Shown: piece after piece, positions 1 to 64,000 of the stretch
Layout: each line of letters opens with the position of its first letter
How positions within the stretch are numbered: position 1 is the first letter of the stretch
Translations under genes and position numbers: made by a program
Notes under the pieces: generated by a model
What the model was told of the DNA's origin: nothing
Database searches by the model: none
The model's input: only the letters and a program-made list of their open reading frames with translations
Origin: Bacteroidia bacterium
Lineage (GTDB): Bacteria > Bacteroidota > Bacteroidia > NS11-12g > UBA955
Assembly: GCA_044224315.1 (NCBI GenBank)
Contig: JBGAKR010000002.1
Location: 464,464 to 528,463, forward strand
DNA length: 64,000 nucleotides
Direction: 5' to 3'

Positions 1-504
1 GTGTATGACGGGGGTGGAATTAAACCCGATATAGAGGTGGATGAATTTGCAGGGCAACCTTTGCTTAAACTCATGATTGATGAGCTTTTGCTGTTTGATT
101 ATGCAAACCATTACCGCAATACCCATGAAAGCATAGCCTCGGCCCGTGAATTTAAAATTACACAAACCGAGCTCAACGGATTTATTGCTGAAAGTGCAGA
201 TAAACTTACGGTGATTATCCGCAATAAACTCAAAACCAGCCTTAAACAAAGCGTACCCGATACCAACCTTATCAATGCTTTGATAGAGGAAGGTGCTTTT
301 GAAGCCCGATTAAAAAAAGAGATAAACGAAAAAATGAATCTTTTTAGTAAAAGCCTGCAATACCGTTTGCAGCAAGAAATACTGCGCCGTTATTATTTCG
401 ACGATGCATTATACGAAAGCAGTTTTGTAGGTGACCCCGATTTAGAAAAAGCCCTGGCCATTTTGCATAACAATAACGAATACAAAAAAATCCTGCTTCC
501 CTAA
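1..504 (+). CDS. S41-family (C-terminal processing/tail-specific) peptidase, C-terminal fragment; 5' end lies outside the window
   Basis: The frame is open from the window edge to TAA at 502-504. The GGGIKPDIEV segment and helical tail resemble the C-terminal part of Bacteroidota S41 peptidases. Recognised by eye only. Confidence 0.5.
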   Translation: MYDGGGIKPDIEVDEFAGQPLLKLMIDELLLFDYANHYRNTHESIASAREFKITQTELNGFIAESADKLTVIIRNKLKTSLKQSVPDTNLINALIEEGAFEARLKKEINEKMNLFSKSLQYRLQQEILRRYYFDDALYESSFVGDPDLEKALAILHNNNEYKKILLP

Positions 505-1379
505 TGGATTGGCTCACCTGGATTGTATTGCCCCTGGTAGGCGCCGTTGGCGGATTTTTGGCCGGGATGTTGGGTGTTGGCGGTGGAATTATTTTTATTC
601 CTATACTCTCTTACCTCTTTACACAGCAAGGCCTATCGAACGCCGAGGTAGTAAAATATACGTTGGCCAATTCCATCTTTCTGGTATTTGTAAGTGGCAT
701 TGCGGGCATTCTCAAACAGTCGCGCAGCAAAAGTCTCGACATCCAAAAAATGTTGCTCATTGGCATTCCCGGTGCCCTTTTTTCGCTGGGGGTAAGTCTC
801 ATTATAGCGCACGGATTGCCCGACTTTTCAAATCCTGGCAGCTGGCTCAATCAACAAGGGCATTGGTATAACAAAAACATGTTTCAGCTGGTTTTTCTGG
901 GCTTTTTGGTAATTTCCATTTCAAACATGATTTTTGGCAAACCCGACCATAAAAAAGAGGGTCTGGTCGAAAATGACGGAAACCGCACAGGCCTGCAAAT
1001 CATGGTGGCCGTGCTCGCCGGATCGGTAGTGGCACTTTCGGGTTTAGGTGGCGGTGTGATTATGGTTCCGATGTTTCGCATCATTCTAAAAATGCCTATG
1101 AAAAGCGCCACTGCACTTTCTTTAAGCATCATTCCGTTTTTAAGCCTTGCTCCGCTGATTTCTTATATCATCACCGAACCCATTGAACCTGTAAAAGGGC
1201 TTCATACCGGCTACCTGGCCTGGCCCTATGCCTTGCCCATTGCGGCTGCCGTTGCCATATTCGCCACACTGGGCTTGAAAGTGGCCAAAAACATGCCCGC
1301 AAAAGTATTGCGTTCTATATTTGCAAGCCTTTCCAGCATCATCTTCATCAAAACCCTTTACGAAATATTAAATCCATGA
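504..1379 (+). CDS. TSUP/TauE-SafE family (DUF81) anion-exporter-like membrane protein
   Basis: 291 aa, polytopic and hydrophobic. Two G-rich halves (GMLGVGGGIIFIP and LSGLGGGVIMVP) are typical of the family. Its ATG overlaps the upstream stop (TAATG). Confidence 0.7.
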   Translation: MDWLTWIVLPLVGAVGGFLAGMLGVGGGIIFIPILSYLFTQQGLSNAEVVKYTLANSIFLVFVSGIAGILKQSRSKSLDIQKMLLIGIPGALFSLGVSLIIAHGLPDFSNPGSWLNQQGHWYNKNMFQLVFLGFLVISISNMIFGKPDHKKEGLVENDGNRTGLQIMVAVLAGSVVALSGLGGGVIMVPMFRIILKMPMKSATALSLSIIPFLSLAPLISYIITEPIEPVKGLHTGYLAWPYALPIAAAVAIFATLGLKVAKNMPAKVLRSIFASLSSIIFIKTLYEILNP

Positions 1380-3070
1380 TCAAACGCCTCATATTTATTC
1401 TGGCTTTCAGCAGTGTAGTAGCTGTAAATGCCCAGAAAAACGAACCCCAGGTAGTACAAAACCTGAAAACGGATATCAGTTATCTTTCATCCGAACAATT
1501 GCAAGGCCGCCTGGCTGGTTCACCCCAGGATAAAATGGCTGCAGAATATATTGCCGAAGAATTTAAAAAAGCAGGACTGAAACCCTATAATGGCCAAACG
1601 TTCCAAACCTTTGACATTGTGCAATTGCGCATTGCAACAAACAAAACCATTTTTGAATTGCATTTCCCAAATGCCGATACTTTTATGAAAACCAAAATGG
1701 TATTATTCCGCGATTTTTATCCTGTATCGGAAAGTGGTATGAACGACTCTGCATTTGGGCTCACCGCATTTTGCGGATACGGAATTGAAGCACCGGGTTT
1801 AGGCATAAACAGCTACCAGAATCTTACCGATTTAAAAGGAAAAATATTTTTAATTATGCTGGGTTTTCCCGGCGATGATACCGCCCAAAACAGCCCCCTG
1901 GCGCCCTATGCCGATTTGGGTAGCAAAATCGAAACCGCAATAAAATATGGCGCTGCCGGTGTAGTTTTTACCCGAGGCGGCCCCAAAGCCGATGTGCCCA
2001 AAGGCGAATTGCAACGCAATGCCAAAACCTATCCCATTCCGGTTATTTTTTTAAACAAAGAATTATATCCACGCATTAATATGTATGTAAAAATGCGCAC
2101 CGCCATTGCAGCGCCCAGCAACAAAGCGTATAATGTAATGGGATATCGCAACAACCATAAAAAAAATACCATCATTATTTGCGCCCACCACGACCATTTG
2201 GGGCATAATGAATTTGGCAACAGTTTATATACCGGCAAAGATTTACAGGTACACAATGGTGCCGATGACAACGCCAGCGGTGTAGCCGCTATGCTTCAAC
2301 TGGCCCGCACTTTAAAAGGCCGTAAATACAAAAAAAATAATTATTTATTCATTGGTTTCAGCGGCGAAGAAATGGGATTATTGGGTTCTAAATCATTTTT
2401 AAATCAAAATATTATTCCCAAAAATTCCATTAATTATGTCATTAACATTGATATGCTGGGCAGACTCGATAGCCAATCTAAAACGTTGGTGGTAAACGGA
2501 ACCGGCACTTCCAGCCAATGGGAAAAAAGTATTAAATCTGTAAAAAACGACAGCACTGTTTTGCATATTGTTACCTCAGCCAGTGGACTTGGGCCCAGCG
2601 ATCACGCTTCGTTTTACCTGGATAGCATTCCGGTTTTGCATTTCTTTTCGGGCCAACATGCCGATTATCACAAACCAAGTGATGACGAAAGCAAAATTAA
2701 TTACCATGGTATGTATTTGTCTGTTAATTATATCCAAAAAATTGTTGCATCCGCAAATAAAGCAGGTAAAATTAATTACATAAAAACCAAAGATGCTGCA
2801 CCCGGCAGAAGGAGTTTTAAAGTAACCATGGGGGTAATGCCAGATTATACTTACACCGAAAATGGCATGCGCATTGATGGCGTAACCGATGGCAAACCCG
2901 CGCAGATTGCAGGCTTACAACGCGGTGATATTATTACCAAAATTGAAGGATTCTCTATCAATTCGGTTCAGGATTATATGCGTGTTTTGCAAACCTTAAA
3001 TAAAGGACAAAAAATAAAAGTAGAAATTATCAGAAACAAGGAAACAAAGATTTTGGAGGTAGCACTGTAA
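1376..3070 (+). CDS. M28-family aminopeptidase with PA-like insert and C-terminal PDZ domain, secreted
   Basis: Signal peptide. Zn-ligand motifs HHDHLG, GADDNASG, GFSGEEMGLLGS, NIDMLG and DHASF are present. A C-terminal PDZ-like segment reads GLQRGDIITKIEG. Confidence 0.8.
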   Translation: MIKRLIFILAFSSVVAVNAQKNEPQVVQNLKTDISYLSSEQLQGRLAGSPQDKMAAEYIAEEFKKAGLKPYNGQTFQTFDIVQLRIATNKTIFELHFPNADTFMKTKMVLFRDFYPVSESGMNDSAFGLTAFCGYGIEAPGLGINSYQNLTDLKGKIFLIMLGFPGDDTAQNSPLAPYADLGSKIETAIKYGAAGVVFTRGGPKADVPKGELQRNAKTYPIPVIFLNKELYPRINMYVKMRTAIAAPSNKAYNVMGYRNNHKKNTIIICAHHDHLGHNEFGNSLYTGKDLQVHNGADDNASGVAAMLQLARTLKGRKYKKNNYLFIGFSGEEMGLLGSKSFLNQNIIPKNSINYVINIDMLGRLDSQSKTLVVNGTGTSSQWEKSIKSVKNDSTVLHIVTSASGLGPSDHASFYLDSIPVLHFFSGQHADYHKPSDDESKINYHGMYLSVNYIQKIVASANKAGKINYIKTKDAAPGRRSFKVTMGVMPDYTYTENGMRIDGVTDGKPAQIAGLQRGDIITKIEGFSINSVQDYMRVLQTLNKGQKIKVEIIRNKETKILEVAL

Positions 3071-4023
3071 TGAAAATTATCGACCACATTGCCCAATCAA
3101 AAAGCACCCTGTTTTCGTTTGAAATATTGCCGCCATTAAAAGGCGCAGGTATTAATAGTTTATGGGAAGGAATTGATCCTTTAATTGAATTTAAACCCTC
3201 GTTTATTGATGTTACTTACCACCGTGAAGATTTTGTATATAAAAAACGTCCGGATGGAACTTTAGACAAAGTATCTACCAAAAAAAGACCCGGAACAGTA
3301 GCCATATGTGCAGCTTTGCAGCATAAATACAAAATTGATGCAGTGCCCCATTTAATATGTGGTGGTTTTAGCAAAGAGGATACCGAAAATGCATTAATTG
3401 ATTTGAGCTTTTTGGGAATTGACAATATTTTGGCACTGCGCGGCGATGCGCGTAAAGGCGATGATGGATTTATTGCAGAACCCAATGGCAACCAGAATGC
3501 TTTGGATCTGATTTATCAGATTAAAAATATGAACAGCGGCATTTACCTGGATGAAGAATTAACCAATGCCAACATCACCGGTTTTTGCATTGGGGCCGCT
3601 GGTTACCCCGAAAAACACATGGATGCACCCAGCATGGATGTGGATATGAAATTTCTGAAAAGAAAAGTAGAAGCCGGTGCCGAATTTTTAATTACCCAAA
3701 TGTTTTTCGACAATTCGGTGTATTTAAAATTTGTAGAAACTTGTCGCAGCCTGGGTATTAATGTGCCCATTATTCCGGGAATTAAACCCTTAAGTACCAA
3801 AAAACAGGTAGAAGTATTGCCCAAAATATTTCATATTAATTTACCCGAAGACTTGAAAAAAGCCATAGATAGTTGCAAAGACGATGCAGCTGTAAAACAA
3901 GTGGGAATTGAATGGGCCGCAATGCAATGCAAAGAATTGATAGCCAACAACGCCCCTGTTTTGCATTTTTATACCATGGGCAAAAGCGAACAAACCAAGG
4001 CCATTTGCAAAGCGATTTTTTAA
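3070..4023 (+). CDS. metF: 5,10-methylenetetrahydrofolate reductase
   Basis: 317 aa. The N-terminus FSFEILPP, then DVTYH, HLICGG and ALRGD segments are characteristic of MetF. The ATG overlaps the upstream stop. Confidence 0.85.
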   Translation: MKIIDHIAQSKSTLFSFEILPPLKGAGINSLWEGIDPLIEFKPSFIDVTYHREDFVYKKRPDGTLDKVSTKKRPGTVAICAALQHKYKIDAVPHLICGGFSKEDTENALIDLSFLGIDNILALRGDARKGDDGFIAEPNGNQNALDLIYQIKNMNSGIYLDEELTNANITGFCIGAAGYPEKHMDAPSMDVDMKFLKRKVEAGAEFLITQMFFDNSVYLKFVETCRSLGINVPIIPGIKPLSTKKQVEVLPKIFHINLPEDLKKAIDSCKDDAAVKQVGIEWAAMQCKELIANNAPVLHFYTMGKSEQTKAICKAIF

Positions 4024-4081
4024 AAATGATGTACAATTTTCTCTTAATTTGTAATCTCTCAACCGATCAATTAAGGGCATA

Positions 4082-5005
4082 TTGAAGGGCACAGTTATAA
4101 AATCAACCGGAAGCTGGTACCAGTTGCTTACTGAGGATGGCACTGTATTGCCCGCCCGCATTCGGGGAAAATTCAGATTGCTGGATAAAGACACCAGTAA
4201 CCCTGTGGCAGTTGGCGACCATGTTGAGTTTGAGGATGATCCCGGCTACCCCGATACTGCTTTTATTACAGCATTAGAGCCGCGCAAAAATCACATCATC
4301 CGCAAAAGCAACAAACTCAGTTCCCAAAGACAGGTATTAGCCGCCAATTTAGACCTCGCCGTAATGGTAGCCAGTATGGTGGCTCCCCGCACTTCAATGG
4401 GTTTTATCGACCGGTTTTTGGTATGCTGCGAATCTTTTCATTTACCCGTAATTTTATTTTTTAATAAAACCGATTTATTAGACGAAAATGGCCTCGAAGT
4501 ATTAAAAGATTACATGAAAGTGTATTCCGACGCAGGCTATGAAGTCCACTCAGGATCGGCATTACAGCCCCAAACCCTGGAAGTATTGCACCAGAGAATT
4601 AAGGGCAAAACCATTATGGAAATCGGGCATAGCGGAGTGGGTAAAAGCACCATTTTAAATACTTTATATCCGGGTTCAAATGTTAAAGTGCAAAGCATAA
4701 GCAGCCAGCACGAAAAAGGCAAACACACCACCACTTTTGCAGAAATGCATATAATGCCCGACAATACAAGGTTTATAGACACACCCGGCATCCGCGATTT
4801 TGGGGTGGTAGATGTACCTACTGAAGAAGTGGGACAATATTTTCCTGAATTCAGACGTTATATGCCCGATTGCAAATTCAACGATTGTCAGCATACAAAT
4901 GAACCCGGATGCGCCGTAAAAAATGCTGTGGAAGCCGGACAAATATCTGCAGAACGTTATTATAGCTATACCAGCATTTTGCGGGGTGATGATGTATTCG
5001 ATTGA
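4082..5005 (+). CDS. rsgA: ribosome small-subunit-dependent GTPase A
   Basis: N-terminal OB segment GTVIKSTGSWY. Circularly permuted G motifs NKTDL, GHSGVGKST and DTPG. Zn knuckle CKFNDCQHTNEPGCAV. The apparent start is TTG. Confidence 0.85.
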   Translation: MKGTVIKSTGSWYQLLTEDGTVLPARIRGKFRLLDKDTSNPVAVGDHVEFEDDPGYPDTAFITALEPRKNHIIRKSNKLSSQRQVLAANLDLAVMVASMVAPRTSMGFIDRFLVCCESFHLPVILFFNKTDLLDENGLEVLKDYMKVYSDAGYEVHSGSALQPQTLEVLHQRIKGKTIMEIGHSGVGKSTILNTLYPGSNVKVQSISSQHEKGKHTTTFAEMHIMPDNTRFIDTPGIRDFGVVDVPTEEVGQYFPEFRRYMPDCKFNDCQHTNEPGCAVKNAVEAGQISAERYYSYTSILRGDDVFD

Positions 5006-5026
5006 ATTATACCAACAAATTAACGG

Positions 5027-6349
5027 ATGAAATATATTTTTACTTTCGCATTTATTCTAATTCTAAACTGTATAAAAGGGCAAAACCTGAGCATCAATAA
5101 TGATCATGGATTTTACTTTTATATACCCAACAATTTAACTTTTGATATAAGGGAATTTGAACTCGACGCAACTTCGGATTTAATTTACGAAAAAGGCGCT
5201 TATTATGTAAAAGATGGACACGACTTTGTAAAACTAACTTTTACCCATCGGGCAGATAAGAAAAAATACAAGTTTAGCTATCCGGTGAATAAACCAAAAA
5301 TTACCGGAATTTATCTGGGTAAAATTGCCACTGGCAGTGAATGTACCTTAAAAGATATTAACAAATACGATTTATTAAGAATCAAATTTGATGTGGATAG
5401 CATAGTTGGAAATAATTGGTTCAAAATCACCGGTTTTACCGAGCAGTTGTTAACCAGTAAAACATTCAATGTAATGGATTCTAAAAACGGAGACCGGCAT
5501 TTTGACATAAACACCCTCGATACCACCGAAATACCCCAATTTTATAGCCTGGAGAACATAAGCATCCAAACCAGAGAGAACATTTTACTACCCCAATCTG
5601 TTAATTTTTTTGTGCGTTTCGTTACTCTAAATTCGTCTGCCTTTTCAAATCCGATTTACAACTGGTACAGCATTTTAGATTGGGTTTACCCCGAAAAAAC
5701 CTATTCAGAAATCAGGATTAAAAACAAGGAAATTGATAATCCCATTATACTGCAAAAACAATCCCTAGGTGACTCTGCATACATCTTATCTCGCACCGTT
5801 TTTAACAGTACATTTGAGTTTTTTACAACAGTTTCCGATAAAAACATACTCACATACAAAGCCTGGATTGTAGATTCTTTAAATGCAAGTGTGGTAAAAT
5901 ACCACGATGAAAAACCACAGGAAAAAACCGATTTGAATGGGTTAAATTTAAAGTTAACACGCTATTTAGGCAATGGATATACCCTGGAATATCATTTGCA
6001 ATCTACCCACAAAGATTTTCTGCTGGCTGGATCGGTTGCATTGCCTCAAACCTGGACGAACGACACAAAAATGCTAGGTAAAGCCGGAGAATTGATTCAA
6101 AACCAACTGGCAATTTGGAAGTCTATGAATTTGAAAGCCGATAGCGTTTTGGTTATGTACAAGGGGAAAACCCTGGCCATAGTGAGGCTCGATCTTCAAA
6201 AAGCCAATCCTTGTGGCAATATTGATTGTACAAGCACTACCCTGTTCTATCAATACCATTTACCTGAAGGTATTGTAATAAAAGAGCCAAAAAAACTCAA
6301 AAAACTGAACGCCAAACTGGCGAAAGTGCCCATTGATCCGGGTAAATAA
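5027..6349 (+). CDS. hypothetical secreted protein
   Basis: 440-aa ORF with an N-terminal signal peptide (FAFILILNCIKGQ). No recognisable domain. Confidence 0.5.
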   Translation: MKYIFTFAFILILNCIKGQNLSINNDHGFYFYIPNNLTFDIREFELDATSDLIYEKGAYYVKDGHDFVKLTFTHRADKKKYKFSYPVNKPKITGIYLGKIATGSECTLKDINKYDLLRIKFDVDSIVGNNWFKITGFTEQLLTSKTFNVMDSKNGDRHFDINTLDTTEIPQFYSLENISIQTRENILLPQSVNFFVRFVTLNSSAFSNPIYNWYSILDWVYPEKTYSEIRIKNKEIDNPIILQKQSLGDSAYILSRTVFNSTFEFFTTVSDKNILTYKAWIVDSLNASVVKYHDEKPQEKTDLNGLNLKLTRYLGNGYTLEYHLQSTHKDFLLAGSVALPQTWTNDTKMLGKAGELIQNQLAIWKSMNLKADSVLVMYKGKTLAIVRLDLQKANPCGNIDCTSTTLFYQYHLPEGIVIKEPKKLKKLNAKLAKVPIDPGK

Positions 6350-6366
6350 AAAATCTCCAAATCAGA

Positions 6367-6397
6367 TTTTGGAGCCGCCAACAAATCACTATCTTTG
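6367..6397 (+). promoter_or_regulatory. Bacteroidota-type promoter for the SRP RNA (-33 TTG, -7 TATCTTTG)
   Basis: TATCTTTG at 6390-6397 fits the TAnnTTTG -7 consensus. A TTTTG lies about 18 nt upstream. The same 12-mer CACTATCTTTGC recurs at 7987-7998 upstream of the carboxyltransferase gene. Confidence 0.45.
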
Positions 6398-6399
6398 CA

Positions 6400-6484
6400 C
6401 CGGCGGTACGGTCAGCTCCCCGTGAACTCCCCCAGGACCGGAAGGTAGCAAGGGCAGCGGGTTGTAGCGGCGCGATACCGCCAT
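6400..6484 (+). ncRNA. ffs: signal recognition particle RNA (small/4.5S type)
   Basis: Domain IV signature CCCAGGACC-GGAA-GGUAGCAAGGGCAG, i.e. a GNAR tetraloop hairpin plus AGCA and CAGG loop motifs. The 5' GGCGGUA (6402-6408) pairs with the 3' UACCGCC (6476-6482). A promoter box precedes it, and a T-run plus a long hairpin follow. Confidence 0.7.
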
Positions 6485-6490
6485 TTTTTA

Positions 6491-6533
6491 TTGCCGTTGA
6501 CATTTTTTGCTTCGCAAAAAAGTCTTACGGCAA
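6491..6533 (+). terminator. long imperfect hairpin downstream of ffs
   Basis: TTGCCGTTGACATTTTTTGC / GCAAAAAAGTCTTACGGCAA are inverted arms around a TTC loop, immediately after the SRP RNA T-run. Confidence 0.4.
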
Positions 6534-6590
6534 TAAAAACCCTCGACCGCAAGGTCGGGGTAGTTGCAGCCCAGCACTCAGCAAAGCATT

Positions 6591-6915
6591 TTCCAAAGCA
6601 AAAATTCTTAGGCAAATAAAACCCAGACAAGCTACCCATGGGAGCTTCGTCGGGGTATTCCAAACCAAACAAAATCTCACAAATTTTCTGCTTCCAAAGC
6701 AAAAATTCTTAGGCAAATAAAACCCAGACAAGCTACCCTTGGGAGCTTCGTCGGGGTATTCCAAACCAAACAAAATCTCACAACCTTTCTGCTTCCAAAG
6801 CAAAAATTCTTAGGCAAATAAAACCCAGACAAGCTACCCTTGGGAGCTTCGTCGGGGTATTCCAAACCAAACAAAATCTCACAACCTTTCTGCTTCCAAA
6901 GCAAAAATTCGTAGG
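6591..6915. repeat. tandem repeat, 101-bp unit, 3 full copies plus a partial fourth
   Basis: Unit starts at 6591, 6692, 6793 and 6894, each beginning TTCCAAAGCAAAAATTCTTAGGCAAATAAAACCC. Each unit holds an imperfect hairpin CCCAGACAAGCTACCC..GGGAGCTTCGTCGGGG. Related single modules (GGCAATAAAAACCCTCGACC-loop-GGTCGGGG) flank it at about 6529-6560, 6914-6945 and 6998-7016. Confidence 0.9.
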
Positions 6916-7177
6916 CAAATAAAAACCCTCGACCAATAGGTCGGGGTAGTTACAGCAAAGCATTCAGCTAATGGTTTCTGCTGCAAAAAAGTCTTACGGC
7001 AATAAAAACCCTTGACTATAACCGCCTCGTTAAGGTGCATACAAAACAAAGAGATTTCTCGCAGTTCTGTCAGCTGTTTTAAAAGTATATTTAGTAGGTA
7101 AATAATTCTCCGAAAATAGTAACAAATTCAATTAAGAATGTTCCTTATTCTTATCTTGAAACGCAATGATAATTAAT

Positions 7178-7846
7178 TCAAACATTTATAAAACCTAGAA
7201 TCCCCAAAGCCGGTTGGACATCAGTTCTTAAATCCAGCATAGATGGATCAATGCTCCAGTCAGCTGCAATTTTAAAAACCAATTCCTCATCAGGGCTGTC
7301 TCCAGAATCAGCTTCCTCCTCAAATTCACCTGAGGAATTAAGTAGATTGAATAATTTTTCTATTTGACCAGACTCACCTTCATTCAATATGATTTCCCCC
7401 ATTTCGCCATTATAACTATAAGCTCTTATTAATTCACCCTGAATAGCTTTCATCCATGCATGACAATCCACTCCTCTGTGGGTTTGAAAATACTGGGCTT
7501 CTCCAAATTTTTTGCTCATTTCTTTTAAATCTTGAATTATGCCATGTGCAAGTGCTGCAGAATCAGCTGTTCCGGCATATTCAGTAATGAGACACCAGCC
7601 ATCAACCGGTGGGGTAATATACGAGGCAGGCTGAGACAGATTGCTAATTTCCACTATTCCTGCCTTCCAATTGCAAGGCAACTGATCTTGCAATCCTAAA
7701 TAATTCGCTAAATCCTGTATTTTCTCGGTACGCACTGCATACCACTGTTGTTTCACACCAAATCCTTGCGGTAAATCAGGAGTTGACATCTCATCTAATA
7801 GGCTCTGTGAGCCAGGGTATCCAACAAATCTTTTAGGAATTTCCAT
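7178..7846 (-). CDS. hypothetical protein (acidic C-terminal region), AT-rich orphan
   Basis: 222-aa ORF with no recognisable motif, in an AT-rich patch between the 101-bp repeats and the carboxyltransferase gene. Confidence 0.5.
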   Translation of the reverse strand: MEIPKRFVGYPGSQSLLDEMSTPDLPQGFGVKQQWYAVRTEKIQDLANYLGLQDQLPCNWKAGIVEISNLSQPASYITPPVDGWCLITEYAGTADSAALAHGIIQDLKEMSKKFGEAQYFQTHRGVDCHAWMKAIQGELIRAYSYNGEMGEIILNEGESGQIEKLFNLLNSSGEFEEEADSGDSPDEELVFKIAADWSIDPSMLDLRTDVQPALGILGFINV

Positions 7847-7988
7847 ATAACTAACAAATATTGTTTCAAAAATATTCTATTCCCATAATATTTTCGTGAT
7901 TTTCACTAGGAATATAGAATTAAATTTAGGTCAAAGTACGGCATCAACTCTATCTTTTGCCTGAATTCAAACTGAATAATTTAACCAC

Positions 7989-7996
7989 TATCTTTG
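7989..7996 (+). promoter_or_regulatory. -7 promoter box TATCTTTG
   Basis: Matches TAnnTTTG, 8 nt upstream of the ATG at 8004, implying a very short leader or none. Confidence 0.4.
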
Positions 7997-8003
7997 CTCC
8001 TTT

Positions 8004-9647
8004 ATGTCTACCGATATAAACTTCAACAAGAACGAAGACGCCAACATGCAGCTGTGGGATGCTGTGCGTGCCAAACTCATTAAAATCCATGAAGGTGGGG
8101 GTGCCAAAGCGGCGGCCAAACAAAAAGAAAAAAACAAAATGCTGGCCCGCGAAAGGATTGAATACCTGCGCGATAAAAACAGCAACTGGATAGAAATAGG
8201 CGCCTTTGCAGGCTATGAAATGTATCCCGAATACGGTGGATGCCCCGCGGCTGGTGTAATTGCCGGAATAGGCTATATCAGCGGCAAACAATGCGTAATT
8301 GTAGCCAACGATGCCACTGTAAAAGCAGGTGCCTGGTTTCCCATTACCGGCAAAAAAAACCTACGCGCCCAGGAAATTGCCATGGAAAACCGCCTGCCCA
8401 TTATTTATCTGGTAGACAGTGCGGGTGTGTTTTTACCCATGCAAGATGAGATTTTCCCCGATAAAGAACATTTCGGTCGCATATTCCGCAACAATGCCAT
8501 TATGAGCAGCATGGGCATTACCCAGATTGCCGCTGTAATGGGGAGTTGCGTTGCCGGTGGTGCTTACTTGCCCATTATGAGCGATGAAGCCCTGATTGTG
8601 GAAGGAACCGGAAGTATTTTTCTGGCCGGAAGTTATTTGGTAAAAGCCGCAGTGGGCGAAGATGTAGACAACGAAACCCTGGGCGGTGCCAGCACCCAAA
8701 GCGAAATTAGCGGGGTAATCGACGACAAATTTCCGGATGATAAAAGCTGCCTGGATCGCATTAAATATATTATGGATAAATTGGGCAAATTTGAAAAAGC
8801 CGGATTTGACCGTACCAAGCCTGCAGCCCCCGCCAAAAGCGAGAAAGAAATACTGGGCATTTTACCCAATGAAAGAAATAAACCCTATAAAACCATCGAA
8901 ATAATTGAAAGGCTGGTTGATAAAAGTGAGTTTGAACAATACAAAGAAGATTATGGCAAAACCATTATCTGTGGCTGGGGTCGCATTGATGGCTGGGCGG
9001 TAGGAATTGTTGCAAACAACCGCGAAATTTCGAAAGCCAAAAAACCCGGTGGCAGCAATGAAATGCAATTTGGAGGTGTGATTTATAGCGACAGTGCCGA
9101 CAAAGCCGCCCGTTTTATTATGAATTGCAACCAGAAAAAAATACCCTTGGTTTTTTTACAGGATGTAACCGGATTTATGGTGGGCAGTCGCAGCGAACAA
9201 GGCGGAATTATAAAAGACGGTGCCAAAATGGTAAATGCCATGAGCAATTCTACGGTGCCCAAATTTACCATTGTAGTTGGGAACAGCTACGGAGCCGGCA
9301 ACTACGCCATGTGCGGCAAAGCTTACGATCCGCGTTTAATTGTGGCCTGGCCCAGTGCAAAAATTGCCGTAATGGGTGGCGAACAAGCGGCTAAAGTATT
9401 GTTGCAAATCGAAGAAATGAGCCTCAAATCCAAAGGTGAAATTATTACACCAGAAGCTGAAAAAGAATTGTTAGATAAAATTACCCAACGCTACGAAAGC
9501 CAAACCACACCGTATTATGCAGCCAGCCGTTTGTGGGTAGATGCCATCATTAACCCCCTTGAAACCCGCCAGTGGATTAGTATGGGCATAGAAGCCGCCA
9601 ACCATGCACCGGTAGCCAAATACAATGTGGGTGTATTGCAAACCTGA
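8004..9647 (+). CDS. acyl-CoA carboxylase carboxyltransferase (beta) subunit, methylcrotonyl-/propionyl-CoA carboxylase type
   Basis: 547 aa with two crotonase-like carboxyltransferase halves. Segments include PIIYLVDSAGVFLP, MGSCVAGGAYLP, PLVFLQDVTGFMVG and GNSYGAGNYAM. Confidence 0.8.
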   Translation: MSTDINFNKNEDANMQLWDAVRAKLIKIHEGGGAKAAAKQKEKNKMLARERIEYLRDKNSNWIEIGAFAGYEMYPEYGGCPAAGVIAGIGYISGKQCVIVANDATVKAGAWFPITGKKNLRAQEIAMENRLPIIYLVDSAGVFLPMQDEIFPDKEHFGRIFRNNAIMSSMGITQIAAVMGSCVAGGAYLPIMSDEALIVEGTGSIFLAGSYLVKAAVGEDVDNETLGGASTQSEISGVIDDKFPDDKSCLDRIKYIMDKLGKFEKAGFDRTKPAAPAKSEKEILGILPNERNKPYKTIEIIERLVDKSEFEQYKEDYGKTIICGWGRIDGWAVGIVANNREISKAKKPGGSNEMQFGGVIYSDSADKAARFIMNCNQKKIPLVFLQDVTGFMVGSRSEQGGIIKDGAKMVNAMSNSTVPKFTIVVGNSYGAGNYAMCGKAYDPRLIVAWPSAKIAVMGGEQAAKVLLQIEEMSLKSKGEIITPEAEKELLDKITQRYESQTTPYYAASRLWVDAIINPLETRQWISMGIEAANHAPVAKYNVGVLQT

Positions 9648-9704
9648 TTGAATTCTAAATTAAATTCATTAGTTTTAATTCAATTTTTAAATACCCAAAT
9701 CGGG

Positions 9705-9735
9705 TTGAATCTAAAACCAACTTTTTGTATATTTG
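9705..9735 (+). promoter_or_regulatory. candidate promoter (-33 TTG at 9705-9707, -7 TATATTTG at 9728-9735)
   Basis: Fits TTG-N20-TAnnTTTG. The predicted start site falls at or near the ATG at 9740. Confidence 0.35.
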
Positions 9736-9739
9736 AATA

Positions 9740-9880
9740 ATGGCAGAATTGCTGAATATATCCGAGGAAGAAAAAATAAAACGTCGTATGGCACTTACAC
9801 CTACCCAGCGTTTCAGGTTATTTATGCGATTGTACAAATTGGGTAAATTCATGCAGAAAGCCAAACCAAAAGTTAATTGA
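9740..9880 (+). CDS. small ORF (46 aa), possible antitoxin-like partner of the downstream nucleotidyltransferase
   Basis: ATG at 9740. Its TGA (9878-9880) overlaps the ATG (9880) of the next gene. It is basic and helical (MAELLNISEEEKIKRRMALTPTQRFRLF...) and is shorter than any ORF listed in the supplied track. It could instead be 5' UTR. Confidence 0.3.
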   Translation: MAELLNISEEEKIKRRMALTPTQRFRLFMRLYKLGKFMQKAKPKVN

Positions 9881-10359
9881 TGGATATACTCGACGATTCT
9901 ATAATTAAATTGTGGAGATGCTTGCATGAATTTCATGTGAATTATATTATGATTGGTGGCTTCGCGGTAAACATGAACGGGTATCATCGTTTCACAGAAG
10001 ATTTAGACATTTTAATTGAAGATAATTCGGAAAATAGAAAAAATTTCAGACAGGCTTTAAATGCAGCGGAAATAGGCGATTTCGCAATTCTGGAAACCAT
10101 GGAGATCATTCCTGGAATGACCAGCATTTTATTGGACGGTGGGATGGAATTGGACATATTTAATATATTACCCGGTTATGAAAATTTAGCATTTTCGCAA
10201 TTACATTCCGATGCAATCACGCAGGATATTGAAGGTATTCCAGTGTGCTTTTTGCATTATAATCAAATTATCAAAACAAAGAAAATCACCAACCGGCCTA
10301 AAGACAGATTAGATATTGAAGAGCTTACCAAAATATATAATATTAAAGATCAGGAGTGA
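9880..10359 (+). CDS. minimal nucleotidyltransferase-fold protein (MNT/AbiEii-like)
   Basis: IGGFAVNMNGYHRFTEDLDILI fits the hG[GS]-x9-13-DhD pol-beta NTase motif. The C-terminal RPKDRLDIEEL segment is also typical. ATG at 9880 is preferred over the TTG at 9877. Confidence 0.55.
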   Translation: MDILDDSIIKLWRCLHEFHVNYIMIGGFAVNMNGYHRFTEDLDILIEDNSENRKNFRQALNAAEIGDFAILETMEIIPGMTSILLDGGMELDIFNILPGYENLAFSQLHSDAITQDIEGIPVCFLHYNQIIKTKKITNRPKDRLDIEELTKIYNIKDQE

Positions 10360-10853
10360 CTTCTGAAACGATAATTCGCAAAATTTATGCATCAGAAAAT
10401 AATGCAATTGCTGCACTGATTCGTGATGTATTCCATGAATTAAATGCCCCTAAAACGGGCACCGCATATAACGACCCAACGACCGATTATTTGTATGAAA
10501 AATTTAAAACTGAAGGCTCTGTTTTATTCGTTGCAGAAGTGAATGGCGAACTAGCCGGCTGCTGCGGCATCTACCCCACCGAAGGCTTGCCCGAAAACTA
10601 TGCAGAACTGGTGCGTTTTTTTATTTCAAAACAATTCCGTGGAAAAGGAATCGGAAAAGCTTTAATGGAACAATGCACCCAATGGGCACGTAACTTTGGC
10701 TATACCCACTTATATCTCGAAACCATTCCGCAATTTGATACTGCCATCGGAATTTATCAAGCGCAGGGATATCAACTATTAGATGCTCCCTTAGGCAACA
10801 CAGGCCATACCACTTGTAACGTGTGGATGCTAAAAGACATGCAAAAAATGTAA
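10356..10853 (+). CDS. GNAT family N-acetyltransferase
   Basis: Acetyl-CoA motif A, FRGKGIGKALM, within a GNAT-like fold pattern. The GTG start overlaps the upstream stop. Confidence 0.75.
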   Translation: MTSETIIRKIYASENNAIAALIRDVFHELNAPKTGTAYNDPTTDYLYEKFKTEGSVLFVAEVNGELAGCCGIYPTEGLPENYAELVRFFISKQFRGKGIGKALMEQCTQWARNFGYTHLYLETIPQFDTAIGIYQAQGYQLLDAPLGNTGHTTCNVWMLKDMQKM

Positions 10854-10885
10854 GGTATTTCTTTTTTCCCCTATATTCGCCCCAT

Positions 10886-11767
10886 ATGGCAAAACACGCA
10901 TATATTTTTCCAGGCCAGGGAAGCCAGTTTGTTGGCATGGGCAAAGATCTTTACGATAACTATCCTGCCGCGCGCGACCTTTTTGAAAAAGCCAATGAAA
11001 TTTTGGGCTTTCGCATTACAGACCTTATGTTCTCAGGTAACGATGAAGACCTGAAACAAACCCGGGTAACTCAACCCGCCATATTCCTGCACAGCGTAAT
11101 CAGAGCTAAAATGCTCGAAAATTTTAAACCCGATATGGTAGCAGGCCATTCCTTAGGTGAATTCAGTGCACTGGTTGCCAATGGCACCCTCAATTTTGAG
11201 GACGGCTTAAAACTGGTATACCAGCGTGCCCTGGCCATGCAGGAAGCCTGCGAATTGCAACCCTCTACCATGGCTGCAGTTTTGGCCCTTGATGACGAAA
11301 AAGTGGAAGAAATCTGTGCTTCAATTGATGGCGTGGTTGTGCCTGCAAACTATAATTGCCCGGGTCAGCTGGTCATTTCGGGAAGCATTGAAGCAGTAAA
11401 TGAAGCCTGTGAAAAACTCAAAGCCGCAGGTGCCAAACGCGCCCTGGTATTGCCTGTAGGGGGTGCTTTTCACTCACCCTTAATGGAACCTGCACGTGAA
11501 AAACTGGCCGCCGCCATTGAAAACACCCAATTTAACGACCCCATTTGCCCGGTTTACCAAAACGTTACCGCCAGCGCAGTTTCCGATAAAAACGAAATTA
11601 AAAAGAACCTGGTAGCGCAGTTAACCGCACCCGTTCGCTGGACCCAAAGTGTAAAAGCCATGTGGGCCGATGGTGGCACACACTATACCGAAGTAGGTCC
11701 CGGAAAAGTACTGCAAGGTTTGGTAAAGAAAATTGCACCCGAAGCCGAGGCAGAAAGTATTGCCTAA
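10886..11767 (+). CDS. fabD: malonyl-CoA:ACP transacylase
   Basis: N-terminus MAKHAYIFPGQGSQFVGMG and active-site GHSLGEFSA. The ORF-track start at 10823 is an upstream extension; the ATG at 10886 matches the family N-terminus. Confidence 0.9.
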   Translation: MAKHAYIFPGQGSQFVGMGKDLYDNYPAARDLFEKANEILGFRITDLMFSGNDEDLKQTRVTQPAIFLHSVIRAKMLENFKPDMVAGHSLGEFSALVANGTLNFEDGLKLVYQRALAMQEACELQPSTMAAVLALDDEKVEEICASIDGVVVPANYNCPGQLVISGSIEAVNEACEKLKAAGAKRALVLPVGGAFHSPLMEPAREKLAAAIENTQFNDPICPVYQNVTASAVSDKNEIKKNLVAQLTAPVRWTQSVKAMWADGGTHYTEVGPGKVLQGLVKKIAPEAEAESIA

Positions 11768-11821
11768 AATATTTATTTAAATCTGTATTTTTTTAAAAAT
11801 TGCCATAAAAACAAAACAACA

Positions 11822-13285
11822 ATGAAAAAAACAATTGGTTTTTTTGCTCTGATTACTTTATTATTTTCAGGCGCATTTGCACAAGTAACCACACTGGAAT
11901 CAAGAAAATTTGATGCCGATGATTTTCTCGATCATTCATTATCCCTGGGCCAAAAGGGTATAGTAATGTATGGCTGGGAAGACAATACCAATCTGGCCAT
12001 TAAACAGCTCGATACCAATCTTGAAAACAAAAACACCTGGAAAATTACCACCGAAAAACGCACAACCCTTCACGGTGCAATTTATGCCGAAGATCTGGGT
12101 GTAATTGTGGTAATGATGAAGCAATCGCGCACAGAATATGTAATGCATACCATTGAGGTAGACAGCAAAAAGAAAAAGGCCACTACCCTAAGCGTACCCA
12201 AAGGCACCTGGTTGTCTAATATGGTTTTGAATAAAGACGTAATCTGGTTTGTAGCCTCTACCAAAAAAACCAAATTTTTATTTAAATGCCCCATCAAATC
12301 TCCACGCCTTACCCCCGTAAATTTGCAATTCGGCCATGAAAAAGAATTGATTTCTACCTTGGGTGTAATTGACAATAAAGAGCTTTTCGTGGGTTTTGAT
12401 TACGGACCCAAAAAACACCGCGAATTTGACATTGCAATTTTAAATTCGGATGGTAAAATAAAAATCAAAAGCCTGCTAGGCTCGCTGGAAAGTACCGACA
12501 GGCAATTATTTATAGATGGCAATGTAACAGCCCTCGGCGAAGACGATTATGCCATTACCGGCCTTTATAATAAAAAAGGAAGAGGCATTGGAAACGGCGT
12601 TTATTTTGCCCGTTTTTCGGATGGGAAAACCCGCTATATGAGTAAATTTGACTACAGTGATTTCGAACATTTTTATGATTATTTAAGCGACAAACGCCGC
12701 GAAAAAATTGAGGGTAAAATTGCCAAGAAAAAAGACAAAGGCAAAGAGGTTACCATCAACTCCATGTCTATCATGCACCGGGCTATTCTTACCGAAAATG
12801 GCCTCGTTTTTATTGGCGAATACTATTACCCTACCTATCGCACAGAAACCTACTATGTAAACGGTAAAATGCAAACCCGCACTGTATTTGACGGTTATCA
12901 GTACACACACGGAATGGCAATTGGAATCAGCAATGACGGCACAAAATTGTTCGACCACCACATTCCTATGTTGGTACCCTACAAACCCATGGTTGCGCAG
13001 CGCTTTTTACGTGTAGTTGAAGATTCTGCAGGAATTAAAATTTTGCACACCTCTGGCAGAGCCGTATTCTCCAGTGTAATTGCGAATGGCGATATCGGAA
13101 ACAACGAGTGGGCCGTAATTACCGACATTCCCGATAACCAAAAAGAAAAATGGTCGGCCAGTGTAGGCATCTATTGGTACGAAAATTATTTCTTTATTCT
13201 TGAACAACAAAAAATCAAGGAAAAAGGAAAACTTTTGGCCAAAAAGAAAATCGAAAACTACGCCATTAAAATCAGCGTTGACTAG
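11822..13285 (+). CDS. hypothetical secreted protein
   Basis: 487 aa with a signal peptide (FALITLLFSGAFAQ). No recognised domain. Confidence 0.55.
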   Translation: MKKTIGFFALITLLFSGAFAQVTTLESRKFDADDFLDHSLSLGQKGIVMYGWEDNTNLAIKQLDTNLENKNTWKITTEKRTTLHGAIYAEDLGVIVVMMKQSRTEYVMHTIEVDSKKKKATTLSVPKGTWLSNMVLNKDVIWFVASTKKTKFLFKCPIKSPRLTPVNLQFGHEKELISTLGVIDNKELFVGFDYGPKKHREFDIAILNSDGKIKIKSLLGSLESTDRQLFIDGNVTALGEDDYAITGLYNKKGRGIGNGVYFARFSDGKTRYMSKFDYSDFEHFYDYLSDKRREKIEGKIAKKKDKGKEVTINSMSIMHRAILTENGLVFIGEYYYPTYRTETYYVNGKMQTRTVFDGYQYTHGMAIGISNDGTKLFDHHIPMLVPYKPMVAQRFLRVVEDSAGIKILHTSGRAVFSSVIANGDIGNNEWAVITDIPDNQKEKWSASVGIYWYENYFFILEQQKIKEKGKLLAKKKIENYAIKISVD

Positions 13286-13320
13286 GGAGCGGGGAGCAGA
13301 GTGCAAAGCGCAAAGTGTAA

Positions 13321-13344
13321 TCCGCCTCATTTTCAATGGGCGGA
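13321..13344. repeat. REP-like hairpin TCCGCC-N12-GGCGGA
   Basis: TCCGCCTCATTTTCAATGGGCGGA, a member of a 5-copy hairpin family in this window. Confidence 0.7.
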
Positions 13345-13608
13345 GCAAAGTGCATTGAACAGCCAATGTAGAATGTAAAATGTAAAATGTAAAATGGACA
13401 GCCGCATTTTAATGCTACTTGGTTGCTGCTATATCCCGCCTCAGAAGCAGTCGGGCAAGGCGACAAAGAACAACCAACTCCCTTAAACCTCACCCCGTAA
13501 ACCTAAAACCTTCGGATGGGAGCAGTGGAGACAACAGAGAACAACCAACTTCACTAAACACTAATCCTTAAACATTAAACATTGGCTGTTCATCGGCTGC
13601 TCATTCAC

Positions 13609-13632
13609 TCCGCCACACCATAGGTGGGCGGA
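13609..13632. repeat. REP-like hairpin TCCGCC-N12-GGCGGA
   Basis: TCCGCCACACCATAGGTGGGCGGA. Confidence 0.65.
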
Positions 13633-13670
13633 CACAATTCACAATTCACAATTCACAATTAATTGGCTGT

Positions 13671-16667
13671 TTACCGCAGCAAATTAATGCTTCCCGAAAA
13701 AATCTTTTTCTTACCCGTGCTTTTATTATTTACAAACAATTGATAATAATACGTTCCCTCCGGCAAAGTAGCTCCGGTATTATTTACTTTCCCATTCCAG
13801 CATTGCGATAAATCTTTGGTTTGAAATAATAATTCTCCCCAGCGATTAAATATTTTTAACTCCGCATCCTCACAATCTTTCGACAAGCCTAAAACCCTGT
13901 AACAATCATTCTTTCCATCCTGATTGGGTGTGAAAACATTGGCCACTAAAATTTCAGAAAAACTGTCTTTATTGATGATAATATTTTTGGTAAATGAATC
14001 CTTACAACCTGTATTGGGATTAACTACCCACACCTTTATGGTATAATTTCCCTGATTATAAGTATGCTTAATTTTATCGCCCGTAGCTTTGGTATTATCT
14101 CCCAAATCCCATTGCGGTGAGGCATAATTTTTTCCACTCAAACTCAATTCTACCTGAGCCTGGCAGGGTTTTGTATCAATATTTACTTGTACTTCCGGAC
14201 CAATTAATACACGCACATCCATGCTCATAGAATCTACCACATTGCAACTTCCGGAATCAATTACGCGCAATTTTACTTTGTAAGTTCCGGGTACGGTATA
14301 CTCGTGAAAAGGATTGTAGGCAAAGGATTTGGTACCATCTCCAAAATCCCATTGGAAGCTTTTTCCGGTAGAATTATTCTGATAAAAAAATACAGTATCG
14401 GGTGTACATACTACCAGCGGTTCTGCAGTAAACTTGGCCTCAACCGCATAGGTAATTTTAAAATCCAATTTAAAACTGGCATTGCTGCAGCGATAACTTA
14501 AATTATTTGGAAATGCAGAAGTAGATGTAGTAGGAAAATCATTCAATCCAGGTGGATTATCGGGGCAACTGGCGCATACACTCTGGTAAATAATGCCGCG
14601 CTTATCAAAACGGCTGGTACCTCCATCCACATGGTCTTCGCTTTCATCACCCCCAAAATAACTGGCATATAAAAGCGACTTGGAATCTTTACCTAAAACA
14701 ATTAAATAAAAATCCATTTCATCCGTCGTTTTTTGTTGCGCATTTGCTGTAATTTCCAAACCCTTTGTAGTGCCCTGTGTGCCAATGGGGCTGCCCCATC
14801 CCGAGAAATAAATATTGTAACATTTATCTACCATAAATGCGCAGGGACTCAATTCCGGAATTGATGCCCGGTTGCCAAAAGTGGTCACAAATTCCTGCGA
14901 ATCGAGGTTATTGGTGAGGCGGCAAATAAATTGGGTGGTATTGTCTTTCCCATAGGTACCGGGAGTTCGGGTTATTGTGCCCTCCGTTTGTCCGGTGATG
15001 TAAATTTTATCTTTTATATCAAAATCAATGAAATAGGCTTGCTCATAATTATTGGTTCCCCAAAAAGTTGAGGTTAATAACCTGCCGGAATCGCTGGTCA
15101 TTTTCATAATAAAACCATCCGATTTTCCTCCCAGATAGGTTTTGTGCAAAGCTTTGCCAAATACCGGGAAACCCGAACTGGATGTGCCTCCGCTTACAAA
15201 AATATGCGCCGAGTCATCGAGCTTTATACTGTAACCCGCATCATCGGATGCTCCCCCGGCAAATGTGCTCCAACGCAATTTAGAAAGTGTGCTGTTTAAA
15301 CTTACAATGACGGCCTCCAAAACCCCATTCGAAGCAGGCTGAAATGCCCCATTGGTAGTAGGAAAAGTGCTGCTTCTGGAGCAGGTAGTTAAATATATAT
15401 TTCCATAAACATCACAAATAATATCCCCCCTGAAATCATCGGCATAATTAAAGTGCAATGTGCCGGTATTAATGCCGTCATCCGCAGCACCACCGAGGTA
15501 AGTACCTGCCATGAGTTTTTTTCCGTCGGCCGAAATTTTAACTACATACAAATCATGTTTGCCATTATATCCGGTATCAAACGCAGTGGTTTTTGGAATC
15601 GGGAAATTGGGCGAAAGTGTGGTTCCTAAAATTAATAAATTATTTTTTTCATCTATACCCAAACTATGCGGATACTCATTTGAACTACCCCCCAAATAGC
15701 TGGCATACACCAATCCGCTTCCATCGGGTTTGTATTTGCTGATAGACACATCGCAGGGCAAATAAACCGGCGCCACTGCAGGCCCGCGACCTCCATATAC
15801 GGTTTGAAATGCACCCACGGTTACAGGGTATGTGCCCTGGTCGTTATCCACTATTCCTCCGGCATACAAATGCCCCCCCGTATCATAAGTAGCCGTAAAA
15901 CCAAAATTATCACCCCTCGAACCACTGTAAGTACTGAAAACCAAAACAGGATCAATTATCAAAGGTTTTTTTGCATCGGGTTTTTCTGCCGGAAAATTAA
16001 AATGAAATACATCCGTATTTTCGGCCTTCTCATAATTGCATTTAAGTGTTTTATTCCCCTGAAATGCACGCGGTTTTTGTATTACAAAATCACCCACCGA
16101 AGTAAGTGATTTTATATCCCCATTTTCGAGATTAAATCCATCCTGCCCTGCAAGCTTCATCTGAATGCGATTTACATCGGCACCGGCCTTTAAAACCCAG
16201 TCAAACTCTACTTCCTCGCCCTTGGTATATACCACAAAGTCAATTCCGGGATACACATCCAGTAATCGTACCCTTTGCACGGGGTACAATTCTGTTAACC
16301 ACTTACTGCTATCTGCCCCCAGAAAATAATTCTCATAATAGGGAGCCTCCTCTTCAAAGCGCGGGGAAATACTGCTTGCAGCATTGCAATCCTTAAAACT
16401 TACATCCAACACATGCCCGTGAATTGTAAAACTGGTATCGGAATAGCGGTAGTGAAATGATTTGTGAATATTGGGTAAATCTTTGGGGTCATAAATTTTA
16501 ATTCTAAAACCGTCTTTTCTTAAAAAAAATGCACCTCCTTTAAACAATGTGCGGGCCACCACAGGTTGCTCCCACTGCCCCATATTCGGAGTAAAATACA
16601 AGCCGGTCTGCCCTGCAGAAAATTGTGCTAAAACACAGAAAAATATGACAATACCCAGCCGGCGCAA
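13671..16667 (-). CDS. large secreted protein: beta-propeller-like repeats, two PKD domains and a T9SS type-B (gliding-motility-associated) C-terminal sorting domain
   Basis: 998 aa with a signal peptide. PKD signatures are WDFGDGT...YTVPGTYKVKL and WDLGDNT...YNQGNYTIKV. The C-terminus FTPNQDGKNDCY...IFNRWGELLF...WNGK...PEGTYYYQL is the type-B CTD pattern. Confidence 0.75.
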   Translation of the reverse strand: MRRLGIVIFFCVLAQFSAGQTGLYFTPNMGQWEQPVVARTLFKGGAFFLRKDGFRIKIYDPKDLPNIHKSFHYRYSDTSFTIHGHVLDVSFKDCNAASSISPRFEEEAPYYENYFLGADSSKWLTELYPVQRVRLLDVYPGIDFVVYTKGEEVEFDWVLKAGADVNRIQMKLAGQDGFNLENGDIKSLTSVGDFVIQKPRAFQGNKTLKCNYEKAENTDVFHFNFPAEKPDAKKPLIIDPVLVFSTYSGSRGDNFGFTATYDTGGHLYAGGIVDNDQGTYPVTVGAFQTVYGGRGPAVAPVYLPCDVSISKYKPDGSGLVYASYLGGSSNEYPHSLGIDEKNNLLILGTTLSPNFPIPKTTAFDTGYNGKHDLYVVKISADGKKLMAGTYLGGAADDGINTGTLHFNYADDFRGDIICDVYGNIYLTTCSRSSTFPTTNGAFQPASNGVLEAVIVSLNSTLSKLRWSTFAGGASDDAGYSIKLDDSAHIFVSGGTSSSGFPVFGKALHKTYLGGKSDGFIMKMTSDSGRLLTSTFWGTNNYEQAYFIDFDIKDKIYITGQTEGTITRTPGTYGKDNTTQFICRLTNNLDSQEFVTTFGNRASIPELSPCAFMVDKCYNIYFSGWGSPIGTQGTTKGLEITANAQQKTTDEMDFYLIVLGKDSKSLLYASYFGGDESEDHVDGGTSRFDKRGIIYQSVCASCPDNPPGLNDFPTTSTSAFPNNLSYRCSNASFKLDFKITYAVEAKFTAEPLVVCTPDTVFFYQNNSTGKSFQWDFGDGTKSFAYNPFHEYTVPGTYKVKLRVIDSGSCNVVDSMSMDVRVLIGPEVQVNIDTKPCQAQVELSLSGKNYASPQWDLGDNTKATGDKIKHTYNQGNYTIKVWVVNPNTGCKDSFTKNIIINKDSFSEILVANVFTPNQDGKNDCYRVLGLSKDCEDAELKIFNRWGELLFQTKDLSQCWNGKVNNTGATLPEGTYYYQLFVNNKSTGKKKIFSGSINLLR

Positions 16668-16800
16668 TGTATGCGAATATACCCATTAGACACTGGAAAT
16701 CATGGATTGGTTGTATACACAATGTGAAATAAAAAAAAATAACCCCGGTTGCCCGGGGTTCACCAAATATCAAAATTATAGGATGCGGAAAATCCGCAGC

Positions 16801-17730
16801 TTATTCTACAGTGATGGGGATTTGCAAAGCCTCAGCCAGGGTTTTGGCTATGTCTTCTGCAGGGGTGCTTTTTGCAAATTTGCCGGTAAACACTTTGCCC
16901 GCGTATTTGGCATCGTATTTCAGGGTTTTGCCTAAGCTGTGTTTAATCTGGGTAGCAATTTCTTCCAGACTGGCTGATTTAAACACCCAGTTTTCGTTTT
17001 GCCAGCTCAGGTCGGTAGCATTGGGTTCGGCCATGGTTACAGTTTTGTCTTTCTGATCGAAACGCGCAGCCTGCCCTTTGGTAAGCATTACGGTTTTATC
17101 GGGGTTGCCAAACTGTACTTTACCATGCAATACCTGAATTTTTACATTTTCACCTGCAAAGGCAGAAATGTCAAAACCGGTTCCTACCACACGGGTAGTT
17201 GTTCCGCCTGCAGTTACCAAAAACGGTACTTTATCGTTATGGGCTACTTCAAAACTGGCTTCCCCTTTTAGTTCGATATTGCGGTTGCTGCTGTTAAAAC
17301 CAGCGGCCACGGTAATTTCGGTATTGGCATTCATGGTAATGGTGGTACCATCGGCCAGATGCAGGGTTTTAAACTGTTTATTACCGGTTTTTTCGTGGAT
17401 GGCGGCAACCTCCGCTTCAGGGGCCGATTTGGTAAAGTACCAAAGCGCTGTGCCCGAAACTGCCAGTAATGCGATGGATGCTGCCACAGTCCACACATTA
17501 CGGCGAATCCAACTAACCTGCATAGGCGCAGGGGTATTGAGCCTGGACTGTAAATTAGCCCAGCCTGCATTTGTATTTTCTTCTTCTTTGTAAGAATAAC
17601 TACCTGCCAGGTCCCAAATCTGCTTCATTTCATTGAAGTCAGACTCTGGCTGAAGATTTTTGTCTTCGCCAGACAGCAACCTGCCGTAGTTATTGAATTT
17701 GTTATTCTCTTCCATCTCTTTTTCCTTCAA
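16801..17730 (-). CDS. FecR-family anti-sigma/transmembrane sensor protein
   Basis: 309 aa. N-terminal FNEMKQIWD segment, a single TM helix (VWTVAASIALLAVSGTALWYF), a FecR core (LHLADGTTITMNANTEITV) and a C-terminal DUF4974-like tail. Confidence 0.75.
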   Translation of the reverse strand: MKEKEMEENNKFNNYGRLLSGEDKNLQPESDFNEMKQIWDLAGSYSYKEEENTNAGWANLQSRLNTPAPMQVSWIRRNVWTVAASIALLAVSGTALWYFTKSAPEAEVAAIHEKTGNKQFKTLHLADGTTITMNANTEITVAAGFNSSNRNIELKGEASFEVAHNDKVPFLVTAGGTTTRVVGTGFDISAFAGENVKIQVLHGKVQFGNPDKTVMLTKGQAARFDQKDKTVTMAEPNATDLSWQNENWVFKSASLEEIATQIKHSLGKTLKYDAKYAGKVFTGKFAKSTPAEDIAKTLAEALQIPITVE

Positions 17731-17742
17731 CCTCTTTCCGGC

Positions 17743-17919
17743 TTACCACCTGCTTGCTCCGGTTGTTACCATGGCATCTACACGCTGTTTAATCAGCGCC
17801 AGTGTCATTCTGTACTGCGGATTGTTGCGAAGCCAATCTTCCATGCTGCGCAATTCCTCAGTGCTCATAAGGCCTGCAGCATATTTGGTAAGCAAATTTG
17901 ATTCCAATTGTTCTTTCAT
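17743..17919 (-). CDS. small ORF (58 aa) resembling a stand-alone FecR N-terminal (anti-sigma) segment
   Basis: My own translation: MKEQLESNLLTKYAAGLMSTEELRSMEDWLRNNPQYRMTLALIKQRVDAMVTTGASRW. The LL-KY--G-(L/M)S-EE----E-WL pattern is typical of FecR N-termini. It ends 12 nt before the FecR start. Confidence 0.3.
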   Translation of the reverse strand: MKEQLESNLLTKYAAGLMSTEELRSMEDWLRNNPQYRMTLALIKQRVDAMVTTGASRW

Positions 17920-18000
17920 ACGCGTATTAAGTCATAGATGTGTACAACGGATTTGGAGCTTACCCCCAAAAAAAATTGAAAAAAAAGTAAAAATTTTTAT

Positions 18001-19053
18001 TTACACCGTCTGGGGCACACTCAGCACATTCCTTTTTTCGCGGAAATACTGGTTTTGCTTGTAAATGTTTTCGATGATTTCAACCACTTTCAACCCTTCC
18101 ATGGCATTGGTGGTTGGCATTCCCCCACGCTTAATGGCCTCTATTACGTTGTCGAAAATATAGTTATGGTTGGCTGCACTGCCTTTATACGGGCCATAAT
18201 CGTTGGCCGGATTGGCAGGGGGCAACTCGGGCATGGTGTAATCCTGTATGTGGCAATACTCTACCTCATTCATATACTGACCCCCGATTTTTACCGTACC
18301 TTTTTCTGCTACAATGGTAATGCTGCTCTCAAAATTTACATCCCATACTGCGGTTGAATAATTGAGGCAACCCAGGCCCCCGTTTTTAAAACGGAAATTC
18401 ACCGTTCCCGAATCCTCAAACTCGGTAGAATTCTGGTGCTTAAAGTCGGCAAACGAGGCTTTGATTTCCTGAATATCGCCAAACAACCAGTACATAATAT
18501 CAATAAAGTGCGAAAACTGGGTAAACAAAGTGCCGCCATCCAATTCTTGCGAACCTTTCCAGCCGCCGGCTTTATAATATCGGTCGTCGCGGTTCCAGTA
18601 GCAATTTACCTGCACCATATGGATATTTCCCAAGGTGCCATCGCTTACCACTTTTTTAATCCACTCACTTGGTGGTGAATAGCGGTTTTGCATTACACAA
18701 AATACCATGCGGTGCGCAGCCATGGCCTGGTGTATCACCTTTTCGCAATCTGCTTTTGTAAGGGCCATGGGTTTTTCGATTACCACGTGTTTGCGGGCTT
18801 CCAACCCTTTCATGGCGTGGGTGGCGTGCAATCCATTGGGGGTTGCTACACACAGCACATCAAAATCCGGCATTTCGGCCAGCATGGTATCCAAATCCTG
18901 AAAAAACGGAACATTATACTGCTCTATGCCAAGGCTATCCTTCGCACGCACATCACAAATCGCTACCAACTCAGCTTCGGGATTGCGGCTAACCATCTCT
19001 GCGTGGCGTTTTCCAATGTGGCCTGCCCCTACTACGGCAAATTTTATCTTCAT
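18001..19053 (-). CDS. Gfo/Idh/MocA family NAD(P)-dependent oxidoreductase
   Basis: N-terminal Rossmann segment KFAVVGAGHIGKRH, plus EKPMAL and a C-terminal alpha/beta domain typical of the family. Confidence 0.8.
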   Translation of the reverse strand: MKIKFAVVGAGHIGKRHAEMVSRNPEAELVAICDVRAKDSLGIEQYNVPFFQDLDTMLAEMPDFDVLCVATPNGLHATHAMKGLEARKHVVIEKPMALTKADCEKVIHQAMAAHRMVFCVMQNRYSPPSEWIKKVVSDGTLGNIHMVQVNCYWNRDDRYYKAGGWKGSQELDGGTLFTQFSHFIDIMYWLFGDIQEIKASFADFKHQNSTEFEDSGTVNFRFKNGGLGCLNYSTAVWDVNFESSITIVAEKGTVKIGGQYMNEVEYCHIQDYTMPELPPANPANDYGPYKGSAANHNYIFDNVIEAIKRGGMPTTNAMEGLKVVEIIENIYKQNQYFREKRNVLSVPQTV

Positions 19054-19059
19054 TACTTT

Positions 19060-20820
19060 TTATGTTCTGGGTTTAAGTTTTTTATCCTTGATCTCGTAAA
19101 CGAGGTCGCAAAGTTCGAATATTCTTGGTCTGTGTGCAATGATTAGCATTGTTTTTCCCGATTCTTTGAGCATTTTCAATGTGTGCATTACATCATTCTC
19201 GGTTTCAGTATCCAAGGCACTGGTGGGTTCGTCCAGGATTAAAACGGGTGCATTGCGATACAGCTCCCGGGCCAATACCAACCTCTGTTTCTGCCCCTCA
19301 CTGAGCATGGATCCACCTTCGCCAATGCGTATGTTCAGCACATCGGGATAACCGTTTATTCTGAATGCCGCCTGATTTAAACATTCCTGTATTCTGGCCA
19401 AATCACGCTGTGTGGGTTCAATGCCCAAAGCTACATTATCGGCCACGCTGCCACTTACCATAAAGGGCTCCTGACCCATGTATGAAAACAGGGTATGGTG
19501 CGCAAACTGCTGATTTAGCAACTCTCCATCCACCCTAATTTCGCCAGATTGGGGCTCGTAAAAACCCAATAGCAATTTTATAAGGCTGGTTTTTCCGGCA
19601 CCCGATTCGCCCGCTATGCCTATGGTTTTGCCTTTTTCCAGCACAAAATCCATACCCTCAAAAACCCCCTGACTCTCTTTGCCCGGATAGGCAAAATGTA
19701 TCTGACTGAAGCGGATTTCGGTTTTAAACTCGCTCACGGTTTCTTTGGCCTCGGGTATTTCTGTAACTGGCATCAGTTTTTCCAGGGTATAGGCATTCAT
19801 TTTTAAATGCATCAATCCCTGCAAAATGCGGTTGGCTGCAGGTATAAGCCTGAAAACGGATATGGCAAACAAGGCGGCCAAAACCCTTACCTGGCCTATG
19901 TTATCGCCCGAGTAAAAGTAGGCATACACCACCAGCACCACAATGCCCAGCAGCGATACAAATTCGTTGATACGCGCCGGAATGAGTTGAAAGTTTACTC
20001 CCTTAATTCCACTGGCCACATAGCCGTTAAAATCCTTGAGAAAACGCGATTTAAAATACGATTCCACCCCATGGGTGCGGATATCGGCAAAGCCCGAAAT
20101 GCCAAAATTGAGTCCCTTTAATGCATCATCGCGGTGCATACTGGCCTGCTCACCCAGGTTGGAAATACGCTTGCGGGTATACCGGTTTACAAATACAAAA
20201 GCGGTGCCCAGCAAGCCGGTGATGAGGAAAAAAATCATGGGATTGTAAATGGTGAATCCCAAAATGAGCATAAAAACCACCGCCGTTTCGGTTACAATAT
20301 TAATCAGGGGTAAATATATCCCCGAAACAAAATAATAGGGTGTAAACAGCACGGTATCATTGAATCCCAGCCCATCGTTGCTTACTTTTTCGTACGAATT
20401 ATTGCGAAAAGCATAGTCAAAACTACGGGCCGATAATTGGCTCGAAATCTCTACCGAAACTTTTTTAGTAAAACGCTGCAGCGCAAATGCCAGCAGGCTT
20501 TTCACCAGAAAAAACAGCAAAATAAAAATGATCAATGCCACCAGAAAACTGGCTTCACTCTTAAAATTAAAGTAGTAATAAATGGCCCTCAGCTTGCGGC
20601 TTTTTTCCAAAAAACTGTGGTCTATGGCCAGCATCAACACCGGTACCATGCTGCCCAAACCTACAATATCGGCCAGCCCAATTAAAATATTGAAGGCATA
20701 AATCACCAATGTGCGGCTGCGGTGATAGGGACTTAGCAAATGCCAGATGCCCCGCCACGAATATTGTATGGATTGTAAACCGTTCAATTTTTGCAAAGGT
20801 AACATTTGCGATTTAAGCAC
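19060..20820 (-). CDS. ABC exporter, fused permease/ATPase (MsbA-like)
   Basis: 586 aa. N-terminal six-TM domain, Walker A GESGAGKTS, signature LSEGQKQR and Walker B LILDEPTSALD. Confidence 0.85.
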   Translation of the reverse strand: MLKSQMLPLQKLNGLQSIQYSWRGIWHLLSPYHRSRTLVIYAFNILIGLADIVGLGSMVPVLMLAIDHSFLEKSRKLRAIYYYFNFKSEASFLVALIIFILLFFLVKSLLAFALQRFTKKVSVEISSQLSARSFDYAFRNNSYEKVSNDGLGFNDTVLFTPYYFVSGIYLPLINIVTETAVVFMLILGFTIYNPMIFFLITGLLGTAFVFVNRYTRKRISNLGEQASMHRDDALKGLNFGISGFADIRTHGVESYFKSRFLKDFNGYVASGIKGVNFQLIPARINEFVSLLGIVVLVVYAYFYSGDNIGQVRVLAALFAISVFRLIPAANRILQGLMHLKMNAYTLEKLMPVTEIPEAKETVSEFKTEIRFSQIHFAYPGKESQGVFEGMDFVLEKGKTIGIAGESGAGKTSLIKLLLGFYEPQSGEIRVDGELLNQQFAHHTLFSYMGQEPFMVSGSVADNVALGIEPTQRDLARIQECLNQAAFRINGYPDVLNIRIGEGGSMLSEGQKQRLVLARELYRNAPVLILDEPTSALDTETENDVMHTLKMLKESGKTMLIIAHRPRIFELCDLVYEIKDKKLKPRT

Positions 20821-20864
20821 CGCATTTTGATTATTGCCCCGCTTTTCAAACCTTTGCAGCAGAA

Positions 20865-21839
20865 ATGAGCAGCGAAACTATATTGGTAATTGGCGCATGC
20901 GGCCAGTTGGGTACCGAGTTGGTAGAAGCCCTGAGGGGAATTTATGGCGATCAGAATGTAATTGCATCCGACATTAAACAAGGCGATAACCCGGTTTTCG
21001 AAGCCGGACCGTTCGAAATACTGGACATTCTGGATAAAAACAAACTCCAGGACCTCCTTACCAAATACAAACCCTCCCAGGTATACCATTTAGCTGCCCT
21101 GCTGAGTGCCACTGCCGAAAAAATGCCCGAGTTTGCCTGGAAACTAAACATGGATGGCCTTTTTCATCTGCTGGATGCCGCCCGTGATATGGGCATTGTA
21201 AAAAAAGTGTACTGGCCCAGTTCTATTGCGGCTTTTGGCCCAAATACGCCCCGCATCAATACCCCCCAATTTGGCGCCATGGACCCTACTACCGTGTATG
21301 GAATCAGTAAACTGGCGGGTGAACTCTATGCCCAGTACTATTTCAACCGCTGGGGCGTGGATACCCGCAGCCTGCGTTACCCCGGCCTGATTGGATACAA
21401 ATCGGCACCCGGCGGCGGTACTACCGATTATGCGGTGTCCATCTACCACGATGCTCTTACCACCGGCCACCACAATTGCTTTCTAAATCCCGGCACTGTA
21501 TTGCCCATGCTGTATATGCCCGATGCCCTCAAAGCTACCCTGGACATTATGCATGCACCGGCCGAAAAAATTAAAATCCGCAGCAGCTACAACCTGGCCG
21601 GAATGAGCTTTGGCCCCGAAGAAATTACCGCTGCCATCCAAAAATACATCCCCAACTTTAGCAGCAGCTACAATGCCGACTACCGCCAGGCCATCGCCGA
21701 CTCTTGGCCCGCCGTGATCGACGACAGCCGTGCCCGCGAAGACTGGGGTTGGAAACCCGATTTCGACCTGGACAAAATGACCGTGGATATGCTGGAGAAT
21801 CTCCGCAAACAGTATCCAGGTGCGAGGTACGAGGTGTGA
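20865..21839 (+). CDS. tdh: NAD-dependent epimerase/dehydratase-fold protein, probably SDR-type L-threonine 3-dehydrogenase
   Basis: The N-terminus ILVIGACGQLGTELVEALRGIYGDQNVIASDI and the YGISK catalytic Tyr-x3-Lys match the extended-SDR TDH group known from flavobacteria. Confidence 0.6.
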   Translation: MSSETILVIGACGQLGTELVEALRGIYGDQNVIASDIKQGDNPVFEAGPFEILDILDKNKLQDLLTKYKPSQVYHLAALLSATAEKMPEFAWKLNMDGLFHLLDAARDMGIVKKVYWPSSIAAFGPNTPRINTPQFGAMDPTTVYGISKLAGELYAQYYFNRWGVDTRSLRYPGLIGYKSAPGGGTTDYAVSIYHDALTTGHHNCFLNPGTVLPMLYMPDALKATLDIMHAPAEKIKIRSSYNLAGMSFGPEEITAAIQKYIPNFSSSYNADYRQAIADSWPAVIDDSRAREDWGWKPDFDLDKMTVDMLENLRKQYPGARYEV

Positions 21840-21860
21840 AGTTAGAGGTGTTGTATCCGT

Positions 21861-22187
21861 TTAGCTCTGACGCAGGCACCAGCTATTGCCGTCCAAATCT
21901 TTAAACCAGGCAAATTTGCCCCAGGGGGTTTGGTCGATTTTGCCTACCTCAATGCCTTTGGCTTTTAGCGATTCCACTTCGGCTTCGATATTTTCGGTTT
22001 GGCAAATAATGCCCTGAAAACTGGCCAAAGAAATGGTGCTTCCCCCTCCTGGTAAAGCCATCTGTATCCAAGTCTCCCCATGCGGATCGGGCGCTTCGAT
22101 TACTACTTCAAAACCCAGTTGCTGATAAAAAGCCTTGGCCTTCTGCCGGTCTTTTACCGGAATCATAATTATTTCGAGGGATTTCAT
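21861..22187 (-). CDS. VOC/glyoxalase-bleomycin-resistance family protein
   Basis: 108 aa with a beta-alpha-beta-beta-beta pattern: PVKDRQKAKAFYQQLGFEV ... FKDLDGNSW. Confidence 0.7.
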   Translation of the reverse strand: MKSLEIIMIPVKDRQKAKAFYQQLGFEVVIEAPDPHGETWIQMALPGGGSTISLASFQGIICQTENIEAEVESLKAKGIEVGKIDQTPWGKFAWFKDLDGNSWCLRQS

Positions 22188-22292
22188 TTTTTATTTTAAC
22201 AAAAGTACCCTGTTTTAATCTCATTATATTGCCCCAATAGCGGCAAAATGTGGGGGTAGATGCGACAGGGGGTTAAACATTTGAGAATTCTG

Positions 22293-22322
22293 TCCATGAG
22301 TCCCATTCTGGAGACTCATGGA
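22293..22322 (-). terminator. 10-bp-stem hairpin 12 nt downstream of the 140-aa gene; conserved in the second copy
   Basis: TCCATGAGTC-N10-GACTCATGGA. No T-run follows, so its terminator function is tentative. Confidence 0.35.
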
Positions 22323-22333
22323 TGGAGGTACTT

Positions 22334-22756
22334 TTAATTTATGGCTTTCTTCATCTCAAAGGTTCCTTTCGTTCCAGGAAAAATAACCCAACGATTTTTC
22401 ACTTTTCCGATACCCCATTTAAATTTCCAGGTACCCTTAATTGTGTTGTCGGAAATTTTTCCGGAGTAATAAATATTTCGATGTGGCTTATCCTCCTCTA
22501 TATTGCTTCCATCCTGCAAATAAACCGATTGTGTGGGCATTGCTTTTACAAATTTAATAATTCCATTTTTTACATGGCCCTCTATTTTGCCTGTACCTTT
22601 CATACCACCCGTTTCGATATCGTCTTTTACCAATCCCGAAAATCGTATACAATCAAATTCGATAATTTCAATATCAAATTTCACTTCATTATTCCGAACT
22701 TTTTCCGGAAGCCTTTGGCTTAAATACTTATAGGTTCCAGTCCATTTTCCGAGCAT
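22334..22756 (-). CDS. hypothetical 140-aa protein (paralogue A)
   Basis: Complete ORF, about 85% identical (about 21 differences in 140 by my alignment) to the product of 26943-27365. Predicted beta-rich, with no recognised family. Confidence 0.55.
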   Translation of the reverse strand: MLGKWTGTYKYLSQRLPEKVRNNEVKFDIEIIEFDCIRFSGLVKDDIETGGMKGTGKIEGHVKNGIIKFVKAMPTQSVYLQDGSNIEEDKPHRNIYYSGKISDNTIKGTWKFKWGIGKVKNRWVIFPGTKGTFEMKKAIN

Positions 22757-23132
22757 AGGTTTGGGTGGTTAAATGGTTTGCAGATTTGAGTTTGGGCGGA
22801 TATCGGAGCACAAAGCTCCAAGTTTACACGTCAGCCCGCCTGACGCAAAACCCGTGTTAGCTGCTGCTGTTCTGTTTGTGCGAAGTTGTGTAATGTCAAG
22901 TTTGCACTCACTTTGTCCGAAGCGATTTACTTTAAAAGCTGTGTCTGTCCGTGTTTGCACAGTGCGTTTGGGTTTTTATTTTTTTTTTGAAGCGTGGGAA
23001 GAAATTTTATAATGATTTTTACTTGGGCTTGAGAAAAAAAACTATCTTGTTAGCTTTGGTTTCAGTGTTGGCTTGTAGCAGCTTGCAAGAGTGTATTTTT
23101 TGTGCGTTGGCTTTTTCATCTCCACTGTGATT

Positions 23133-26100
23133 TTATTTTATAAAATACTTTACATAGAGTTCAGCAAGTTCAGCATCAAAATTTTCTTTCAATGCCTTTT
23201 CAAATTCTTTTTTCAATGCAGGAATTTTTGCAAATCTTTTGTAGAAAACTTCTCTTCCGTCAACTATGTCAAGCCATTCTATTTTGAAGTTTGCGTAATC
23301 AAACTTCTCTGGATTCAAATAGAATTTCATGTAGTCAGCAAGATTTGTAAATGCTTTAAGACGCCTATCGTCACTTTTCACATTCATGTTGTAAATGAAA
23401 ATCATGGCACTTATAAAAACGAAACTTTGTTTCTTAGGTCTGCCCGAACTAAGTGTGTATGCTCCATTACCTTTTTTAATGTTTATCTCTGAAATGTATT
23501 GTTCAAAGTATTGATTGTAGTCAATTATATTTTCTAATGACGCCTTTATATATAAATCAGCATTGTACTTTTCATCAAGAATTTCAATAATTCTACTTTT
23601 CAACTCCTCTCTCATGCTATCATCCGAAATTTCCCATAAGAAAATTAAAGTATCTGTCTTTCTGTCAGAGTTTTTGATAAGAGATTGAACAGCCAAAATC
23701 AATTTTCTGTCCTCGATTCTTTCAAAATTATTTTTCTTAAAGATGTAAGATATTGTTTCTAACAAATCACTGTCAATATATAAATCTAACTTTACAAGAA
23801 CTATTTTCAAAAGACCTTCTAAATTTTCCTTTGTAAACAGTTGAACGTTTTTATGCATGAAAGCACAAAGGAAATCTATTTCTTTCCTGCGCAAGAAGGT
23901 TTCATGTTGCAAGAAGTCAAGGAGATTTTGAATTAGGTCAGGTGTTTTTTCATTTGTCAGCTTCATTCCTGACAGCAGAAGGAAAATATTGTTGAACTTT
24001 TTACGACAATTATTTTCAAAAAAGTAGCTGCTGATTTGATTTCTAGTAAGCTTGTCTGCATTTGTGCTTCTGCCAAAGAATGTATTTTCTTCAAAAAATG
24101 ATTTGAGAAAGTTATTTACTGATTCAAGAATATCAGGAAAACTCGCTTCGTTGAATTCAATTTTATTGATATCATATTTTTGAGTTATTTTTCTTACTTC
24201 TTCTGCATCACCATAGAATACAACTATGTCGAAGAATTTTTTACTGAACTCTTTAATTCTCTCCCCATAACTTTCATTTGTCGCATAATTTATCAAGAGT
24301 GCTTCAATTCCCTTTTTGATAACTCTCGTAAGATTGACAAACTCATCAGCAACGATGTAATTGTTCGTGTAAAAGGTGATGACTTTGAAAATTTCTGTTT
24401 CAATTTGCTGCGGGTAATAAGGACCCATTGACCAAATTCTTCCTGTCTTGTAGCCATCATAAATGTCCGAAACCTTGCGGTGAAGTTCATTTATTTCCTT
24501 TTCAGCCTTGTGTAAAACATCATCATCACGAATCATTTTCAGAAGTTCATACTCGTTTTCGCCCAAGTATGGAATCTGAGAAATCAATTTGTCAAAGTCT
24601 ATGTCGTCCATTTCCTGAACAATCCTTTTCCTTTCTTCATCCTTCAAAGTGCTTTCGTGAAAACTTATCAGGTTGCGTAAAGTTTTGATGTTGTGTTTTG
24701 CGATATAATAGGAAAAATATTTTCCTGCTTGCCACGCTTTGTTTGCGACTTCTTCAAACAAGCGATATGACTGATGGAAGTTTCCTATTTTATGATTTGC
24801 ATAAGCAAGTTCAAGGTCTGATTGAATACTTGTTGTTGCGTTAATTGTAGAGTTTAATGTGTCTGCAATGACACTACTTAATTCAAAACGATTCAAGCGG
24901 CAGTTAAAGCAGTTGCATTTTGCAGCTGGCTTTATAAACAGCTTTTTGTATGTATCTGACCATCCATGATTGCCGAAAGAATCGGGCTTTTCATTTTCTT
25001 TAAACAAGTAGAATATCATACTGAAGTTTAAAGACCTGATTATCTCTTTCAACTTTCTCTCAATCTCTTTTATTTCCGAATCTGTCAAAGTCATTTCTGG
25101 CTTCGGCTTGAACCTTACTTCATCATCAACATATTCAATCTGATTAAAAAATAAGTCAACAAGCAAATCATTTCTTGTTAGCAGCGAATTTGATTCGTAA
25201 TTGTGAACATAACTCTTCGAATTATTGAAAGGATAAAGATTAGCAATGAAATCAGGTGGCAGAGTTTGGAATTCTGAAAAGCGATTTAGAGACAGATAGA
25301 TTTGGTCAATGATATTCTTATCAGTTAATGGCTCATTGAACTTATTGTACGTAGAAAGGAATACTAAAAAGTTTAAAAGGTATTGTCCTTTTTCAGAAAG
25401 ATTTTCCCCTTTTTTGAAAAGCATTTCATGCAAAGCATTTTTTCCATTCAGGTAGTCGGTAATGTAATTTACTTCATAAACAACCTCTGTATCAAAATAG
25501 TTGATGACATTTATTCCTTTGTTCTTTAAATATTCTCTCTGTGTCGGATGTAAGTTTTTTTCAACTGAAAGCAAGTAGGCATTTTGAAAATCTTTACCTA
25601 AAATATTTCTCACTGTCTGCACTATCATTTTCAGATTGATGTCAGAAAAACCATAGCCAACAAACAGAACAACCTTTGAAGCAAAAACAGATTTTAGAAA
25701 TGCTTCAATCAAAGGATGATTCAAACTGTAATCAAGGTAATCATCTTCCTTTAAAACGATGTCAGTGTCGTTCAAGTCGCCATGAACTTTGACAAGTAAA
25801 TTTGTATTGAGTGCATAAGGAAATTCTTTGTCTTTAGAAACAACAGAAAAGGGGAGAGATTCCTTTTTGATTACCTGCTCAAGCAAATCATCATAGTTTG
25901 TTGTCAGGATGTGTTCAGGATTCAATTTGAAAATCCACTCATGAATTTCATTGTATCTAACTTTCTTATGTTTTAGAACTGCACGGATTTTATCAATGTA
26001 TTCCTTCTGCTGCCTTTCGTTGTAATACATCTGAGCAATTCGCAAATAGTCGGCTTCATTTGGCGATATTGAGATTTCAGATTTCATTTCATCAATCAAT

Positions 26101-26219
26101 GTTCCCCAAGTTGGAATACCCGCATCTACGGAAATTCCTGCACCAGCAAATACAACTAACTTGTTTGTGTCAATTGCATTGCGAATGTTTTTTATGTCGG
26201 TGAAAAATTTCTTGCTCAT
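23133..26219 (-). CDS. SIR2-domain (SIR2_2/defence-type NADase) protein with a large uncharacterised helical C-terminal region; DSR-like single-gene defence candidate
   Basis: 1,028 aa. Motifs in order: FAGAGIS (aa 24-30), TTNYD (aa 106-110), KVHGD (aa 144-148) and FVGYGFSD (aa 186-193). No P-loop, TIR, nuclease or TM motif is visible in aa 230-1028. Markedly AT-rich. Confidence 0.8.
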   Translation of the reverse strand: MSKKFFTDIKNIRNAIDTNKLVVFAGAGISVDAGIPTWGTLIDEMKSEISISPNEADYLRIAQMYYNERQQKEYIDKIRAVLKHKKVRYNEIHEWIFKLNPEHILTTNYDDLLEQVIKKESLPFSVVSKDKEFPYALNTNLLVKVHGDLNDTDIVLKEDDYLDYSLNHPLIEAFLKSVFASKVVLFVGYGFSDINLKMIVQTVRNILGKDFQNAYLLSVEKNLHPTQREYLKNKGINVINYFDTEVVYEVNYITDYLNGKNALHEMLFKKGENLSEKGQYLLNFLVFLSTYNKFNEPLTDKNIIDQIYLSLNRFSEFQTLPPDFIANLYPFNNSKSYVHNYESNSLLTRNDLLVDLFFNQIEYVDDEVRFKPKPEMTLTDSEIKEIERKLKEIIRSLNFSMIFYLFKENEKPDSFGNHGWSDTYKKLFIKPAAKCNCFNCRLNRFELSSVIADTLNSTINATTSIQSDLELAYANHKIGNFHQSYRLFEEVANKAWQAGKYFSYYIAKHNIKTLRNLISFHESTLKDEERKRIVQEMDDIDFDKLISQIPYLGENEYELLKMIRDDDVLHKAEKEINELHRKVSDIYDGYKTGRIWSMGPYYPQQIETEIFKVITFYTNNYIVADEFVNLTRVIKKGIEALLINYATNESYGERIKEFSKKFFDIVVFYGDAEEVRKITQKYDINKIEFNEASFPDILESVNNFLKSFFEENTFFGRSTNADKLTRNQISSYFFENNCRKKFNNIFLLLSGMKLTNEKTPDLIQNLLDFLQHETFLRRKEIDFLCAFMHKNVQLFTKENLEGLLKIVLVKLDLYIDSDLLETISYIFKKNNFERIEDRKLILAVQSLIKNSDRKTDTLIFLWEISDDSMREELKSRIIEILDEKYNADLYIKASLENIIDYNQYFEQYISEINIKKGNGAYTLSSGRPKKQSFVFISAMIFIYNMNVKSDDRRLKAFTNLADYMKFYLNPEKFDYANFKIEWLDIVDGREVFYKRFAKIPALKKEFEKALKENFDAELAELYVKYFIK

Positions 26220-26901
26220 TTAGTTTCTTTTTTGTCAATTAATAGATTCATATATAATATTTGTCAAACTGCACTTAGCGTTGCAGCCTACTCTATAATT
26301 GTCCCCTCTTTATACCGGGTAGCTAATCAAATTTGGAGCATATGCTAAACTGACTGGCTTATCATTTTCAAATATATAAAAAAATCCAGTCCAAAACAAA
26401 ATACTCGATTCCAATATTGAAAGCTCCTCTTATTCCATCCTAAATTGTAACGATATGTGAAATGTTAACCGATATTTAAAACCATCAGTTTAGATGATCA
26501 GACACCCCCCTCTCCAATTTTTCTACAACCCCACTTCTACCCCAGAGCCATTAATATGTAGTCACAGTTCTACAACCCTAAAATTTTGAAAGCCTGCCGA
26601 AATATGCACAGCGTAGAAACTTTGGGCAGAATAGGCTAACCCCAAAAGCACAAATCCCAGCAGCAGCGGCCGGTTTGCTAAGCGATACGACAGATTTAAC
26701 TACCATTTATCTATACTTGCTTTATACTTGCTCTTAAATGGCTCTTAGATTGCTCCTAGATGGCTCCGAAACTGCACTAACAGGGGGTCAGTTGCACTGT
26801 TTTATTTTGTAGAAGATTTCTACACGTACCCCTAGGAGGAAATTGGGACAGCATGGTTTTGTAGTAATACTGAAAAAGGGATTGTCTGTTGCTTTCGTAT
26901 G

Positions 26902-26931
26902 TCCATGAGTCCCATTCTGGAGACTCATGGA
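26902..26931 (-). terminator. second copy of the 10-bp-stem hairpin
   Basis: Identical TCCATGAGTC-N10-GACTCATGGA, 12 nt downstream of the stop of paralogue B. Confidence 0.35.
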
Positions 26932-26942
26932 CGGAGGTACTT

Positions 26943-27365
26943 TTAGGTTATGGCTTTCGACATCTCCCAGGTTCCTTTCAATCCAGGAAAAATAACCCAG
27001 CGATTTTTCACTTTTCCGATACCAAATTTAAATTTCCAGGTACCCTTAATTGTGTTGTCGGAGATAATTCCGGAGTAATAAATTTTGCGGTGTGGCTTAT
27101 CCTCCTCAATATGTCGTCCATCCTGCATAAAAACAGATCGCGTAGGCATTGCTTTTACAAATTGCACAATCCCATTTTTTACATGGCCCTCTATTCTGCC
27201 TGTAGCCTCCATACCACCCGTTTCAATGTCGTCTTTTACAAATCCCGTAAATCGTATTCCATCAAATTCGATAATTTCAATATCAAATTTCACTTCACTA
27301 TTCCGAACTTTTTCAGGTAGCCTTTGGCTTAAATACTTATAGGTCCCTGTCCATTTTCCAAGCAT
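26943..27365 (-). CDS. hypothetical 140-aa protein (paralogue B)
   Basis: Complete ORF, paralogue of 22334-22756. Confidence 0.55.
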   Translation of the reverse strand: MLGKWTGTYKYLSQRLPEKVRNSEVKFDIEIIEFDGIRFTGFVKDDIETGGMEATGRIEGHVKNGIVQFVKAMPTRSVFMQDGRHIEEDKPHRKIYYSGIISDNTIKGTWKFKFGIGKVKNRWVIFPGLKGTWEMSKAIT

Positions 27366-27513
27366 TGGTTCGGATTGTTTAATGGTTTGGAGCTAAATGA
27401 AGGGCGGGACTTTTACTCCATTAAAGGATTTAAAAACCATGCATGGGGGATTATTAACCACAAAAGAGACTTTGGAGTAATAACCTCGCCAATTTTAAAT
27501 CTGATGTTATGCT

Positions 27514-28512
27514 TCAGTTTGTTAAAAATATTGTAATTTCTTCTAAATAAAATAGCCAGTCATAATTTAAGGCATAGACTAATTTAAATTTCCTTCTTAA
27601 GTCATAATCTGCTCCAACTAAATAAACAGGTCGATTTATTTTGTTTAGTGAATTGGTTGATACGAATATTCCCTCATTCGGTATTTGTCCTAAATGCAAT
27701 CCCTTCTTTTGAGAATTTCGGACATTCCCATTTGTAATTACGCGAATAGCTTTTGAGTCATTCCCTATTGTTAAGAATTCATCGGAATAATTTCTTTTCA
27801 AATAGTATCCTAAATTTTTTGGAAGGTATGGGTTGTTATTAGCCAAGTGTCCACAATGACCAAATATTATATATTTTATAGCTTTTTCAGTCGAGATATT
27901 TTCTTGAATGAATTCAAACATTAAGGAATCCCTAATTTTGTCCCCATATTTTCTCCGAAACTTAAGGTAGGTTAAATCATAGTGCAATTGATTAATGCTC
28001 GTTTGAAAGATGGGTTCTTTAGTTGTTGCTTTTAACAAATATAGTTGTTGCAATATACTGTCATATTGATTTTGTTCCAAAGAATACCAATAGAAAGCTT
28101 CATTAGAATCTAATTTGCTCAAGATACCCGAAATATTCTGTAATAGTTGAGGGTTGTAATTAGCAAGTTGTTTTTTTACCATTTGAAATGACGCATAGAG
28201 GCTACCTGGATTATAGCCTATTAATTTAATAGTAGAATCGAATAAGTTTATTTCATTTGCAATTTTGTTTTTTTTCAAATACAAATTATTAGATTCAAAA
28301 AATATAGTACCGATTGTATAATATTTCTGCAATTCCTTAACAAACGACAATTGAGCTTTTGCTAGTTGATCAGACCCATGTACACATTCACAAAAACAGA
28401 TTATTCTTGAACTATCGATGTTTTTCACCAAAGATGCCGGAAACTTAGGGGATTGACATCTACCAGATACAAAGAATATTTGAAATACAAGCATTACCAC
28501 TATCTTTCTCAT
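27514..28512 (-). CDS. hypothetical secreted protein; weak resemblance to the Tiki/erythromycin-esterase/ChaN superfamily
   Basis: 332 aa with a signal peptide, AT-rich. CECVHGS near the N-terminus and IIFGHCGHLANN near the middle loosely recall the GE-x-HG and H-x-x-H segments of erythromycin-esterase-like proteins. Very tentative. Confidence 0.45.
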   Translation of the reverse strand: MRKIVVMLVFQIFFVSGRCQSPKFPASLVKNIDSSRIICFCECVHGSDQLAKAQLSFVKELQKYYTIGTIFFESNNLYLKKNKIANEINLFDSTIKLIGYNPGSLYASFQMVKKQLANYNPQLLQNISGILSKLDSNEAFYWYSLEQNQYDSILQQLYLLKATTKEPIFQTSINQLHYDLTYLKFRRKYGDKIRDSLMFEFIQENISTEKAIKYIIFGHCGHLANNNPYLPKNLGYYLKRNYSDEFLTIGNDSKAIRVITNGNVRNSQKKGLHLGQIPNEGIFVSTNSLNKINRPVYLVGADYDLRRKFKLVYALNYDWLFYLEEITIFLTN

Positions 28513-28693
28513 GTCAGTATATAAAGTGTATTATTTTGGGGATTTTCACTGATTGCTTGTAACTCTTTTATTACCACTACAATATAGGCATGACACCCTA
28601 GTTTTGGGTTGACATGCACGATTCAGTGGCGTATTATTTTCAAATATAGAAAAATTATGCATTCAACCCCATTATCCTATTTACTTAACTAAA

Positions 28694-29675
28694 AATCGAG
28701 GTTCGCTATCACGAAATCTAGGTTCGCAACCCCAAAATCGAGGTTCATTACCCCGAAATCCTGGTTCAGAACCCCGAAATCTAGGTTCCCTACCCCGAAA
28801 TCTAGGTTCGGAGCCTCGAAATCCAGGTTCCCTACCCCGAAATCTAGGTTCACAACCTCAAAATCCAGGTTCAGAACCCCAAAATCTAGGTTCGCTACCC
28901 CGAAATCCCGGTTCGCTACCTCGAAATCTAGGTTCCCTACCCCAAAATCTAGGTCCCCTACCTCAAAATCTAGGTTCGCTACCTCAAAATCCTAGTTCGG
29001 AACCTCGAAATCCAGGTTCTCTACCTCAAAATCCAGGTTCTCTACCTCAAAATCTAGGTTCGCTACCTCGAAATCCTGGTTCGGAACCTCAAAATCTAGG
29101 TTCTCTACCTCGAAATCTAGGTTCGCTACCCCAAAATCCAGGTTCCCGACCTCGAAATCGAGGTTCGCTACCTCGAAATCCAGGTTCTCTACCTCGAAAT
29201 CGAGGTTCGCTACGTCGAAATCTAGGTTCACAACCCCGAAATCGAGGTTCGCAACCTCGAAATCTAGGTTCCCTACCTCGAAATCGAGGTTCCCTACCTC
29301 GAAATCCAGGTTCCCTACCTCGAAATCCAGGTTCACAACCTCGAAATCCAGGTTCACAACCTCAAAATCCAGGTTAGCTACCCCGAAATCTAGGTCCGGA
29401 ACCTCGAAATTCAGGTTCCCTACCCCGAAATCCAGGTTCGCTACCTCGAAATCCAGTCCGCCGCATTTCCAATGGGCGGACGCTACCTCGAAATCCAGGT
29501 TCCCTACCCCGAAATCCAGGTTCATAACCTCAAAATCTAGGTTCGCTACCTAGAAATCTACGTCCGGAACCTCAAAATCTAGGTCCGGAACCCCGAAATC
29601 CAGGTTCGCTACCTCGAAATCTAGGTTCGTTACCTCGAAATCTAGGTTCGCTACCTCAAAATCTAGGTTCACAAC
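28694..29675. repeat. 21-bp tandem satellite, about 46 units (consensus CGAAATCYAGGTTCSCTACCY)
   Basis: A regular 21-nt period is visible throughout, with variable positions. One unit (29456-29481) is interrupted by a REP-like hairpin. The only open frame is a partial 177-aa NLDFEV(A/G) artefact on the minus strand. Confidence 0.9.
29456..29481. repeat. REP-like hairpin GTCCGCC-N12-GGCGGAC inserted in the satellite
   Basis: GTCCGCCGCATTTCCAATGGGCGGAC replaces the GTT of a satellite unit. Confidence 0.75.
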
Positions 29676-29682
29676 CTCAAAC

Positions 29683-29866
29683 GAGGTTAGAGTTATGAGG
29701 TACGAGGTTAGAGTTAGCTGTGTCGCGGGCTAGGAAATCCAGTCCGCCGTATTTCCAATGGGTGGACGGAAGCCCAATCAAGGTTAGAGGTAAGAGGTAC
29801 GAAGTTAGAGTTAGCTGTCGCGGTCAAGGAAATCCAGTCCGCTGCATTTCCAACGGGCGGACGGAA
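29683..29866. repeat. two direct copies of a 90-95 bp module (heptamer run GAGGTTA/GAGTTAT/GAGGTAC... plus a REP-like hairpin)
   Basis: Copy 1 is 29683-29771 and copy 2 is 29780-29866. Each ends in GGAAATCCAGTCCGCYGYATTTCCAAYGGGYGGACGGAA, with hairpins at 29742-29767 and 29837-29862. Confidence 0.8.
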
Positions 29867-30114
29867 CCTCATGCGAGTTACGAGTTTAGGGTTACGGGTT
29901 TAGGGTTTAGGGTTACGACTTGACCGACTGCTTCTGTAGGGGAGGTAAGAGTGCATAGTCGCAGCAAAGAAATCCACCTCCTACACAATTTATAAAGCAG
30001 ACGGACAATAATTCAACTAATCAAACCAATTAACAATCAACGAATCCTCTATTCGACCAATATACCAATCAACTAATCAACAAATCCATCCAATCCACTA
30101 ACTTTACACCCCCA

Positions 30115-31617
30115 ATGCGCTTCATCATTTGCATACTGCTTAGCCTGGCTGCCACAGCCGTCAAAGGGCAAACCAGCCTTGGCGGTTTTATTAAATACAG
30201 CCTCCGTCCGGAAGGGGAAACCACTTTTAAAAACAGCCCACAATGGGTGCTGGAGTACAGTTGTTTTAACCAGAAATCGGTATTTCAAACCCTGGGAAAC
30301 GGACTAAACGGCGGAGGCGTTATTCAACAGGCATTGCCAGCCGGATTTGAGCTGCACGGCATTACCCTGCACATCTATGCCGATAGCTTGCACCACAGCA
30401 TTAAACTCAACGAAAATACGCTGGATGCTGGCCCCTGTGAGGGTTGGAACCTGGGTGGCTTCCATAAGAAAACCCTTTTGGAAGGCGGACGACTGCAACA
30501 ATTTACAGCCGATGTACGCTTACAGATCAAAGCGGTAAAATCGCAAGCAGAATACAACTTGCAGCGCCGGGGCGGATTGTTTAGCAGACCCAACGACATT
30601 TTTTGCATACCTGGCTCAACCCCGCAAGACCCTGAATTTGTATTGGAAGCACCCTGCCCCTTGCGTTTTATGAATGACGCCAGCTCATTGAAATGGTATG
30701 AAAGCGCCGACGGAAAAAACTGGCAATTTGTGGATACGGGTTATGAAATGAGTCCGGTGAAATACAGTTACAAGGGTGGTGTTTTTTACAACCAAAAACG
30801 CTGGTACAAGGTGGTGGCCGACAATGCCGTAAATGGCCAAAAAGATTTTGCTTCGAATGTGTACGGTCCGGTAAATTTTTATCTGGGCATGCAAATCGAC
30901 AGCATCCAAACCCGGGGGCAAAATGATGTGCAGGTATACTTTCAAAACAGTACGTTTTTGCAAAACAATTACGGCCCCCGCATCTGGATCAGGCCCTTGC
31001 TTTCTGAAGGGAATGCCATTGTATGGTATCGCATGGCCAATGCCGGACCCTCGCCCGTATCGCTGAACAACCGCGTGTGGGTGCTGGAAAACGGAGAACA
31101 AACTTCCCTGGTTTTAAATAAGGGAATGTACGAATTGCGCATTGATTTTACACCCTGGAATAATTTAGACTGTAAGCTGCAATACAGCGTATTTACCCTG
31201 GAAAATGATTTAATTCAAACTGAGCAAATATTGGTAAGTGAACAATTAAAAACTGCTTTAAAATTTAAATTAAAAGAATTGGAATCCGCAAGGCCCGTGC
31301 TCATCGGTGGCGATTCTGTTTCAACCATTAAAACCAAAAAATCGCGTCATAAAAATATATTAATTCAGCAATTTACCGCCCAACCCAATCCCAACGACGG
31401 ACAGAATTATACCATCGTAGTAAAACTCAGCAAACCCGCCCCCATCCGCATTTACAAAATCGACCCCGTAACCGGCATTGTGTTGGGAATGCAGGAATAT
31501 GCGCAGGAAAAAGAATTTTATTTAAATACATTCCGCACCGATAAAGAAGGGGTATTTTATTTGAAATTGGTGGCTGAGAATGAGAGTTCGGTGATTAAGG
31601 TAATTGCAGTGAACTGA
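30115..31617 (+). CDS. secreted protein with a T9SS type-A C-terminal sorting domain; paralogue of the 720-aa protein at 43932-46094
   Basis: Signal peptide. The core segment PCPLRFMNDASSLKWYESADGKNWQFVDTGYE...YNQKRWYKV...GPVNFYLGMQIDSI...NNYGPRIW aligns with the 720-aa protein. The C-terminus QPNPNDGQNYTIVVKL...IYKIDPVTG...GVFYLKLV...IKVIAVN is Por_Secre_tail-like. Confidence 0.7.
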   Translation: MRFIICILLSLAATAVKGQTSLGGFIKYSLRPEGETTFKNSPQWVLEYSCFNQKSVFQTLGNGLNGGGVIQQALPAGFELHGITLHIYADSLHHSIKLNENTLDAGPCEGWNLGGFHKKTLLEGGRLQQFTADVRLQIKAVKSQAEYNLQRRGGLFSRPNDIFCIPGSTPQDPEFVLEAPCPLRFMNDASSLKWYESADGKNWQFVDTGYEMSPVKYSYKGGVFYNQKRWYKVVADNAVNGQKDFASNVYGPVNFYLGMQIDSIQTRGQNDVQVYFQNSTFLQNNYGPRIWIRPLLSEGNAIVWYRMANAGPSPVSLNNRVWVLENGEQTSLVLNKGMYELRIDFTPWNNLDCKLQYSVFTLENDLIQTEQILVSEQLKTALKFKLKELESARPVLIGGDSVSTIKTKKSRHKNILIQQFTAQPNPNDGQNYTIVVKLSKPAPIRIYKIDPVTGIVLGMQEYAQEKEFYLNTFRTDKEGVFYLKLVAENESSVIKVIAVN

Positions 31618-31700
31618 CAGCCGAAGAACAGCCGAAAGACAGCCGACGGGCAGCCGATATCGGATTTCGGATCTTGGATCTTGGATTTCGGGAACAGCCT

Positions 31701-31743
31701 TTTCAAACTTTTCCAAAGTTTTCACCTTTGGAAAAGTTTGAAA
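31701..31743. terminator. perfect 17-18 bp stem hairpin between convergent genes (bidirectional terminator candidate)
   Basis: TTCAAACTTTTCCAAAG-TTTTCAC-CTTTGGAAAAGTTTGAA, between the 3' ends of 30115-31617 (+) and 31858-32310 (-). Confidence 0.6.
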
Positions 31744-31857
31744 TATCGTAAAGCGCCGATTTCGGATATCGGATTTTGGATATCTGATATCTGATATCTG
31801 ATATCCGTTATCCGGCATCTGCTATCTGCTATCTGATATCTGCCCTCCGAAACCAAA

Positions 31858-32310
31858 CTAGTTGCAATGACGCATGGCGAAGAGGAAGATCCGAATTACT
31901 AATATTACAACGAGAATGATGGTCCAGGTTGGGATTTTGGCATTGTTGGCTGAATTGGGGTTGGGATACGGCGCCAGGGGTATTACCGGGGGTGCCGCTA
32001 CAGGTTCTGGTTCCGGGGTTATTTCGGGTTCAGGAGCATGGTCTTTAGGATCATAGCGAAAACGGTTCTCAAAATCATCGTCTTCACTTTGTTGCTGCGC
32101 GCCATGCAGGAGACCATGGTCTTCAAATATTTTGCGGGCGGTATCATAATCGCGCTTAAAAACTTTAATGCTAATTTCCTTGTTCATGCCCGGAATATTG
32201 GTATTATTCTGCTCTGTAACAGAGTGAATTCCGGCCTCTTCCAACAGGCTAGAGGCAAAAGATGCATCATGCGAAAAATTAAAAGTAATAGCAGTTACAA
32301 GTGGTTCCAT
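31858..32310 (-). CDS. DUF2007-like (putative signal-transducing) domain protein with a Pro-rich linker and C-terminal TM anchor
   Basis: 150 aa. The N-terminal approx. 70 aa are beta-alpha-beta-like (ASSLLEEAGIHS...KIFEDHGL). A PEPE/PP linker and a hydrophobic tail WTIILVVILVIRIFLF follow. Confidence 0.5.
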   Translation of the reverse strand: MEPLVTAITFNFSHDASFASSLLEEAGIHSVTEQNNTNIPGMNKEISIKVFKRDYDTARKIFEDHGLLHGAQQQSEDDDFENRFRYDPKDHAPEPEITPEPEPVAAPPVIPLAPYPNPNSANNAKIPTWTIILVVILVIRIFLFAMRHCN

Positions 32311-32409
32311 TTATACAAATCTAACGAAATAAACTTTCGCATTCATCGGATTTTGAAATCGATTATATCCGGATACTCTAAAATAAAAATTCTGAATTAT
32401 CTTCGCCCA

Positions 32410-32895
32410 ATGGCCCTGCAAAAAACCACACGCTACCTGCTCATTGCACTGGTGATTGTCACCAACATTGGTTGCGACCAGATATCCAAAACCATGGTGC
32501 GCAAAAAAATTGAGTATGGGCAGGAAATACCGGTAATAGACCAGCACATTACCCTTACCCGGGTTGAAAATAAGGGGGCTTTTTTGAGTCTGGGTTCCGA
32601 ATTGCCCGGCGCTTTTCACACCTTTGCCATGCTCATTTTGCCCTTACTCATACTGGGTGCAGGTACCGTTTTTGTTTTTACCCGCAAAAACATTTCAGGC
32701 TTATTTGTAACCGGTGCAGCCTTTTTATTGGGAGGCGGAATCGGCAATCTATACGACCGTTTTGCCTTTGGCAGTGTTACCGATTTTCTGCATCTGCAAG
32801 CCGGCGGACTCCAAACCGGCGTCTTCAATATGGCCGACGTCTCCATCATGATAGGCACCGGCCTGGTGTTAATCTCCTCCTTCCGCCGCCCCTAA
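32410..32895 (+). CDS. lspA: lipoprotein signal peptidase (signal peptidase II)
   Basis: Segments DQISK, NKGAFLSLG, GGGIGNLYDR, VTDFL and FNMADVSI. The ATG at 32410 is chosen because the track ORF from 32038 is an antisense-overlapping extension. Confidence 0.8.
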   Translation: MALQKTTRYLLIALVIVTNIGCDQISKTMVRKKIEYGQEIPVIDQHITLTRVENKGAFLSLGSELPGAFHTFAMLILPLLILGAGTVFVFTRKNISGLFVTGAAFLLGGGIGNLYDRFAFGSVTDFLHLQAGGLQTGVFNMADVSIMIGTGLVLISSFRRP

Positions 32896-33071
32896 CCCCA
32901 GCAGCCATGCATACCCCAAACCCCTCCACGACCATGGCTGTTGCTATTCCCCATTCCCCGCCTCAAAAGCAGTCGGGCAAGCCTATACCCTATTCCTCCG
33001 CAACCACTTGTCGGTGCCTGAAATATGTTGACCGTTTTTAAGGACAAAACCAACTTTAAAAACAAAAACAT

Positions 33072-33485
33072 ATGGCAACCCGAGAACAATTTGAATTAAG
33101 CTCTGCAGAACGCAGAAAAAGGATTTTCAGTACAGACTTTAAACGAAAAAAAGTCAGGGAGATTGAACTAAAACAAACGACGGTATTAGAGGTCAGCAAG
33201 GCCTATCAGGTGCGCCAAGCTAATGTGTACCGTTGGCTTGAGAAGTATGGTAAATCTTATAAAAAAAGCGTACGTTTGATAGTAGAAATGGAAAGCGACA
33301 CCAAACAACTGCTGGACCTGAAGGCTAAAATTGCAGAACTGGAGAGGATTGTGGGACAAAAACAATTGACCATTGACTTCCAGGCCAAAATGATTGATTT
33401 AGCCGAGGAGGTTTATGGTGTGGATATAAAAAAAAAATTCGAGAGCAAACCACCATCTATTTCTGGCAACACAGAGAACAGCTAA
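33072..33485 (+). CDS. IS3-family transposase OrfA (HTH/leucine-zipper part)
   Basis: 137 aa with HTH segments (EVSKAYQVRQANVYRWL) and a coiled-coil LLDLKAKIAELERIV. Confidence 0.8.
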   Translation: MATREQFELSSAERRKRIFSTDFKRKKVREIELKQTTVLEVSKAYQVRQANVYRWLEKYGKSYKKSVRLIVEMESDTKQLLDLKAKIAELERIVGQKQLTIDFQAKMIDLAEEVYGVDIKKKFESKPPSISGNTENS

Positions 33486-33544
33486 AATGTAGCCTGAACA
33501 CATTTTACAAAGCAATTTCAACAAGCAAACAGGCACTACATCAA

Positions 33545-34291
33545 TTGCTTAACCGACGTTTAAAAATGGAGGAAGAAAACACCTATCTCATTGACATCGT
33601 AAGGCAGATTCGCAAAGATCACGCAACAATGAACAGCCGGGCCATGTATTACAAAATTAAACCACAAAGTATTGGACGAGATAAGTTTGAGGCACTTTGC
33701 AGAGACTGGGGCTTTTTAACTTCAAAGCCGGTCAATTATCGCAGAACAACTTATAGCAACGGCGTTATACGATTCGATAATTTGCTGGCTAGCGCAAAAC
33801 TCAGTAGTATTAACCAGGCCTTTGTAAGCGATATCACGTATTATGAATTAATCCGGTTTTATTACATCACATTTATTCTGGACGCATATTCCAGGTATAT
33901 AGTCGGCTATAGTGTATCAGACCGCCTTACCACAGAAAGCACCACATTGCCAGCGCTGCAAATGGCTATCAAGTATAGAAAAACACTACCAGAAAACATC
34001 ATCTTTCACTCAGATGGTGGAGGTCAATACTATGACAAGGATTTCCTTGCCCTGACTGAGAAATACAAGTTCAGAAATAGCATGTGCGAGTATCCGCAAG
34101 ACAATGGAGTTGCAGAAAGAATCAACGGCGTTATCAAAAACAATTACTTAAAACATTGGAAAACTACCTCTTATGCGCAACTAGTGAAAAATGTTGACCG
34201 GGCAGTGACCCTTTACAACAATGAAAAACCACACAAATTTCTCAAATATAGAACCCCTTTGGAGATTGAAATTGAACAATTACATTTGTAA
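33545..34291 (+). CDS. IS3-family transposase OrfB (rve/DDE integrase core); probably made as an OrfAB fusion by -1 frameshifting
   Basis: DDE triad context: FVSDITYY, FHSDGGGQY and NGVAERINGVIK. I checked that the -1 frame is open from the A-run (33434) to 33545. Confidence 0.8.
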   Translation: MLNRRLKMEEENTYLIDIVRQIRKDHATMNSRAMYYKIKPQSIGRDKFEALCRDWGFLTSKPVNYRRTTYSNGVIRFDNLLASAKLSSINQAFVSDITYYELIRFYYITFILDAYSRYIVGYSVSDRLTTESTTLPALQMAIKYRKTLPENIIFHSDGGGQYYDKDFLALTEKYKFRNSMCEYPQDNGVAERINGVIKNNYLKHWKTTSYAQLVKNVDRAVTLYNNEKPHKFLKYRTPLEIEIEQLHL

Positions 34292-34496
34292 GGCAAACAA
34301 AGCCGAGGATGACAGAGTCATTTGACGCAAAATTCAATTAAAAGGGGCATTTAGCCCCATTTAATTGAGCAAACAAAGCCTCCGAATCAAGATGTATTCT
34401 CTGCAAAAGTCTACAAGGAGACGAGAGGCAAAACGGTCAACGTTATTCAGGCATCAACAACTATTCCCCATTCCCTATACCCCATTCCCCAAAAAA

Positions 34497-35327
34497 ATGC
34501 TTTGCATTTTTTATAACCCTTATGCAGGCCGTTACCGCGATTCGCACATCGAATCCATGGAACAACAAGCCAAACAAGTTTTTGGTGCTTGCAGGGTTAT
34601 TAATGATGTAAAAGAACTGGCACAAATCCACCATTCGCATATCATTATTACAGGCGGCGACGGAACGGTACATATTGCAGTAAATACCGCCGACCTCGAA
34701 ACCAATACATTTTCAATTGTAGCTTTAGGCAGTGGCAATGATTTTATCAAGAATTTTAAACGACAAAAATTTCCGGCATTGTTGCAATCTATTAAAACCC
34801 AAAAAGCCAGTCCGGTAGACCTCATTCAAATCAACGAACACAAAGCCGCAGTGCTTGCAGGCATTGGTTTCGACGCGCATGTATCTAACGCTGCCCACCA
34901 ACAAAAATGGAAAATTCCGGCTATTAAATACATCATTCCGGTAATGCGGCACATGTTTTTTTACAAGGGAATAAAAATGAAAATCACCGGCAGAGATTTG
35001 GAATATACAGGCCGGGTTTTTATGCTCTCCTGCGGCAACGGATTCAGGGCTGGTGGAGGTTTTAAGCTATATCCAAAAGCCAGAATCGACGATGGCAAAA
35101 TGGATGTTTTAATGATAGAACCCCCCACTTTTTGGCAGAAATTGAAATACGTATGGTTGGTTAATTTTGGCAAACATTTAAATTTAAAAATTGTAAAATA
35201 TGTACAAACCGATAAAATTTCCGTTGAATTGGAGCAAGAGGATTTTTACAATACCGATGGGGATGTATACCGCGCCAAACGCATGGACATCCGCATTCTA
35301 CCCGGGGCTATGCGGGTGATTATGTGA
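34497..35327 (+). CDS. diacylglycerol/lipid kinase catalytic-domain protein (YegS/LCB5-like)
   Basis: N-terminus MLCIFYNPYAG, nucleotide loop ITGGDGTVH and GSGNDF. The ATG at 34497 is chosen because the track start at 34365 lies inside the IS right end. Confidence 0.7.
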   Translation: MLCIFYNPYAGRYRDSHIESMEQQAKQVFGACRVINDVKELAQIHHSHIIITGGDGTVHIAVNTADLETNTFSIVALGSGNDFIKNFKRQKFPALLQSIKTQKASPVDLIQINEHKAAVLAGIGFDAHVSNAAHQQKWKIPAIKYIIPVMRHMFFYKGIKMKITGRDLEYTGRVFMLSCGNGFRAGGGFKLYPKARIDDGKMDVLMIEPPTFWQKLKYVWLVNFGKHLNLKIVKYVQTDKISVELEQEDFYNTDGDVYRAKRMDIRILPGAMRVIM

Positions 35328-35329
35328 GT

Positions 35330-35821
35330 TTATTTTTTATTCCAAACCATCACAAAATCATTCATAAAATACCCATCGCCAATATCAAAATCGGCTACTT
35401 TTTCAATTACAAATCCCAGCTTAAAATAAAAATTAATGGGCTTATAATTTTGCCGGTTTACCTGCAAGCGAATGCAATTTACTTGCGGAAACTTTTGCAA
35501 TAACAATTCAAATATCTGCGTGCCCATTCCCTTTCCATGCAGGTCAGTATCCAGATAAAATTTATGGATAAAATAACTGCTGTCTTCTTTTTGCGAAATG
35601 GATATAAAACCTACAGTTTCATTCTCAGATTTTACCAGAAAAAACTGCTGCCCTTCTGCCATTTGTAATTCCAATGCGGTGGCGTTATAAAGCTTGTTGA
35701 GCATATAATCTACTTGCACCTGCCCAATGATGGGTGGATAATGCACCTGCCAGATTTTGGTAGCCAGAGACTGGATTTGCGGAATATCGGCAAGGCTGGC
35801 TGTAAATAATTGTGGAATCAC
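35330..35821 (-). CDS. GNAT family N-acetyltransferase
   Basis: 163 aa with motif A LHGKGMGTQIF. Confidence 0.7.
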   Translation of the reverse strand: MIPQLFTASLADIPQIQSLATKIWQVHYPPIIGQVQVDYMLNKLYNATALELQMAEGQQFFLVKSENETVGFISISQKEDSSYFIHKFYLDTDLHGKGMGTQIFELLLQKFPQVNCIRLQVNRQNYKPINFYFKLGFVIEKVADFDIGDGYFMNDFVMVWNKK

Positions 35822-35855
35822 GGCCCAAATTTCTCAAATTTGCAGCGCATAACCA

Positions 35856-36572
35856 ATGTTAAAAGTAGAAAACCTACAATGCGGATACCGGAATGGAACG
35901 GTAAAGGCGGTCATCAATCCGCTGAACTTCGGCGCGGCTGCAGGTGAAATGCTGCTGCTGGCTGGTAGAAACGGCATTGGCAAAAGCACCCTGCTACGCA
36001 CCCTTTCCGGTTTGCAGGCTCCCTTATCCGGACTCGTTGAAATTGAGGGTAAAAACATTGCCACCCTGCCTCCGGGCCAATGCGCCAGTTTGGTTTCTGT
36101 GCTATTCTCCACCCCACCCGAGTTGGCCATGACCAGCTGCAGCGAAGTAGTTTTGGCCGCTATGCAACGCAATTTTTCCATTTTTCAGCACAATTTTGAT
36201 GCTGAAAATGTAGTGGTAAAAAATTGTTTGGAACAAACCGAAATGGGTGCATTTTACGACCGCGATTTTGCCTCACTCAGCGATGGTGAAAAACAAAAAG
36301 TAATGCTGGCCCGCTGCCTGGCACAAGGTACACCGGTGCTGGTGCTGGATGAACCCCTGGCTTTTTTGGATTATCCCAGCCGCAGAAAAATGTTGCAAAT
36401 GCTGCAAAAAATTTGCAAACAACAAAATAAAATTATCATTTACAGCAGCCATGATTTAGACATTTCCCTGCAATTTTGCGACCGCATGCTGTTGCTGCAA
36501 GACAATGGGGAATGGGCTTTGCACCAGGATGCCGCTGCCATTAAAAATCTCGATCCGGTATTGCTTTTTTGA
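35856..36572 (+). CDS. ABC transporter ATP-binding protein (FecE/BtuD-like), no cognate permease adjacent
   Basis: Walker A GRNGIGKST, signature LSDGEKQK and Walker B LVLDEPLAFLD. Confidence 0.8.
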   Translation: MLKVENLQCGYRNGTVKAVINPLNFGAAAGEMLLLAGRNGIGKSTLLRTLSGLQAPLSGLVEIEGKNIATLPPGQCASLVSVLFSTPPELAMTSCSEVVLAAMQRNFSIFQHNFDAENVVVKNCLEQTEMGAFYDRDFASLSDGEKQKVMLARCLAQGTPVLVLDEPLAFLDYPSRRKMLQMLQKICKQQNKIIIYSSHDLDISLQFCDRMLLLQDNGEWALHQDAAAIKNLDPVLLF

Positions 36573-37288
36573 TTTTCATGCAAAAAAGAAAAGCCTTTCA
36601 GTGCAAACATTTTACCCTGGAACAAACCGAGGTGGCCATGCCCGTAACCACCGATGCCTGCCTGTTTGGAGCCCTGGCAGAATTTACCGATGGTGATACG
36701 ATTTTAGATATCGGCGCCGGTACCGGAATCCTTTCTCTAATGCTGGCCCAGCGCTATCCTACCGCTACAATTACCGCTTTAGAAATACATTCACCGGGGT
36801 TTGAAAACCTCGCAAACAATTGCCAAAATTCTCCGTTTGCCCAAAGAATAAAACCCGTGTTGGGCAATATTTTACAGTGGAAAAACGAACTACAATTCGA
36901 TGGGATAATCTGGAATCCGCCCTTTTTTGAGAATCAGCTGAAATCCGAAACTGAAACCAAAAGCCTGGCCCGCCACACCGGTGATTTAAGCTATGAGGCA
37001 TTTCCCGAAATTCTCCGTCAACATTTAAAACCCCGGGGCAAAGCGTGGCTATTGATCCCCCAAAGCCATACTGAAAAACTCAATTTTTACCTCCAAAAAA
37101 CAGGCTTTTATTTGTTGAAACAAATTAATATTTCAGCCCATAAATACAAACCCTCCCATCTGGCTATGATGCAGGTGGGCCGTGAGCCACAAACGTTTGT
37201 GAGTGAAGAATTAATTACCTACCAGCAGGCAGGAATGTATACCCCAAAAGCCATGGAAGTATTAAAACCCTTCTATTTATTTTTATAA
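36569..37288 (+). CDS. SAM-dependent methyltransferase, tRNA1(Val) (adenine37-N6)-methyltransferase-like
   Basis: FTLEQ...MPVTTDACLFGA, SAM motif I LDIGAGTGILSL and catalytic NPPFF. Resembles the TrmN6/YfiC family. Confidence 0.65.
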   Translation: MIFMQKRKAFQCKHFTLEQTEVAMPVTTDACLFGALAEFTDGDTILDIGAGTGILSLMLAQRYPTATITALEIHSPGFENLANNCQNSPFAQRIKPVLGNILQWKNELQFDGIIWNPPFFENQLKSETETKSLARHTGDLSYEAFPEILRQHLKPRGKAWLLIPQSHTEKLNFYLQKTGFYLLKQINISAHKYKPSHLAMMQVGREPQTFVSEELITYQQAGMYTPKAMEVLKPFYLFL

Positions 37289-37340
37289 TATTTACCGAAA
37301 ATATTTTGATTTCTGCTACACATTGAATAATTTCGTTGAA

Positions 37341-37559
37341 ATGAGTTGGGCCAAGTATGCAATAGAGAAGTCGGCATTTGGGGTTTGCACCTTTTTGGGC
37401 GACAAGATGGGCATTAGCACCCGCCGCATTCGTTTGTATTTTATATACACCTCCTGCCTTACCCTGGGCAGTCCGGTATTGTTTTACCTCATAGCCGCTT
37501 TCTGGCTAAATCTGAAACGCTATACCGAAGAAAAACGCACCAGCGTGTGGGATTTGTAA
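37341..37559 (+). CDS. PspC-domain membrane protein
   Basis: GVCTFLGDKMGISTRRIRLYFI followed by a TM helix. ATG at 37341 is preferred over the TTG at 37323. Confidence 0.55.
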   Translation: MSWAKYAIEKSAFGVCTFLGDKMGISTRRIRLYFIYTSCLTLGSPVLFYLIAAFWLNLKRYTEEKRTSVWDL

Positions 37560-37778
37560 GAAATCTTTTTTTTGTTTTCATAGCTAAATTAGAAGGTTTG
37601 ATTTTGAGTTTTGGCTGCAAAAAAAACCTGCAAACTAAACGACAGTACCCTGAATATTTACAACGGTTTAATTATTAAAAAATAAACCGTCTATTCCCTA
37701 AAAGACTGTTCATCTGTCGCCTCCCCTGCCTCAGAAGCAGTCAGGCAAGCCTATTCCCTATTCCCCATTCCCTATCAA

Positions 37779-39446
37779 CTAAAACGTCGTACTGCAAGTA
37801 AAGCGCACCCCACTAAAAGCGGGTTCTACCCTGCAAATACCGCCGCTGCAATTTACACCGCGTTGTTGTTTTAAATACGCAATATTAAATACCGAACTGC
37901 CTGCATTATACTGCGCAAAAAAGGTGGGATAATGCAAAACACGATCCGAAATCCCCATGTCCTCGTAGCGGTGAGGCTGCACGTTTGCCATATCTCCCAC
38001 TGCAAAACTGAGGTTGGGATTGTAATAAAATTCAATCATTCCATTGGCAAAACTGCCCTGGTCCTGCTTGGTATTTAAATATTGAAATTCAACGCGCAAA
38101 TTGCGGCGTTTGGGAAGTTTTAACACTATTTCCCCAAATGGGGTAAGGGTTTTTACATCGTCGTAGGTAGGGTGACTTTCGTACCGGGCCTGGTTGTACA
38201 ACACACTTTGCAAACCCAATTTTACTTTTAAATTATGGCCAAAATTCTGCACAATTTCGGCATACATTTCGTGAAATAAATTAATTGATTTTCCATTAAT
38301 ACCGTTTTCATTCAACGATTTTACATAACTGCCATTTAAGGTAATTTGTGTGCCTTTGCGGGGTTTAAAATCCAACTCGCCCTGTATGCCATCTTCGCCC
38401 AAATCCTGGGCCGGTGCATTGTAGCGGGCCATTAAGCGATACGTATTTTGGCGGGTTAAGGACGGCAAATACGATAGCATGCCGTTCAGCAATTGATCAT
38501 TGGGCGTAGTGCGAAGCGGAAAATTCTCAATATGCCGGGCTTGTAAATTCAACCCAAATGAGGCTTTTTGTTTTAACAGACGAAATGAATTTCCATATCC
38601 CAACGATGAATACAAAACTCTTCCATCCTTCAAATGCAGCTTGTTGTCCATTAACCGAATGGCCTCGGCCGATTTTTGGTTGTACTCCACATTCCAGGCA
38701 AAATTGCCCTTGGTATAGGTAAAGTACCCGTTCATGCCATACACATTGTACTTGGGAATAAAACGTTCGGCCACATCGTAGCTGTTAATTTCGGCTACAA
38801 TTACATCCATACTTTGGCGGTTGAGTGTGCGGTTTAAACCCGATACACCCAGGTTTATCGAACCCCCGTTGCCACCCGCTATATCCACGGTATAATCAAT
38901 ATTAGCACCCGAAATTACCTGGGGCGAATACCCGAAACGGTTGCTCAAATACCCTTTCTGATTGCCGGCAAACGCTTTCAGGTGCAAATTGGGTGTAACA
39001 TCATAAATCAGCCTGGCACCCTGCAGGGCATAGTCAATCCCGATTTGCCGCTGCTCATAAGCGCGAAACAGAATACCCGAACCCAACTGGTCGTAAAAAC
39101 TGCCGATGGTTACATCCAACTGGTCTACCTTTTTATGGATTTGCCAGTAGCCAATGCCATGGTTGGTATAGCTGCTTTGCGGATCGAGCAGGGGGGTGTT
39201 GAAAAAGCCATCATAGCGCAGGGTAAAATCAAAACCCTTTATGCGGTAATTCATAAACAACCAGGCATCCAGGCTTGAGCTGTTCTCCTGATACACCTTG
39301 GTGTTTGCCCCGATTGAATCGTCGCGGATATATTTCTGGTAATTCAGAAACAGGTTGCCACTAAACTGGCCTTTATCGTCGCTGTTTTTCTGCGCGGACA
39401 AATTCAATCCGGCTGCAAAAAATCCCAAAAAGATGATCTTCTTCAT
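37779..39446 (-). CDS. predicted outer-membrane beta-barrel protein (DUF6029-like)
   Basis: Signal peptide [19 protein letters not shown], alternating-hydrophobicity strands throughout and a C-terminal aromatic residue (..CSTTF). Confidence 0.55.
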
Positions 39447-39499
39447 GAAAGGTGCAAGTTTAATGAAATCAAACCAGTTGTTCACCCTTTAAGGTGTAG

Positions 39500-39507
39500 T
39501 ATCTTTG
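39500..39507 (+). promoter_or_regulatory. -7 promoter box TATCTTTG upstream of miaB
   Basis: This is the third occurrence of TATCTTTGC in the window, 9 nt before the ATG at 39516. Confidence 0.4.
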
Positions 39508-39515
39508 CATACTTT

Positions 39516-40922
39516 ATGGACACCTTGGTTACAACTCCCGCAACCGCCACCCGCAAGCTGTATATCGAAAGCTATGGCTGCGCTATGAATTTCAGCGACA
39601 GTGAAATTATTGCCAGCATTATGGGTGAGCATGGATTTGTATCTACAAACGATGAATTTGACGCAGATGTGATTTTCCTCAATACCTGCGCCATACGCGA
39701 CAATGCCGAACAACGTATTCGCGACCGGCTAAAACACCTGCGCAATAATAAAAAACAAAACCGCGACCTGATTGTGGGCGTACTGGGCTGCATGGCCGAA
39801 CGCCTGAAGGACAAACTGCTGGAAGAAGAACACCTGGTAGACGTGGTGGCAGGACCGGATAGTTACCGCGAATTGCCCAGACTGGTGGCCGAAGTAGACG
39901 ATGGTGCCCGCGCCATAAACGTATTGCTGAGCCGCGAAGAAACCTATGGCGACCTGAATCCGGTGCGCCTCAACAGCAACGGAGTTAGCGCCTTTGTAAG
40001 TATTATGCGGGGTTGCGACAATATGTGCAGCTTTTGCGTAGTGCCCTTTACCCGGGGCCGTGAACGCAGCCGCGATCCGCAAAGCATTCTCACTGAAGTA
40101 AACGAACTGGTACAATCGGGATTCAAAGAAATTATTCTGCTGGGCCAAAATGTAGACAGTTACCTGTGGTTTGGCGGAGGCCCTAAAAAAGAATTCAAAA
40201 CCCTTACCAAAGAAGAGCAGGAAAACTCGGTAGACTTTGCCGACCTGCTTGAACTGGTTGCCACCGCAGCTCCCAAACTTCGCATCCGTTACAGCACCAG
40301 CCATCCGCGCGATATCAACGAAAAGGTGGTGGAAATGATGGCCAAACACAAAAACATTTGCAAACACATCCATTTTCCGGTGCAAAGCGGCAGCTCGCGC
40401 ATACTGGATTTAATGAACCGCAACCACGACCGCGAATGGTACATGGACAAACTGAACATGATACGCCGCATTATCCCCGATTGTGGCATCAGCAGCGACA
40501 TCATCAGCGGATTTTGCACCGAAACCGAAGAGGACCACGCCGATACCCTGAGCCTGATGCAGTGGGCCGAATTTGATTTTGCCTACATGTACAAATACAG
40601 CGAACGCCCAGGCACCCCGGCCGCTAAAAAAATGGCCGATGATGTGGACGAGGAAACCAAAGGCCGCCGCCTGCAGGAAATCATTTCGCAGCAATACAAA
40701 ATGTCCAACGAGAAAAACCAGCGCTACATAGGCCAGGTGGTAGAGGTATTAATCGAGAACGAAAGCAAACGCAGCGCCGACGAGTGGAAAGGCCGCAACG
40801 ACCAAAATATCAATACCGTATTTGCCAAAGAAAATTACCAGCGCGGCGACCTTGTGAAGGTGCTGATTGAAAGCGCCGGAGCCACTACGCTGCGAGGCAG
40901 AGCCCTTGAGTTGGTGAAATAA
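39516..40922 (+). CDS. miaB: tRNA (N6-isopentenyl-adenosine37-C2)-methylthiotransferase
   Basis: UPF0004 N-domain ([16 protein letters not shown]), radical-SAM [11 protein letters not shown] and a C-terminal TRAM domain. Confidence 0.9.
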
Positions 40923-40968
40923 AATTTCCTAATATGAAACTTTGAATTATTTTTTTAACTTTGTATAT

Positions 40969-41346
40969 ATGAGTATTATCAGAATTCCGTTGGTGTTTGA
41001 AGGCTCCCAAGGCGAAAAAACTTTAATGGCTTTATTTGATTCCGGCGCAAATTTGAGTTGTATAAATCCCGAATATTTAAATGATTTGGAAATCCCGGTT
41101 CCCTTGCGCAGAATCAGGCAAATTGGTACTGCCAGTGCACATCATTACATCGAAGTAAGTGAGGCAGTTCGTTTGGACTTCTACCAAGAAGATGTGCGAC
41201 TTAGCGACGAATTTTTAGTGGTACCGGGTCTAAGTGAAGAAGTGATCATAGGGGCAGCAACTATGCAAAAATGGCGCATGAAACTGGATTTTGAGCACGA
41301 TGCTGTACATGTTGACCCCAAGGTGGGTAAAATGCAGTTGGTGTAA
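40969..41346 (+). CDS. retropepsin-like (clan AA) aspartic protease
   Basis: ALFDSGANLSCI (D-S-G active-site loop) and the IIGAATM flap/dimer motif. A hairpin ATTTCGC-GTTTT-GCGAAAT follows at about 41373-41391. Confidence 0.6.
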   Translation: MSIIRIPLVFEGSQGEKTLMALFDSGANLSCINPEYLNDLEIPVPLRRIRQIGTASAHHYIEVSEAVRLDFYQEDVRLSDEFLVVPGLSEEVIIGAATMQKWRMKLDFEHDAVHVDPKVGKMQLV

Positions 41347-41553
41347 TTTGTAAATTACTTTCTACCAAAAAATTTCGCGTTTTGCGAAATGAGAAATGGA
41401 TCTTTGGTATTGGATTCTAAACCTGGAATCGTAAATACCCGCCAGGTTTTAAACTGTAGCGTTTTCTGTTTTTGTAAATTTCTGAAACTGAAATCTAACA
41501 TTCAGAATCAACAATCCGAAATCCTGCATCCGTTATCCATTATCCGGCACCCG

Positions 41554-41745
41554 TTATCCGGCGCCCGCTTCCACCGAAACATTTCTGCCCAGGGTTTTAA
41601 AACGTACTCCGTTTTTTTGCAACACGGTGATGGTAATATGCCCCGTTTTGCTGGTGTTTAAATCTTGCACAATGCCGGTTTTGCCCTTGTGGGTGCCAGC
41701 AATGACCCTGCAATGATCTCCGTTTTTTAAATTTTGTTCACTCAT
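41554..41745 (-). CDS. small KOW-motif protein
   Basis: GDHCRVIAGTHKGKTGIVQD fits a KOW motif. The start is taken at MSEQ (41745), overlapping the upstream stop. Confidence 0.5.
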   Translation of the reverse strand: MSEQNLKNGDHCRVIAGTHKGKTGIVQDLNTSKTGHITITVLQKNGVRFKTLGRNVSVEAGAG

Positions 41746-42221
41746 TTTATGACTGTGGTTACTCCAACCATTAATTTCCACCCGTCTCTTTTTTTCTTAA
41801 GCACACCTACTTCAGAAAATACCAAATCAGTGCTTTGGCCTGCGTTATCTTCCATATGGCTATAAACTTTAGCATTATAAGTAGCAGTGCCTGAACCTGG
41901 AACAAGGATTTCCTTAACCTCGTAGCGGTTATTTACCAATTTGTATCTGGCGGCATTCTGGTTTATTAAAGTGGCCACACTGTCATAATTAATGAATCCT
42001 TTGTATCCGGGTGGCTGCCATTTAAAATTTTCGGGTTCGCCTATAAAATCAAATTCAGCCTTTAATCCACGCTTTTTTACTGCCGCACTATACTGTTCCA
42101 GAAAAACCTGAACCTCCAACCTTATGGCAGCCTCCTCTTCTGCGGTTAAATTCAAATCCTGTGTTTGCGTGCAAGCGCCAAGCATCAGAAAAATAAGTAG
42201 TATGGATATCCAATATTTCAT
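41742..42221 (-). CDS. lipoprotein, NTF2/SnoaL-like (DUF4440-like) fold
   Basis: Lipobox LMLGAC after MKYWISILLIF. Size and pattern are compatible with an NTF2-like cone. The start at 42221 is chosen over the track start. Confidence 0.45.
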   Translation of the reverse strand: MKYWISILLIFLMLGACTQTQDLNLTAEEEAAIRLEVQVFLEQYSAAVKKRGLKAEFDFIGEPENFKWQPPGYKGFINYDSVATLINQNAARYKLVNNRYEVKEILVPGSGTATYNAKVYSHMEDNAGQSTDLVFSEVGVLKKKRDGWKLMVGVTTVIK

Positions 42222-42271
42222 AAACCCGGGTTTTGACCCGATATACGAAAATAGCATATTTCGGGTAGTTT

Positions 42272-43927
42272 TCATCCTCCCCTGTCTTTCCGCCTCCAAA
42301 CCCAATTGCCTGCAGCACTATACCCTATTATCACCATCATTGCCCTCCCCTTTGCGCCCAGGTTTTGGTATTGCAGGTTGAGGCGCAACTGATGGCCCCT
42401 GGCCGGCTGGTAGGTAATGGCACCGTTGAGGTTTTGGATGGCTTGGGCTTGTACCTTGTTTTGAAAAACCCGGCTGCTGCCATAGCTGCATTGGAGGCGC
42501 ATTTTCTTTTTTAGCAAAGAGCTGCCCAGACCCAGCGCTGGGGTGATGGCAGTGGTTGCAGATTGGGGTATTTGGGTGGCATTGTAGTTGATGGATGCCA
42601 TAAAATTCAATCCGGTTTTTACCAGGTTGAGGCTGTAGCTGGCATTGGCATTGTAAAACCCCTGGGTCAGCGGCTTTTCCAAACCGCTTTGGTCGGCGCT
42701 TTTTTGGTAGGCAAAAGATGCCTGCATGGCCGAAACCCGGATTGTATCGGCCCTGAAACTGCACTGCCAAGAGGCGGTATAGTTTTCCGACACCTGCCTG
42801 TATTGCAGGCTGTCCCACTGGCTGTAGGGATTCAATGCCTGGTTGTATTTAAAGGGTTGCTGGTTGGTGTAGCTCCTAAAGCTGCTGTAACTGCCCTGAA
42901 CCCCTATTTTCTTGGAGAGGGTAAGCTGCATATTGGCACTAAGGGCAGTGCGGTTCATTTGGCTGAGTTTGCTGCCATCCACATTGTCGCTTTGCCGGCC
43001 CAAGTTAGCACTCAGCTGCATTTTGTGTTTGAAAAAACCAGTGCTGAAACCCAACTGCACATTTTGTAAATCATTATTGAAATAGTAGCTGCCAAAACTG
43101 CGGTAATCTGGATCTACCCTTTCAAACTGGCTATGCAAAGTCCATTTTGCAAATGCCAATTCTGCCCCGATTTTAAATGCCCTGTAACGCGCTGTTGCAG
43201 CTGTAGTGATGCGAATATCCTCATTGATCCAACTGTAGCTGTAATCAGCACTTGTGCTCAAATATTTGCCCCATTTCTGATTTGCACTCAATTCCAAACA
43301 GCGATTTTCTTTGGGACTGAGGCCAGGATAATTCTCATTTGGCATACTATTGGTATCATCCAAGGCACGAAAACCCGAAAAAGATACCTGCCCACGGTTG
43401 CGATTCCAACCCAGCTTAATTCCGCGCCCTATGCGTTTGTAACAAATTTGACGATTGGTGGCATTAATGCTATCGGGCTGAACCGCTTTTAAAAACCGAC
43501 CCGAAAGCAGCTGAATCTTAAATTTAGCCAGACTCAATTCCACTGCAACACCCCGAAACAAATGCCCGTTTACAGTATACGAACTCCAATTCTGCGAAAT
43601 ATTTCCAACATGCAATTGTACCCACTTGTAAGATGGATGAAAACTTGTAAAGTTGTATGTGGGTTGGGTAAACTTGTTACCCTGATTGCTATAACTAAAA
43701 GAAAATGGTGCCTGAATAAGTGAGAAAAAACTAAAATTTAAATTGCCATTGAATATCCATGTTTGGGGTTGACGAGAAGGTCTGGGCATATTTGTTTGAT
43801 AAAACATTTGCATCCATCCCAAACTGCCAGAAACCTCAACAGGATTGGCTGTTTTCAGTGCCTCTAAATTTTGTGCCTGAATTTTAATCGCCAAAAATGT
43901 ATAAAATAATAAAAATAAATATCGCAT
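42272..43927 (-). CDS. predicted outer-membrane beta-barrel protein, last gene of the five-gene envelope operon
   Basis: 551 aa with a signal peptide (FLAIKIQAQ) and amphipathic-strand periodicity rich in Y/S/N/Q/F. It starts 5 nt after the upstream stop. Confidence 0.5.
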   Translation of the reverse strand: MRYLFLLFYTFLAIKIQAQNLEALKTANPVEVSGSLGWMQMFYQTNMPRPSRQPQTWIFNGNLNFSFFSLIQAPFSFSYSNQGNKFTQPTYNFTSFHPSYKWVQLHVGNISQNWSSYTVNGHLFRGVAVELSLAKFKIQLLSGRFLKAVQPDSINATNRQICYKRIGRGIKLGWNRNRGQVSFSGFRALDDTNSMPNENYPGLSPKENRCLELSANQKWGKYLSTSADYSYSWINEDIRITTAATARYRAFKIGAELAFAKWTLHSQFERVDPDYRSFGSYYFNNDLQNVQLGFSTGFFKHKMQLSANLGRQSDNVDGSKLSQMNRTALSANMQLTLSKKIGVQGSYSSFRSYTNQQPFKYNQALNPYSQWDSLQYRQVSENYTASWQCSFRADTIRVSAMQASFAYQKSADQSGLEKPLTQGFYNANASYSLNLVKTGLNFMASINYNATQIPQSATTAITPALGLGSSLLKKKMRLQCSYGSSRVFQNKVQAQAIQNLNGAITYQPARGHQLRLNLQYQNLGAKGRAMMVIIGYSAAGNWVWRRKDRGG

Positions 43928-43931
43928 ATTT

Positions 43932-46094
43932 TCAGTCGGGAATTACTACTACTTTTATCATTTTACTTTCACCCCGGGCTACTACTTTTAAGAAAAATAC
44001 TGATTCTGAGTAAGATTTAAATGCGGTAAATTCATAATAATCTTTGCCAGTAAAATCAATATCCCCAACAATCTCTCCAGTCACAGGATCGATCTTATAA
44101 ACGCTGATATTCTCCTTCTCCCGCAGTTTCACTATGAGCTTAAAATCCACACCATTATTGGGATTGGGACTAATCTTAAACTCCTGTATCAGAGGCCATT
44201 TGTATCCGTATTTATTGCTGATTTTTGAACTATCAGTCTTACCTAATACATGAATAAATTTCGCAAGTTTATATCCACATCCTTCATAGTTTCCATAAAA
44301 CAAAATTTTAAATATCCCGGTATCTGTAAATTTCAGATTCTGAGTGTATTTCGTAATATTTTTCGAATTCAAATCATTTCTATCACACCCCCACCAAAAC
44401 TTTTCGGGCTGCGGCTTACTCACAACTACCGCGTATACAGAATCAGAAATCATGGTTTTGGATGGCAAAAGAAAATCATGTAAAATTTCAGTATTCCTGC
44501 GTTTAATCCGAATGGTATCAGTATGCACACAGCCATTGTAATCTGAAACTTTACGAATAAATATGCCTGCATTTCGAATGGAGATGGTATCCTTAAATTT
44601 AAAGGTGTCTCTGTCATTCTCCAACCATTGCGATTGAGCATTGGGATGATTTAAACTCAAAAACAAATACTGACCTTTGCACAAAATGGTGTCCAATTTA
44701 AAGGGAGCATAAAATATATTTGGTTCAGCCACCTTTATACTTGAAGATATTTCACAGCCCTTTGCATTTCTGAAATAGAATTTATAATTGCCCGATTTTA
44801 ATTTATCAAGACTATCCGGCAATTGATGATAATGCAACCTATCTGCAGTCCACCAATATCGGGCAGTATCCGCATCAACAGCGTGCATGGCTATTCTTGC
44901 ATTCGAATCTCCAAAACATTTTAAACTATCTAATAAATTTATTTTTATACTAAAACCTTGATCTAAATTATTCAAGAGCACAAACGAATCAAAAAACAAT
45001 TTACAATCAAAACCATTCCAGGGCGTGAAATCGTACATTACACGATATTTTCCTTTCGTAAAATCAAGACTCTGAACATGATTCGGAGAAACTGATTGGT
45101 TAATCCACTTTTGACCATATAAAGAAAGTGGAGACCAGGAGGACGTTTGAAGCTGATACCGAAATTCGCGTGTACTATCCGGATGCCTGTAAAACAGCCA
45201 TATCCTTGGGCCATAATTATTATGCAAAAAAGTATCGTTTGTAAAATACAGTATTACGTCTTTCTTACTGGCACAGCCCGAATCTCGAACCCTTATGCTA
45301 TCGATTTTCATTCCCAGATAAAATTTTACGGGACCAAAAACCGGGGTACTATATTTCAGCAATCCAATTACATGATGGGTATCACACTCCACCCTATAGA
45401 AACGCTGTTGGTTATAAAATCTTCCGCCACTGTAACTTTGTTTTGCAGGAAAAAACTCCCAGCCCGTATCTACAAATTTCCAATTGTCCTTCCCATTTGC
45501 ACTTTCGTACCATTTAAAACTTGTCCCCTGGTTTAAAAACCGAAATGAACATGGAACCTGCAATTTTAAAGGCTTTTCTTGATTGGGTTCGTTAAAAAAG
45601 CAGTAAACATCCAATGGTCTTGAAAAATGACCTCCAACCCGCAAAACAGAGGTTTCATTTTGATTTAGTAATTGTTTAAAATCAATGCTTCCACAAATCA
45701 CTCCACCCCCCATGGAATTTAAATCCAAACAAGTCTGTTTTCCAAAAGGATCACTGATAGTCACCCCCGCGCAACTCACTGCATTCAAACTGCTGGCAGC
45801 GTTATAAGAGCCTAACAATACACCCTTTTTATTCCATATTTTCACGTACAAATCATAAGCCTGAAAATTGTCGTCATAAGCCAAATAGCGTGATAAAACA
45901 GTATCCCCAATTAAATCAAATGAATCCTTTTTATCGGCAAATGAAAATGCAGAAAAGACAACTTCAATGCGAACAATGCTGTCCTGACCCTTGGTATGTT
46001 GTCTATGAAAACTATACCTAACACCAATATAGCCAGTAGCTTTTAATGTTATACTTGTTGCAATAATCAATAAAAGTATAAATATTTTTTTCAT
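43932..46094 (-). CDS. large secreted protein with a T9SS type-A C-terminal sorting domain
   Basis: 720 aa. C-terminus SPNPNNGVDFKLIVKL...VYKIDPVTGEIVG...VFFLKVV...IKVVVIPD. The central region is paralogous to the 30115-31617 product. Confidence 0.65.
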   Translation of the reverse strand: MKKIFILLLIIATSITLKATGYIGVRYSFHRQHTKGQDSIVRIEVVFSAFSFADKKDSFDLIGDTVLSRYLAYDDNFQAYDLYVKIWNKKGVLLGSYNAASSLNAVSCAGVTISDPFGKQTCLDLNSMGGGVICGSIDFKQLLNQNETSVLRVGGHFSRPLDVYCFFNEPNQEKPLKLQVPCSFRFLNQGTSFKWYESANGKDNWKFVDTGWEFFPAKQSYSGGRFYNQQRFYRVECDTHHVIGLLKYSTPVFGPVKFYLGMKIDSIRVRDSGCASKKDVILYFTNDTFLHNNYGPRIWLFYRHPDSTREFRYQLQTSSWSPLSLYGQKWINQSVSPNHVQSLDFTKGKYRVMYDFTPWNGFDCKLFFDSFVLLNNLDQGFSIKINLLDSLKCFGDSNARIAMHAVDADTARYWWTADRLHYHQLPDSLDKLKSGNYKFYFRNAKGCEISSSIKVAEPNIFYAPFKLDTILCKGQYLFLSLNHPNAQSQWLENDRDTFKFKDTISIRNAGIFIRKVSDYNGCVHTDTIRIKRRNTEILHDFLLPSKTMISDSVYAVVVSKPQPEKFWWGCDRNDLNSKNITKYTQNLKFTDTGIFKILFYGNYEGCGYKLAKFIHVLGKTDSSKISNKYGYKWPLIQEFKISPNPNNGVDFKLIVKLREKENISVYKIDPVTGEIVGDIDFTGKDYYEFTAFKSYSESVFFLKVVARGESKMIKVVVIPD

Positions 46095-48049
46095 AGCGCA
46101 CTCCTTTTACCGTTTTTTAAAAAATACTGTATTAAATACGTGTCTTCTGGCTTGTAATCAAGCAACTGCAAGGTGGCATAATTATACTTTGCTCCAACTA
46201 CACACAAGGTTTGCAGACCAGTTGACCTTCCGTTTCGCCATATTTTAAAATGGGATATCTCATAATTCTCAGGATTTTTCCAGTAGAAATAAAGTTTGCG
46301 GGTATTGGAATCAAATTGAATAAATGAAAATTCCAACTTTGGCAAAAGCAACACCGGATTGGTTTTTACATTTATTCTAGGAGAATTATGAGATAATGAG
46401 TCATTTTTTCCTACCGCATACAATTCATATTCATACTCACAATCTGCTAACACTGCCGTATCTGTGTAAAACTGAATATTGCCCGGAACATCGATATAAT
46501 TTTGTTCTCCTTTTGGCATACTGCGCTTAATCAGAGTCCATTTTTTTGGTTTTCTCTCACCTGCTTCCCAAAACAAATCGATGCGATTAAGGCCCAACTT
46601 ATAATTTGTAATCACCGGTGTTTCCGGCAAACGTAAATCGGCAAGTATACAAGGCCATATACGAGATTTAACAGACTCGTTATACCTAAAATCCACAGCC
46701 TCAATCCTATAATAAACACTATCTCTGTGTACACTCAAACGCAGAGTATCAAGAAAAAAAGTATCGCCCAAGATGGTATTCGTCAAACAAGTAAATTCTG
46801 CATCCCTTATAAAACTCCGGAATACTTTATAACCCATTGCATCCGTAGATTGAGATTTAGTCCAGCTCAAATTCACAAATCTATTTTTGTCAATTTCAAC
46901 CATTAGTCGAACAGGGGTAAGCGGAGCCATTGAATCGTTTATCTGGTAGTAAATTGAATTTGAGCATATTTCGGTACCATCCCAACAAACCTGATAATAT
47001 CCCTCAGTATCAATAAAACACACTGCAGAATCCATTTGAGATATATGCCTGACAATACAAAATGCACCAACAGGAGTAGCCGAATATCGCACGCTAAAAC
47101 CCAATTGATGCGGCGTGTTTGGGACGTCCCAAACAAGTTTAACTCTATTATTTAATTCAAGGAATGCAAGATTCTGAGGTTCTAACAATGGGGGTTGATA
47201 ATTAAAATCTATACTCGTCGCATCGGATACCACGCCCGAATCGCCAAACAACGTGTAAGCTTTGAAACGGTAGTATAATCTGGCACTTTCTGTATTCGTA
47301 AAATCCAAATAAATATTATTACTTTTTCCATTTAATTTTAGGGAAGGGTAAATCGGTTCCTTATGAATTGACTGATATTCTATTCCGTTTACGCTTTTTT
47401 GAATGAAATAATACATGTAATTATTTTGGGTGATATCCCACTCTACATTTACCGATATATTATTTGCCAAAAGTCCCGGTTTTGATGGAGCATGAAACGC
47501 ATCGGCTCCATCGAAATAAATCAACTGGCTCACAGTATCCAATTCTGATCTGATAAAAAATTGGTACAAATAAGCTTTTCCTTTTTTCGCAGTTTGATCC
47601 AATAAACCCAAACCACTACAATGAGTATTTTGTAAAGACTTAAATGCAGTTAAAACTGCCAACGGAAATAATTGTTGCTTTGACCGAATCCCATAAATAT
47701 CATTTGAATCAGAATTCCTGCCAGGATACAACAATTCCATAATAAACCCCAAATCCGCATTAGTTGCAGACTTCTGCATCATTTCAGATGAATCCAGGGC
47801 TTTTGTTGGCATATACTCAGATTTGATTAACTCCCCACTCCCACCCGGTTCAGGCATTTCCCAACGCACAACTCCAATTCCGTTTTTGGCAATTTTTTGC
47901 CATGTGAGGATGTCTTTCGGAAAAAATCTGAAGGCAATCCCATCCTCATATTTTTTATATGCAATTTTGAATACTGAACTATCCGCTGAACCAGAGGCTG
48001 TCAGACTATAATTTAACAAATATATTAATCCTAAAAAAAGCAATCTCAT
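46091..48049 (-). CDS. secreted protein with about five FN3-like repeats
   Basis: 652 aa. A recurring module reads V-(N/K)-L-x-W...Y-x-(V/I)-(F/W)-R...Y-(Y/E)-Y, e.g. VNLSWTKSQSTDAMGYKVFRS...VYYRIEAVD and IDLFWEAG...YEYELYAVG. Both ends overlap neighbouring genes by 4 nt. Confidence 0.5.
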   Translation of the reverse strand: MRLLFLGLIYLLNYSLTASGSADSSVFKIAYKKYEDGIAFRFFPKDILTWQKIAKNGIGVVRWEMPEPGGSGELIKSEYMPTKALDSSEMMQKSATNADLGFIMELLYPGRNSDSNDIYGIRSKQQLFPLAVLTAFKSLQNTHCSGLGLLDQTAKKGKAYLYQFFIRSELDTVSQLIYFDGADAFHAPSKPGLLANNISVNVEWDITQNNYMYYFIQKSVNGIEYQSIHKEPIYPSLKLNGKSNNIYLDFTNTESARLYYRFKAYTLFGDSGVVSDATSIDFNYQPPLLEPQNLAFLELNNRVKLVWDVPNTPHQLGFSVRYSATPVGAFCIVRHISQMDSAVCFIDTEGYYQVCWDGTEICSNSIYYQINDSMAPLTPVRLMVEIDKNRFVNLSWTKSQSTDAMGYKVFRSFIRDAEFTCLTNTILGDTFFLDTLRLSVHRDSVYYRIEAVDFRYNESVKSRIWPCILADLRLPETPVITNYKLGLNRIDLFWEAGERKPKKWTLIKRSMPKGEQNYIDVPGNIQFYTDTAVLADCEYEYELYAVGKNDSLSHNSPRINVKTNPVLLLPKLEFSFIQFDSNTRKLYFYWKNPENYEISHFKIWRNGRSTGLQTLCVVGAKYNYATLQLLDYKPEDTYLIQYFLKNGKRSAL

Positions 48050-51000
48050 GGACGGTAAAATGAAGTTTTTAATTCCACAGGAACAATTGGCGCATACACA
48101 TGATGAAACGAAAAACCATAATGATTCTGGGCATAATAATCTGTCACTTCTAACATGCTTAAATCATATAAAATACCGGATAATGTTGAAACTGTTTTAG
48201 CGCTAGCGATGGGTGGGGTGCTGGAGGTAATTAAACCGGGCAAAGAGGATAAAGGCAATACCGGTGCTAAGGGAAAAGAGACCAAAGCATAAGAATTAGG
48301 GGTTACTGATCTAGCACCTGCATTAAAATTATGGATATAATCTGAAACTACAGATTTGGAAATAAATCCCGTTATCAATCTTGCCGAGAGCCGGGATTTT
48401 ATATCTTCCAAATCCTCATTACTCACGTTTCGTATTCCATATTCTAAATCTACCGTCGTGCAAGGGTAATTAAAATCCTTTCCCGACTTAGCATCTGTAA
48501 CATTTAATAATATAGCAGTTGGGCTCTCCTGTATGACCCCTACAGCCCCCAAAGGCAATAATCCATAGTTTGAGGTGTCTCTACTCAAATAAAATTCCGG
48601 CTTCTCTTTTTTGAAAAGATAGTAAACTTTATTCCTAAGTTCATTATCCAACCATGGTGTTTGAAAAGCAGAAGCGCGGATTCTCAATGCGCCAGCATTG
48701 GAAACTTCCATTTCTTCAAAATATTCTTCCTTTGTGTTTTTTAATTGAAATATAAGGTTACCCGCGTTGTTCATTTCTACTTTTTGAACGGTCAAATCCT
48801 TTACCTTCTCGGTAAAAGTGGTGTAATTACTGCACCTAAACCAAAACTCAAGCAGAACAGCAGTTTTATTACTCGTGGCGGCAACAGTTAAGTTTGTGGC
48901 GGCAGAAATTACACTTGCATTTGTATAAGATCCAGTCGTATTTCCAGTCCCATTCACATAATTCAATGGCACTCTCACAATTCTAAATCGATAATATTTT
49001 CCAGGTTTCAATGATTTAGGTGTGACAAATTCAACTGTACCATTCTTATACTGGGCCGCAATTTCCTCAACTGCACTGCCCTTGTAATCCAGGATGGATA
49101 TTATGCTTTTAGTTCCTGAAACATTAAAAAGATAATCTTGAGGTATTTTTAATATTACTTTTCCAGTTTTACTTTCTGCTGGATAATAATTGAGCTGATT
49201 TATACACGGCCATGAAAAGGCAATATTAACGGGTGTAATTTGTATTGGCAATTTACCTGTTTTATACAAAATCGATACACTCTCTTCTTGTACTTTTCCA
49301 TTTATCATCACCAATTTTTCGCCGGCTTTAGTAATCTCAAATAATTGAATGACACCTTTTATTATATAATTCGAATTTTCGGCCAGGGCAGAATTTAAAT
49401 CCACAGCAACTTTGGTATAATCTGAATTCCACTTCCATTGCACTGCAACCACTCCGGCAGGACCTTGAAGCAAGGGATTCATCCATTTAAACTTATAAGT
49501 TTTACCATCTGGATTTGTAAATGCAACATTTACCGCAGTGCTGAATTCAATATAATATTGCTCGATTGGATTTACATTTACAGAATTATTTTCAGGAAAT
49601 GAATTCAAAATAAACGAGCCATTGTTTATCTTTTGCTGTTGCAGTTGGCACGGTGAACCTAATTCTATTTTAATAAAATCATTGAATTTCCAAAACCCAC
49701 CCAAATTAAATTCTACACCCAATTTCCCGTTTGCATAAGTGGGATTGGGTGCTTGGCAATTCAGCGCCATGGCGCCAGTTAGTGTCAGTACATCAATTGA
49801 AAAACTGCCGGCTTTCGCACCCAATTTTCCTTGAATAAATGTGAATAAATTCCCGTTTGCATACCAACCATTTACCCCGGGGGTTTCGTTATTTTCAATG
49901 CAAATCACATTTGAATTATACTTAACCAAATTTAAATCACCACCTGCGATGGCCCTCAAACCTGCATATAAGGAAAATTTCTTATCAGTAGCACCCGCAC
50001 TTGCCGCAGCATCAAAGGTTAAACCGTATGCAAAACCGCCACCAGAGGTAAGTTTATCTAGGTCACGTTTAACATTCAAATCTGGAGAATATTTAAGCTG
50101 GGTAATCACTTCTGCAGGCAATGGCGCTGCCGGGAGTAATTCATTCCCAGTAATAAAATATAATTTACATTTAATTGCAGTTTGTGCACCAACACTTGCC
50201 ATAACACTCATTGGCTGAGCTGGAGTTCCGGCACGTAAAAACCATTTATCCCGGGCAAACATAGCAGTCACTTCACCCGCTTTACCATTTGCCCCACTCC
50301 CCTTAATCTGGTTATTTCCAATATTATTTAAATAAATAGAAGCATTGGCCGTAAAAATATTATTTTTAAAATCCATTTTTAACATAAACGGGCCACTTAT
50401 TTTTCCTACTGGTTTGTAATTAGCTTCAAAATCTTTCCAAGCATTTCCGCTGACGGGAAGGGTCTTTGCATGCGCCACTATTTCGGCTTTACTAACTGGT
50501 ATTTTTCCCGGCATTATTTCCAGATTACCATAAAATTGGGCACCTTGTACGCCCCCATTTGTATAACATTGAATTTCGAAAATGGTACGGGCCAGATAAC
50601 TGGCATCGCTGCCTCCATTAAAGTATACCCCGGCGCGCAGTCCCAATCCTGCATTGGCATCGGGAATAAAAACGGCACCCAGGGCGGTTTGTCCCAAAGC
50701 AGGATTGGTAATTTTATCCTGCATGCTTTGTACACGCATATGGTGCCAGGCCCCGCCAATAAAGCCATTGATATTCATACCCGGAAATACCGGAATGCCC
50801 GGGCTGCCCCATTCCAGGGCCGCATCGGTATACCAGTAACGCGTGCCGTTTACATTGCCAAACAGGGCCTTGGCATTGCCTTTAATGCGGGCGCTTTTTA
50901 CCTCCAGGGCTACCTGACCGTTAAAGCCATTGCCGTAATTGGGATCGGCCTTAAAAACGTCTACCCTTCCTTTTACCACTATGCCGCTTTTTTCAAAATC

Positions 51001-51078
51001 TACGGCAATGCTTTGGATGGATATTCCGGTATACACCAATCGATCGTACCCGTTTTTCTGCTGCATCTCGGCTTGCAA
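48046..51078 (-). CDS. very large secreted/cell-surface protein of unknown function (Ig-like segment mid-protein)
   Basis: The track start at 51078 is a TTG; the first ATG is at 51066. The frame stays open upstream to a stop at 51211-51213. The NSFPENNSVNVNPIEQYYIEFSTAVN segment resembles SbsA/Big_5-type Ig domains. Confidence 0.5.
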   Translation of the reverse strand: MQAEMQQKNGYDRLVYTGISIQSIAVDFEKSGIVVKGRVDVFKADPNYGNGFNGQVALEVKSARIKGNAKALFGNVNGTRYWYTDAALEWGSPGIPVFPGMNINGFIGGAWHHMRVQSMQDKITNPALGQTALGAVFIPDANAGLGLRAGVYFNGGSDASYLARTIFEIQCYTNGGVQGAQFYGNLEIMPGKIPVSKAEIVAHAKTLPVSGNAWKDFEANYKPVGKISGPFMLKMDFKNNIFTANASIYLNNIGNNQIKGSGANGKAGEVTAMFARDKWFLRAGTPAQPMSVMASVGAQTAIKCKLYFITGNELLPAAPLPAEVITQLKYSPDLNVKRDLDKLTSGGGFAYGLTFDAAASAGATDKKFSLYAGLRAIAGGDLNLVKYNSNVICIENNETPGVNGWYANGNLFTFIQGKLGAKAGSFSIDVLTLTGAMALNCQAPNPTYANGKLGVEFNLGGFWKFNDFIKIELGSPCQLQQQKINNGSFILNSFPENNSVNVNPIEQYYIEFSTAVNVAFTNPDGKTYKFKWMNPLLQGPAGVVAVQWKWNSDYTKVAVDLNSALAENSNYIIKGVIQLFEITKAGEKLVMINGKVQEESVSILYKTGKLPIQITPVNIAFSWPCINQLNYYPAESKTGKVILKIPQDYLFNVSGTKSIISILDYKGSAVEEIAAQYKNGTVEFVTPKSLKPGKYYRFRIVRVPLNYVNGTGNTTGSYTNASVISAATNLTVAATSNKTAVLLEFWFRCSNYTTFTEKVKDLTVQKVEMNNAGNLIFQLKNTKEEYFEEMEVSNAGALRIRASAFQTPWLDNELRNKVYYLFKKEKPEFYLSRDTSNYGLLPLGAVGVIQESPTAILLNVTDAKSGKDFNYPCTTVDLEYGIRNVSNEDLEDIKSRLSARLITGFISKSVVSDYIHNFNAGARSVTPNSYALVSFPLAPVLPLSSLPGLITSSTPPIASAKTVSTLSGILYDLSMLEVTDYYAQNHYGFSFHHVYAPIVPVELKTSFYRP

Positions 51079-51176
51079 TGCAAACCCGGCGCTGGCTGAA
51101 ATATACTCGGTTAAATTTAAATCAAAACCCAGGTTGAGCTGGTATTTATTTTGGGTGCATTTGAGGCTGATTTCAT

Positions 51177-52739
51177 TTACCGAAATGGGAAAATTGGCAA
51201 TGCTGCGTTTTTATTTTGGGTATTTAATGCCAAATATTCAATCCCTAATTTGGGTTCTTTATTGCTAATCCTCAATCCCTGAAAATCAATGCCAGGCAAT
51301 TTAAACGGGGTCTCTGCATTTTGGGATTGTATGGATAAACTGCCATTCAAATTGGCCACTAGATTAATTTCGCCATGATTAATTTCGGCATGCACAAAAC
51401 TGCCTTTACTCAGCTTCAGTTGGGCAACTCGCAATGCGGGAATGGTAAGATTTTGATTTAATCCAGCCATAAATATATAATTGTCATTAAGCCCTATTTT
51501 GGCCATGTATTGCAAGCGACTGGTGTCGGGCAGTACCGGCAAACTAATGTCACCCTTGAGAGAAGCTGATTGCAAAGTATTAAAAAGAAATTCGAAACGG
51601 GCTTCAGAAATGGAAATATTCCAGCCGGCTATTTTGCCTTTTTCGAAGGATAATAAATTTTTCAATTGCATCAATCCACTGAAACCAAACTCATCGATAA
51701 ATAAATTTTGCACCCCGGCCACCAGCCTTTTGCCATCGGACTGTTTGAAATATTTGGGAAATGTAATACTGCCCTTTTGCAGGTAAAAACCCTCCCAAAT
51801 TTGAGGTTGATTGCCCAGAATATTTTGTTCGAAATAAGCTTTAGGAAATTGAAGTTCAATTGGATTTAATGATTCACTCAGGTCCAGGGTAGCGCCCGTA
51901 ATTTTAAAAACATAATCGGTAAATCCCTTTACCTGAAAGGGCGGAATAGATATTTGCGCAATGATATTATTCCATGATTGGGCCTTAAAATTAAATTCCG
52001 TTTTCATGGAAGTATTGGGCATTATTTGCCCCGAATCGGTGCATGGAATTAATAATTGATTGTTGAATTTACAGATGCCATGTATGCCAAATTCCTTGAT
52101 GGCATTGCATTCGAAGGTGGCATAATTGCCATTGGTTTTACCTCCGGGAAATGTAATGGTGACTGCATTTCCCAGCGAAAACGAAACTTGCGACAAGAGA
52201 TAGAGGGTGGCATTTTTTGCAATTCCGTTGGTTTTAGAAAATTCTACATTATCGGCCCGGAATGCAATCAACTGATTACTGTGCGGTTCACGAAATGCGA
52301 GCCCGGCGCTGAATACAGCCTTATCGGGAAGGATATCGATATTATAAATAAGCACAGCAAAACGCAGGTCTTTATTGGCTGGTGCAAGCAGGAATTCACC
52401 TTCGGGGTTTTGCTGGAAACCAGGGCCAAGGTTATCGGCGATATTGCGGTTGGCGATGCAGTGCTGAATGTGCTGTTCGATCGAATCAGCCGGCGAAGCG
52501 GCGTGGAGCGGGGCAGCCACCAAACCCACCCATATCCCCAGATTTGACAACTTTTTAAAAGTTGTCAAATCTATGGGGATAAATGGGAAAAAATTTGGGT
52601 GGGCATAATTGACAGCCGTCCAAAAACAAACCAGCATTACACCAGGAGCAATGGTAAAAACCAAACCAATTAAAAAACTGACTGCCAAATGAAATAAACC
52701 TCCGGCAGCGAAGGAAGGGTAGGAAAAAACTATATACAA
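51177..52739 (-). CDS. membrane-anchored protein of unknown function, first gene of the envelope operon; N-terminal boundary uncertain
   Basis: 520 aa with hydrophobic N-terminal segments. A perfect palindrome lies inside the putative N-terminal coding region (52536-52578). Confidence 0.45.
   Translation of the reverse strand: MYIVFSYPSFAAGGLFHLAVSFLIGLVFTIAPGVMLVCFWTAVNYAHPNFFPFIPIDLTTFKKLSNLGIWVGLVAAPLHAASPADSIEQHIQHCIANRNIADNLGPGFQQNPEGEFLLAPANKDLRFAVLIYNIDILPDKAVFSAGLAFREPHSNQLIAFRADNVEFSKTNGIAKNATLYLLSQVSFSLGNAVTITFPGGKTNGNYATFECNAIKEFGIHGICKFNNQLLIPCTDSGQIMPNTSMKTEFNFKAQSWNNIIAQISIPPFQVKGFTDYVFKITGATLDLSESLNPIELQFPKAYFEQNILGNQPQIWEGFYLQKGSITFPKYFKQSDGKRLVAGVQNLFIDEFGFSGLMQLKNLLSFEKGKIAGWNISISEARFEFLFNTLQSASLKGDISLPVLPDTSRLQYMAKIGLNDNYIFMAGLNQNLTIPALRVAQLKLSKGSFVHAEINHGEINLVANLNGSLSIQSQNAETPFKLPGIDFQGLRISNKEPKLGIEYLALNTQNKNAALPIFPFR
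52536..52578. repeat. near-perfect inverted repeat (16-bp arms around one central nt, plus a CCCC/GGGG extension)
   Basis: CCCCA-GATTTGACAACTTTT-T-AAAAGTTGTCAAATC-TA-TGGGG. Confidence 0.85.
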
Positions 52740-52790
52740 GAATATATCCGGATTAAACGGATATTGTCGGAAATACGCGAATACTAACGC

Positions 52791-54719
52791 TTATTGCCCG
52801 GCCATCCACTCCTCCATTGCCTCATCGTAGGCGGTTTTGTTGGCGTTGATTTGCGAATCTATTTTTTGGATCAGGGCAGTTAATTCTGCAATTTTATTAA
52901 AATCGGTAGCCACTTCGGGTGCGGCCAATTGCTCGGTCACCATGCTTTTTTCATGCTCCATTTCTTTAATGGCTGTTTCTAAATCAGCCATTTTTTTCTC
53001 CAATTGGTGCATGGTATTTTTACCTGGTTTTTCAACCTTGGGCTCGTTGTTTACAGGCTTGGCGCTGGTTTCGGGAACACGTTTTTTTTCTTCACCAGGA
53101 ATGGGAATATCTTTTCCTTCGCGTTTTTTGCGTTCAACCCAATCGTTATACTCATCATAAGTACCAGGATATTCGCGGATTTTTCCATTTTCAATCCACC
53201 ATATTTTATTGGCCACACGGCTTACAAAAGTACGGTCGTGCGATACCAGAATAAAGCTGCCTTTGTATCCAATCAACGCTTCGGCCAATACGCTGGTAGA
53301 GAACATATCCAAGTGATTCGTAGGCTCATCGAGCAGTAAAAAATTGGCCTGGGTAAGCAAGGTTTTGGCCAATGCCACACGGCTTTTTTCACCCCCTGAA
53401 AGTACCTTTATTTTTTTGAAAACTTCGTCTCCGGTAAATAAAAAACAACCCAAAGTACTGCGCAATTCTCCTTCGGTATATTCACCGCCAACAGTGGCCA
53501 ATTCGTTTACTAAATCGTTTTTTAAATTCAACGCTTCTAACTGGTGCTGGGCAAAGAAAGATTTTTCTACATTCCAGCCCTGCTCTACGTTTCCGTCGGC
53601 CGGCTCGCTGCCGTTGATGATGCGCAAAAGTGTACTTTTACCACGACCATTGGCACCGATTAATGCAATTTTATCACCGCGTAAAATTTGCGCATCGGTA
53701 TCATTAAATATTTCTAAATCGCCGAATTTTTTTGAAATATGATTGAGTGTAGCAATTTGTTTGCCTGGTGTAACGCGGATGTTGAAGCGAATATTCATCT
53801 CGCGGGTTTCATCCTCTAACACTTCAATTTTTTCGATTTTATCCAACATTTTTACCCGGCTTTGCACTGCTGTTGCCTTGCTGGCCTTGGCTTTAAAGCG
53901 CTGAATAAAACGCATTTGCTGGCGAATAAAATCCTGCTGATTGTCGTACCTGCGCTGCATCATTTCGTCGCGTTCCTCTTTTTGCTCGAGGTACTCGCTG
54001 AAATTACCCTTATAGTGAAACAGCTGTTGGTGGGCCACTTCGGCAATGCGGTTGACGGTATTATCCAAAAACAAACGGTCGTGACTCACAATTACAAAAG
54101 TGCCTTTATAGTCTTTTAAATATTCCTCAATCCATTGAATGGTAGGCAAATCCAAGTGGTTGGTAGGCTCATCGAGTAGCAGCAAATCGGGTTGTTGCAG
54201 CAGCAATTTAGCCAACATGGCTCGCATGCGCCACCCTCCTGAAAACAGGTTGAGGGGTTTGGTAAGTTCTTCGGTTTTAAAACCCAGGCCTTCCAGCAAT
54301 TTCTCCGCTTCGGCATGCCAGTCGTAGCCACCCAGATTGCCAAACTGATCCTGCAATTCGGTAAGACGCTGTATGCTTTTCATGTCGTGGGTGGTTTCAA
54401 TCACCTCCAACAAACGATGAATTTCCTTATCCAACGCAGCCAGGTCTTCGCGACCCTGCAGCACCACGTCGAGCACCGGGTCCTGGTAATCGATACTCAA
54501 AAGGTCCTGATTCAGGAACCCGATTTTAAGGTCGCCTGGCTTACTGAGAGAGCCTTCCCGCAATTCGTACTCGCCCGAAATGATGCGCAAAAGGGTGGAT
54601 TTACCGGTACCATTGAGGCCTACGAGGCCAATCTTTTCGTTGGGTTTTATATGCCACGAAGCATTGCGAAACAGGTATCTTCCTGCGAATTCAAAAGAAA
54701 AATCTACTAAGGCCAGCAC
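52791..54719 (-). CDS. ABC-F family ATPase (translation-factor type, two ABC domains, charged C-terminal arm)
   Basis: Walker A motifs GLNGTGKST and GANGRGKST. Signatures LSGGWRMR and LSGGEKSR. The linker and C-terminal coiled-coil are K/E-rich. A GTG at 54719 gives the family-typical N-terminus (LALVDFSFEF); the track start at 54797 is also possible. Confidence 0.85.
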   Translation of the reverse strand: MLALVDFSFEFAGRYLFRNASWHIKPNEKIGLVGLNGTGKSTLLRIISGEYELREGSLSKPGDLKIGFLNQDLLSIDYQDPVLDVVLQGREDLAALDKEIHRLLEVIETTHDMKSIQRLTELQDQFGNLGGYDWHAEAEKLLEGLGFKTEELTKPLNLFSGGWRMRAMLAKLLLQQPDLLLLDEPTNHLDLPTIQWIEEYLKDYKGTFVIVSHDRLFLDNTVNRIAEVAHQQLFHYKGNFSEYLEQKEERDEMMQRRYDNQQDFIRQQMRFIQRFKAKASKATAVQSRVKMLDKIEKIEVLEDETREMNIRFNIRVTPGKQIATLNHISKKFGDLEIFNDTDAQILRGDKIALIGANGRGKSTLLRIINGSEPADGNVEQGWNVEKSFFAQHQLEALNLKNDLVNELATVGGEYTEGELRSTLGCFLFTGDEVFKKIKVLSGGEKSRVALAKTLLTQANFLLLDEPTNHLDMFSTSVLAEALIGYKGSFILVSHDRTFVSRVANKIWWIENGKIREYPGTYDEYNDWVERKKREGKDIPIPGEEKKRVPETSAKPVNNEPKVEKPGKNTMHQLEKKMADLETAIKEMEHEKSMVTEQLAAPEVATDFNKIAELTALIQKIDSQINANKTAYDEAMEEWMAGQ

Positions 54720-54821
54720 AGCCCGCAAAGATACAGCAGTTTTGCGAGATTTTCGAATGAAAATGCGGGGGTTTAGGGTAAATTTTGGTACCCTCAAAGA
54801 ACAGGATTGTGCGAGATTTTG

Positions 54822-55211
54822 CTAATCCTCTGCCCGCTTTTTGATGTACTGCAGCGAACCCATCAGCGAGGTATAATCCTCGGTAGACTTGTTGCGATAT
54901 TTAATCTGATAAAAATATACACCCTCTTTCAATTCATCTTCGTCTACCAGCAGCACGTTTAACAATATTTCATCGGGCACACAAGTTTTGGCAACCAGAC
55001 TGCCCCAGCGATCAAACAATTTAAATTCAAATTCATTGGCTATTATACTAAAATTACAATTGCCGCGAATGGAATGGCTCAATAACAAAACGGCATTTTT
55101 TTTGGCAATTGTATCGCCGGCCACTGTAACTGACGTGTTAACTGAATACCCACTGACAGAGGTTGCACTCAGGCATGTCAGACCTACAATCAAATACAAT
55201 AATTTTTTCAT
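54822..55211 (-). CDS. small secreted protein with a type-B-CTD-like C-terminal module
   Basis: Signal peptide MKKLLYLIVGLTCLSA. The segment FKLFDRWGSLV...EGVYFYQIKY resembles the gliding-motility-associated C-terminal domain. Confidence 0.45.
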   Translation of the reverse strand: MKKLLYLIVGLTCLSATSVSGYSVNTSVTVAGDTIAKKNAVLLLSHSIRGNCNFSIIANEFEFKLFDRWGSLVAKTCVPDEILLNVLLVDEDELKEGVYFYQIKYRNKSTEDYTSLMGSLQYIKKRAED

Positions 55212-55339
55212 ACGAAACAACATACAATGATCGGAATTAAATACATGAAAACCAAAGGGAACCACAAACGCATTTTTGTTTTCAATATTTTTAACTATGT
55301 TTGTACATAACCCTTTTAAGCTATTGAATATTTAAACCT

Positions 55340-56836
55340 ATGAACCCCAGCAACTCCAAAAGCGCGAAAGAGGCGCTGAAGACCGAACATTTCACACAGG
55401 ATCCGCGGGTATTGCAATGCCTTAAGGAGCTTGAAGAATTTAAAAAAACCAACCCATTTGTTGTATCGGATGTAATTGATGCGCAAGGCAATCAATACGT
55501 AAATCTGGTGCAAAAAGGCGGTGGTGTTTTGGGCGTTGCCCTGGTAGGATATACCTATGTACTGGAGCAGGCTGGTATTCGTTTTCTGCGCCTTGCAGGT
55601 ACCAGTGCCGGAGCCATTAATACGGCCCTGATGACCATTATAAAAAACAAGCAGGATACCAAAAGCGAAGAAATTTTAAAAATTATTTGCGACCTCAATT
55701 TCTTTAACCTGGTGGATGGACATCCTGCGGCACGCTGGGTCATTAAAAATTTTATTACCAACGAAAATTTTACCAAAAAAATCAAGTTTTGGATATACGC
55801 AATTCTGGGCCTATTTGGGCTATTAATTGTAAGTGATATCACCCTTTTAGGACTCGAAAACCATTACCCAAACCTTTACAGGGTAACGGTGCTTAGCTTT
55901 GTACTTACAGGATTCTATTTAGTATTTCTATCGGTAATCCTGTTCTACATCAGCAATTTATTTACCCGTTTGAAAAATGCAGGATTTGGTATCAATCCGG
56001 GTGATTATTTTTACGATTGGTTGAAGAAAAACATGCGCGACAAGGGAGTATTTACTGTAACTGATTTAAAAGCCAAAGCATCCCAAAAAGTACCCGGCCT
56101 TCAATTGCGTGATCACAGAGAAGAAGCCTCAGACGACCTGGTTGGCGATGTTACATTTATTACATCCGAATTGGTAACCCAGAATAAAATTCAGTTTCCT
56201 GAAATGTGTGATTTATTTAAATCTAAAGCCGAGATAGATAAACTACAACCCGCGGGTTTTGTGCGCGCTTCAATGTCGATTCCGGTATTTTTTGAAAGTT
56301 ATTTTATCAATAATATTCCTGTTGACGACCCTGATGTGAAAGCCGCCTGGATGCATCGTTTTGGCATCGAAAATCCGCCACCTTCCACCCGTTTTGTAGA
56401 TGGTGGTATGCTAAGTAATTTTCCCATTAATATATTTTTCAATCCAAAAGTTACCAAACCCCGTTTGCCATCTTTTGGCATTGACCTGGATGACAGCAGC
56501 CCCGAAGACCAAAGCAACGACGCGGCCGACTGGACCCTGGGAGGATATATGGGACGTATGTTTAACACCATACGATACTATTACGACAAGGATTTTTTAT
56601 TGAAAAATAAAATATTTGAAAAAGGAATCGGAAAAGTAAGATTGCCGGAATTTAACTGGTTGAATTTTTTTATGAAAGACCAGGACAAAATAGAAATGTT
56701 TGTACGCGGAGCCCAAGCTGCAACTGATTTTTTGAAAAACTTTGACTGGGAGGAGTATAAAGACAGTCGGGAAAAATTCAAAGCCCAAATGGATGAAAAA
56801 AATAATGCTGTTTTTGGAGGCAGCTTAAAACCCTAA
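55340..56836 (+). CDS. patatin-like phospholipase with internal transmembrane insert
   Basis: Oxyanion loop GGGVLG, nucleophile elbow GTSAG and catalytic Asp in VDGGMLSNFP. Two or three hydrophobic helices (FWIYAILGLFGLLIV, VLSFVLTGFYLVFLSVILFYI) lie between the Ser and Asp motifs. Confidence 0.75.
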   Translation: MNPSNSKSAKEALKTEHFTQDPRVLQCLKELEEFKKTNPFVVSDVIDAQGNQYVNLVQKGGGVLGVALVGYTYVLEQAGIRFLRLAGTSAGAINTALMTIIKNKQDTKSEEILKIICDLNFFNLVDGHPAARWVIKNFITNENFTKKIKFWIYAILGLFGLLIVSDITLLGLENHYPNLYRVTVLSFVLTGFYLVFLSVILFYISNLFTRLKNAGFGINPGDYFYDWLKKNMRDKGVFTVTDLKAKASQKVPGLQLRDHREEASDDLVGDVTFITSELVTQNKIQFPEMCDLFKSKAEIDKLQPAGFVRASMSIPVFFESYFINNIPVDDPDVKAAWMHRFGIENPPPSTRFVDGGMLSNFPINIFFNPKVTKPRLPSFGIDLDDSSPEDQSNDAADWTLGGYMGRMFNTIRYYYDKDFLLKNKIFEKGIGKVRLPEFNWLNFFMKDQDKIEMFVRGAQAATDFLKNFDWEEYKDSREKFKAQMDEKNNAVFGGSLKP

Positions 56837-56839
56837 ATC

Positions 56840-57511
56840 ATGGATTTATTTATAGAGATTCCGAATACCTGGATGTGGTTTTGCATTTGCTTTGGTGCTG
56901 CCATGTTTACATCCATGCTGATGAGTATGCATGCCGAAAAGTTTATGACCCGTGACGGATCTACCAGAAAATTCAGCATCATGAATCTCGAATTTCCATC
57001 GTCACCGTTGGACATTGTGAATACCATTCGCGGAATTTATAAATTACCCGAACCTGCTTCGGGTAAGAGTTTAAAGGCCCTTAAAAACAATTTGTATATC
57101 GACTTTTTATTTATGCCCGCCATTTATGGGTCGATATTTTTATTGTGCATGCATGTATCATCAAAAACCACCTGGCTGGGGCATCCGGCATTTGCTTTAT
57201 TTGCCTGGTTGCAAATTGTATGTTGGTTATTTGATGTGATTGAGAACATTTATTTATTGCGAAAAATTCAGCCCGAAGTTGAAGCATCCAGCAACCTGGT
57301 TCACAACCTATACCGCTATTTGGTGGTTATTAAATGGGGTATAGCTTTGTTGGGAGGTGTATGCGCCTTGATGGTGCTATTGTATTTCTGGTTTACAGGC
57401 AGATATAATCACAATAATTTGTATTTTGTTTTTATACTGTTAATTGAAATAGCAGGTTTATTTCTTCTCAAGAAATTGCTAACTCCCAAGGCAAAAGCCA
57501 ACCCGAAATAA
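56840..57511 (+). CDS. polytopic membrane protein of unknown function
   Basis: 223 aa with about 5 hydrophobic helices. It starts 4 nt after the patatin stop. Confidence 0.5.
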   Translation: MDLFIEIPNTWMWFCICFGAAMFTSMLMSMHAEKFMTRDGSTRKFSIMNLEFPSSPLDIVNTIRGIYKLPEPASGKSLKALKNNLYIDFLFMPAIYGSIFLLCMHVSSKTTWLGHPAFALFAWLQIVCWLFDVIENIYLLRKIQPEVEASSNLVHNLYRYLVVIKWGIALLGGVCALMVLLYFWFTGRYNHNNLYFVFILLIEIAGLFLLKKLLTPKAKANPK

Positions 57512-57533
57512 TTTAATTTGCGGCAGGATTTTT

Positions 57534-58112
57534 ATGCTTGAATTAAACTTCACTCCTTTCCCGGTTTTAGAAACCAAGAGATTGATATTGCGCAAACCAG
57601 AAATGGGCGATGCCACGGCTATGTTTAAAATGCGCAGCAACCCGGATGTGATGTCTCAGATTGCACGGCCCATTGCCAAAACCCTGGAAGATGCCGAAAA
57701 ACTGATACAGGTATTTGAGGATCGCAATAACGAAAACCTGGGAATAACCTGGGCTATAACCCTCAAGGGTAAAAATGAAATGATAGGTACTATGGGATTC
57801 TGGCGCATTGAAGCCGAAAATCACCGGGCCGAAATTGGGTACATGCTTAGCCCCGATTATTGGCGGCAGGGCATCATGCACGAAGCGATTGAAATATGCC
57901 TGGAATATGCATTTAAAACCCTCAATTTCAACTCCATCGAAGGTCATACAAGTCCGGAAAATATAGCATCCCAATCCACCCTAAGAAAAGCCGGATTTGT
58001 AAAGGAAGCCCATTTCAGAGAAAACCTTTACTTTGAGGGCGGCTATAGAGATTCGGTGGTATTTGCATTATTGGCAAGCGATTACAAAGCCTTGAATTCA
58101 CCCCTAAATTAA
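57534..58112 (+). CDS. GNAT N-acetyltransferase, RimJ/RimL-like
   Basis: LILRKPEMGDA..., EIGYMLSPDYWRQGIMHEA and the NxxS segment are typical of the RimJ/L subfamily. Confidence 0.75.
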   Translation: MLELNFTPFPVLETKRLILRKPEMGDATAMFKMRSNPDVMSQIARPIAKTLEDAEKLIQVFEDRNNENLGITWAITLKGKNEMIGTMGFWRIEAENHRAEIGYMLSPDYWRQGIMHEAIEICLEYAFKTLNFNSIEGHTSPENIASQSTLRKAGFVKEAHFRENLYFEGGYRDSVVFALLASDYKALNSPLN

Positions 58113-58146
58113 TTAATTGCACAATTTTTGTTGCCATAGTTTATCC

Positions 58147-60285
58147 ATGAAAAAATTCCTTCTGATAGTAGTTTTTTTTAATTTGTTTTCTGTCATTTGG
58201 GCGCAAACCCCAAAAGAAAATCGGGATAAATTTGATTGGTACTATACACCATGGTTGGACAGCATCAACCAAAACAACCTGGATAGCCAAACATTTCAAA
58301 TATTTAACCAGGGAAAAACAGGATGGATGGATGTGAATTACGGCATTTTATGTGCGCCAATTTTTACAAAAACTTTACCTCCTCAAAGGTTCTCTGCAGA
58401 ATATTATAATGATATTTGGCTAACCTGGGGAAGTTTTGGAAACAAATGGGGTATTTACCAACGACGTAATGAATACTACCTCGACACAGGATTAATCATT
58501 GCCTGCGAATTTGATAGCATTATTGTTGCAAAAAGAACCAAGGATGAATTGCATTTAAAAGCCTGGAAAGGCAAAAAGGCGAAGCTCTATAATGTACTTA
58601 ATAACGCATGGATAGATGCAAATAATAAAATAAACCCAATAATTTATGAACCGCCTTTAATTAAGGAGGAACCACAGGAAGGAGTAGATATACCAGACTT
58701 CAACACTGTAGCTGGCCCGATTGAGAATTATCAAACTACTAATGGATATATGGAGAAAGATGTTGGAGCAATTAACAGTCCGTATCCTCCCGGTTTTGAA
58801 AGTCAACAAACTTCAAATGAGCCAAAATCCAAATTAAAAAACCGTCATAAATATATCAAATCCATAACTGACTCAAATACCTTAAAATACGGACTATATT
58901 CCGGAGATGCAGATTCATTCATTATAAAACCTTTATATAAAAGAATAGAAAGGGATGATGCCAACAATTATTTCTGCTATTTATTCAATACGAATAATCA
59001 TTTTATAGTGCTTGATAGCAATGGAATTCCACTCACACACATTTTAACTGAAATCGACATGCACAGGGTACCTCAATTCAACATAGTGAAAGGACTCTCG
59101 GGAATGGAATTTATTTATAACAAACAAATGCGATTATTATGGCCCGATTCATTTCTAAGGGTAAACAATGGACCAACAGTTCCTTTTGCTAATGTTACCA
59201 AAAAGGACTTTAGCATGCAACTATTTGATTATAATAAACTGGTATTATTACCGGAAAAATTTGATGCCATATTTTTGGGAAGCAATCTGCCTCTATTAAT
59301 AGCCGAACAGAAAGGCTATTTAATTATCCGCAATTATGATGAAAATAAAACCATAAAAGTAAAAAAAGCCCGGTTTACTTATTACTGTATAGCTAGCACA
59401 TTGGTAATTCGCAAAAAAAACAAGAACTACCTTATGAATCTCCGCAGTGGAGAGGTGGCAAAAAAGGGCTGGGACAGCATTCAGACAACAGCCATTCCGT
59501 ATATAGAAGGTGATATTTCCGTTAAAAAACAAAATCGATTGAAGGATATTTTTATTGTATATGAAAAAGGTAAAATGGGATTGATTGACCACAACAAAAA
59601 CCTGTTATTAAAGCCCGAATATGACAAGTCAATTTCAGCTAACAGGAAATTCCCGGGCTTATTAACCTTTGTAACCGGCAACAAATACACCCTTTATAGC
59701 GCCATTTCAAACCTTGTATTAGCTAAAGACATTGACTCCTTTAGGTATATAAATTACTCTGTGAATATTTACGGAAGTAGTTATAATGGCCATTATTACA
59801 ACCAAAAAAATGGTGATAAATATTTGCTCGCATTTCACAGCAATAACAAATGGGGAATACTTTACAATTCTGAAGCGATTGAAATTCCACCGATTTATGA
59901 CAGCATAGTAAGTATAAACAGTCGGTTGTTTTTTGTTAAATCATTGAAATACCATTTATTGAACAGCAATTTCAACTACCTGCAGGATGTAGGCTATGAC
60001 AGTGTGGAAAAGATTGAAAACAAATATATGTTGTTAAAAAAAGGGCATCTGTATTTTTTTATGAATACATCCAACCAATTAATTCCTGAAACTGGAACCC
60101 CATGGCTCTCTAAAATTCAATTCCCTTATTCACAAATCATTTACCTGTACAAGAAAGATAATTTATTTGGTTTGATTAGAACTGCATACTATGAAACACC
60201 TGCATTATTAGAGGATGTGCGGTACGGTAAAAATCAATTATTATGGGCCAAAATCAACGGTAAATGGGGGATTATAGAACAATGA
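58147..60285 (+). CDS. WG-repeat (KWG-type) containing secreted protein
   Basis: Signal peptide MKKFLLIVVFFNLFSVIWAQ. Recurring K(W/M)G(I/L)(I/Y) plus PxYD modules: NKWGIYQ, GKMGLIDHNKNLLLKPEYD, NKWGILYNSEAIEIPPIYD and GKWGIIEQ. Confidence 0.65.
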   Translation: MKKFLLIVVFFNLFSVIWAQTPKENRDKFDWYYTPWLDSINQNNLDSQTFQIFNQGKTGWMDVNYGILCAPIFTKTLPPQRFSAEYYNDIWLTWGSFGNKWGIYQRRNEYYLDTGLIIACEFDSIIVAKRTKDELHLKAWKGKKAKLYNVLNNAWIDANNKINPIIYEPPLIKEEPQEGVDIPDFNTVAGPIENYQTTNGYMEKDVGAINSPYPPGFESQQTSNEPKSKLKNRHKYIKSITDSNTLKYGLYSGDADSFIIKPLYKRIERDDANNYFCYLFNTNNHFIVLDSNGIPLTHILTEIDMHRVPQFNIVKGLSGMEFIYNKQMRLLWPDSFLRVNNGPTVPFANVTKKDFSMQLFDYNKLVLLPEKFDAIFLGSNLPLLIAEQKGYLIIRNYDENKTIKVKKARFTYYCIASTLVIRKKNKNYLMNLRSGEVAKKGWDSIQTTAIPYIEGDISVKKQNRLKDIFIVYEKGKMGLIDHNKNLLLKPEYDKSISANRKFPGLLTFVTGNKYTLYSAISNLVLAKDIDSFRYINYSVNIYGSSYNGHYYNQKNGDKYLLAFHSNNKWGILYNSEAIEIPPIYDSIVSINSRLFFVKSLKYHLLNSNFNYLQDVGYDSVEKIENKYMLLKKGHLYFFMNTSNQLIPETGTPWLSKIQFPYSQIIYLYKKDNLFGLIRTAYYETPALLEDVRYGKNQLLWAKINGKWGIIEQ

Positions 60286-63200
60286 GAAAATACTTTTTTA
60301 TAATTCTGATTTTTGGATTTGCCATTCAAAATGGTTACAGTCAAAGCAGCGACAGCATGGTATATGGCGGGGATTGTGATGGGTGGCGATTGGTGACCTG
60401 GAAACTGGAAAATAATCGCTGTTATTTCAAAGAATACTTGAATAACACCCTTAGAAGCGAAGGATGGATGATGCAACCCTATAATGAGGTAAAGTTACAC
60501 AACCCGGTTTACGATAGTTTAGTTACATTTTATGACCAGAAAGGGAACTGGGAAAAATCATACCGGTATAGATTTGACCGCTTGATTGAGACCCAGGAAT
60601 ATCTTAATGGCAGAGTGATATACAAAGTTTATAACAACCCCAATAAAGAAATATATCGCATTACAGAGCTGTATTTAGATGGCCAATTAAAAGAAAAAAC
60701 AATTGTAAATGATTCCCTGATTTACAACCTGTTTTTTATTGAATACAAAAGCGAACCTGAGGTAACTGTTTATAACAGAGATAAACGATCTTATAATCAA
60801 TACTACACTACCTGGAGTAGTGGGGATACCCTTTTTAAACAATATGTAGGTGAATACTTGCAACCAAAAGATTTGCTATTATTTATAAAACCAGATAAAA
60901 AGAAACTCTTTCCCACAATCATAAAAAGCCATAATCCCCGTAAAAAAACTGAAATAATTGAGCACCTGGATATATATGGAAGTACCATCGGAACAGAAAT
61001 TTATGATTCGAAAAAAACACTGCTGAGTAGTTGGGAATACGATGCAGAAAAAAACGAAAACCGGTTTTATTTTGATAGCCTGGGCCATGAAAAACATCTA
61101 AAAGGCAGGGTATTTAAAACCGATGCAACCACCCCTATGTCAATACGACTGGACAATGGAGACTCTCTTCTATACTATGCCGAAGGGGATAGATTAAGTT
61201 TGGATATTTTTCGCGGAGCACGCATGCTAACACGCAAAATACTGTACTTTAAATACCATACAACTTTAGAAAATTATAGGTTTGATAATCAAAGTGAAAT
61301 AATTTCTGAATATTTAGTACATAAATTACTGGAATGGTATCGCAAAGACGATATGGAACGCGCATTTGAAGACAATAAAGAAGAAATTATCAACTATTAT
61401 ACAGATGGGTCAGTAAGGAGTTTTTTTTATATCGAAAATCACCATCGGTATGATTATGTACCCGATAGCGGCGAAACAAATATTTTTCTTTTTCCAGACC
61501 TCAATGAATCGCAAATAGACAAAGACCTGGCCAGCTGCAAATATGGGGTTAGAGAAGGTTTCGGTTGGCTTGTGCAGCCCATTTACGACAATATAGACAT
61601 TATCAACTATATCAACAATTACTATATCAATTCCTTTTTATGGCGCTGTGAGATCGGAGATAGTTTGCACCTCGTAGATATTTTTGGAAACATCATTTAC
61701 AAAATGCATCATTTAGATGCAGACAAATGGATAAGAACCACTGCACTTAGCCGCCAATACCTGAATACATCGGAGTCGTTTTTGCTTTGTAAAAACAATA
61801 GTAACACATTGACAATAGAAGACCGAAAAGGTAAAATACTCTTCACTTATTCAAACCCCGGTGCCCATTTTGATTACCGCTGTTTCAACACAGAATCATT
61901 GACTTTTACCAAAGATGGCAACACTTATTTTCACCGCTACGATGGCAAGGAATGGAAGATACAAGGGGAATTTGATAACGGCTACGCAATTGCCGGTTTC
62001 TCTGTAGCATTTTTACAAAACGCGACTAAAACCAGAGAAAATCCATTGAGGTATGTGACGTTTAAAAATGGAGGCCTGATGAAATACAATTTCAGTATGT
62101 ACAATCATGACACCTTGCTTATCTACACCGATTCGGGATTAGTGGCCTACGATATTAATGCACAAAAAATAATCCGGAAAATTGAATTCATGGGAATTCC
62201 AAAATCCAGCGAATACGAATTTGGCTATAAAAAGAAAAATGCGTACCCAGTAATAAACTTCCAAGGCCAACGGGGTATGATTAGCCCAATAACCGGGAAT
62301 ATGCTTACTCCATTTCAGTATGAATTTATCCAGGATAATATTTTTAAACGTGATGGGAAGTGGGGCCTGTTTAACAAAGACAATACCCGTGAAATAATCC
62401 ATAATGTTGATACGATATTAAGTTTAAAATTATATCATGATGAAGATATTTTTACACATACAAATCAAGGTTGGATGGTGCACAATTCGCTTGGAGGCCC
62501 ATTACTAAAAAACCCGGTAGATGAATTAATACTTGTAGAGCACCCTGAAAATTATAACAGATATTTATGCGCCTTAAAAAACGGTGAAATTTATTGGCAA
62601 GACACGATCCAACTTAATAATTCAAATGAAAAACTTTGGGCCAATATTGGTACATTGTTATTCAAAAATATTTATTCCAAAAAATACGGCATTCTAAAAA
62701 ACGGAAAGGTAATATTCACCGCAGATTACGACCAAATCACCACCTACACCCGTACCCCGGATTACACCATAAATGAGGATTTGCGCTACAAACCAGCTCA
62801 GTATGTACTCAACCGAAACAACACTACACACATTTATAACATTGCAATTGGCAATAGTACTGCACTCCCCTCTTTCGTAAATTCGGAAACCAGGGGTTCA
62901 CAAATATGGGGGCTCGACTCTTTGGGTAAAATCAGCATAATTAAATGCGACGGGAATGCAAAAATCCCAAAAAATGTAACTCATATAGGCAGGGATAAAC
63001 AGTACTTGTGGTTTTCCCGGGCCCAACCCACAAATGGCACAGATTATGGTTATACCAATTTCCAATGGGAATTGATGGATTCCCGAACAGGCTATATAAC
63101 TCCATATAAATTCTTCACCCCTTACGATGTTGAATTTAAGGGTAAATTGTTATTTTTAAAACATGCAGATATGAAATATTACGTTCACAATGATTCTCTA

Positions 63201-64000
63201 AAAATCCTCTTTGATAAAGGCTTTGATGAGATCTTTTACAATAAATTTTCATACAAAACTGAATCCGTTTTTTTTGGCAAGATTCGCAACGAATTTTATG
63301 AAATAAATACCCAAACTGCAAGTGTAAATCAGCTTAATTACAAAAACCCAGCCCACATAGGCCATGGCTACCTGATATTTGACGACAGCATAGTGCGGTA
63401 TGTCAACGCAGATAACTCCAAAGTATTTGCGAGTGCATCTTATTTTTTGGGTGAAATCAACCTTACAAATTATACCCAATACAGGCAAAATTATTTTGAT
63501 TCTTTAAAAATGTTGAAAGACAATTTTTTGACCTTGACGGCGGCTTACATTGAAACGACCAATCGAAAAAATTATAATTATTCATACTGGAATAGGGTAG
63601 ACGTTTTTCCGAAAGTAGAATATTATACCGGAATACTTCGCAAAAAAGAAATAGAGCTGGAAAATGCCCGTGAACTGGAAAAATTGAAGGCTGCTAAAAG
63701 TAAAAAAACAAATTCTAAAACTCCAACAATCGAGCAAAAGAATGATTCAGAAGAGGGATATGCCGAAGCTTATGAAAACGTAGAAGGTGTGGCCGAACCC
63801 ATGTATGACGGATACCATTCACCTGTTGAAATGCCTGTGCACCGATTTTATTCGCAATTTGCCAGCAACTCATGGTTTAATAACCTGGAATTGGGTCCGC
63901 AAATTTTGCATTTTACTGATTTTAACGAGGCCTATTATAACTGGGCTGGCAGATTATCAAACGATGACGAATTATTTATCAATTTAAAGGATAATAATTA
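60282..64000 (+). CDS. very large (>1,239 aa) secreted WG-repeat-like protein, 3' end outside the window
   Basis: The ATG at 60282 overlaps the upstream TGA (ATGA). Signal peptide MRKYFFIILIFGFAIQNGYSQ. I checked the frame by hand at about 10 places between 60282 and 64000 and found no stop. It is absent from the ORF track, presumably because no stop lies in the window. It contains DGKWGLFNKDN. Confidence 0.6.
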   Translation, partial: MRKYFFIILIFGFAIQNGYSQSSDSMVYGGDCDGWRLVTWKLENNRCYFKEYLNNTLRSEGWMMQPYNEVKLHNPVYDSLVTFYDQKGNWEKSYRYRFDRLIETQEYLNGRVIYKVYNNPNKEIYRITELYLDGQLKEKTIVNDSLIYNLFFIEYKSEPEVTVYNRDKRSYNQYYTTWSSGDTLFKQYVGEYLQPKDLLLFIKPDKKKLFPTIIKSHNPRKKTEIIEHLDIYGSTIGTEIYDSKKTLLSSWEYDAEKNENRFYFDSLGHEKHLKGRVFKTDATTPMSIRLDNGDSLLYYAEGDRLSLDIFRGARMLTRKILYFKYHTTLENYRFDNQSEIISEYLVHKLLEWYRKDDMERAFEDNKEEIINYYTDGSVRSFFYIENHHRYDYVPDSGETNIFLFPDLNESQIDKDLASCKYGVREGFGWLVQPIYDNIDIINYINNYYINSFLWRCEIGDSLHLVDIFGNIIYKMHHLDADKWIRTTALSRQYLNTSESFLLCKNNSNTLTIEDRKGKILFTYSNPGAHFDYRCFNTESLTFTKDGNTYFHRYDGKEWKIQGEFDNGYAIAGFSVAFLQNATKTRENPLRYVTFKNGGLMKYNFSMYNHDTLLIYTDSGLVAYDINAQKIIRKIEFMGIPKSSEYEFGYKKKNAYPVINFQGQRGMISPITGNMLTPFQYEFIQDNIFKRDGKWGLFNKDNTREIIHNVDTILSLKLYHDEDIFTHTNQGWMVHNSLGGPLLKNPVDELILVEHPENYNRYLCALKNGEIYWQDTIQLNNSNEKLWANIGTLLFKNIYSKKYGILKNGKVIFTADYDQITTYTRTPDYTINEDLRYKPAQYVLNRNNTTHIYNIAIGNSTALPSFVNSETRGSQIWGLDSLGKISIIKCDGNAKIPKNVTHIGRDKQYLWFSRAQPTNGTDYGYTNFQWELMDSRTGYITPYKFFTPYDVEFKGKLLFLKHADMKYYVHNDSLKILFDKGFDEIFYNKFSYKTESVFFGKIRNEFYEINTQTASVNQLNYKNPAHIGHGYLIFDDSIVRYVNADNSKVFASASYFLGEINLTNYTQYRQNYFDSLKMLKDNFLTLTAAYIETTNRKNYNYSYWNRVDVFPKVEYYTGILRKKEIELENARELEKLKAAKSKKTNSKTPTIEQKNDSEEGYAEAYENVEGVAEPMYDGYHSPVEMPVHRFYSQFASNSWFNNLELGPQILHFTDFNEAYYNWAGRLSNDDELFINLKDNN

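What the first reader, a model, noticed from the sequence alone, without database searches (positions are those of the whole stretch)
23133..26219. Stand-alone 1,028-aa SIR2-domain protein in an AT-rich islet: candidate single-gene NAD+-depleting anti-phage system with an unassignable C-terminal sensor region
**SIR2 module.** The first approx. 200 aa carry, in canonical order, the hallmarks of the defence-type SIR2 (SIR2_2) fold. These are FAGAGIS (aa 24-30, NAD-binding loop), TTNYD (aa 106-110, conserved Asn/Asp), KVHGD (aa 144-148, catalytic His) and FVGYGFSD (aa 186-193).

**C-terminal region.** The remaining approx. 800 aa look helical and TPR/HEAT-like. They show no P-loop, TIR, nuclease, APAZ/Argonaute or TM signature that I can see.

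**Context.** No ThsB/TIR, HerA or pAgo gene is adjacent, so Thoeris, SIR2-HerA and SPARSA layouts do not fit. The nearest described architecture is the single-gene DSR1/DSR2 class, in which a large C-terminal domain senses a phage protein and unleashes NADase activity.

**Composition.** The gene is much more AT-rich than its housekeeping neighbours. By rough hand counts of sample 60-nt lines, it is about 25-35% GC versus about 50-60% in the tdh gene. It also sits between 490-bp direct repeats, the hallmark of a variable or acquired locus.
Basis: partly seen in the sequence, partly recalled or inferred. Interest (0 to 1): 0.85.

Follow-up and report, generated by a model that had tools for sequence, protein, structure and literature searches.

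The report
Divergent DSR2-type anti-phage sirtuin gene
The 1,028-aa gene is a real, intact, distant relative (about 18% identity) of the known single-protein phage-defence enzyme DSR2, sitting in a variable island of a freshwater Bacteroidota genome, so it is a new member of a known system and not a new kind.

Summary
ORF 23133-26219 (minus strand, 1,028 aa) carries a SIR2_2 domain (Pfam E=1.1e-24) with all four motifs at the stated residues. Its GC is 32.8%, against 40.9% for the window and 52.3% for the tdh/epimerase gene. It lies between two 490-bp direct repeats that are 89% identical.

A profile of 25 homologues matches Bacillus subtilis DSR2 in two co-linear stretches: SIR2 (E=7.8e-53) and aa 454-1025 against DSR2 419-1003 (E=2.2e-11). 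An AlphaFold model (pLDDT 83) superposes on full-length DSR2 cryo-EM chains (Foldseek E=2.6e-24, TM 0.6-0.7). The DSR2 catalytic residues S51/N133/D135/H171 align to S30/N108/D110/H146.

Close homologues (85-86% identity) sit in unrelated contexts with integrases, restriction-modification genes and OLD nucleases. No partner gene is conserved across 41 loci. The gene is under purifying selection (dN/dS about 0.11), and the C-terminal domain evolves fastest.

The flanking repeats are two paralogous copies of a 140-aa beta-barrel gene, not attachment sites. The whole segment 21840-34364 is missing from the closest related genomes.

Verdict: a DSR2-family NADase abortive-infection gene whose phage trigger is unknown. 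It is a new member of a known kind, of modest interest.

The parts
23133..26219 (-). DSR2-family defence-associated sirtuin gene, 1,028 aa. This is the whole system (single gene).
   Evidence: ORF and translation. Full-length homologues of 1,022-1,031 aa. Profile match to B. subtilis DSR2, E=7.7e-65, in two co-linear stretches. Foldseek full-length match to DSR2 chains, E=2.6e-24. dN/dS 0.11-0.12.
25401..26219 (-). N-terminal SIR2 (NADase effector) domain, about aa 1-273. The codons of the residues aligned to the DSR2 catalytic Asn and His are N108 at 25896-25898 and H146 at 25782-25784.
   Evidence: Pfam SIR2_2, E=1.1e-24. phmmer against DSR2: aa 9-273 aligns to DSR2 30-299, E=3e-39. The alignment is ungapped across N108=N133, D110=D135 and H146=H171, and S30=S51. 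The roles of these DSR2 residues are from PMC11087589, PMC11850899 and bioRxiv 10.1101/2021.12.14.472415.
24522..25400 (-). Middle domain (linker plus helical bundle), about aa 274-566. It includes the invariant CxCxxC motif at aa 435-440 (24900-24917).
   Evidence: Boundaries were transferred from DSR2 (MID 299-547, PMC11850899) through the alignments. The aa 255-470 part has no sequence-detectable PDB relative, but it lies within the roughly 1,100-column full-length Foldseek alignments to DSR2, whose per-residue correspondence was not printed. C435, C437 and C440 are invariant in 25 of 25 sequences.
23133..24521 (-). C-terminal HEAT-like alpha-solenoid domain, about aa 567-1028: the predicted phage-protein sensor.
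   Evidence: The profile stretch 454-1025 aligns to DSR2 419-1003, E=2.2e-11. DSR2 chains lacking SIR2 (8ygo, 8ygk) are hit at E=5.5e-12. Foldseek matches to such chains: E=2.6e-11 to 6.6e-10, TMt 0.59-0.69. The model's pLDDT is mostly above 85 here. This domain has the fastest non-synonymous rate: dN 0.10-0.11 against 0.039 in SIR2.
22291..22780 (-). Left direct repeat: copy A of a 140-aa orphan beta-barrel gene (ORF 22334..22756) plus its downstream hairpin. This is context, not part of the defence system.
   Evidence: The family has only 10 clusters in the database. The AF2 model (pLDDT 90) is an all-beta barrel with only weak calycin/avidin-like matches. The gene is absent next to close DSR2-like homologues.
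26900..27390 (-). Right direct repeat: copy B of the same 140-aa gene (ORF 26943..27365). This is context.
   Evidence: It is 85% aa identical to copy A.
21840..34364 (.). Variable island holding the DSR2-like gene, with an IS3-type transposase pair (33072-34291) at its right edge.
   Evidence: In tblastx, the closest relatives L006, L009 and L012 run straight from the epimerase gene into the block that is window 40914->34491, inverted. Nothing in them matches 21840-34400. Transposase domains HTH_Tnp_1 and rve.

Best explanation
The gene encodes a DSR2-family defence-associated sirtuin. This is a single-protein abortive-infection system.

By homology with B. subtilis DSR2, the protein is expected to form an auto-inhibited tetramer held together by its N-terminal SIR2 domains. 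Its C-terminal HEAT-like solenoid would capture a phage protein made late in infection; in the characterised case this is the tail-tube protein. That binding would open the SIR2 active site (N108/H146), NAD+ would be hydrolysed to depletion, and the infected cell would stop supporting phage growth.

Shown here:
- the full-length homology and the shared fold;
- conservation of the catalytic residues;
- stand-alone genomic behaviour in defence and mobile contexts;
- purifying selection, with a faster-evolving C-terminal domain;
- absence of the locus from related genomes.

Inferred, not shown: tetramerisation, NADase activity, abortive infection, and the identity of the trigger. The trigger cannot be transferred from Bacillus, because the trigger-binding regions are not conserved between DSR2 proteins.
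For: - **SIR2 domain.** Pfam SIR2_2, E=1.1e-24.
- **Closest solved structures.** The best PDB sequence hits are B. subtilis DSR2 entries at E=3e-39, ahead of ThsA at 1.8e-23.
- **Full-length homology.** The family profile matches DSR2 at E=7.7e-65 in two co-linear stretches, 6-263 (7.8e-53) and 454-1025 (2.2e-11). DSR2 fragments without SIR2 are hit on their own at 5.5e-12.
- **Shared fold.** The AF2 model has pLDDT 83.2 and pTM 0.75. The top 44 Foldseek PDB hits are all full-length DSR2 chains, with E=2.6e-24 to 4.3e-17, TM 0.57-0.72 and about 1,100 aligned columns.
- **Catalytic residues.** S30, N108, D110 and H146 align to DSR2 S51, N133, D135 and H171. N133A and H171A abolish DSR2 activity (PMC11087589; bioRxiv 10.1101/2021.12.14.472415).
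- **The gene moves alone.** Nucleotide similarity to the 85-86% homologues covers only the ORF plus 26 nt, and their contexts are unrelated to each other and to the window.
- **No conserved partner.** Across 41 loci no neighbour family is found in more than 6. The commonest neighbours are tyrosine integrases (6), Eco57I-type restriction-modification enzymes (4) and OLD nucleases (3).
- **Selection.** dN/dS is 0.11-0.12 overall, 0.16-0.17 in the C-terminal domain and 0.06-0.08 in SIR2.
- **Modular sensor.** The same C-terminal module is found fused to other N-terminal domains (MmeI_N/HSDR_N, SMEK_N, DUF4365), as expected for a sensor.
- **Variable locus.** The island is absent from the closest related genomes.
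Against: - Overall identity to the only characterised DSR2 is about 18%.
- The linker part of the middle domain (aa 255-470) shows no sequence similarity to DSR2.
- The PADLOC Dsr2 model (PDLC02184) matches neither this protein nor any of 24 family members, even at E<=1. It does hit the SIR2 part of some more distant relatives from Bacillota (Firmicutes) and from other Bacteroidota.
- The model is least confident exactly around the active site (aa 108-168, pLDDT below 50).
- No activity, trigger or phage is known for any Bacteroidota member; I found no paper on one.
Confidence: 0.8

Rival explanations
1. It has the DSR2 fold but a different output. The SIR2 domain would act as an ADP-ribosyltransferase or deacylase on a specific target, or lower NAD+ only transiently without killing the cell, as reported for DSR1.
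For: SIR2 domains support several chemistries. DSR1 showed transient NAD+ depletion without culture collapse (bioRxiv 10.1101/2021.12.14.472415, read). Weak NCBIfam hits to NAD-dependent deacylases cover aa 8-116.
Against: The deacylase hits score 17-31 bits against cut-offs of 221-318. The closest SIR2 domains by far are the NADases DSR2 and ThsA. In DSR2 the acetyl-lysine channel is blocked and the zinc insertion of the Sir2 domain is missing (PMC10981675).
Confidence: 0.08
2. It is one component of a multi-gene system together with the flanking 140-aa gene copies and/or the AT-rich 332-aa gene at 27514-28512.
For: Both AT-rich genes are followed by a copy of the 140-aa gene on the same strand. 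A 41-nt element (78% identical) lies 100-160 nt upstream of both AT-rich genes.
Against: Homologues 85-86% identical have neither neighbour, and nucleotide similarity stops at the ORF edges. No neighbour is conserved across 41 loci. Homologues of the 140-aa gene occur without any SIR2 gene nearby. None of these proteins hits a PADLOC model. The 332-aa protein has an N-terminal hydrophobic stretch that looks like a signal peptide (read from the translation, not run through a predictor) and a weak erythromycin-esterase match.
Confidence: 0.03
3. It is a non-defence or housekeeping protein, or a silent relic in this genome.
For: No experimental data exist. No convincing promoter could be called: sigma-70-type hits are not above shuffled controls.
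Against: The reading frame is intact and the same length as its homologues. All catalytic and family-invariant residues are kept. dN/dS is 0.11. Distribution is patchy, next to integrases and restriction-modification genes. The locus is absent from the closest relatives. The promoter scan does not cover Bacteroidota promoters.
Confidence: 0.05

Closest known systems
DSR2 (defence-associated sirtuin 2) of Bacillus subtilis 29R, 1,005 aa (PDB 8k98, 8wkt, 8wy8 and others)
   Same: - A single polypeptide of about 1,000 aa.
- The same order of SIR2, middle domain and HEAT-like C-terminal domain.
- Co-linear profile match over both halves and a full-length structural match.
- The same catalytic Ser/Asn/Asp/His.
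- A stand-alone gene in variable loci.
   Different: - About 18% identity overall.
- The linker subdomain is not alignable by sequence.
- The family carries an invariant CxCxxC at aa 435-440. I could not check this motif in DSR2, and the two DSR2 structure papers I searched for 'zinc' mention it only for the missing Sir2 zinc insertion.
- The host is a Bacteroidota member, so the phages differ. The trigger is unknown, because DSR2 trigger-binding regions are not conserved between species (PMC11087589).
- It is missed by the PADLOC Dsr2 model.
ThsA (Thoeris SIR2-SLOG NADase)
   Same: The SIR2 domain is closely related: PADLOC ThsA models hit at E=4.6e-38 over aa 9-222, and PDB ThsA at 1.8e-23. 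In DSR2, the SIR2 domains form the same tetramer core as in ThsA (PMC11087589).
   Different: There is no SLOG domain, since the match stops at position 227 of the 478-position model. No ThsB/TIR gene is nearby. Activation would be by protein binding, not by a cyclic ADP-ribose isomer signal.
DSR1
   Same: A single large protein with an N-terminal SIR2 domain. It is a defence protein that lowers NAD+.
   Different: Only the SIR2 part matches: NCBIfam Dsr1 scores 27 bits against a cut-off of 1,400, and PADLOC Dsr1 covers aa 11-250 only. The C-terminal region is unrelated.
SIR2-HerA, SPARSA (SIR2-APAZ/pAgo) and Avs5 (SIR2-STAND)
   Same: All use a SIR2 NADase effector.
   Different: No HerA or Argonaute gene is adjacent. 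No APAZ or NTPase domain was detected within the protein or in its neighbours.

Membership tests
DSR2 | Single polypeptide of about 1,000 aa with an N-terminal SIR2 domain | tested here: met
   1,028 aa. SIR2_2 E=1.1e-24. aa 9-273 aligns to DSR2 30-299, E=3e-39.
DSR2 | Catalytic Asn and His (DSR2 N133, H171), plus S51 and D135 in the NAD+ pocket | tested here: met
   N108, H146, S30 and D110 align to them in an alignment that is ungapped at these points. S30, N108 and H146 are invariant in 25 homologues; D110 is not on the invariant or near-invariant lists, and some homologues have Glu at that position in the tblastn seed pattern. Residue roles from PMC11087589 and PMC11850899.
DSR2 | Middle domain plus HEAT-like C-terminal domain homologous to that of B. 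subtilis DSR2 | tested here: met
   Profile 454-1025 against DSR2 419-1003, E=2.2e-11. Chains 8ygo and 8ygk, which lack SIR2, are hit at E=5.5e-12. Foldseek full length E=2.6e-24, TM 0.6-0.7; chains lacking SIR2 about 1e-10. Caveat: the linker aa 255-470 is not detectable by sequence.
DSR2 | Acts alone, with no conserved partner gene | tested here: met
   41 loci clustered; the most frequent neighbour family occurs in 6 of 41 and is an integrase. Close homologues share only the ORF.
DSR2 | Recognised by an operational DSR2 model (PADLOC PDLC02184) | tested here: not met
   Neither the window protein nor any of 24 relatives hits it at E<=1. The model is in the library, but it matches only the SIR2 part of some more distant relatives from Bacillota (Firmicutes) and from other Bacteroidota. 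This is a classifier, not a biological feature, so I weigh it below the direct comparison with the characterised protein.
DSR2 | Auto-inhibited tetramer; NADase switched on by a phage tail-tube protein; NAD+ depletion and abortive infection | not testable with these tools
   Needs biochemistry and phage assays.
DSR1 | Full-length match to the Dsr1 model, including its C-terminal region | tested here: not met
   NCBIfam NF041818 scores 27 bits against a cut-off of 1,400, over aa 19-241 only.
Thoeris ThsA | SLOG/STALD signal-binding domain and an adjacent ThsB (TIR) gene | tested here: not met
   The ThsA models match only their SIR2 part. No TIR or SLOG hit in the protein or its neighbours.
SIR2-HerA / SPARSA / Avs5 | Adjacent HerA ATPase, adjacent pAgo with APAZ, or an internal STAND NTPase | tested here: not met
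   Pfam and PADLOC scans of the protein and the flanking ORFs show none.

The most novel reading that the evidence does not exclude
This may be the founding example of a deep Bacteroidota clade of DSR2. It keeps the DSR2 scaffold but would sense a different phage protein than the siphovirus tail tube. It would also carry a metal-binding CxCxxC site in the middle domain that takes part in signal transmission. The clade is invisible to the PADLOC Dsr2 model. Its C-terminal sensor module is shared with proteins carrying nuclease-type, SMEK or DUF4365 N-termini, which points to a wider family of sensors with swappable effectors.
Probability: 0.3. Interest if true: 0.45.

Novelty: new member of a known kind. 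Interest (0 to 1): 0.3.

Why it matters
It extends the experimentally characterised DSR2 mechanism to uncultured freshwater Bacteroidota. It also shows that at least one widely used defence-annotation library misses this clade, so SIR2-based immunity is probably under-counted in that phylum. The family gives a set of natural sensor variants: the C-terminal domain evolves fastest, and the same sensor module is fused to other effectors. These could be used to study how DSR2-type solenoids change trigger specificity. It does not reveal a new principle of immunity.

Tried and rejected
- **PADLOC Dsr2 model.** Neither the protein nor any of 24 family members hits it. A control showed that the model exists and matches only the SIR2 part of more distant relatives.
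- **Middle linker.** A separate profile of aa 255-470 found no DSR2 or other meaningful PDB match. I could therefore not check whether B. subtilis DSR2 has the CxCxxC motif.
- **Conserved partner genes.** The 268-aa gene downstream in Elizabethkingia, the DUF2971 gene in L003 and the 268-aa gene next to a 140-aa-gene homologue are unrelated to one another. Clustering of the neighbours of 41 loci found none conserved.
- **The 140-aa repeat gene as a defence or mobile-element component.** It has no Pfam, PADLOC or NCBIfam hit. The family is tiny. The predicted fold is a small beta-barrel with only weak calycin/avidin-like matches. Rejected.
- **Strain-level presence or absence.** Exact-protein look-ups for both 140-aa copies found nothing. 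Two short-read contigs identical to the window stop at or just before the left repeat, at window 22320 and 22255. They are uninformative about polymorphism.
- **Promoter and terminator scan.** Sigma-70-type hits are not above shuffled controls, and the tool does not model Bacteroidota promoters.
- **RNA genes.** The Rfam and tRNA scans show no RNA gene in or beside the locus.
- **Phage carriage.** Only two weak partial hits in 2.9 million viral contigs.
- **Literature.** The search for DSR2 in Bacteroidota or Flavobacterium returned nothing relevant.
- **Failed look-up.** P0064 is not on record.
Full report
**1. The observation**

The ORF reported at 23133-26219 is on the minus strand, starts with ATG and encodes 1,028 aa. 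Their core residues are invariant in an alignment of 25 homologues that go down to 36% identity. Pfam gives SIR2_2 at E=1.1e-24 (87.6 bits against a cut-off of 24.5) over aa 103-239, a sub-threshold canonical SIR2 hit over aa 26-112, and nothing else along the protein.

The gene's GC content is 32.8%. The window mean is 40.9% and the epimerase/tdh gene at 20865-21839 is 52.3%. Only the neighbouring 332-aa gene at 27514-28512 is lower, at 30.1%.

The direct repeats are real. They lie at 22291-22780 and 26900-27390, spaced 4,609 bp apart, and the 300-nt core is 89% identical.

**2. What the protein is**

A single-sequence search of all PDB chains puts B. subtilis DSR2 first (E=3e-39, aa 9-273 against DSR2 30-299). 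ThsA (1.8e-23) and the KomC SIR2 NADase follow.

A profile built from the 25 homologues matches DSR2 at E=7.7e-65 in two co-linear stretches. The first is the SIR2 domain, 6-263 (7.8e-53). The second is 454-1025 against DSR2 419-1003 (2.2e-11). The DSR2 constructs 8ygo and 8ygk, which lack the SIR2 domain, are found independently at E=5.5e-12.

An AlphaFold2 model made with that alignment has mean pLDDT 83.2 and pTM 0.75. Most of the region beyond aa 250 is above 85, while aa 108-168 is below 50. In Foldseek against the PDB, the first 44 hits are all full-length DSR2 chains, in apo, tail-tube-bound and DSAD1-bound states. They score E=2.6e-24 to 4.3e-17 and TM 0.57-0.72 over about 1,100 alignment columns at 16-19% identity. 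Chains that lack SIR2 match at about 1e-10 with target-normalised TM of 0.59-0.69.

Published DSR2 domain limits are SIR2 1-298, middle domain 299-547 and HEAT-like C-terminal domain 548-1005 (PMC11850899). Transferred through the alignments, these give about aa 1-273, 274-566 and 567-1028 here.

The DSR2 pocket residues S51, N133, D135 and H171 align to S30, N108, D110 and H146. N133A and H171A abolish DSR2 defence and NADase activity (bioRxiv 10.1101/2021.12.14.472415; PMC11087589).

So the C-terminal region is not unassignable. It is the DSR2 middle domain plus sensor domain.

**3. What it is not**

- **DSR1.** The DSR1 models match only the SIR2 part. NCBIfam Dsr1 scores 27 bits against a cut-off of 1,400, and PADLOC Dsr1 covers aa 11-250.
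- **ThsA.** The ThsA models stop at the end of their SIR2 part. There is no SLOG domain and no ThsB gene.
- **Other SIR2 systems.** No HerA or Argonaute gene is adjacent, and no APAZ or STAND NTPase domain was detected in the protein or the flanking ORFs.

One negative result needs stating. The PADLOC Dsr2 model (PDLC02184, 1,222 positions) matches neither this protein nor any of 24 family members, even at E<=1. A control shows the model is in the library. It matches some more distant relatives, from Bacillota (Firmicutes) and from other Bacteroidota, but only over their SIR2 part. I treat this as a limit of that classifier, not as evidence against homology with the characterised protein.

**4. 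Genomic behaviour**

Homologues 85-86% identical occur in metagenome contigs in two unrelated settings. In one the gene lies between helicase and Mrr-like genes and a tyrosine integrase (L001). In the other it lies between a T9SS peptidase gene and DUF2971, OLD-family nuclease and RHS genes (L003). Nucleotide similarity between these loci and the window is limited to 26245-23135, which is the ORF plus 26 nt, at 86%.

In those hosts the gene's GC (33%) equals that of the flanks (30-36%). In the window it is 8 points below the mean. This fits acquisition from a lower-GC Bacteroidota donor.

A scan of one genome per species retrieved full-length relatives across the Flavobacteriia, Cytophagia, Chitinophagia, Sphingobacteriia and Saprospiria. 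Weaker full-length relatives appeared in Clostridia, Bacilli and Selenomonadales.

I clustered all ORFs within 4 kb of the gene in 41 loci. No family is shared by more than six loci. The most frequent are tyrosine integrases (6), Eco57I/MmeI-type restriction-modification enzymes (4) and OLD nucleases (3), followed by conjugative-element genes such as DUF3871 and RadC. The gene is therefore stand-alone and travels as cargo of defence islands and integrative elements. It is rarely phage-borne: only two weak partial hits in 2.9 million viral contigs.

**5. The local island**

The left flank of the window (10970-21815: PKD/CHU_C protein, FecR, oxidoreductase, ABC transporter, epimerase) is co-linear with the closest available genomes. 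These are freshwater Bacteroidia/Flavobacteriales MAGs whose epimerase is 81-92% identical.

In L006, L009 and L012 the epimerase gene is followed directly by the block that in the window is 40914->34491, inverted. Nothing in those loci corresponds to 21840-34400. That segment holds:

- a glyoxalase gene;
- the two 140-aa gene copies;
- the DSR2-like gene;
- the 332-aa AT-rich gene;
- a 21-nt tandem-repeat array;
- a T9SS-tailed protein gene;
- a signal peptidase II gene;
- an IS3-type transposase pair (33072-34291), exactly at the junction with the inverted block.

The flanking 'repeats' are two paralogous copies (85% aa identity) of an orphan 140-aa gene. Its family has only ten clusters in 5.8 billion proteins. 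It is predicted with high confidence (pLDDT 90) to be a small all-beta barrel, with only weak calycin/avidin-like structural matches. Its homologues occur elsewhere without any SIR2 gene.

Recombination between the two copies would delete the 4.6-kb segment that carries the DSR2-like gene. I found no sequence that shows such an allele. The only same-strain contigs are short-read assemblies that stop at or just before the left repeat, at window 22320 and 22255.

**6. Selection**

Against L001 and L003, dN/dS is 0.11-0.12 over the whole gene. By region it is 0.06-0.08 in SIR2, 0.06-0.08 in the middle domain and 0.16-0.17 in the C-terminal domain. dN is 0.10-0.11 in the C-terminal domain against 0.039 in SIR2. 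The gene is therefore functional, and its putative sensor evolves two to three times faster than its effector.

**7. Mechanism and confidence**

The best-supported model is the DSR2 mechanism. An auto-inhibited SIR2-core tetramer captures a phage structural protein in the HEAT-like solenoid. This opens the NAD+ pocket, NAD+ is depleted and the infection aborts (mechanism from PMC10981675, PMC11087589 and PMC11850899).

Fold, catalytic residues, stand-alone behaviour and selection are shown here. Oligomer state, activity and trigger are inferred. [quoted passage not shown] I put 0.8 on this model.

The rivals are a different SIR2 chemistry or only transient depletion (0.08), a multi-gene system with the neighbours (0.03), and a non-defence or silent gene (0.05).

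**8. Novelty and score**

This is a new, divergent member of a known family with the same architecture. It is not a new kind of system. Three points go modestly beyond routine:

- the clade escapes the PADLOC Dsr2 model;
- it carries an invariant CxCxxC in the middle domain, which I did not see mentioned in the two DSR2 structure papers I searched for 'zinc', where the word refers only to the missing Sir2 zinc insertion;
- its C-terminal module (528 clusters at E<=1e-3 among 1.84 billion representatives) is also found behind MmeI_N/HSDR_N, SMEK_N and DUF4365 N-termini, and behind N-terminally extended SIR2 domains.

Interest: 0.3.

Noticed in passing
window 41742-52739 (minus strand): Six co-directional ORFs (187, 551, 720, 652, 1010 and 520 aa) have no Pfam, PADLOC or NCBIfam hit at all. 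Several start with hydrophobic, signal-peptide-like N-termini and one looks like an outer-membrane beta-barrel; both readings come from my own inspection of the translations, not from a predictor. The block has no counterpart in the closest relative L006, which jumps from window 34491 to 54739. It is a second variable island, probably an envelope or surface locus, of unknown function.
   Followed up: partly
proteins P0159, P0168, P0165, P0199, P0177, P0163, P0170 (relatives of window aa 454-1028): The DSR2-type C-terminal sensor module occurs behind other N-terminal domains: MmeI_N/HSDR_N nuclease-type (about 960 aa), SMEK_N or DUF4365 (about 910 aa), and SIR2 with an extra 150-240-aa N-terminal extension (about 1,180 aa). 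This looks like effector swapping on a common sensor.
   Followed up: partly
window 24900-24917 (aa 435-440 of the DSR2-like protein): A CxCxxC motif (C435, C437, C440) is invariant in all 25 aligned family members. It lies in the linker part of the middle domain and may be a metal site. I could not check whether B. subtilis DSR2 has it.
   Followed up: partly
window 33072-34291 (plus strand): An IS3-type transposase pair (HTH_Tnp_1 ORF followed by an rve ORF) sits exactly at the junction between the island and a syntenic block (34365-40922) that is inverted relative to related genomes.
   Followed up: partly
window 22334-22756 and 26943-27365 (minus strand): The duplicated 140-aa gene belongs to a very small orphan family of 10 clusters, all from related freshwater Bacteroidota. 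It is confidently predicted as a beta-barrel with weak nitrobindin/avidin-like matches. Its function is unknown.
   Followed up: partly
window 26342-26382 and 28614-28654: A 41-nt element (78% identical) lies 100-160 nt upstream of both AT-rich genes, the DSR2-like gene and the 332-aa gene. On the coding strand it contains TATATTTG, which fits the Bacteroidota -7 promoter motif TAnnTTTG (from my own knowledge). A short two-copy match like this may be chance.
   Followed up: no
window 27514-28512 (minus strand): This is the most AT-rich gene of the window (30.1% GC). It encodes a 332-aa protein with a signal-peptide-like N-terminus (judged from the translation, not a predictor) and a weak erythromycin-esterase-family match (E=6e-07). 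It is probably a second, independently acquired gene in the same island.
   Followed up: no
window 28569-29525: A long array of 21-nt tandem repeats (44 or more register-shifted copies, 60-82% identical) overlaps ORF 28992..29525. That ORF has weak matches to repetitive surface proteins.
   Followed up: no
window 29721-29812 and 29816-29907: Two adjacent 92-nt direct repeats (76% identical) lie in an intergenic region upstream of the T9SS-tailed 500-aa gene. There is no Rfam match.
   Followed up: no
L169 and L170 (Logan SRR28480385 and SRR28480381), equal to window 13624-22320 and 13624-22255: Two short-read contigs 99.9-100% identical to the window both start at 13624. One ends 30 nt inside the left 140-aa repeat, at 22320, and the other about 35 nt before it, at 22255. 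The break inside the repeat suggests the repeat is present in that sample too. The shared start at 13624 may mark another repeat.
   Followed up: partly
L114 6001-10398: A homologue 83% identical, in a Sphingobacteriales MAG, spans 4.4 kb instead of 3.1 kb. The database holds an 831-aa product for it (P0021). The gene may be interrupted by an insertion.
   Followed up: no
window 6395-6486 (plus strand): Bacteroidales-type small SRP RNA, 69.3 bits. This fits a Bacteroidota host.
   Followed up: no
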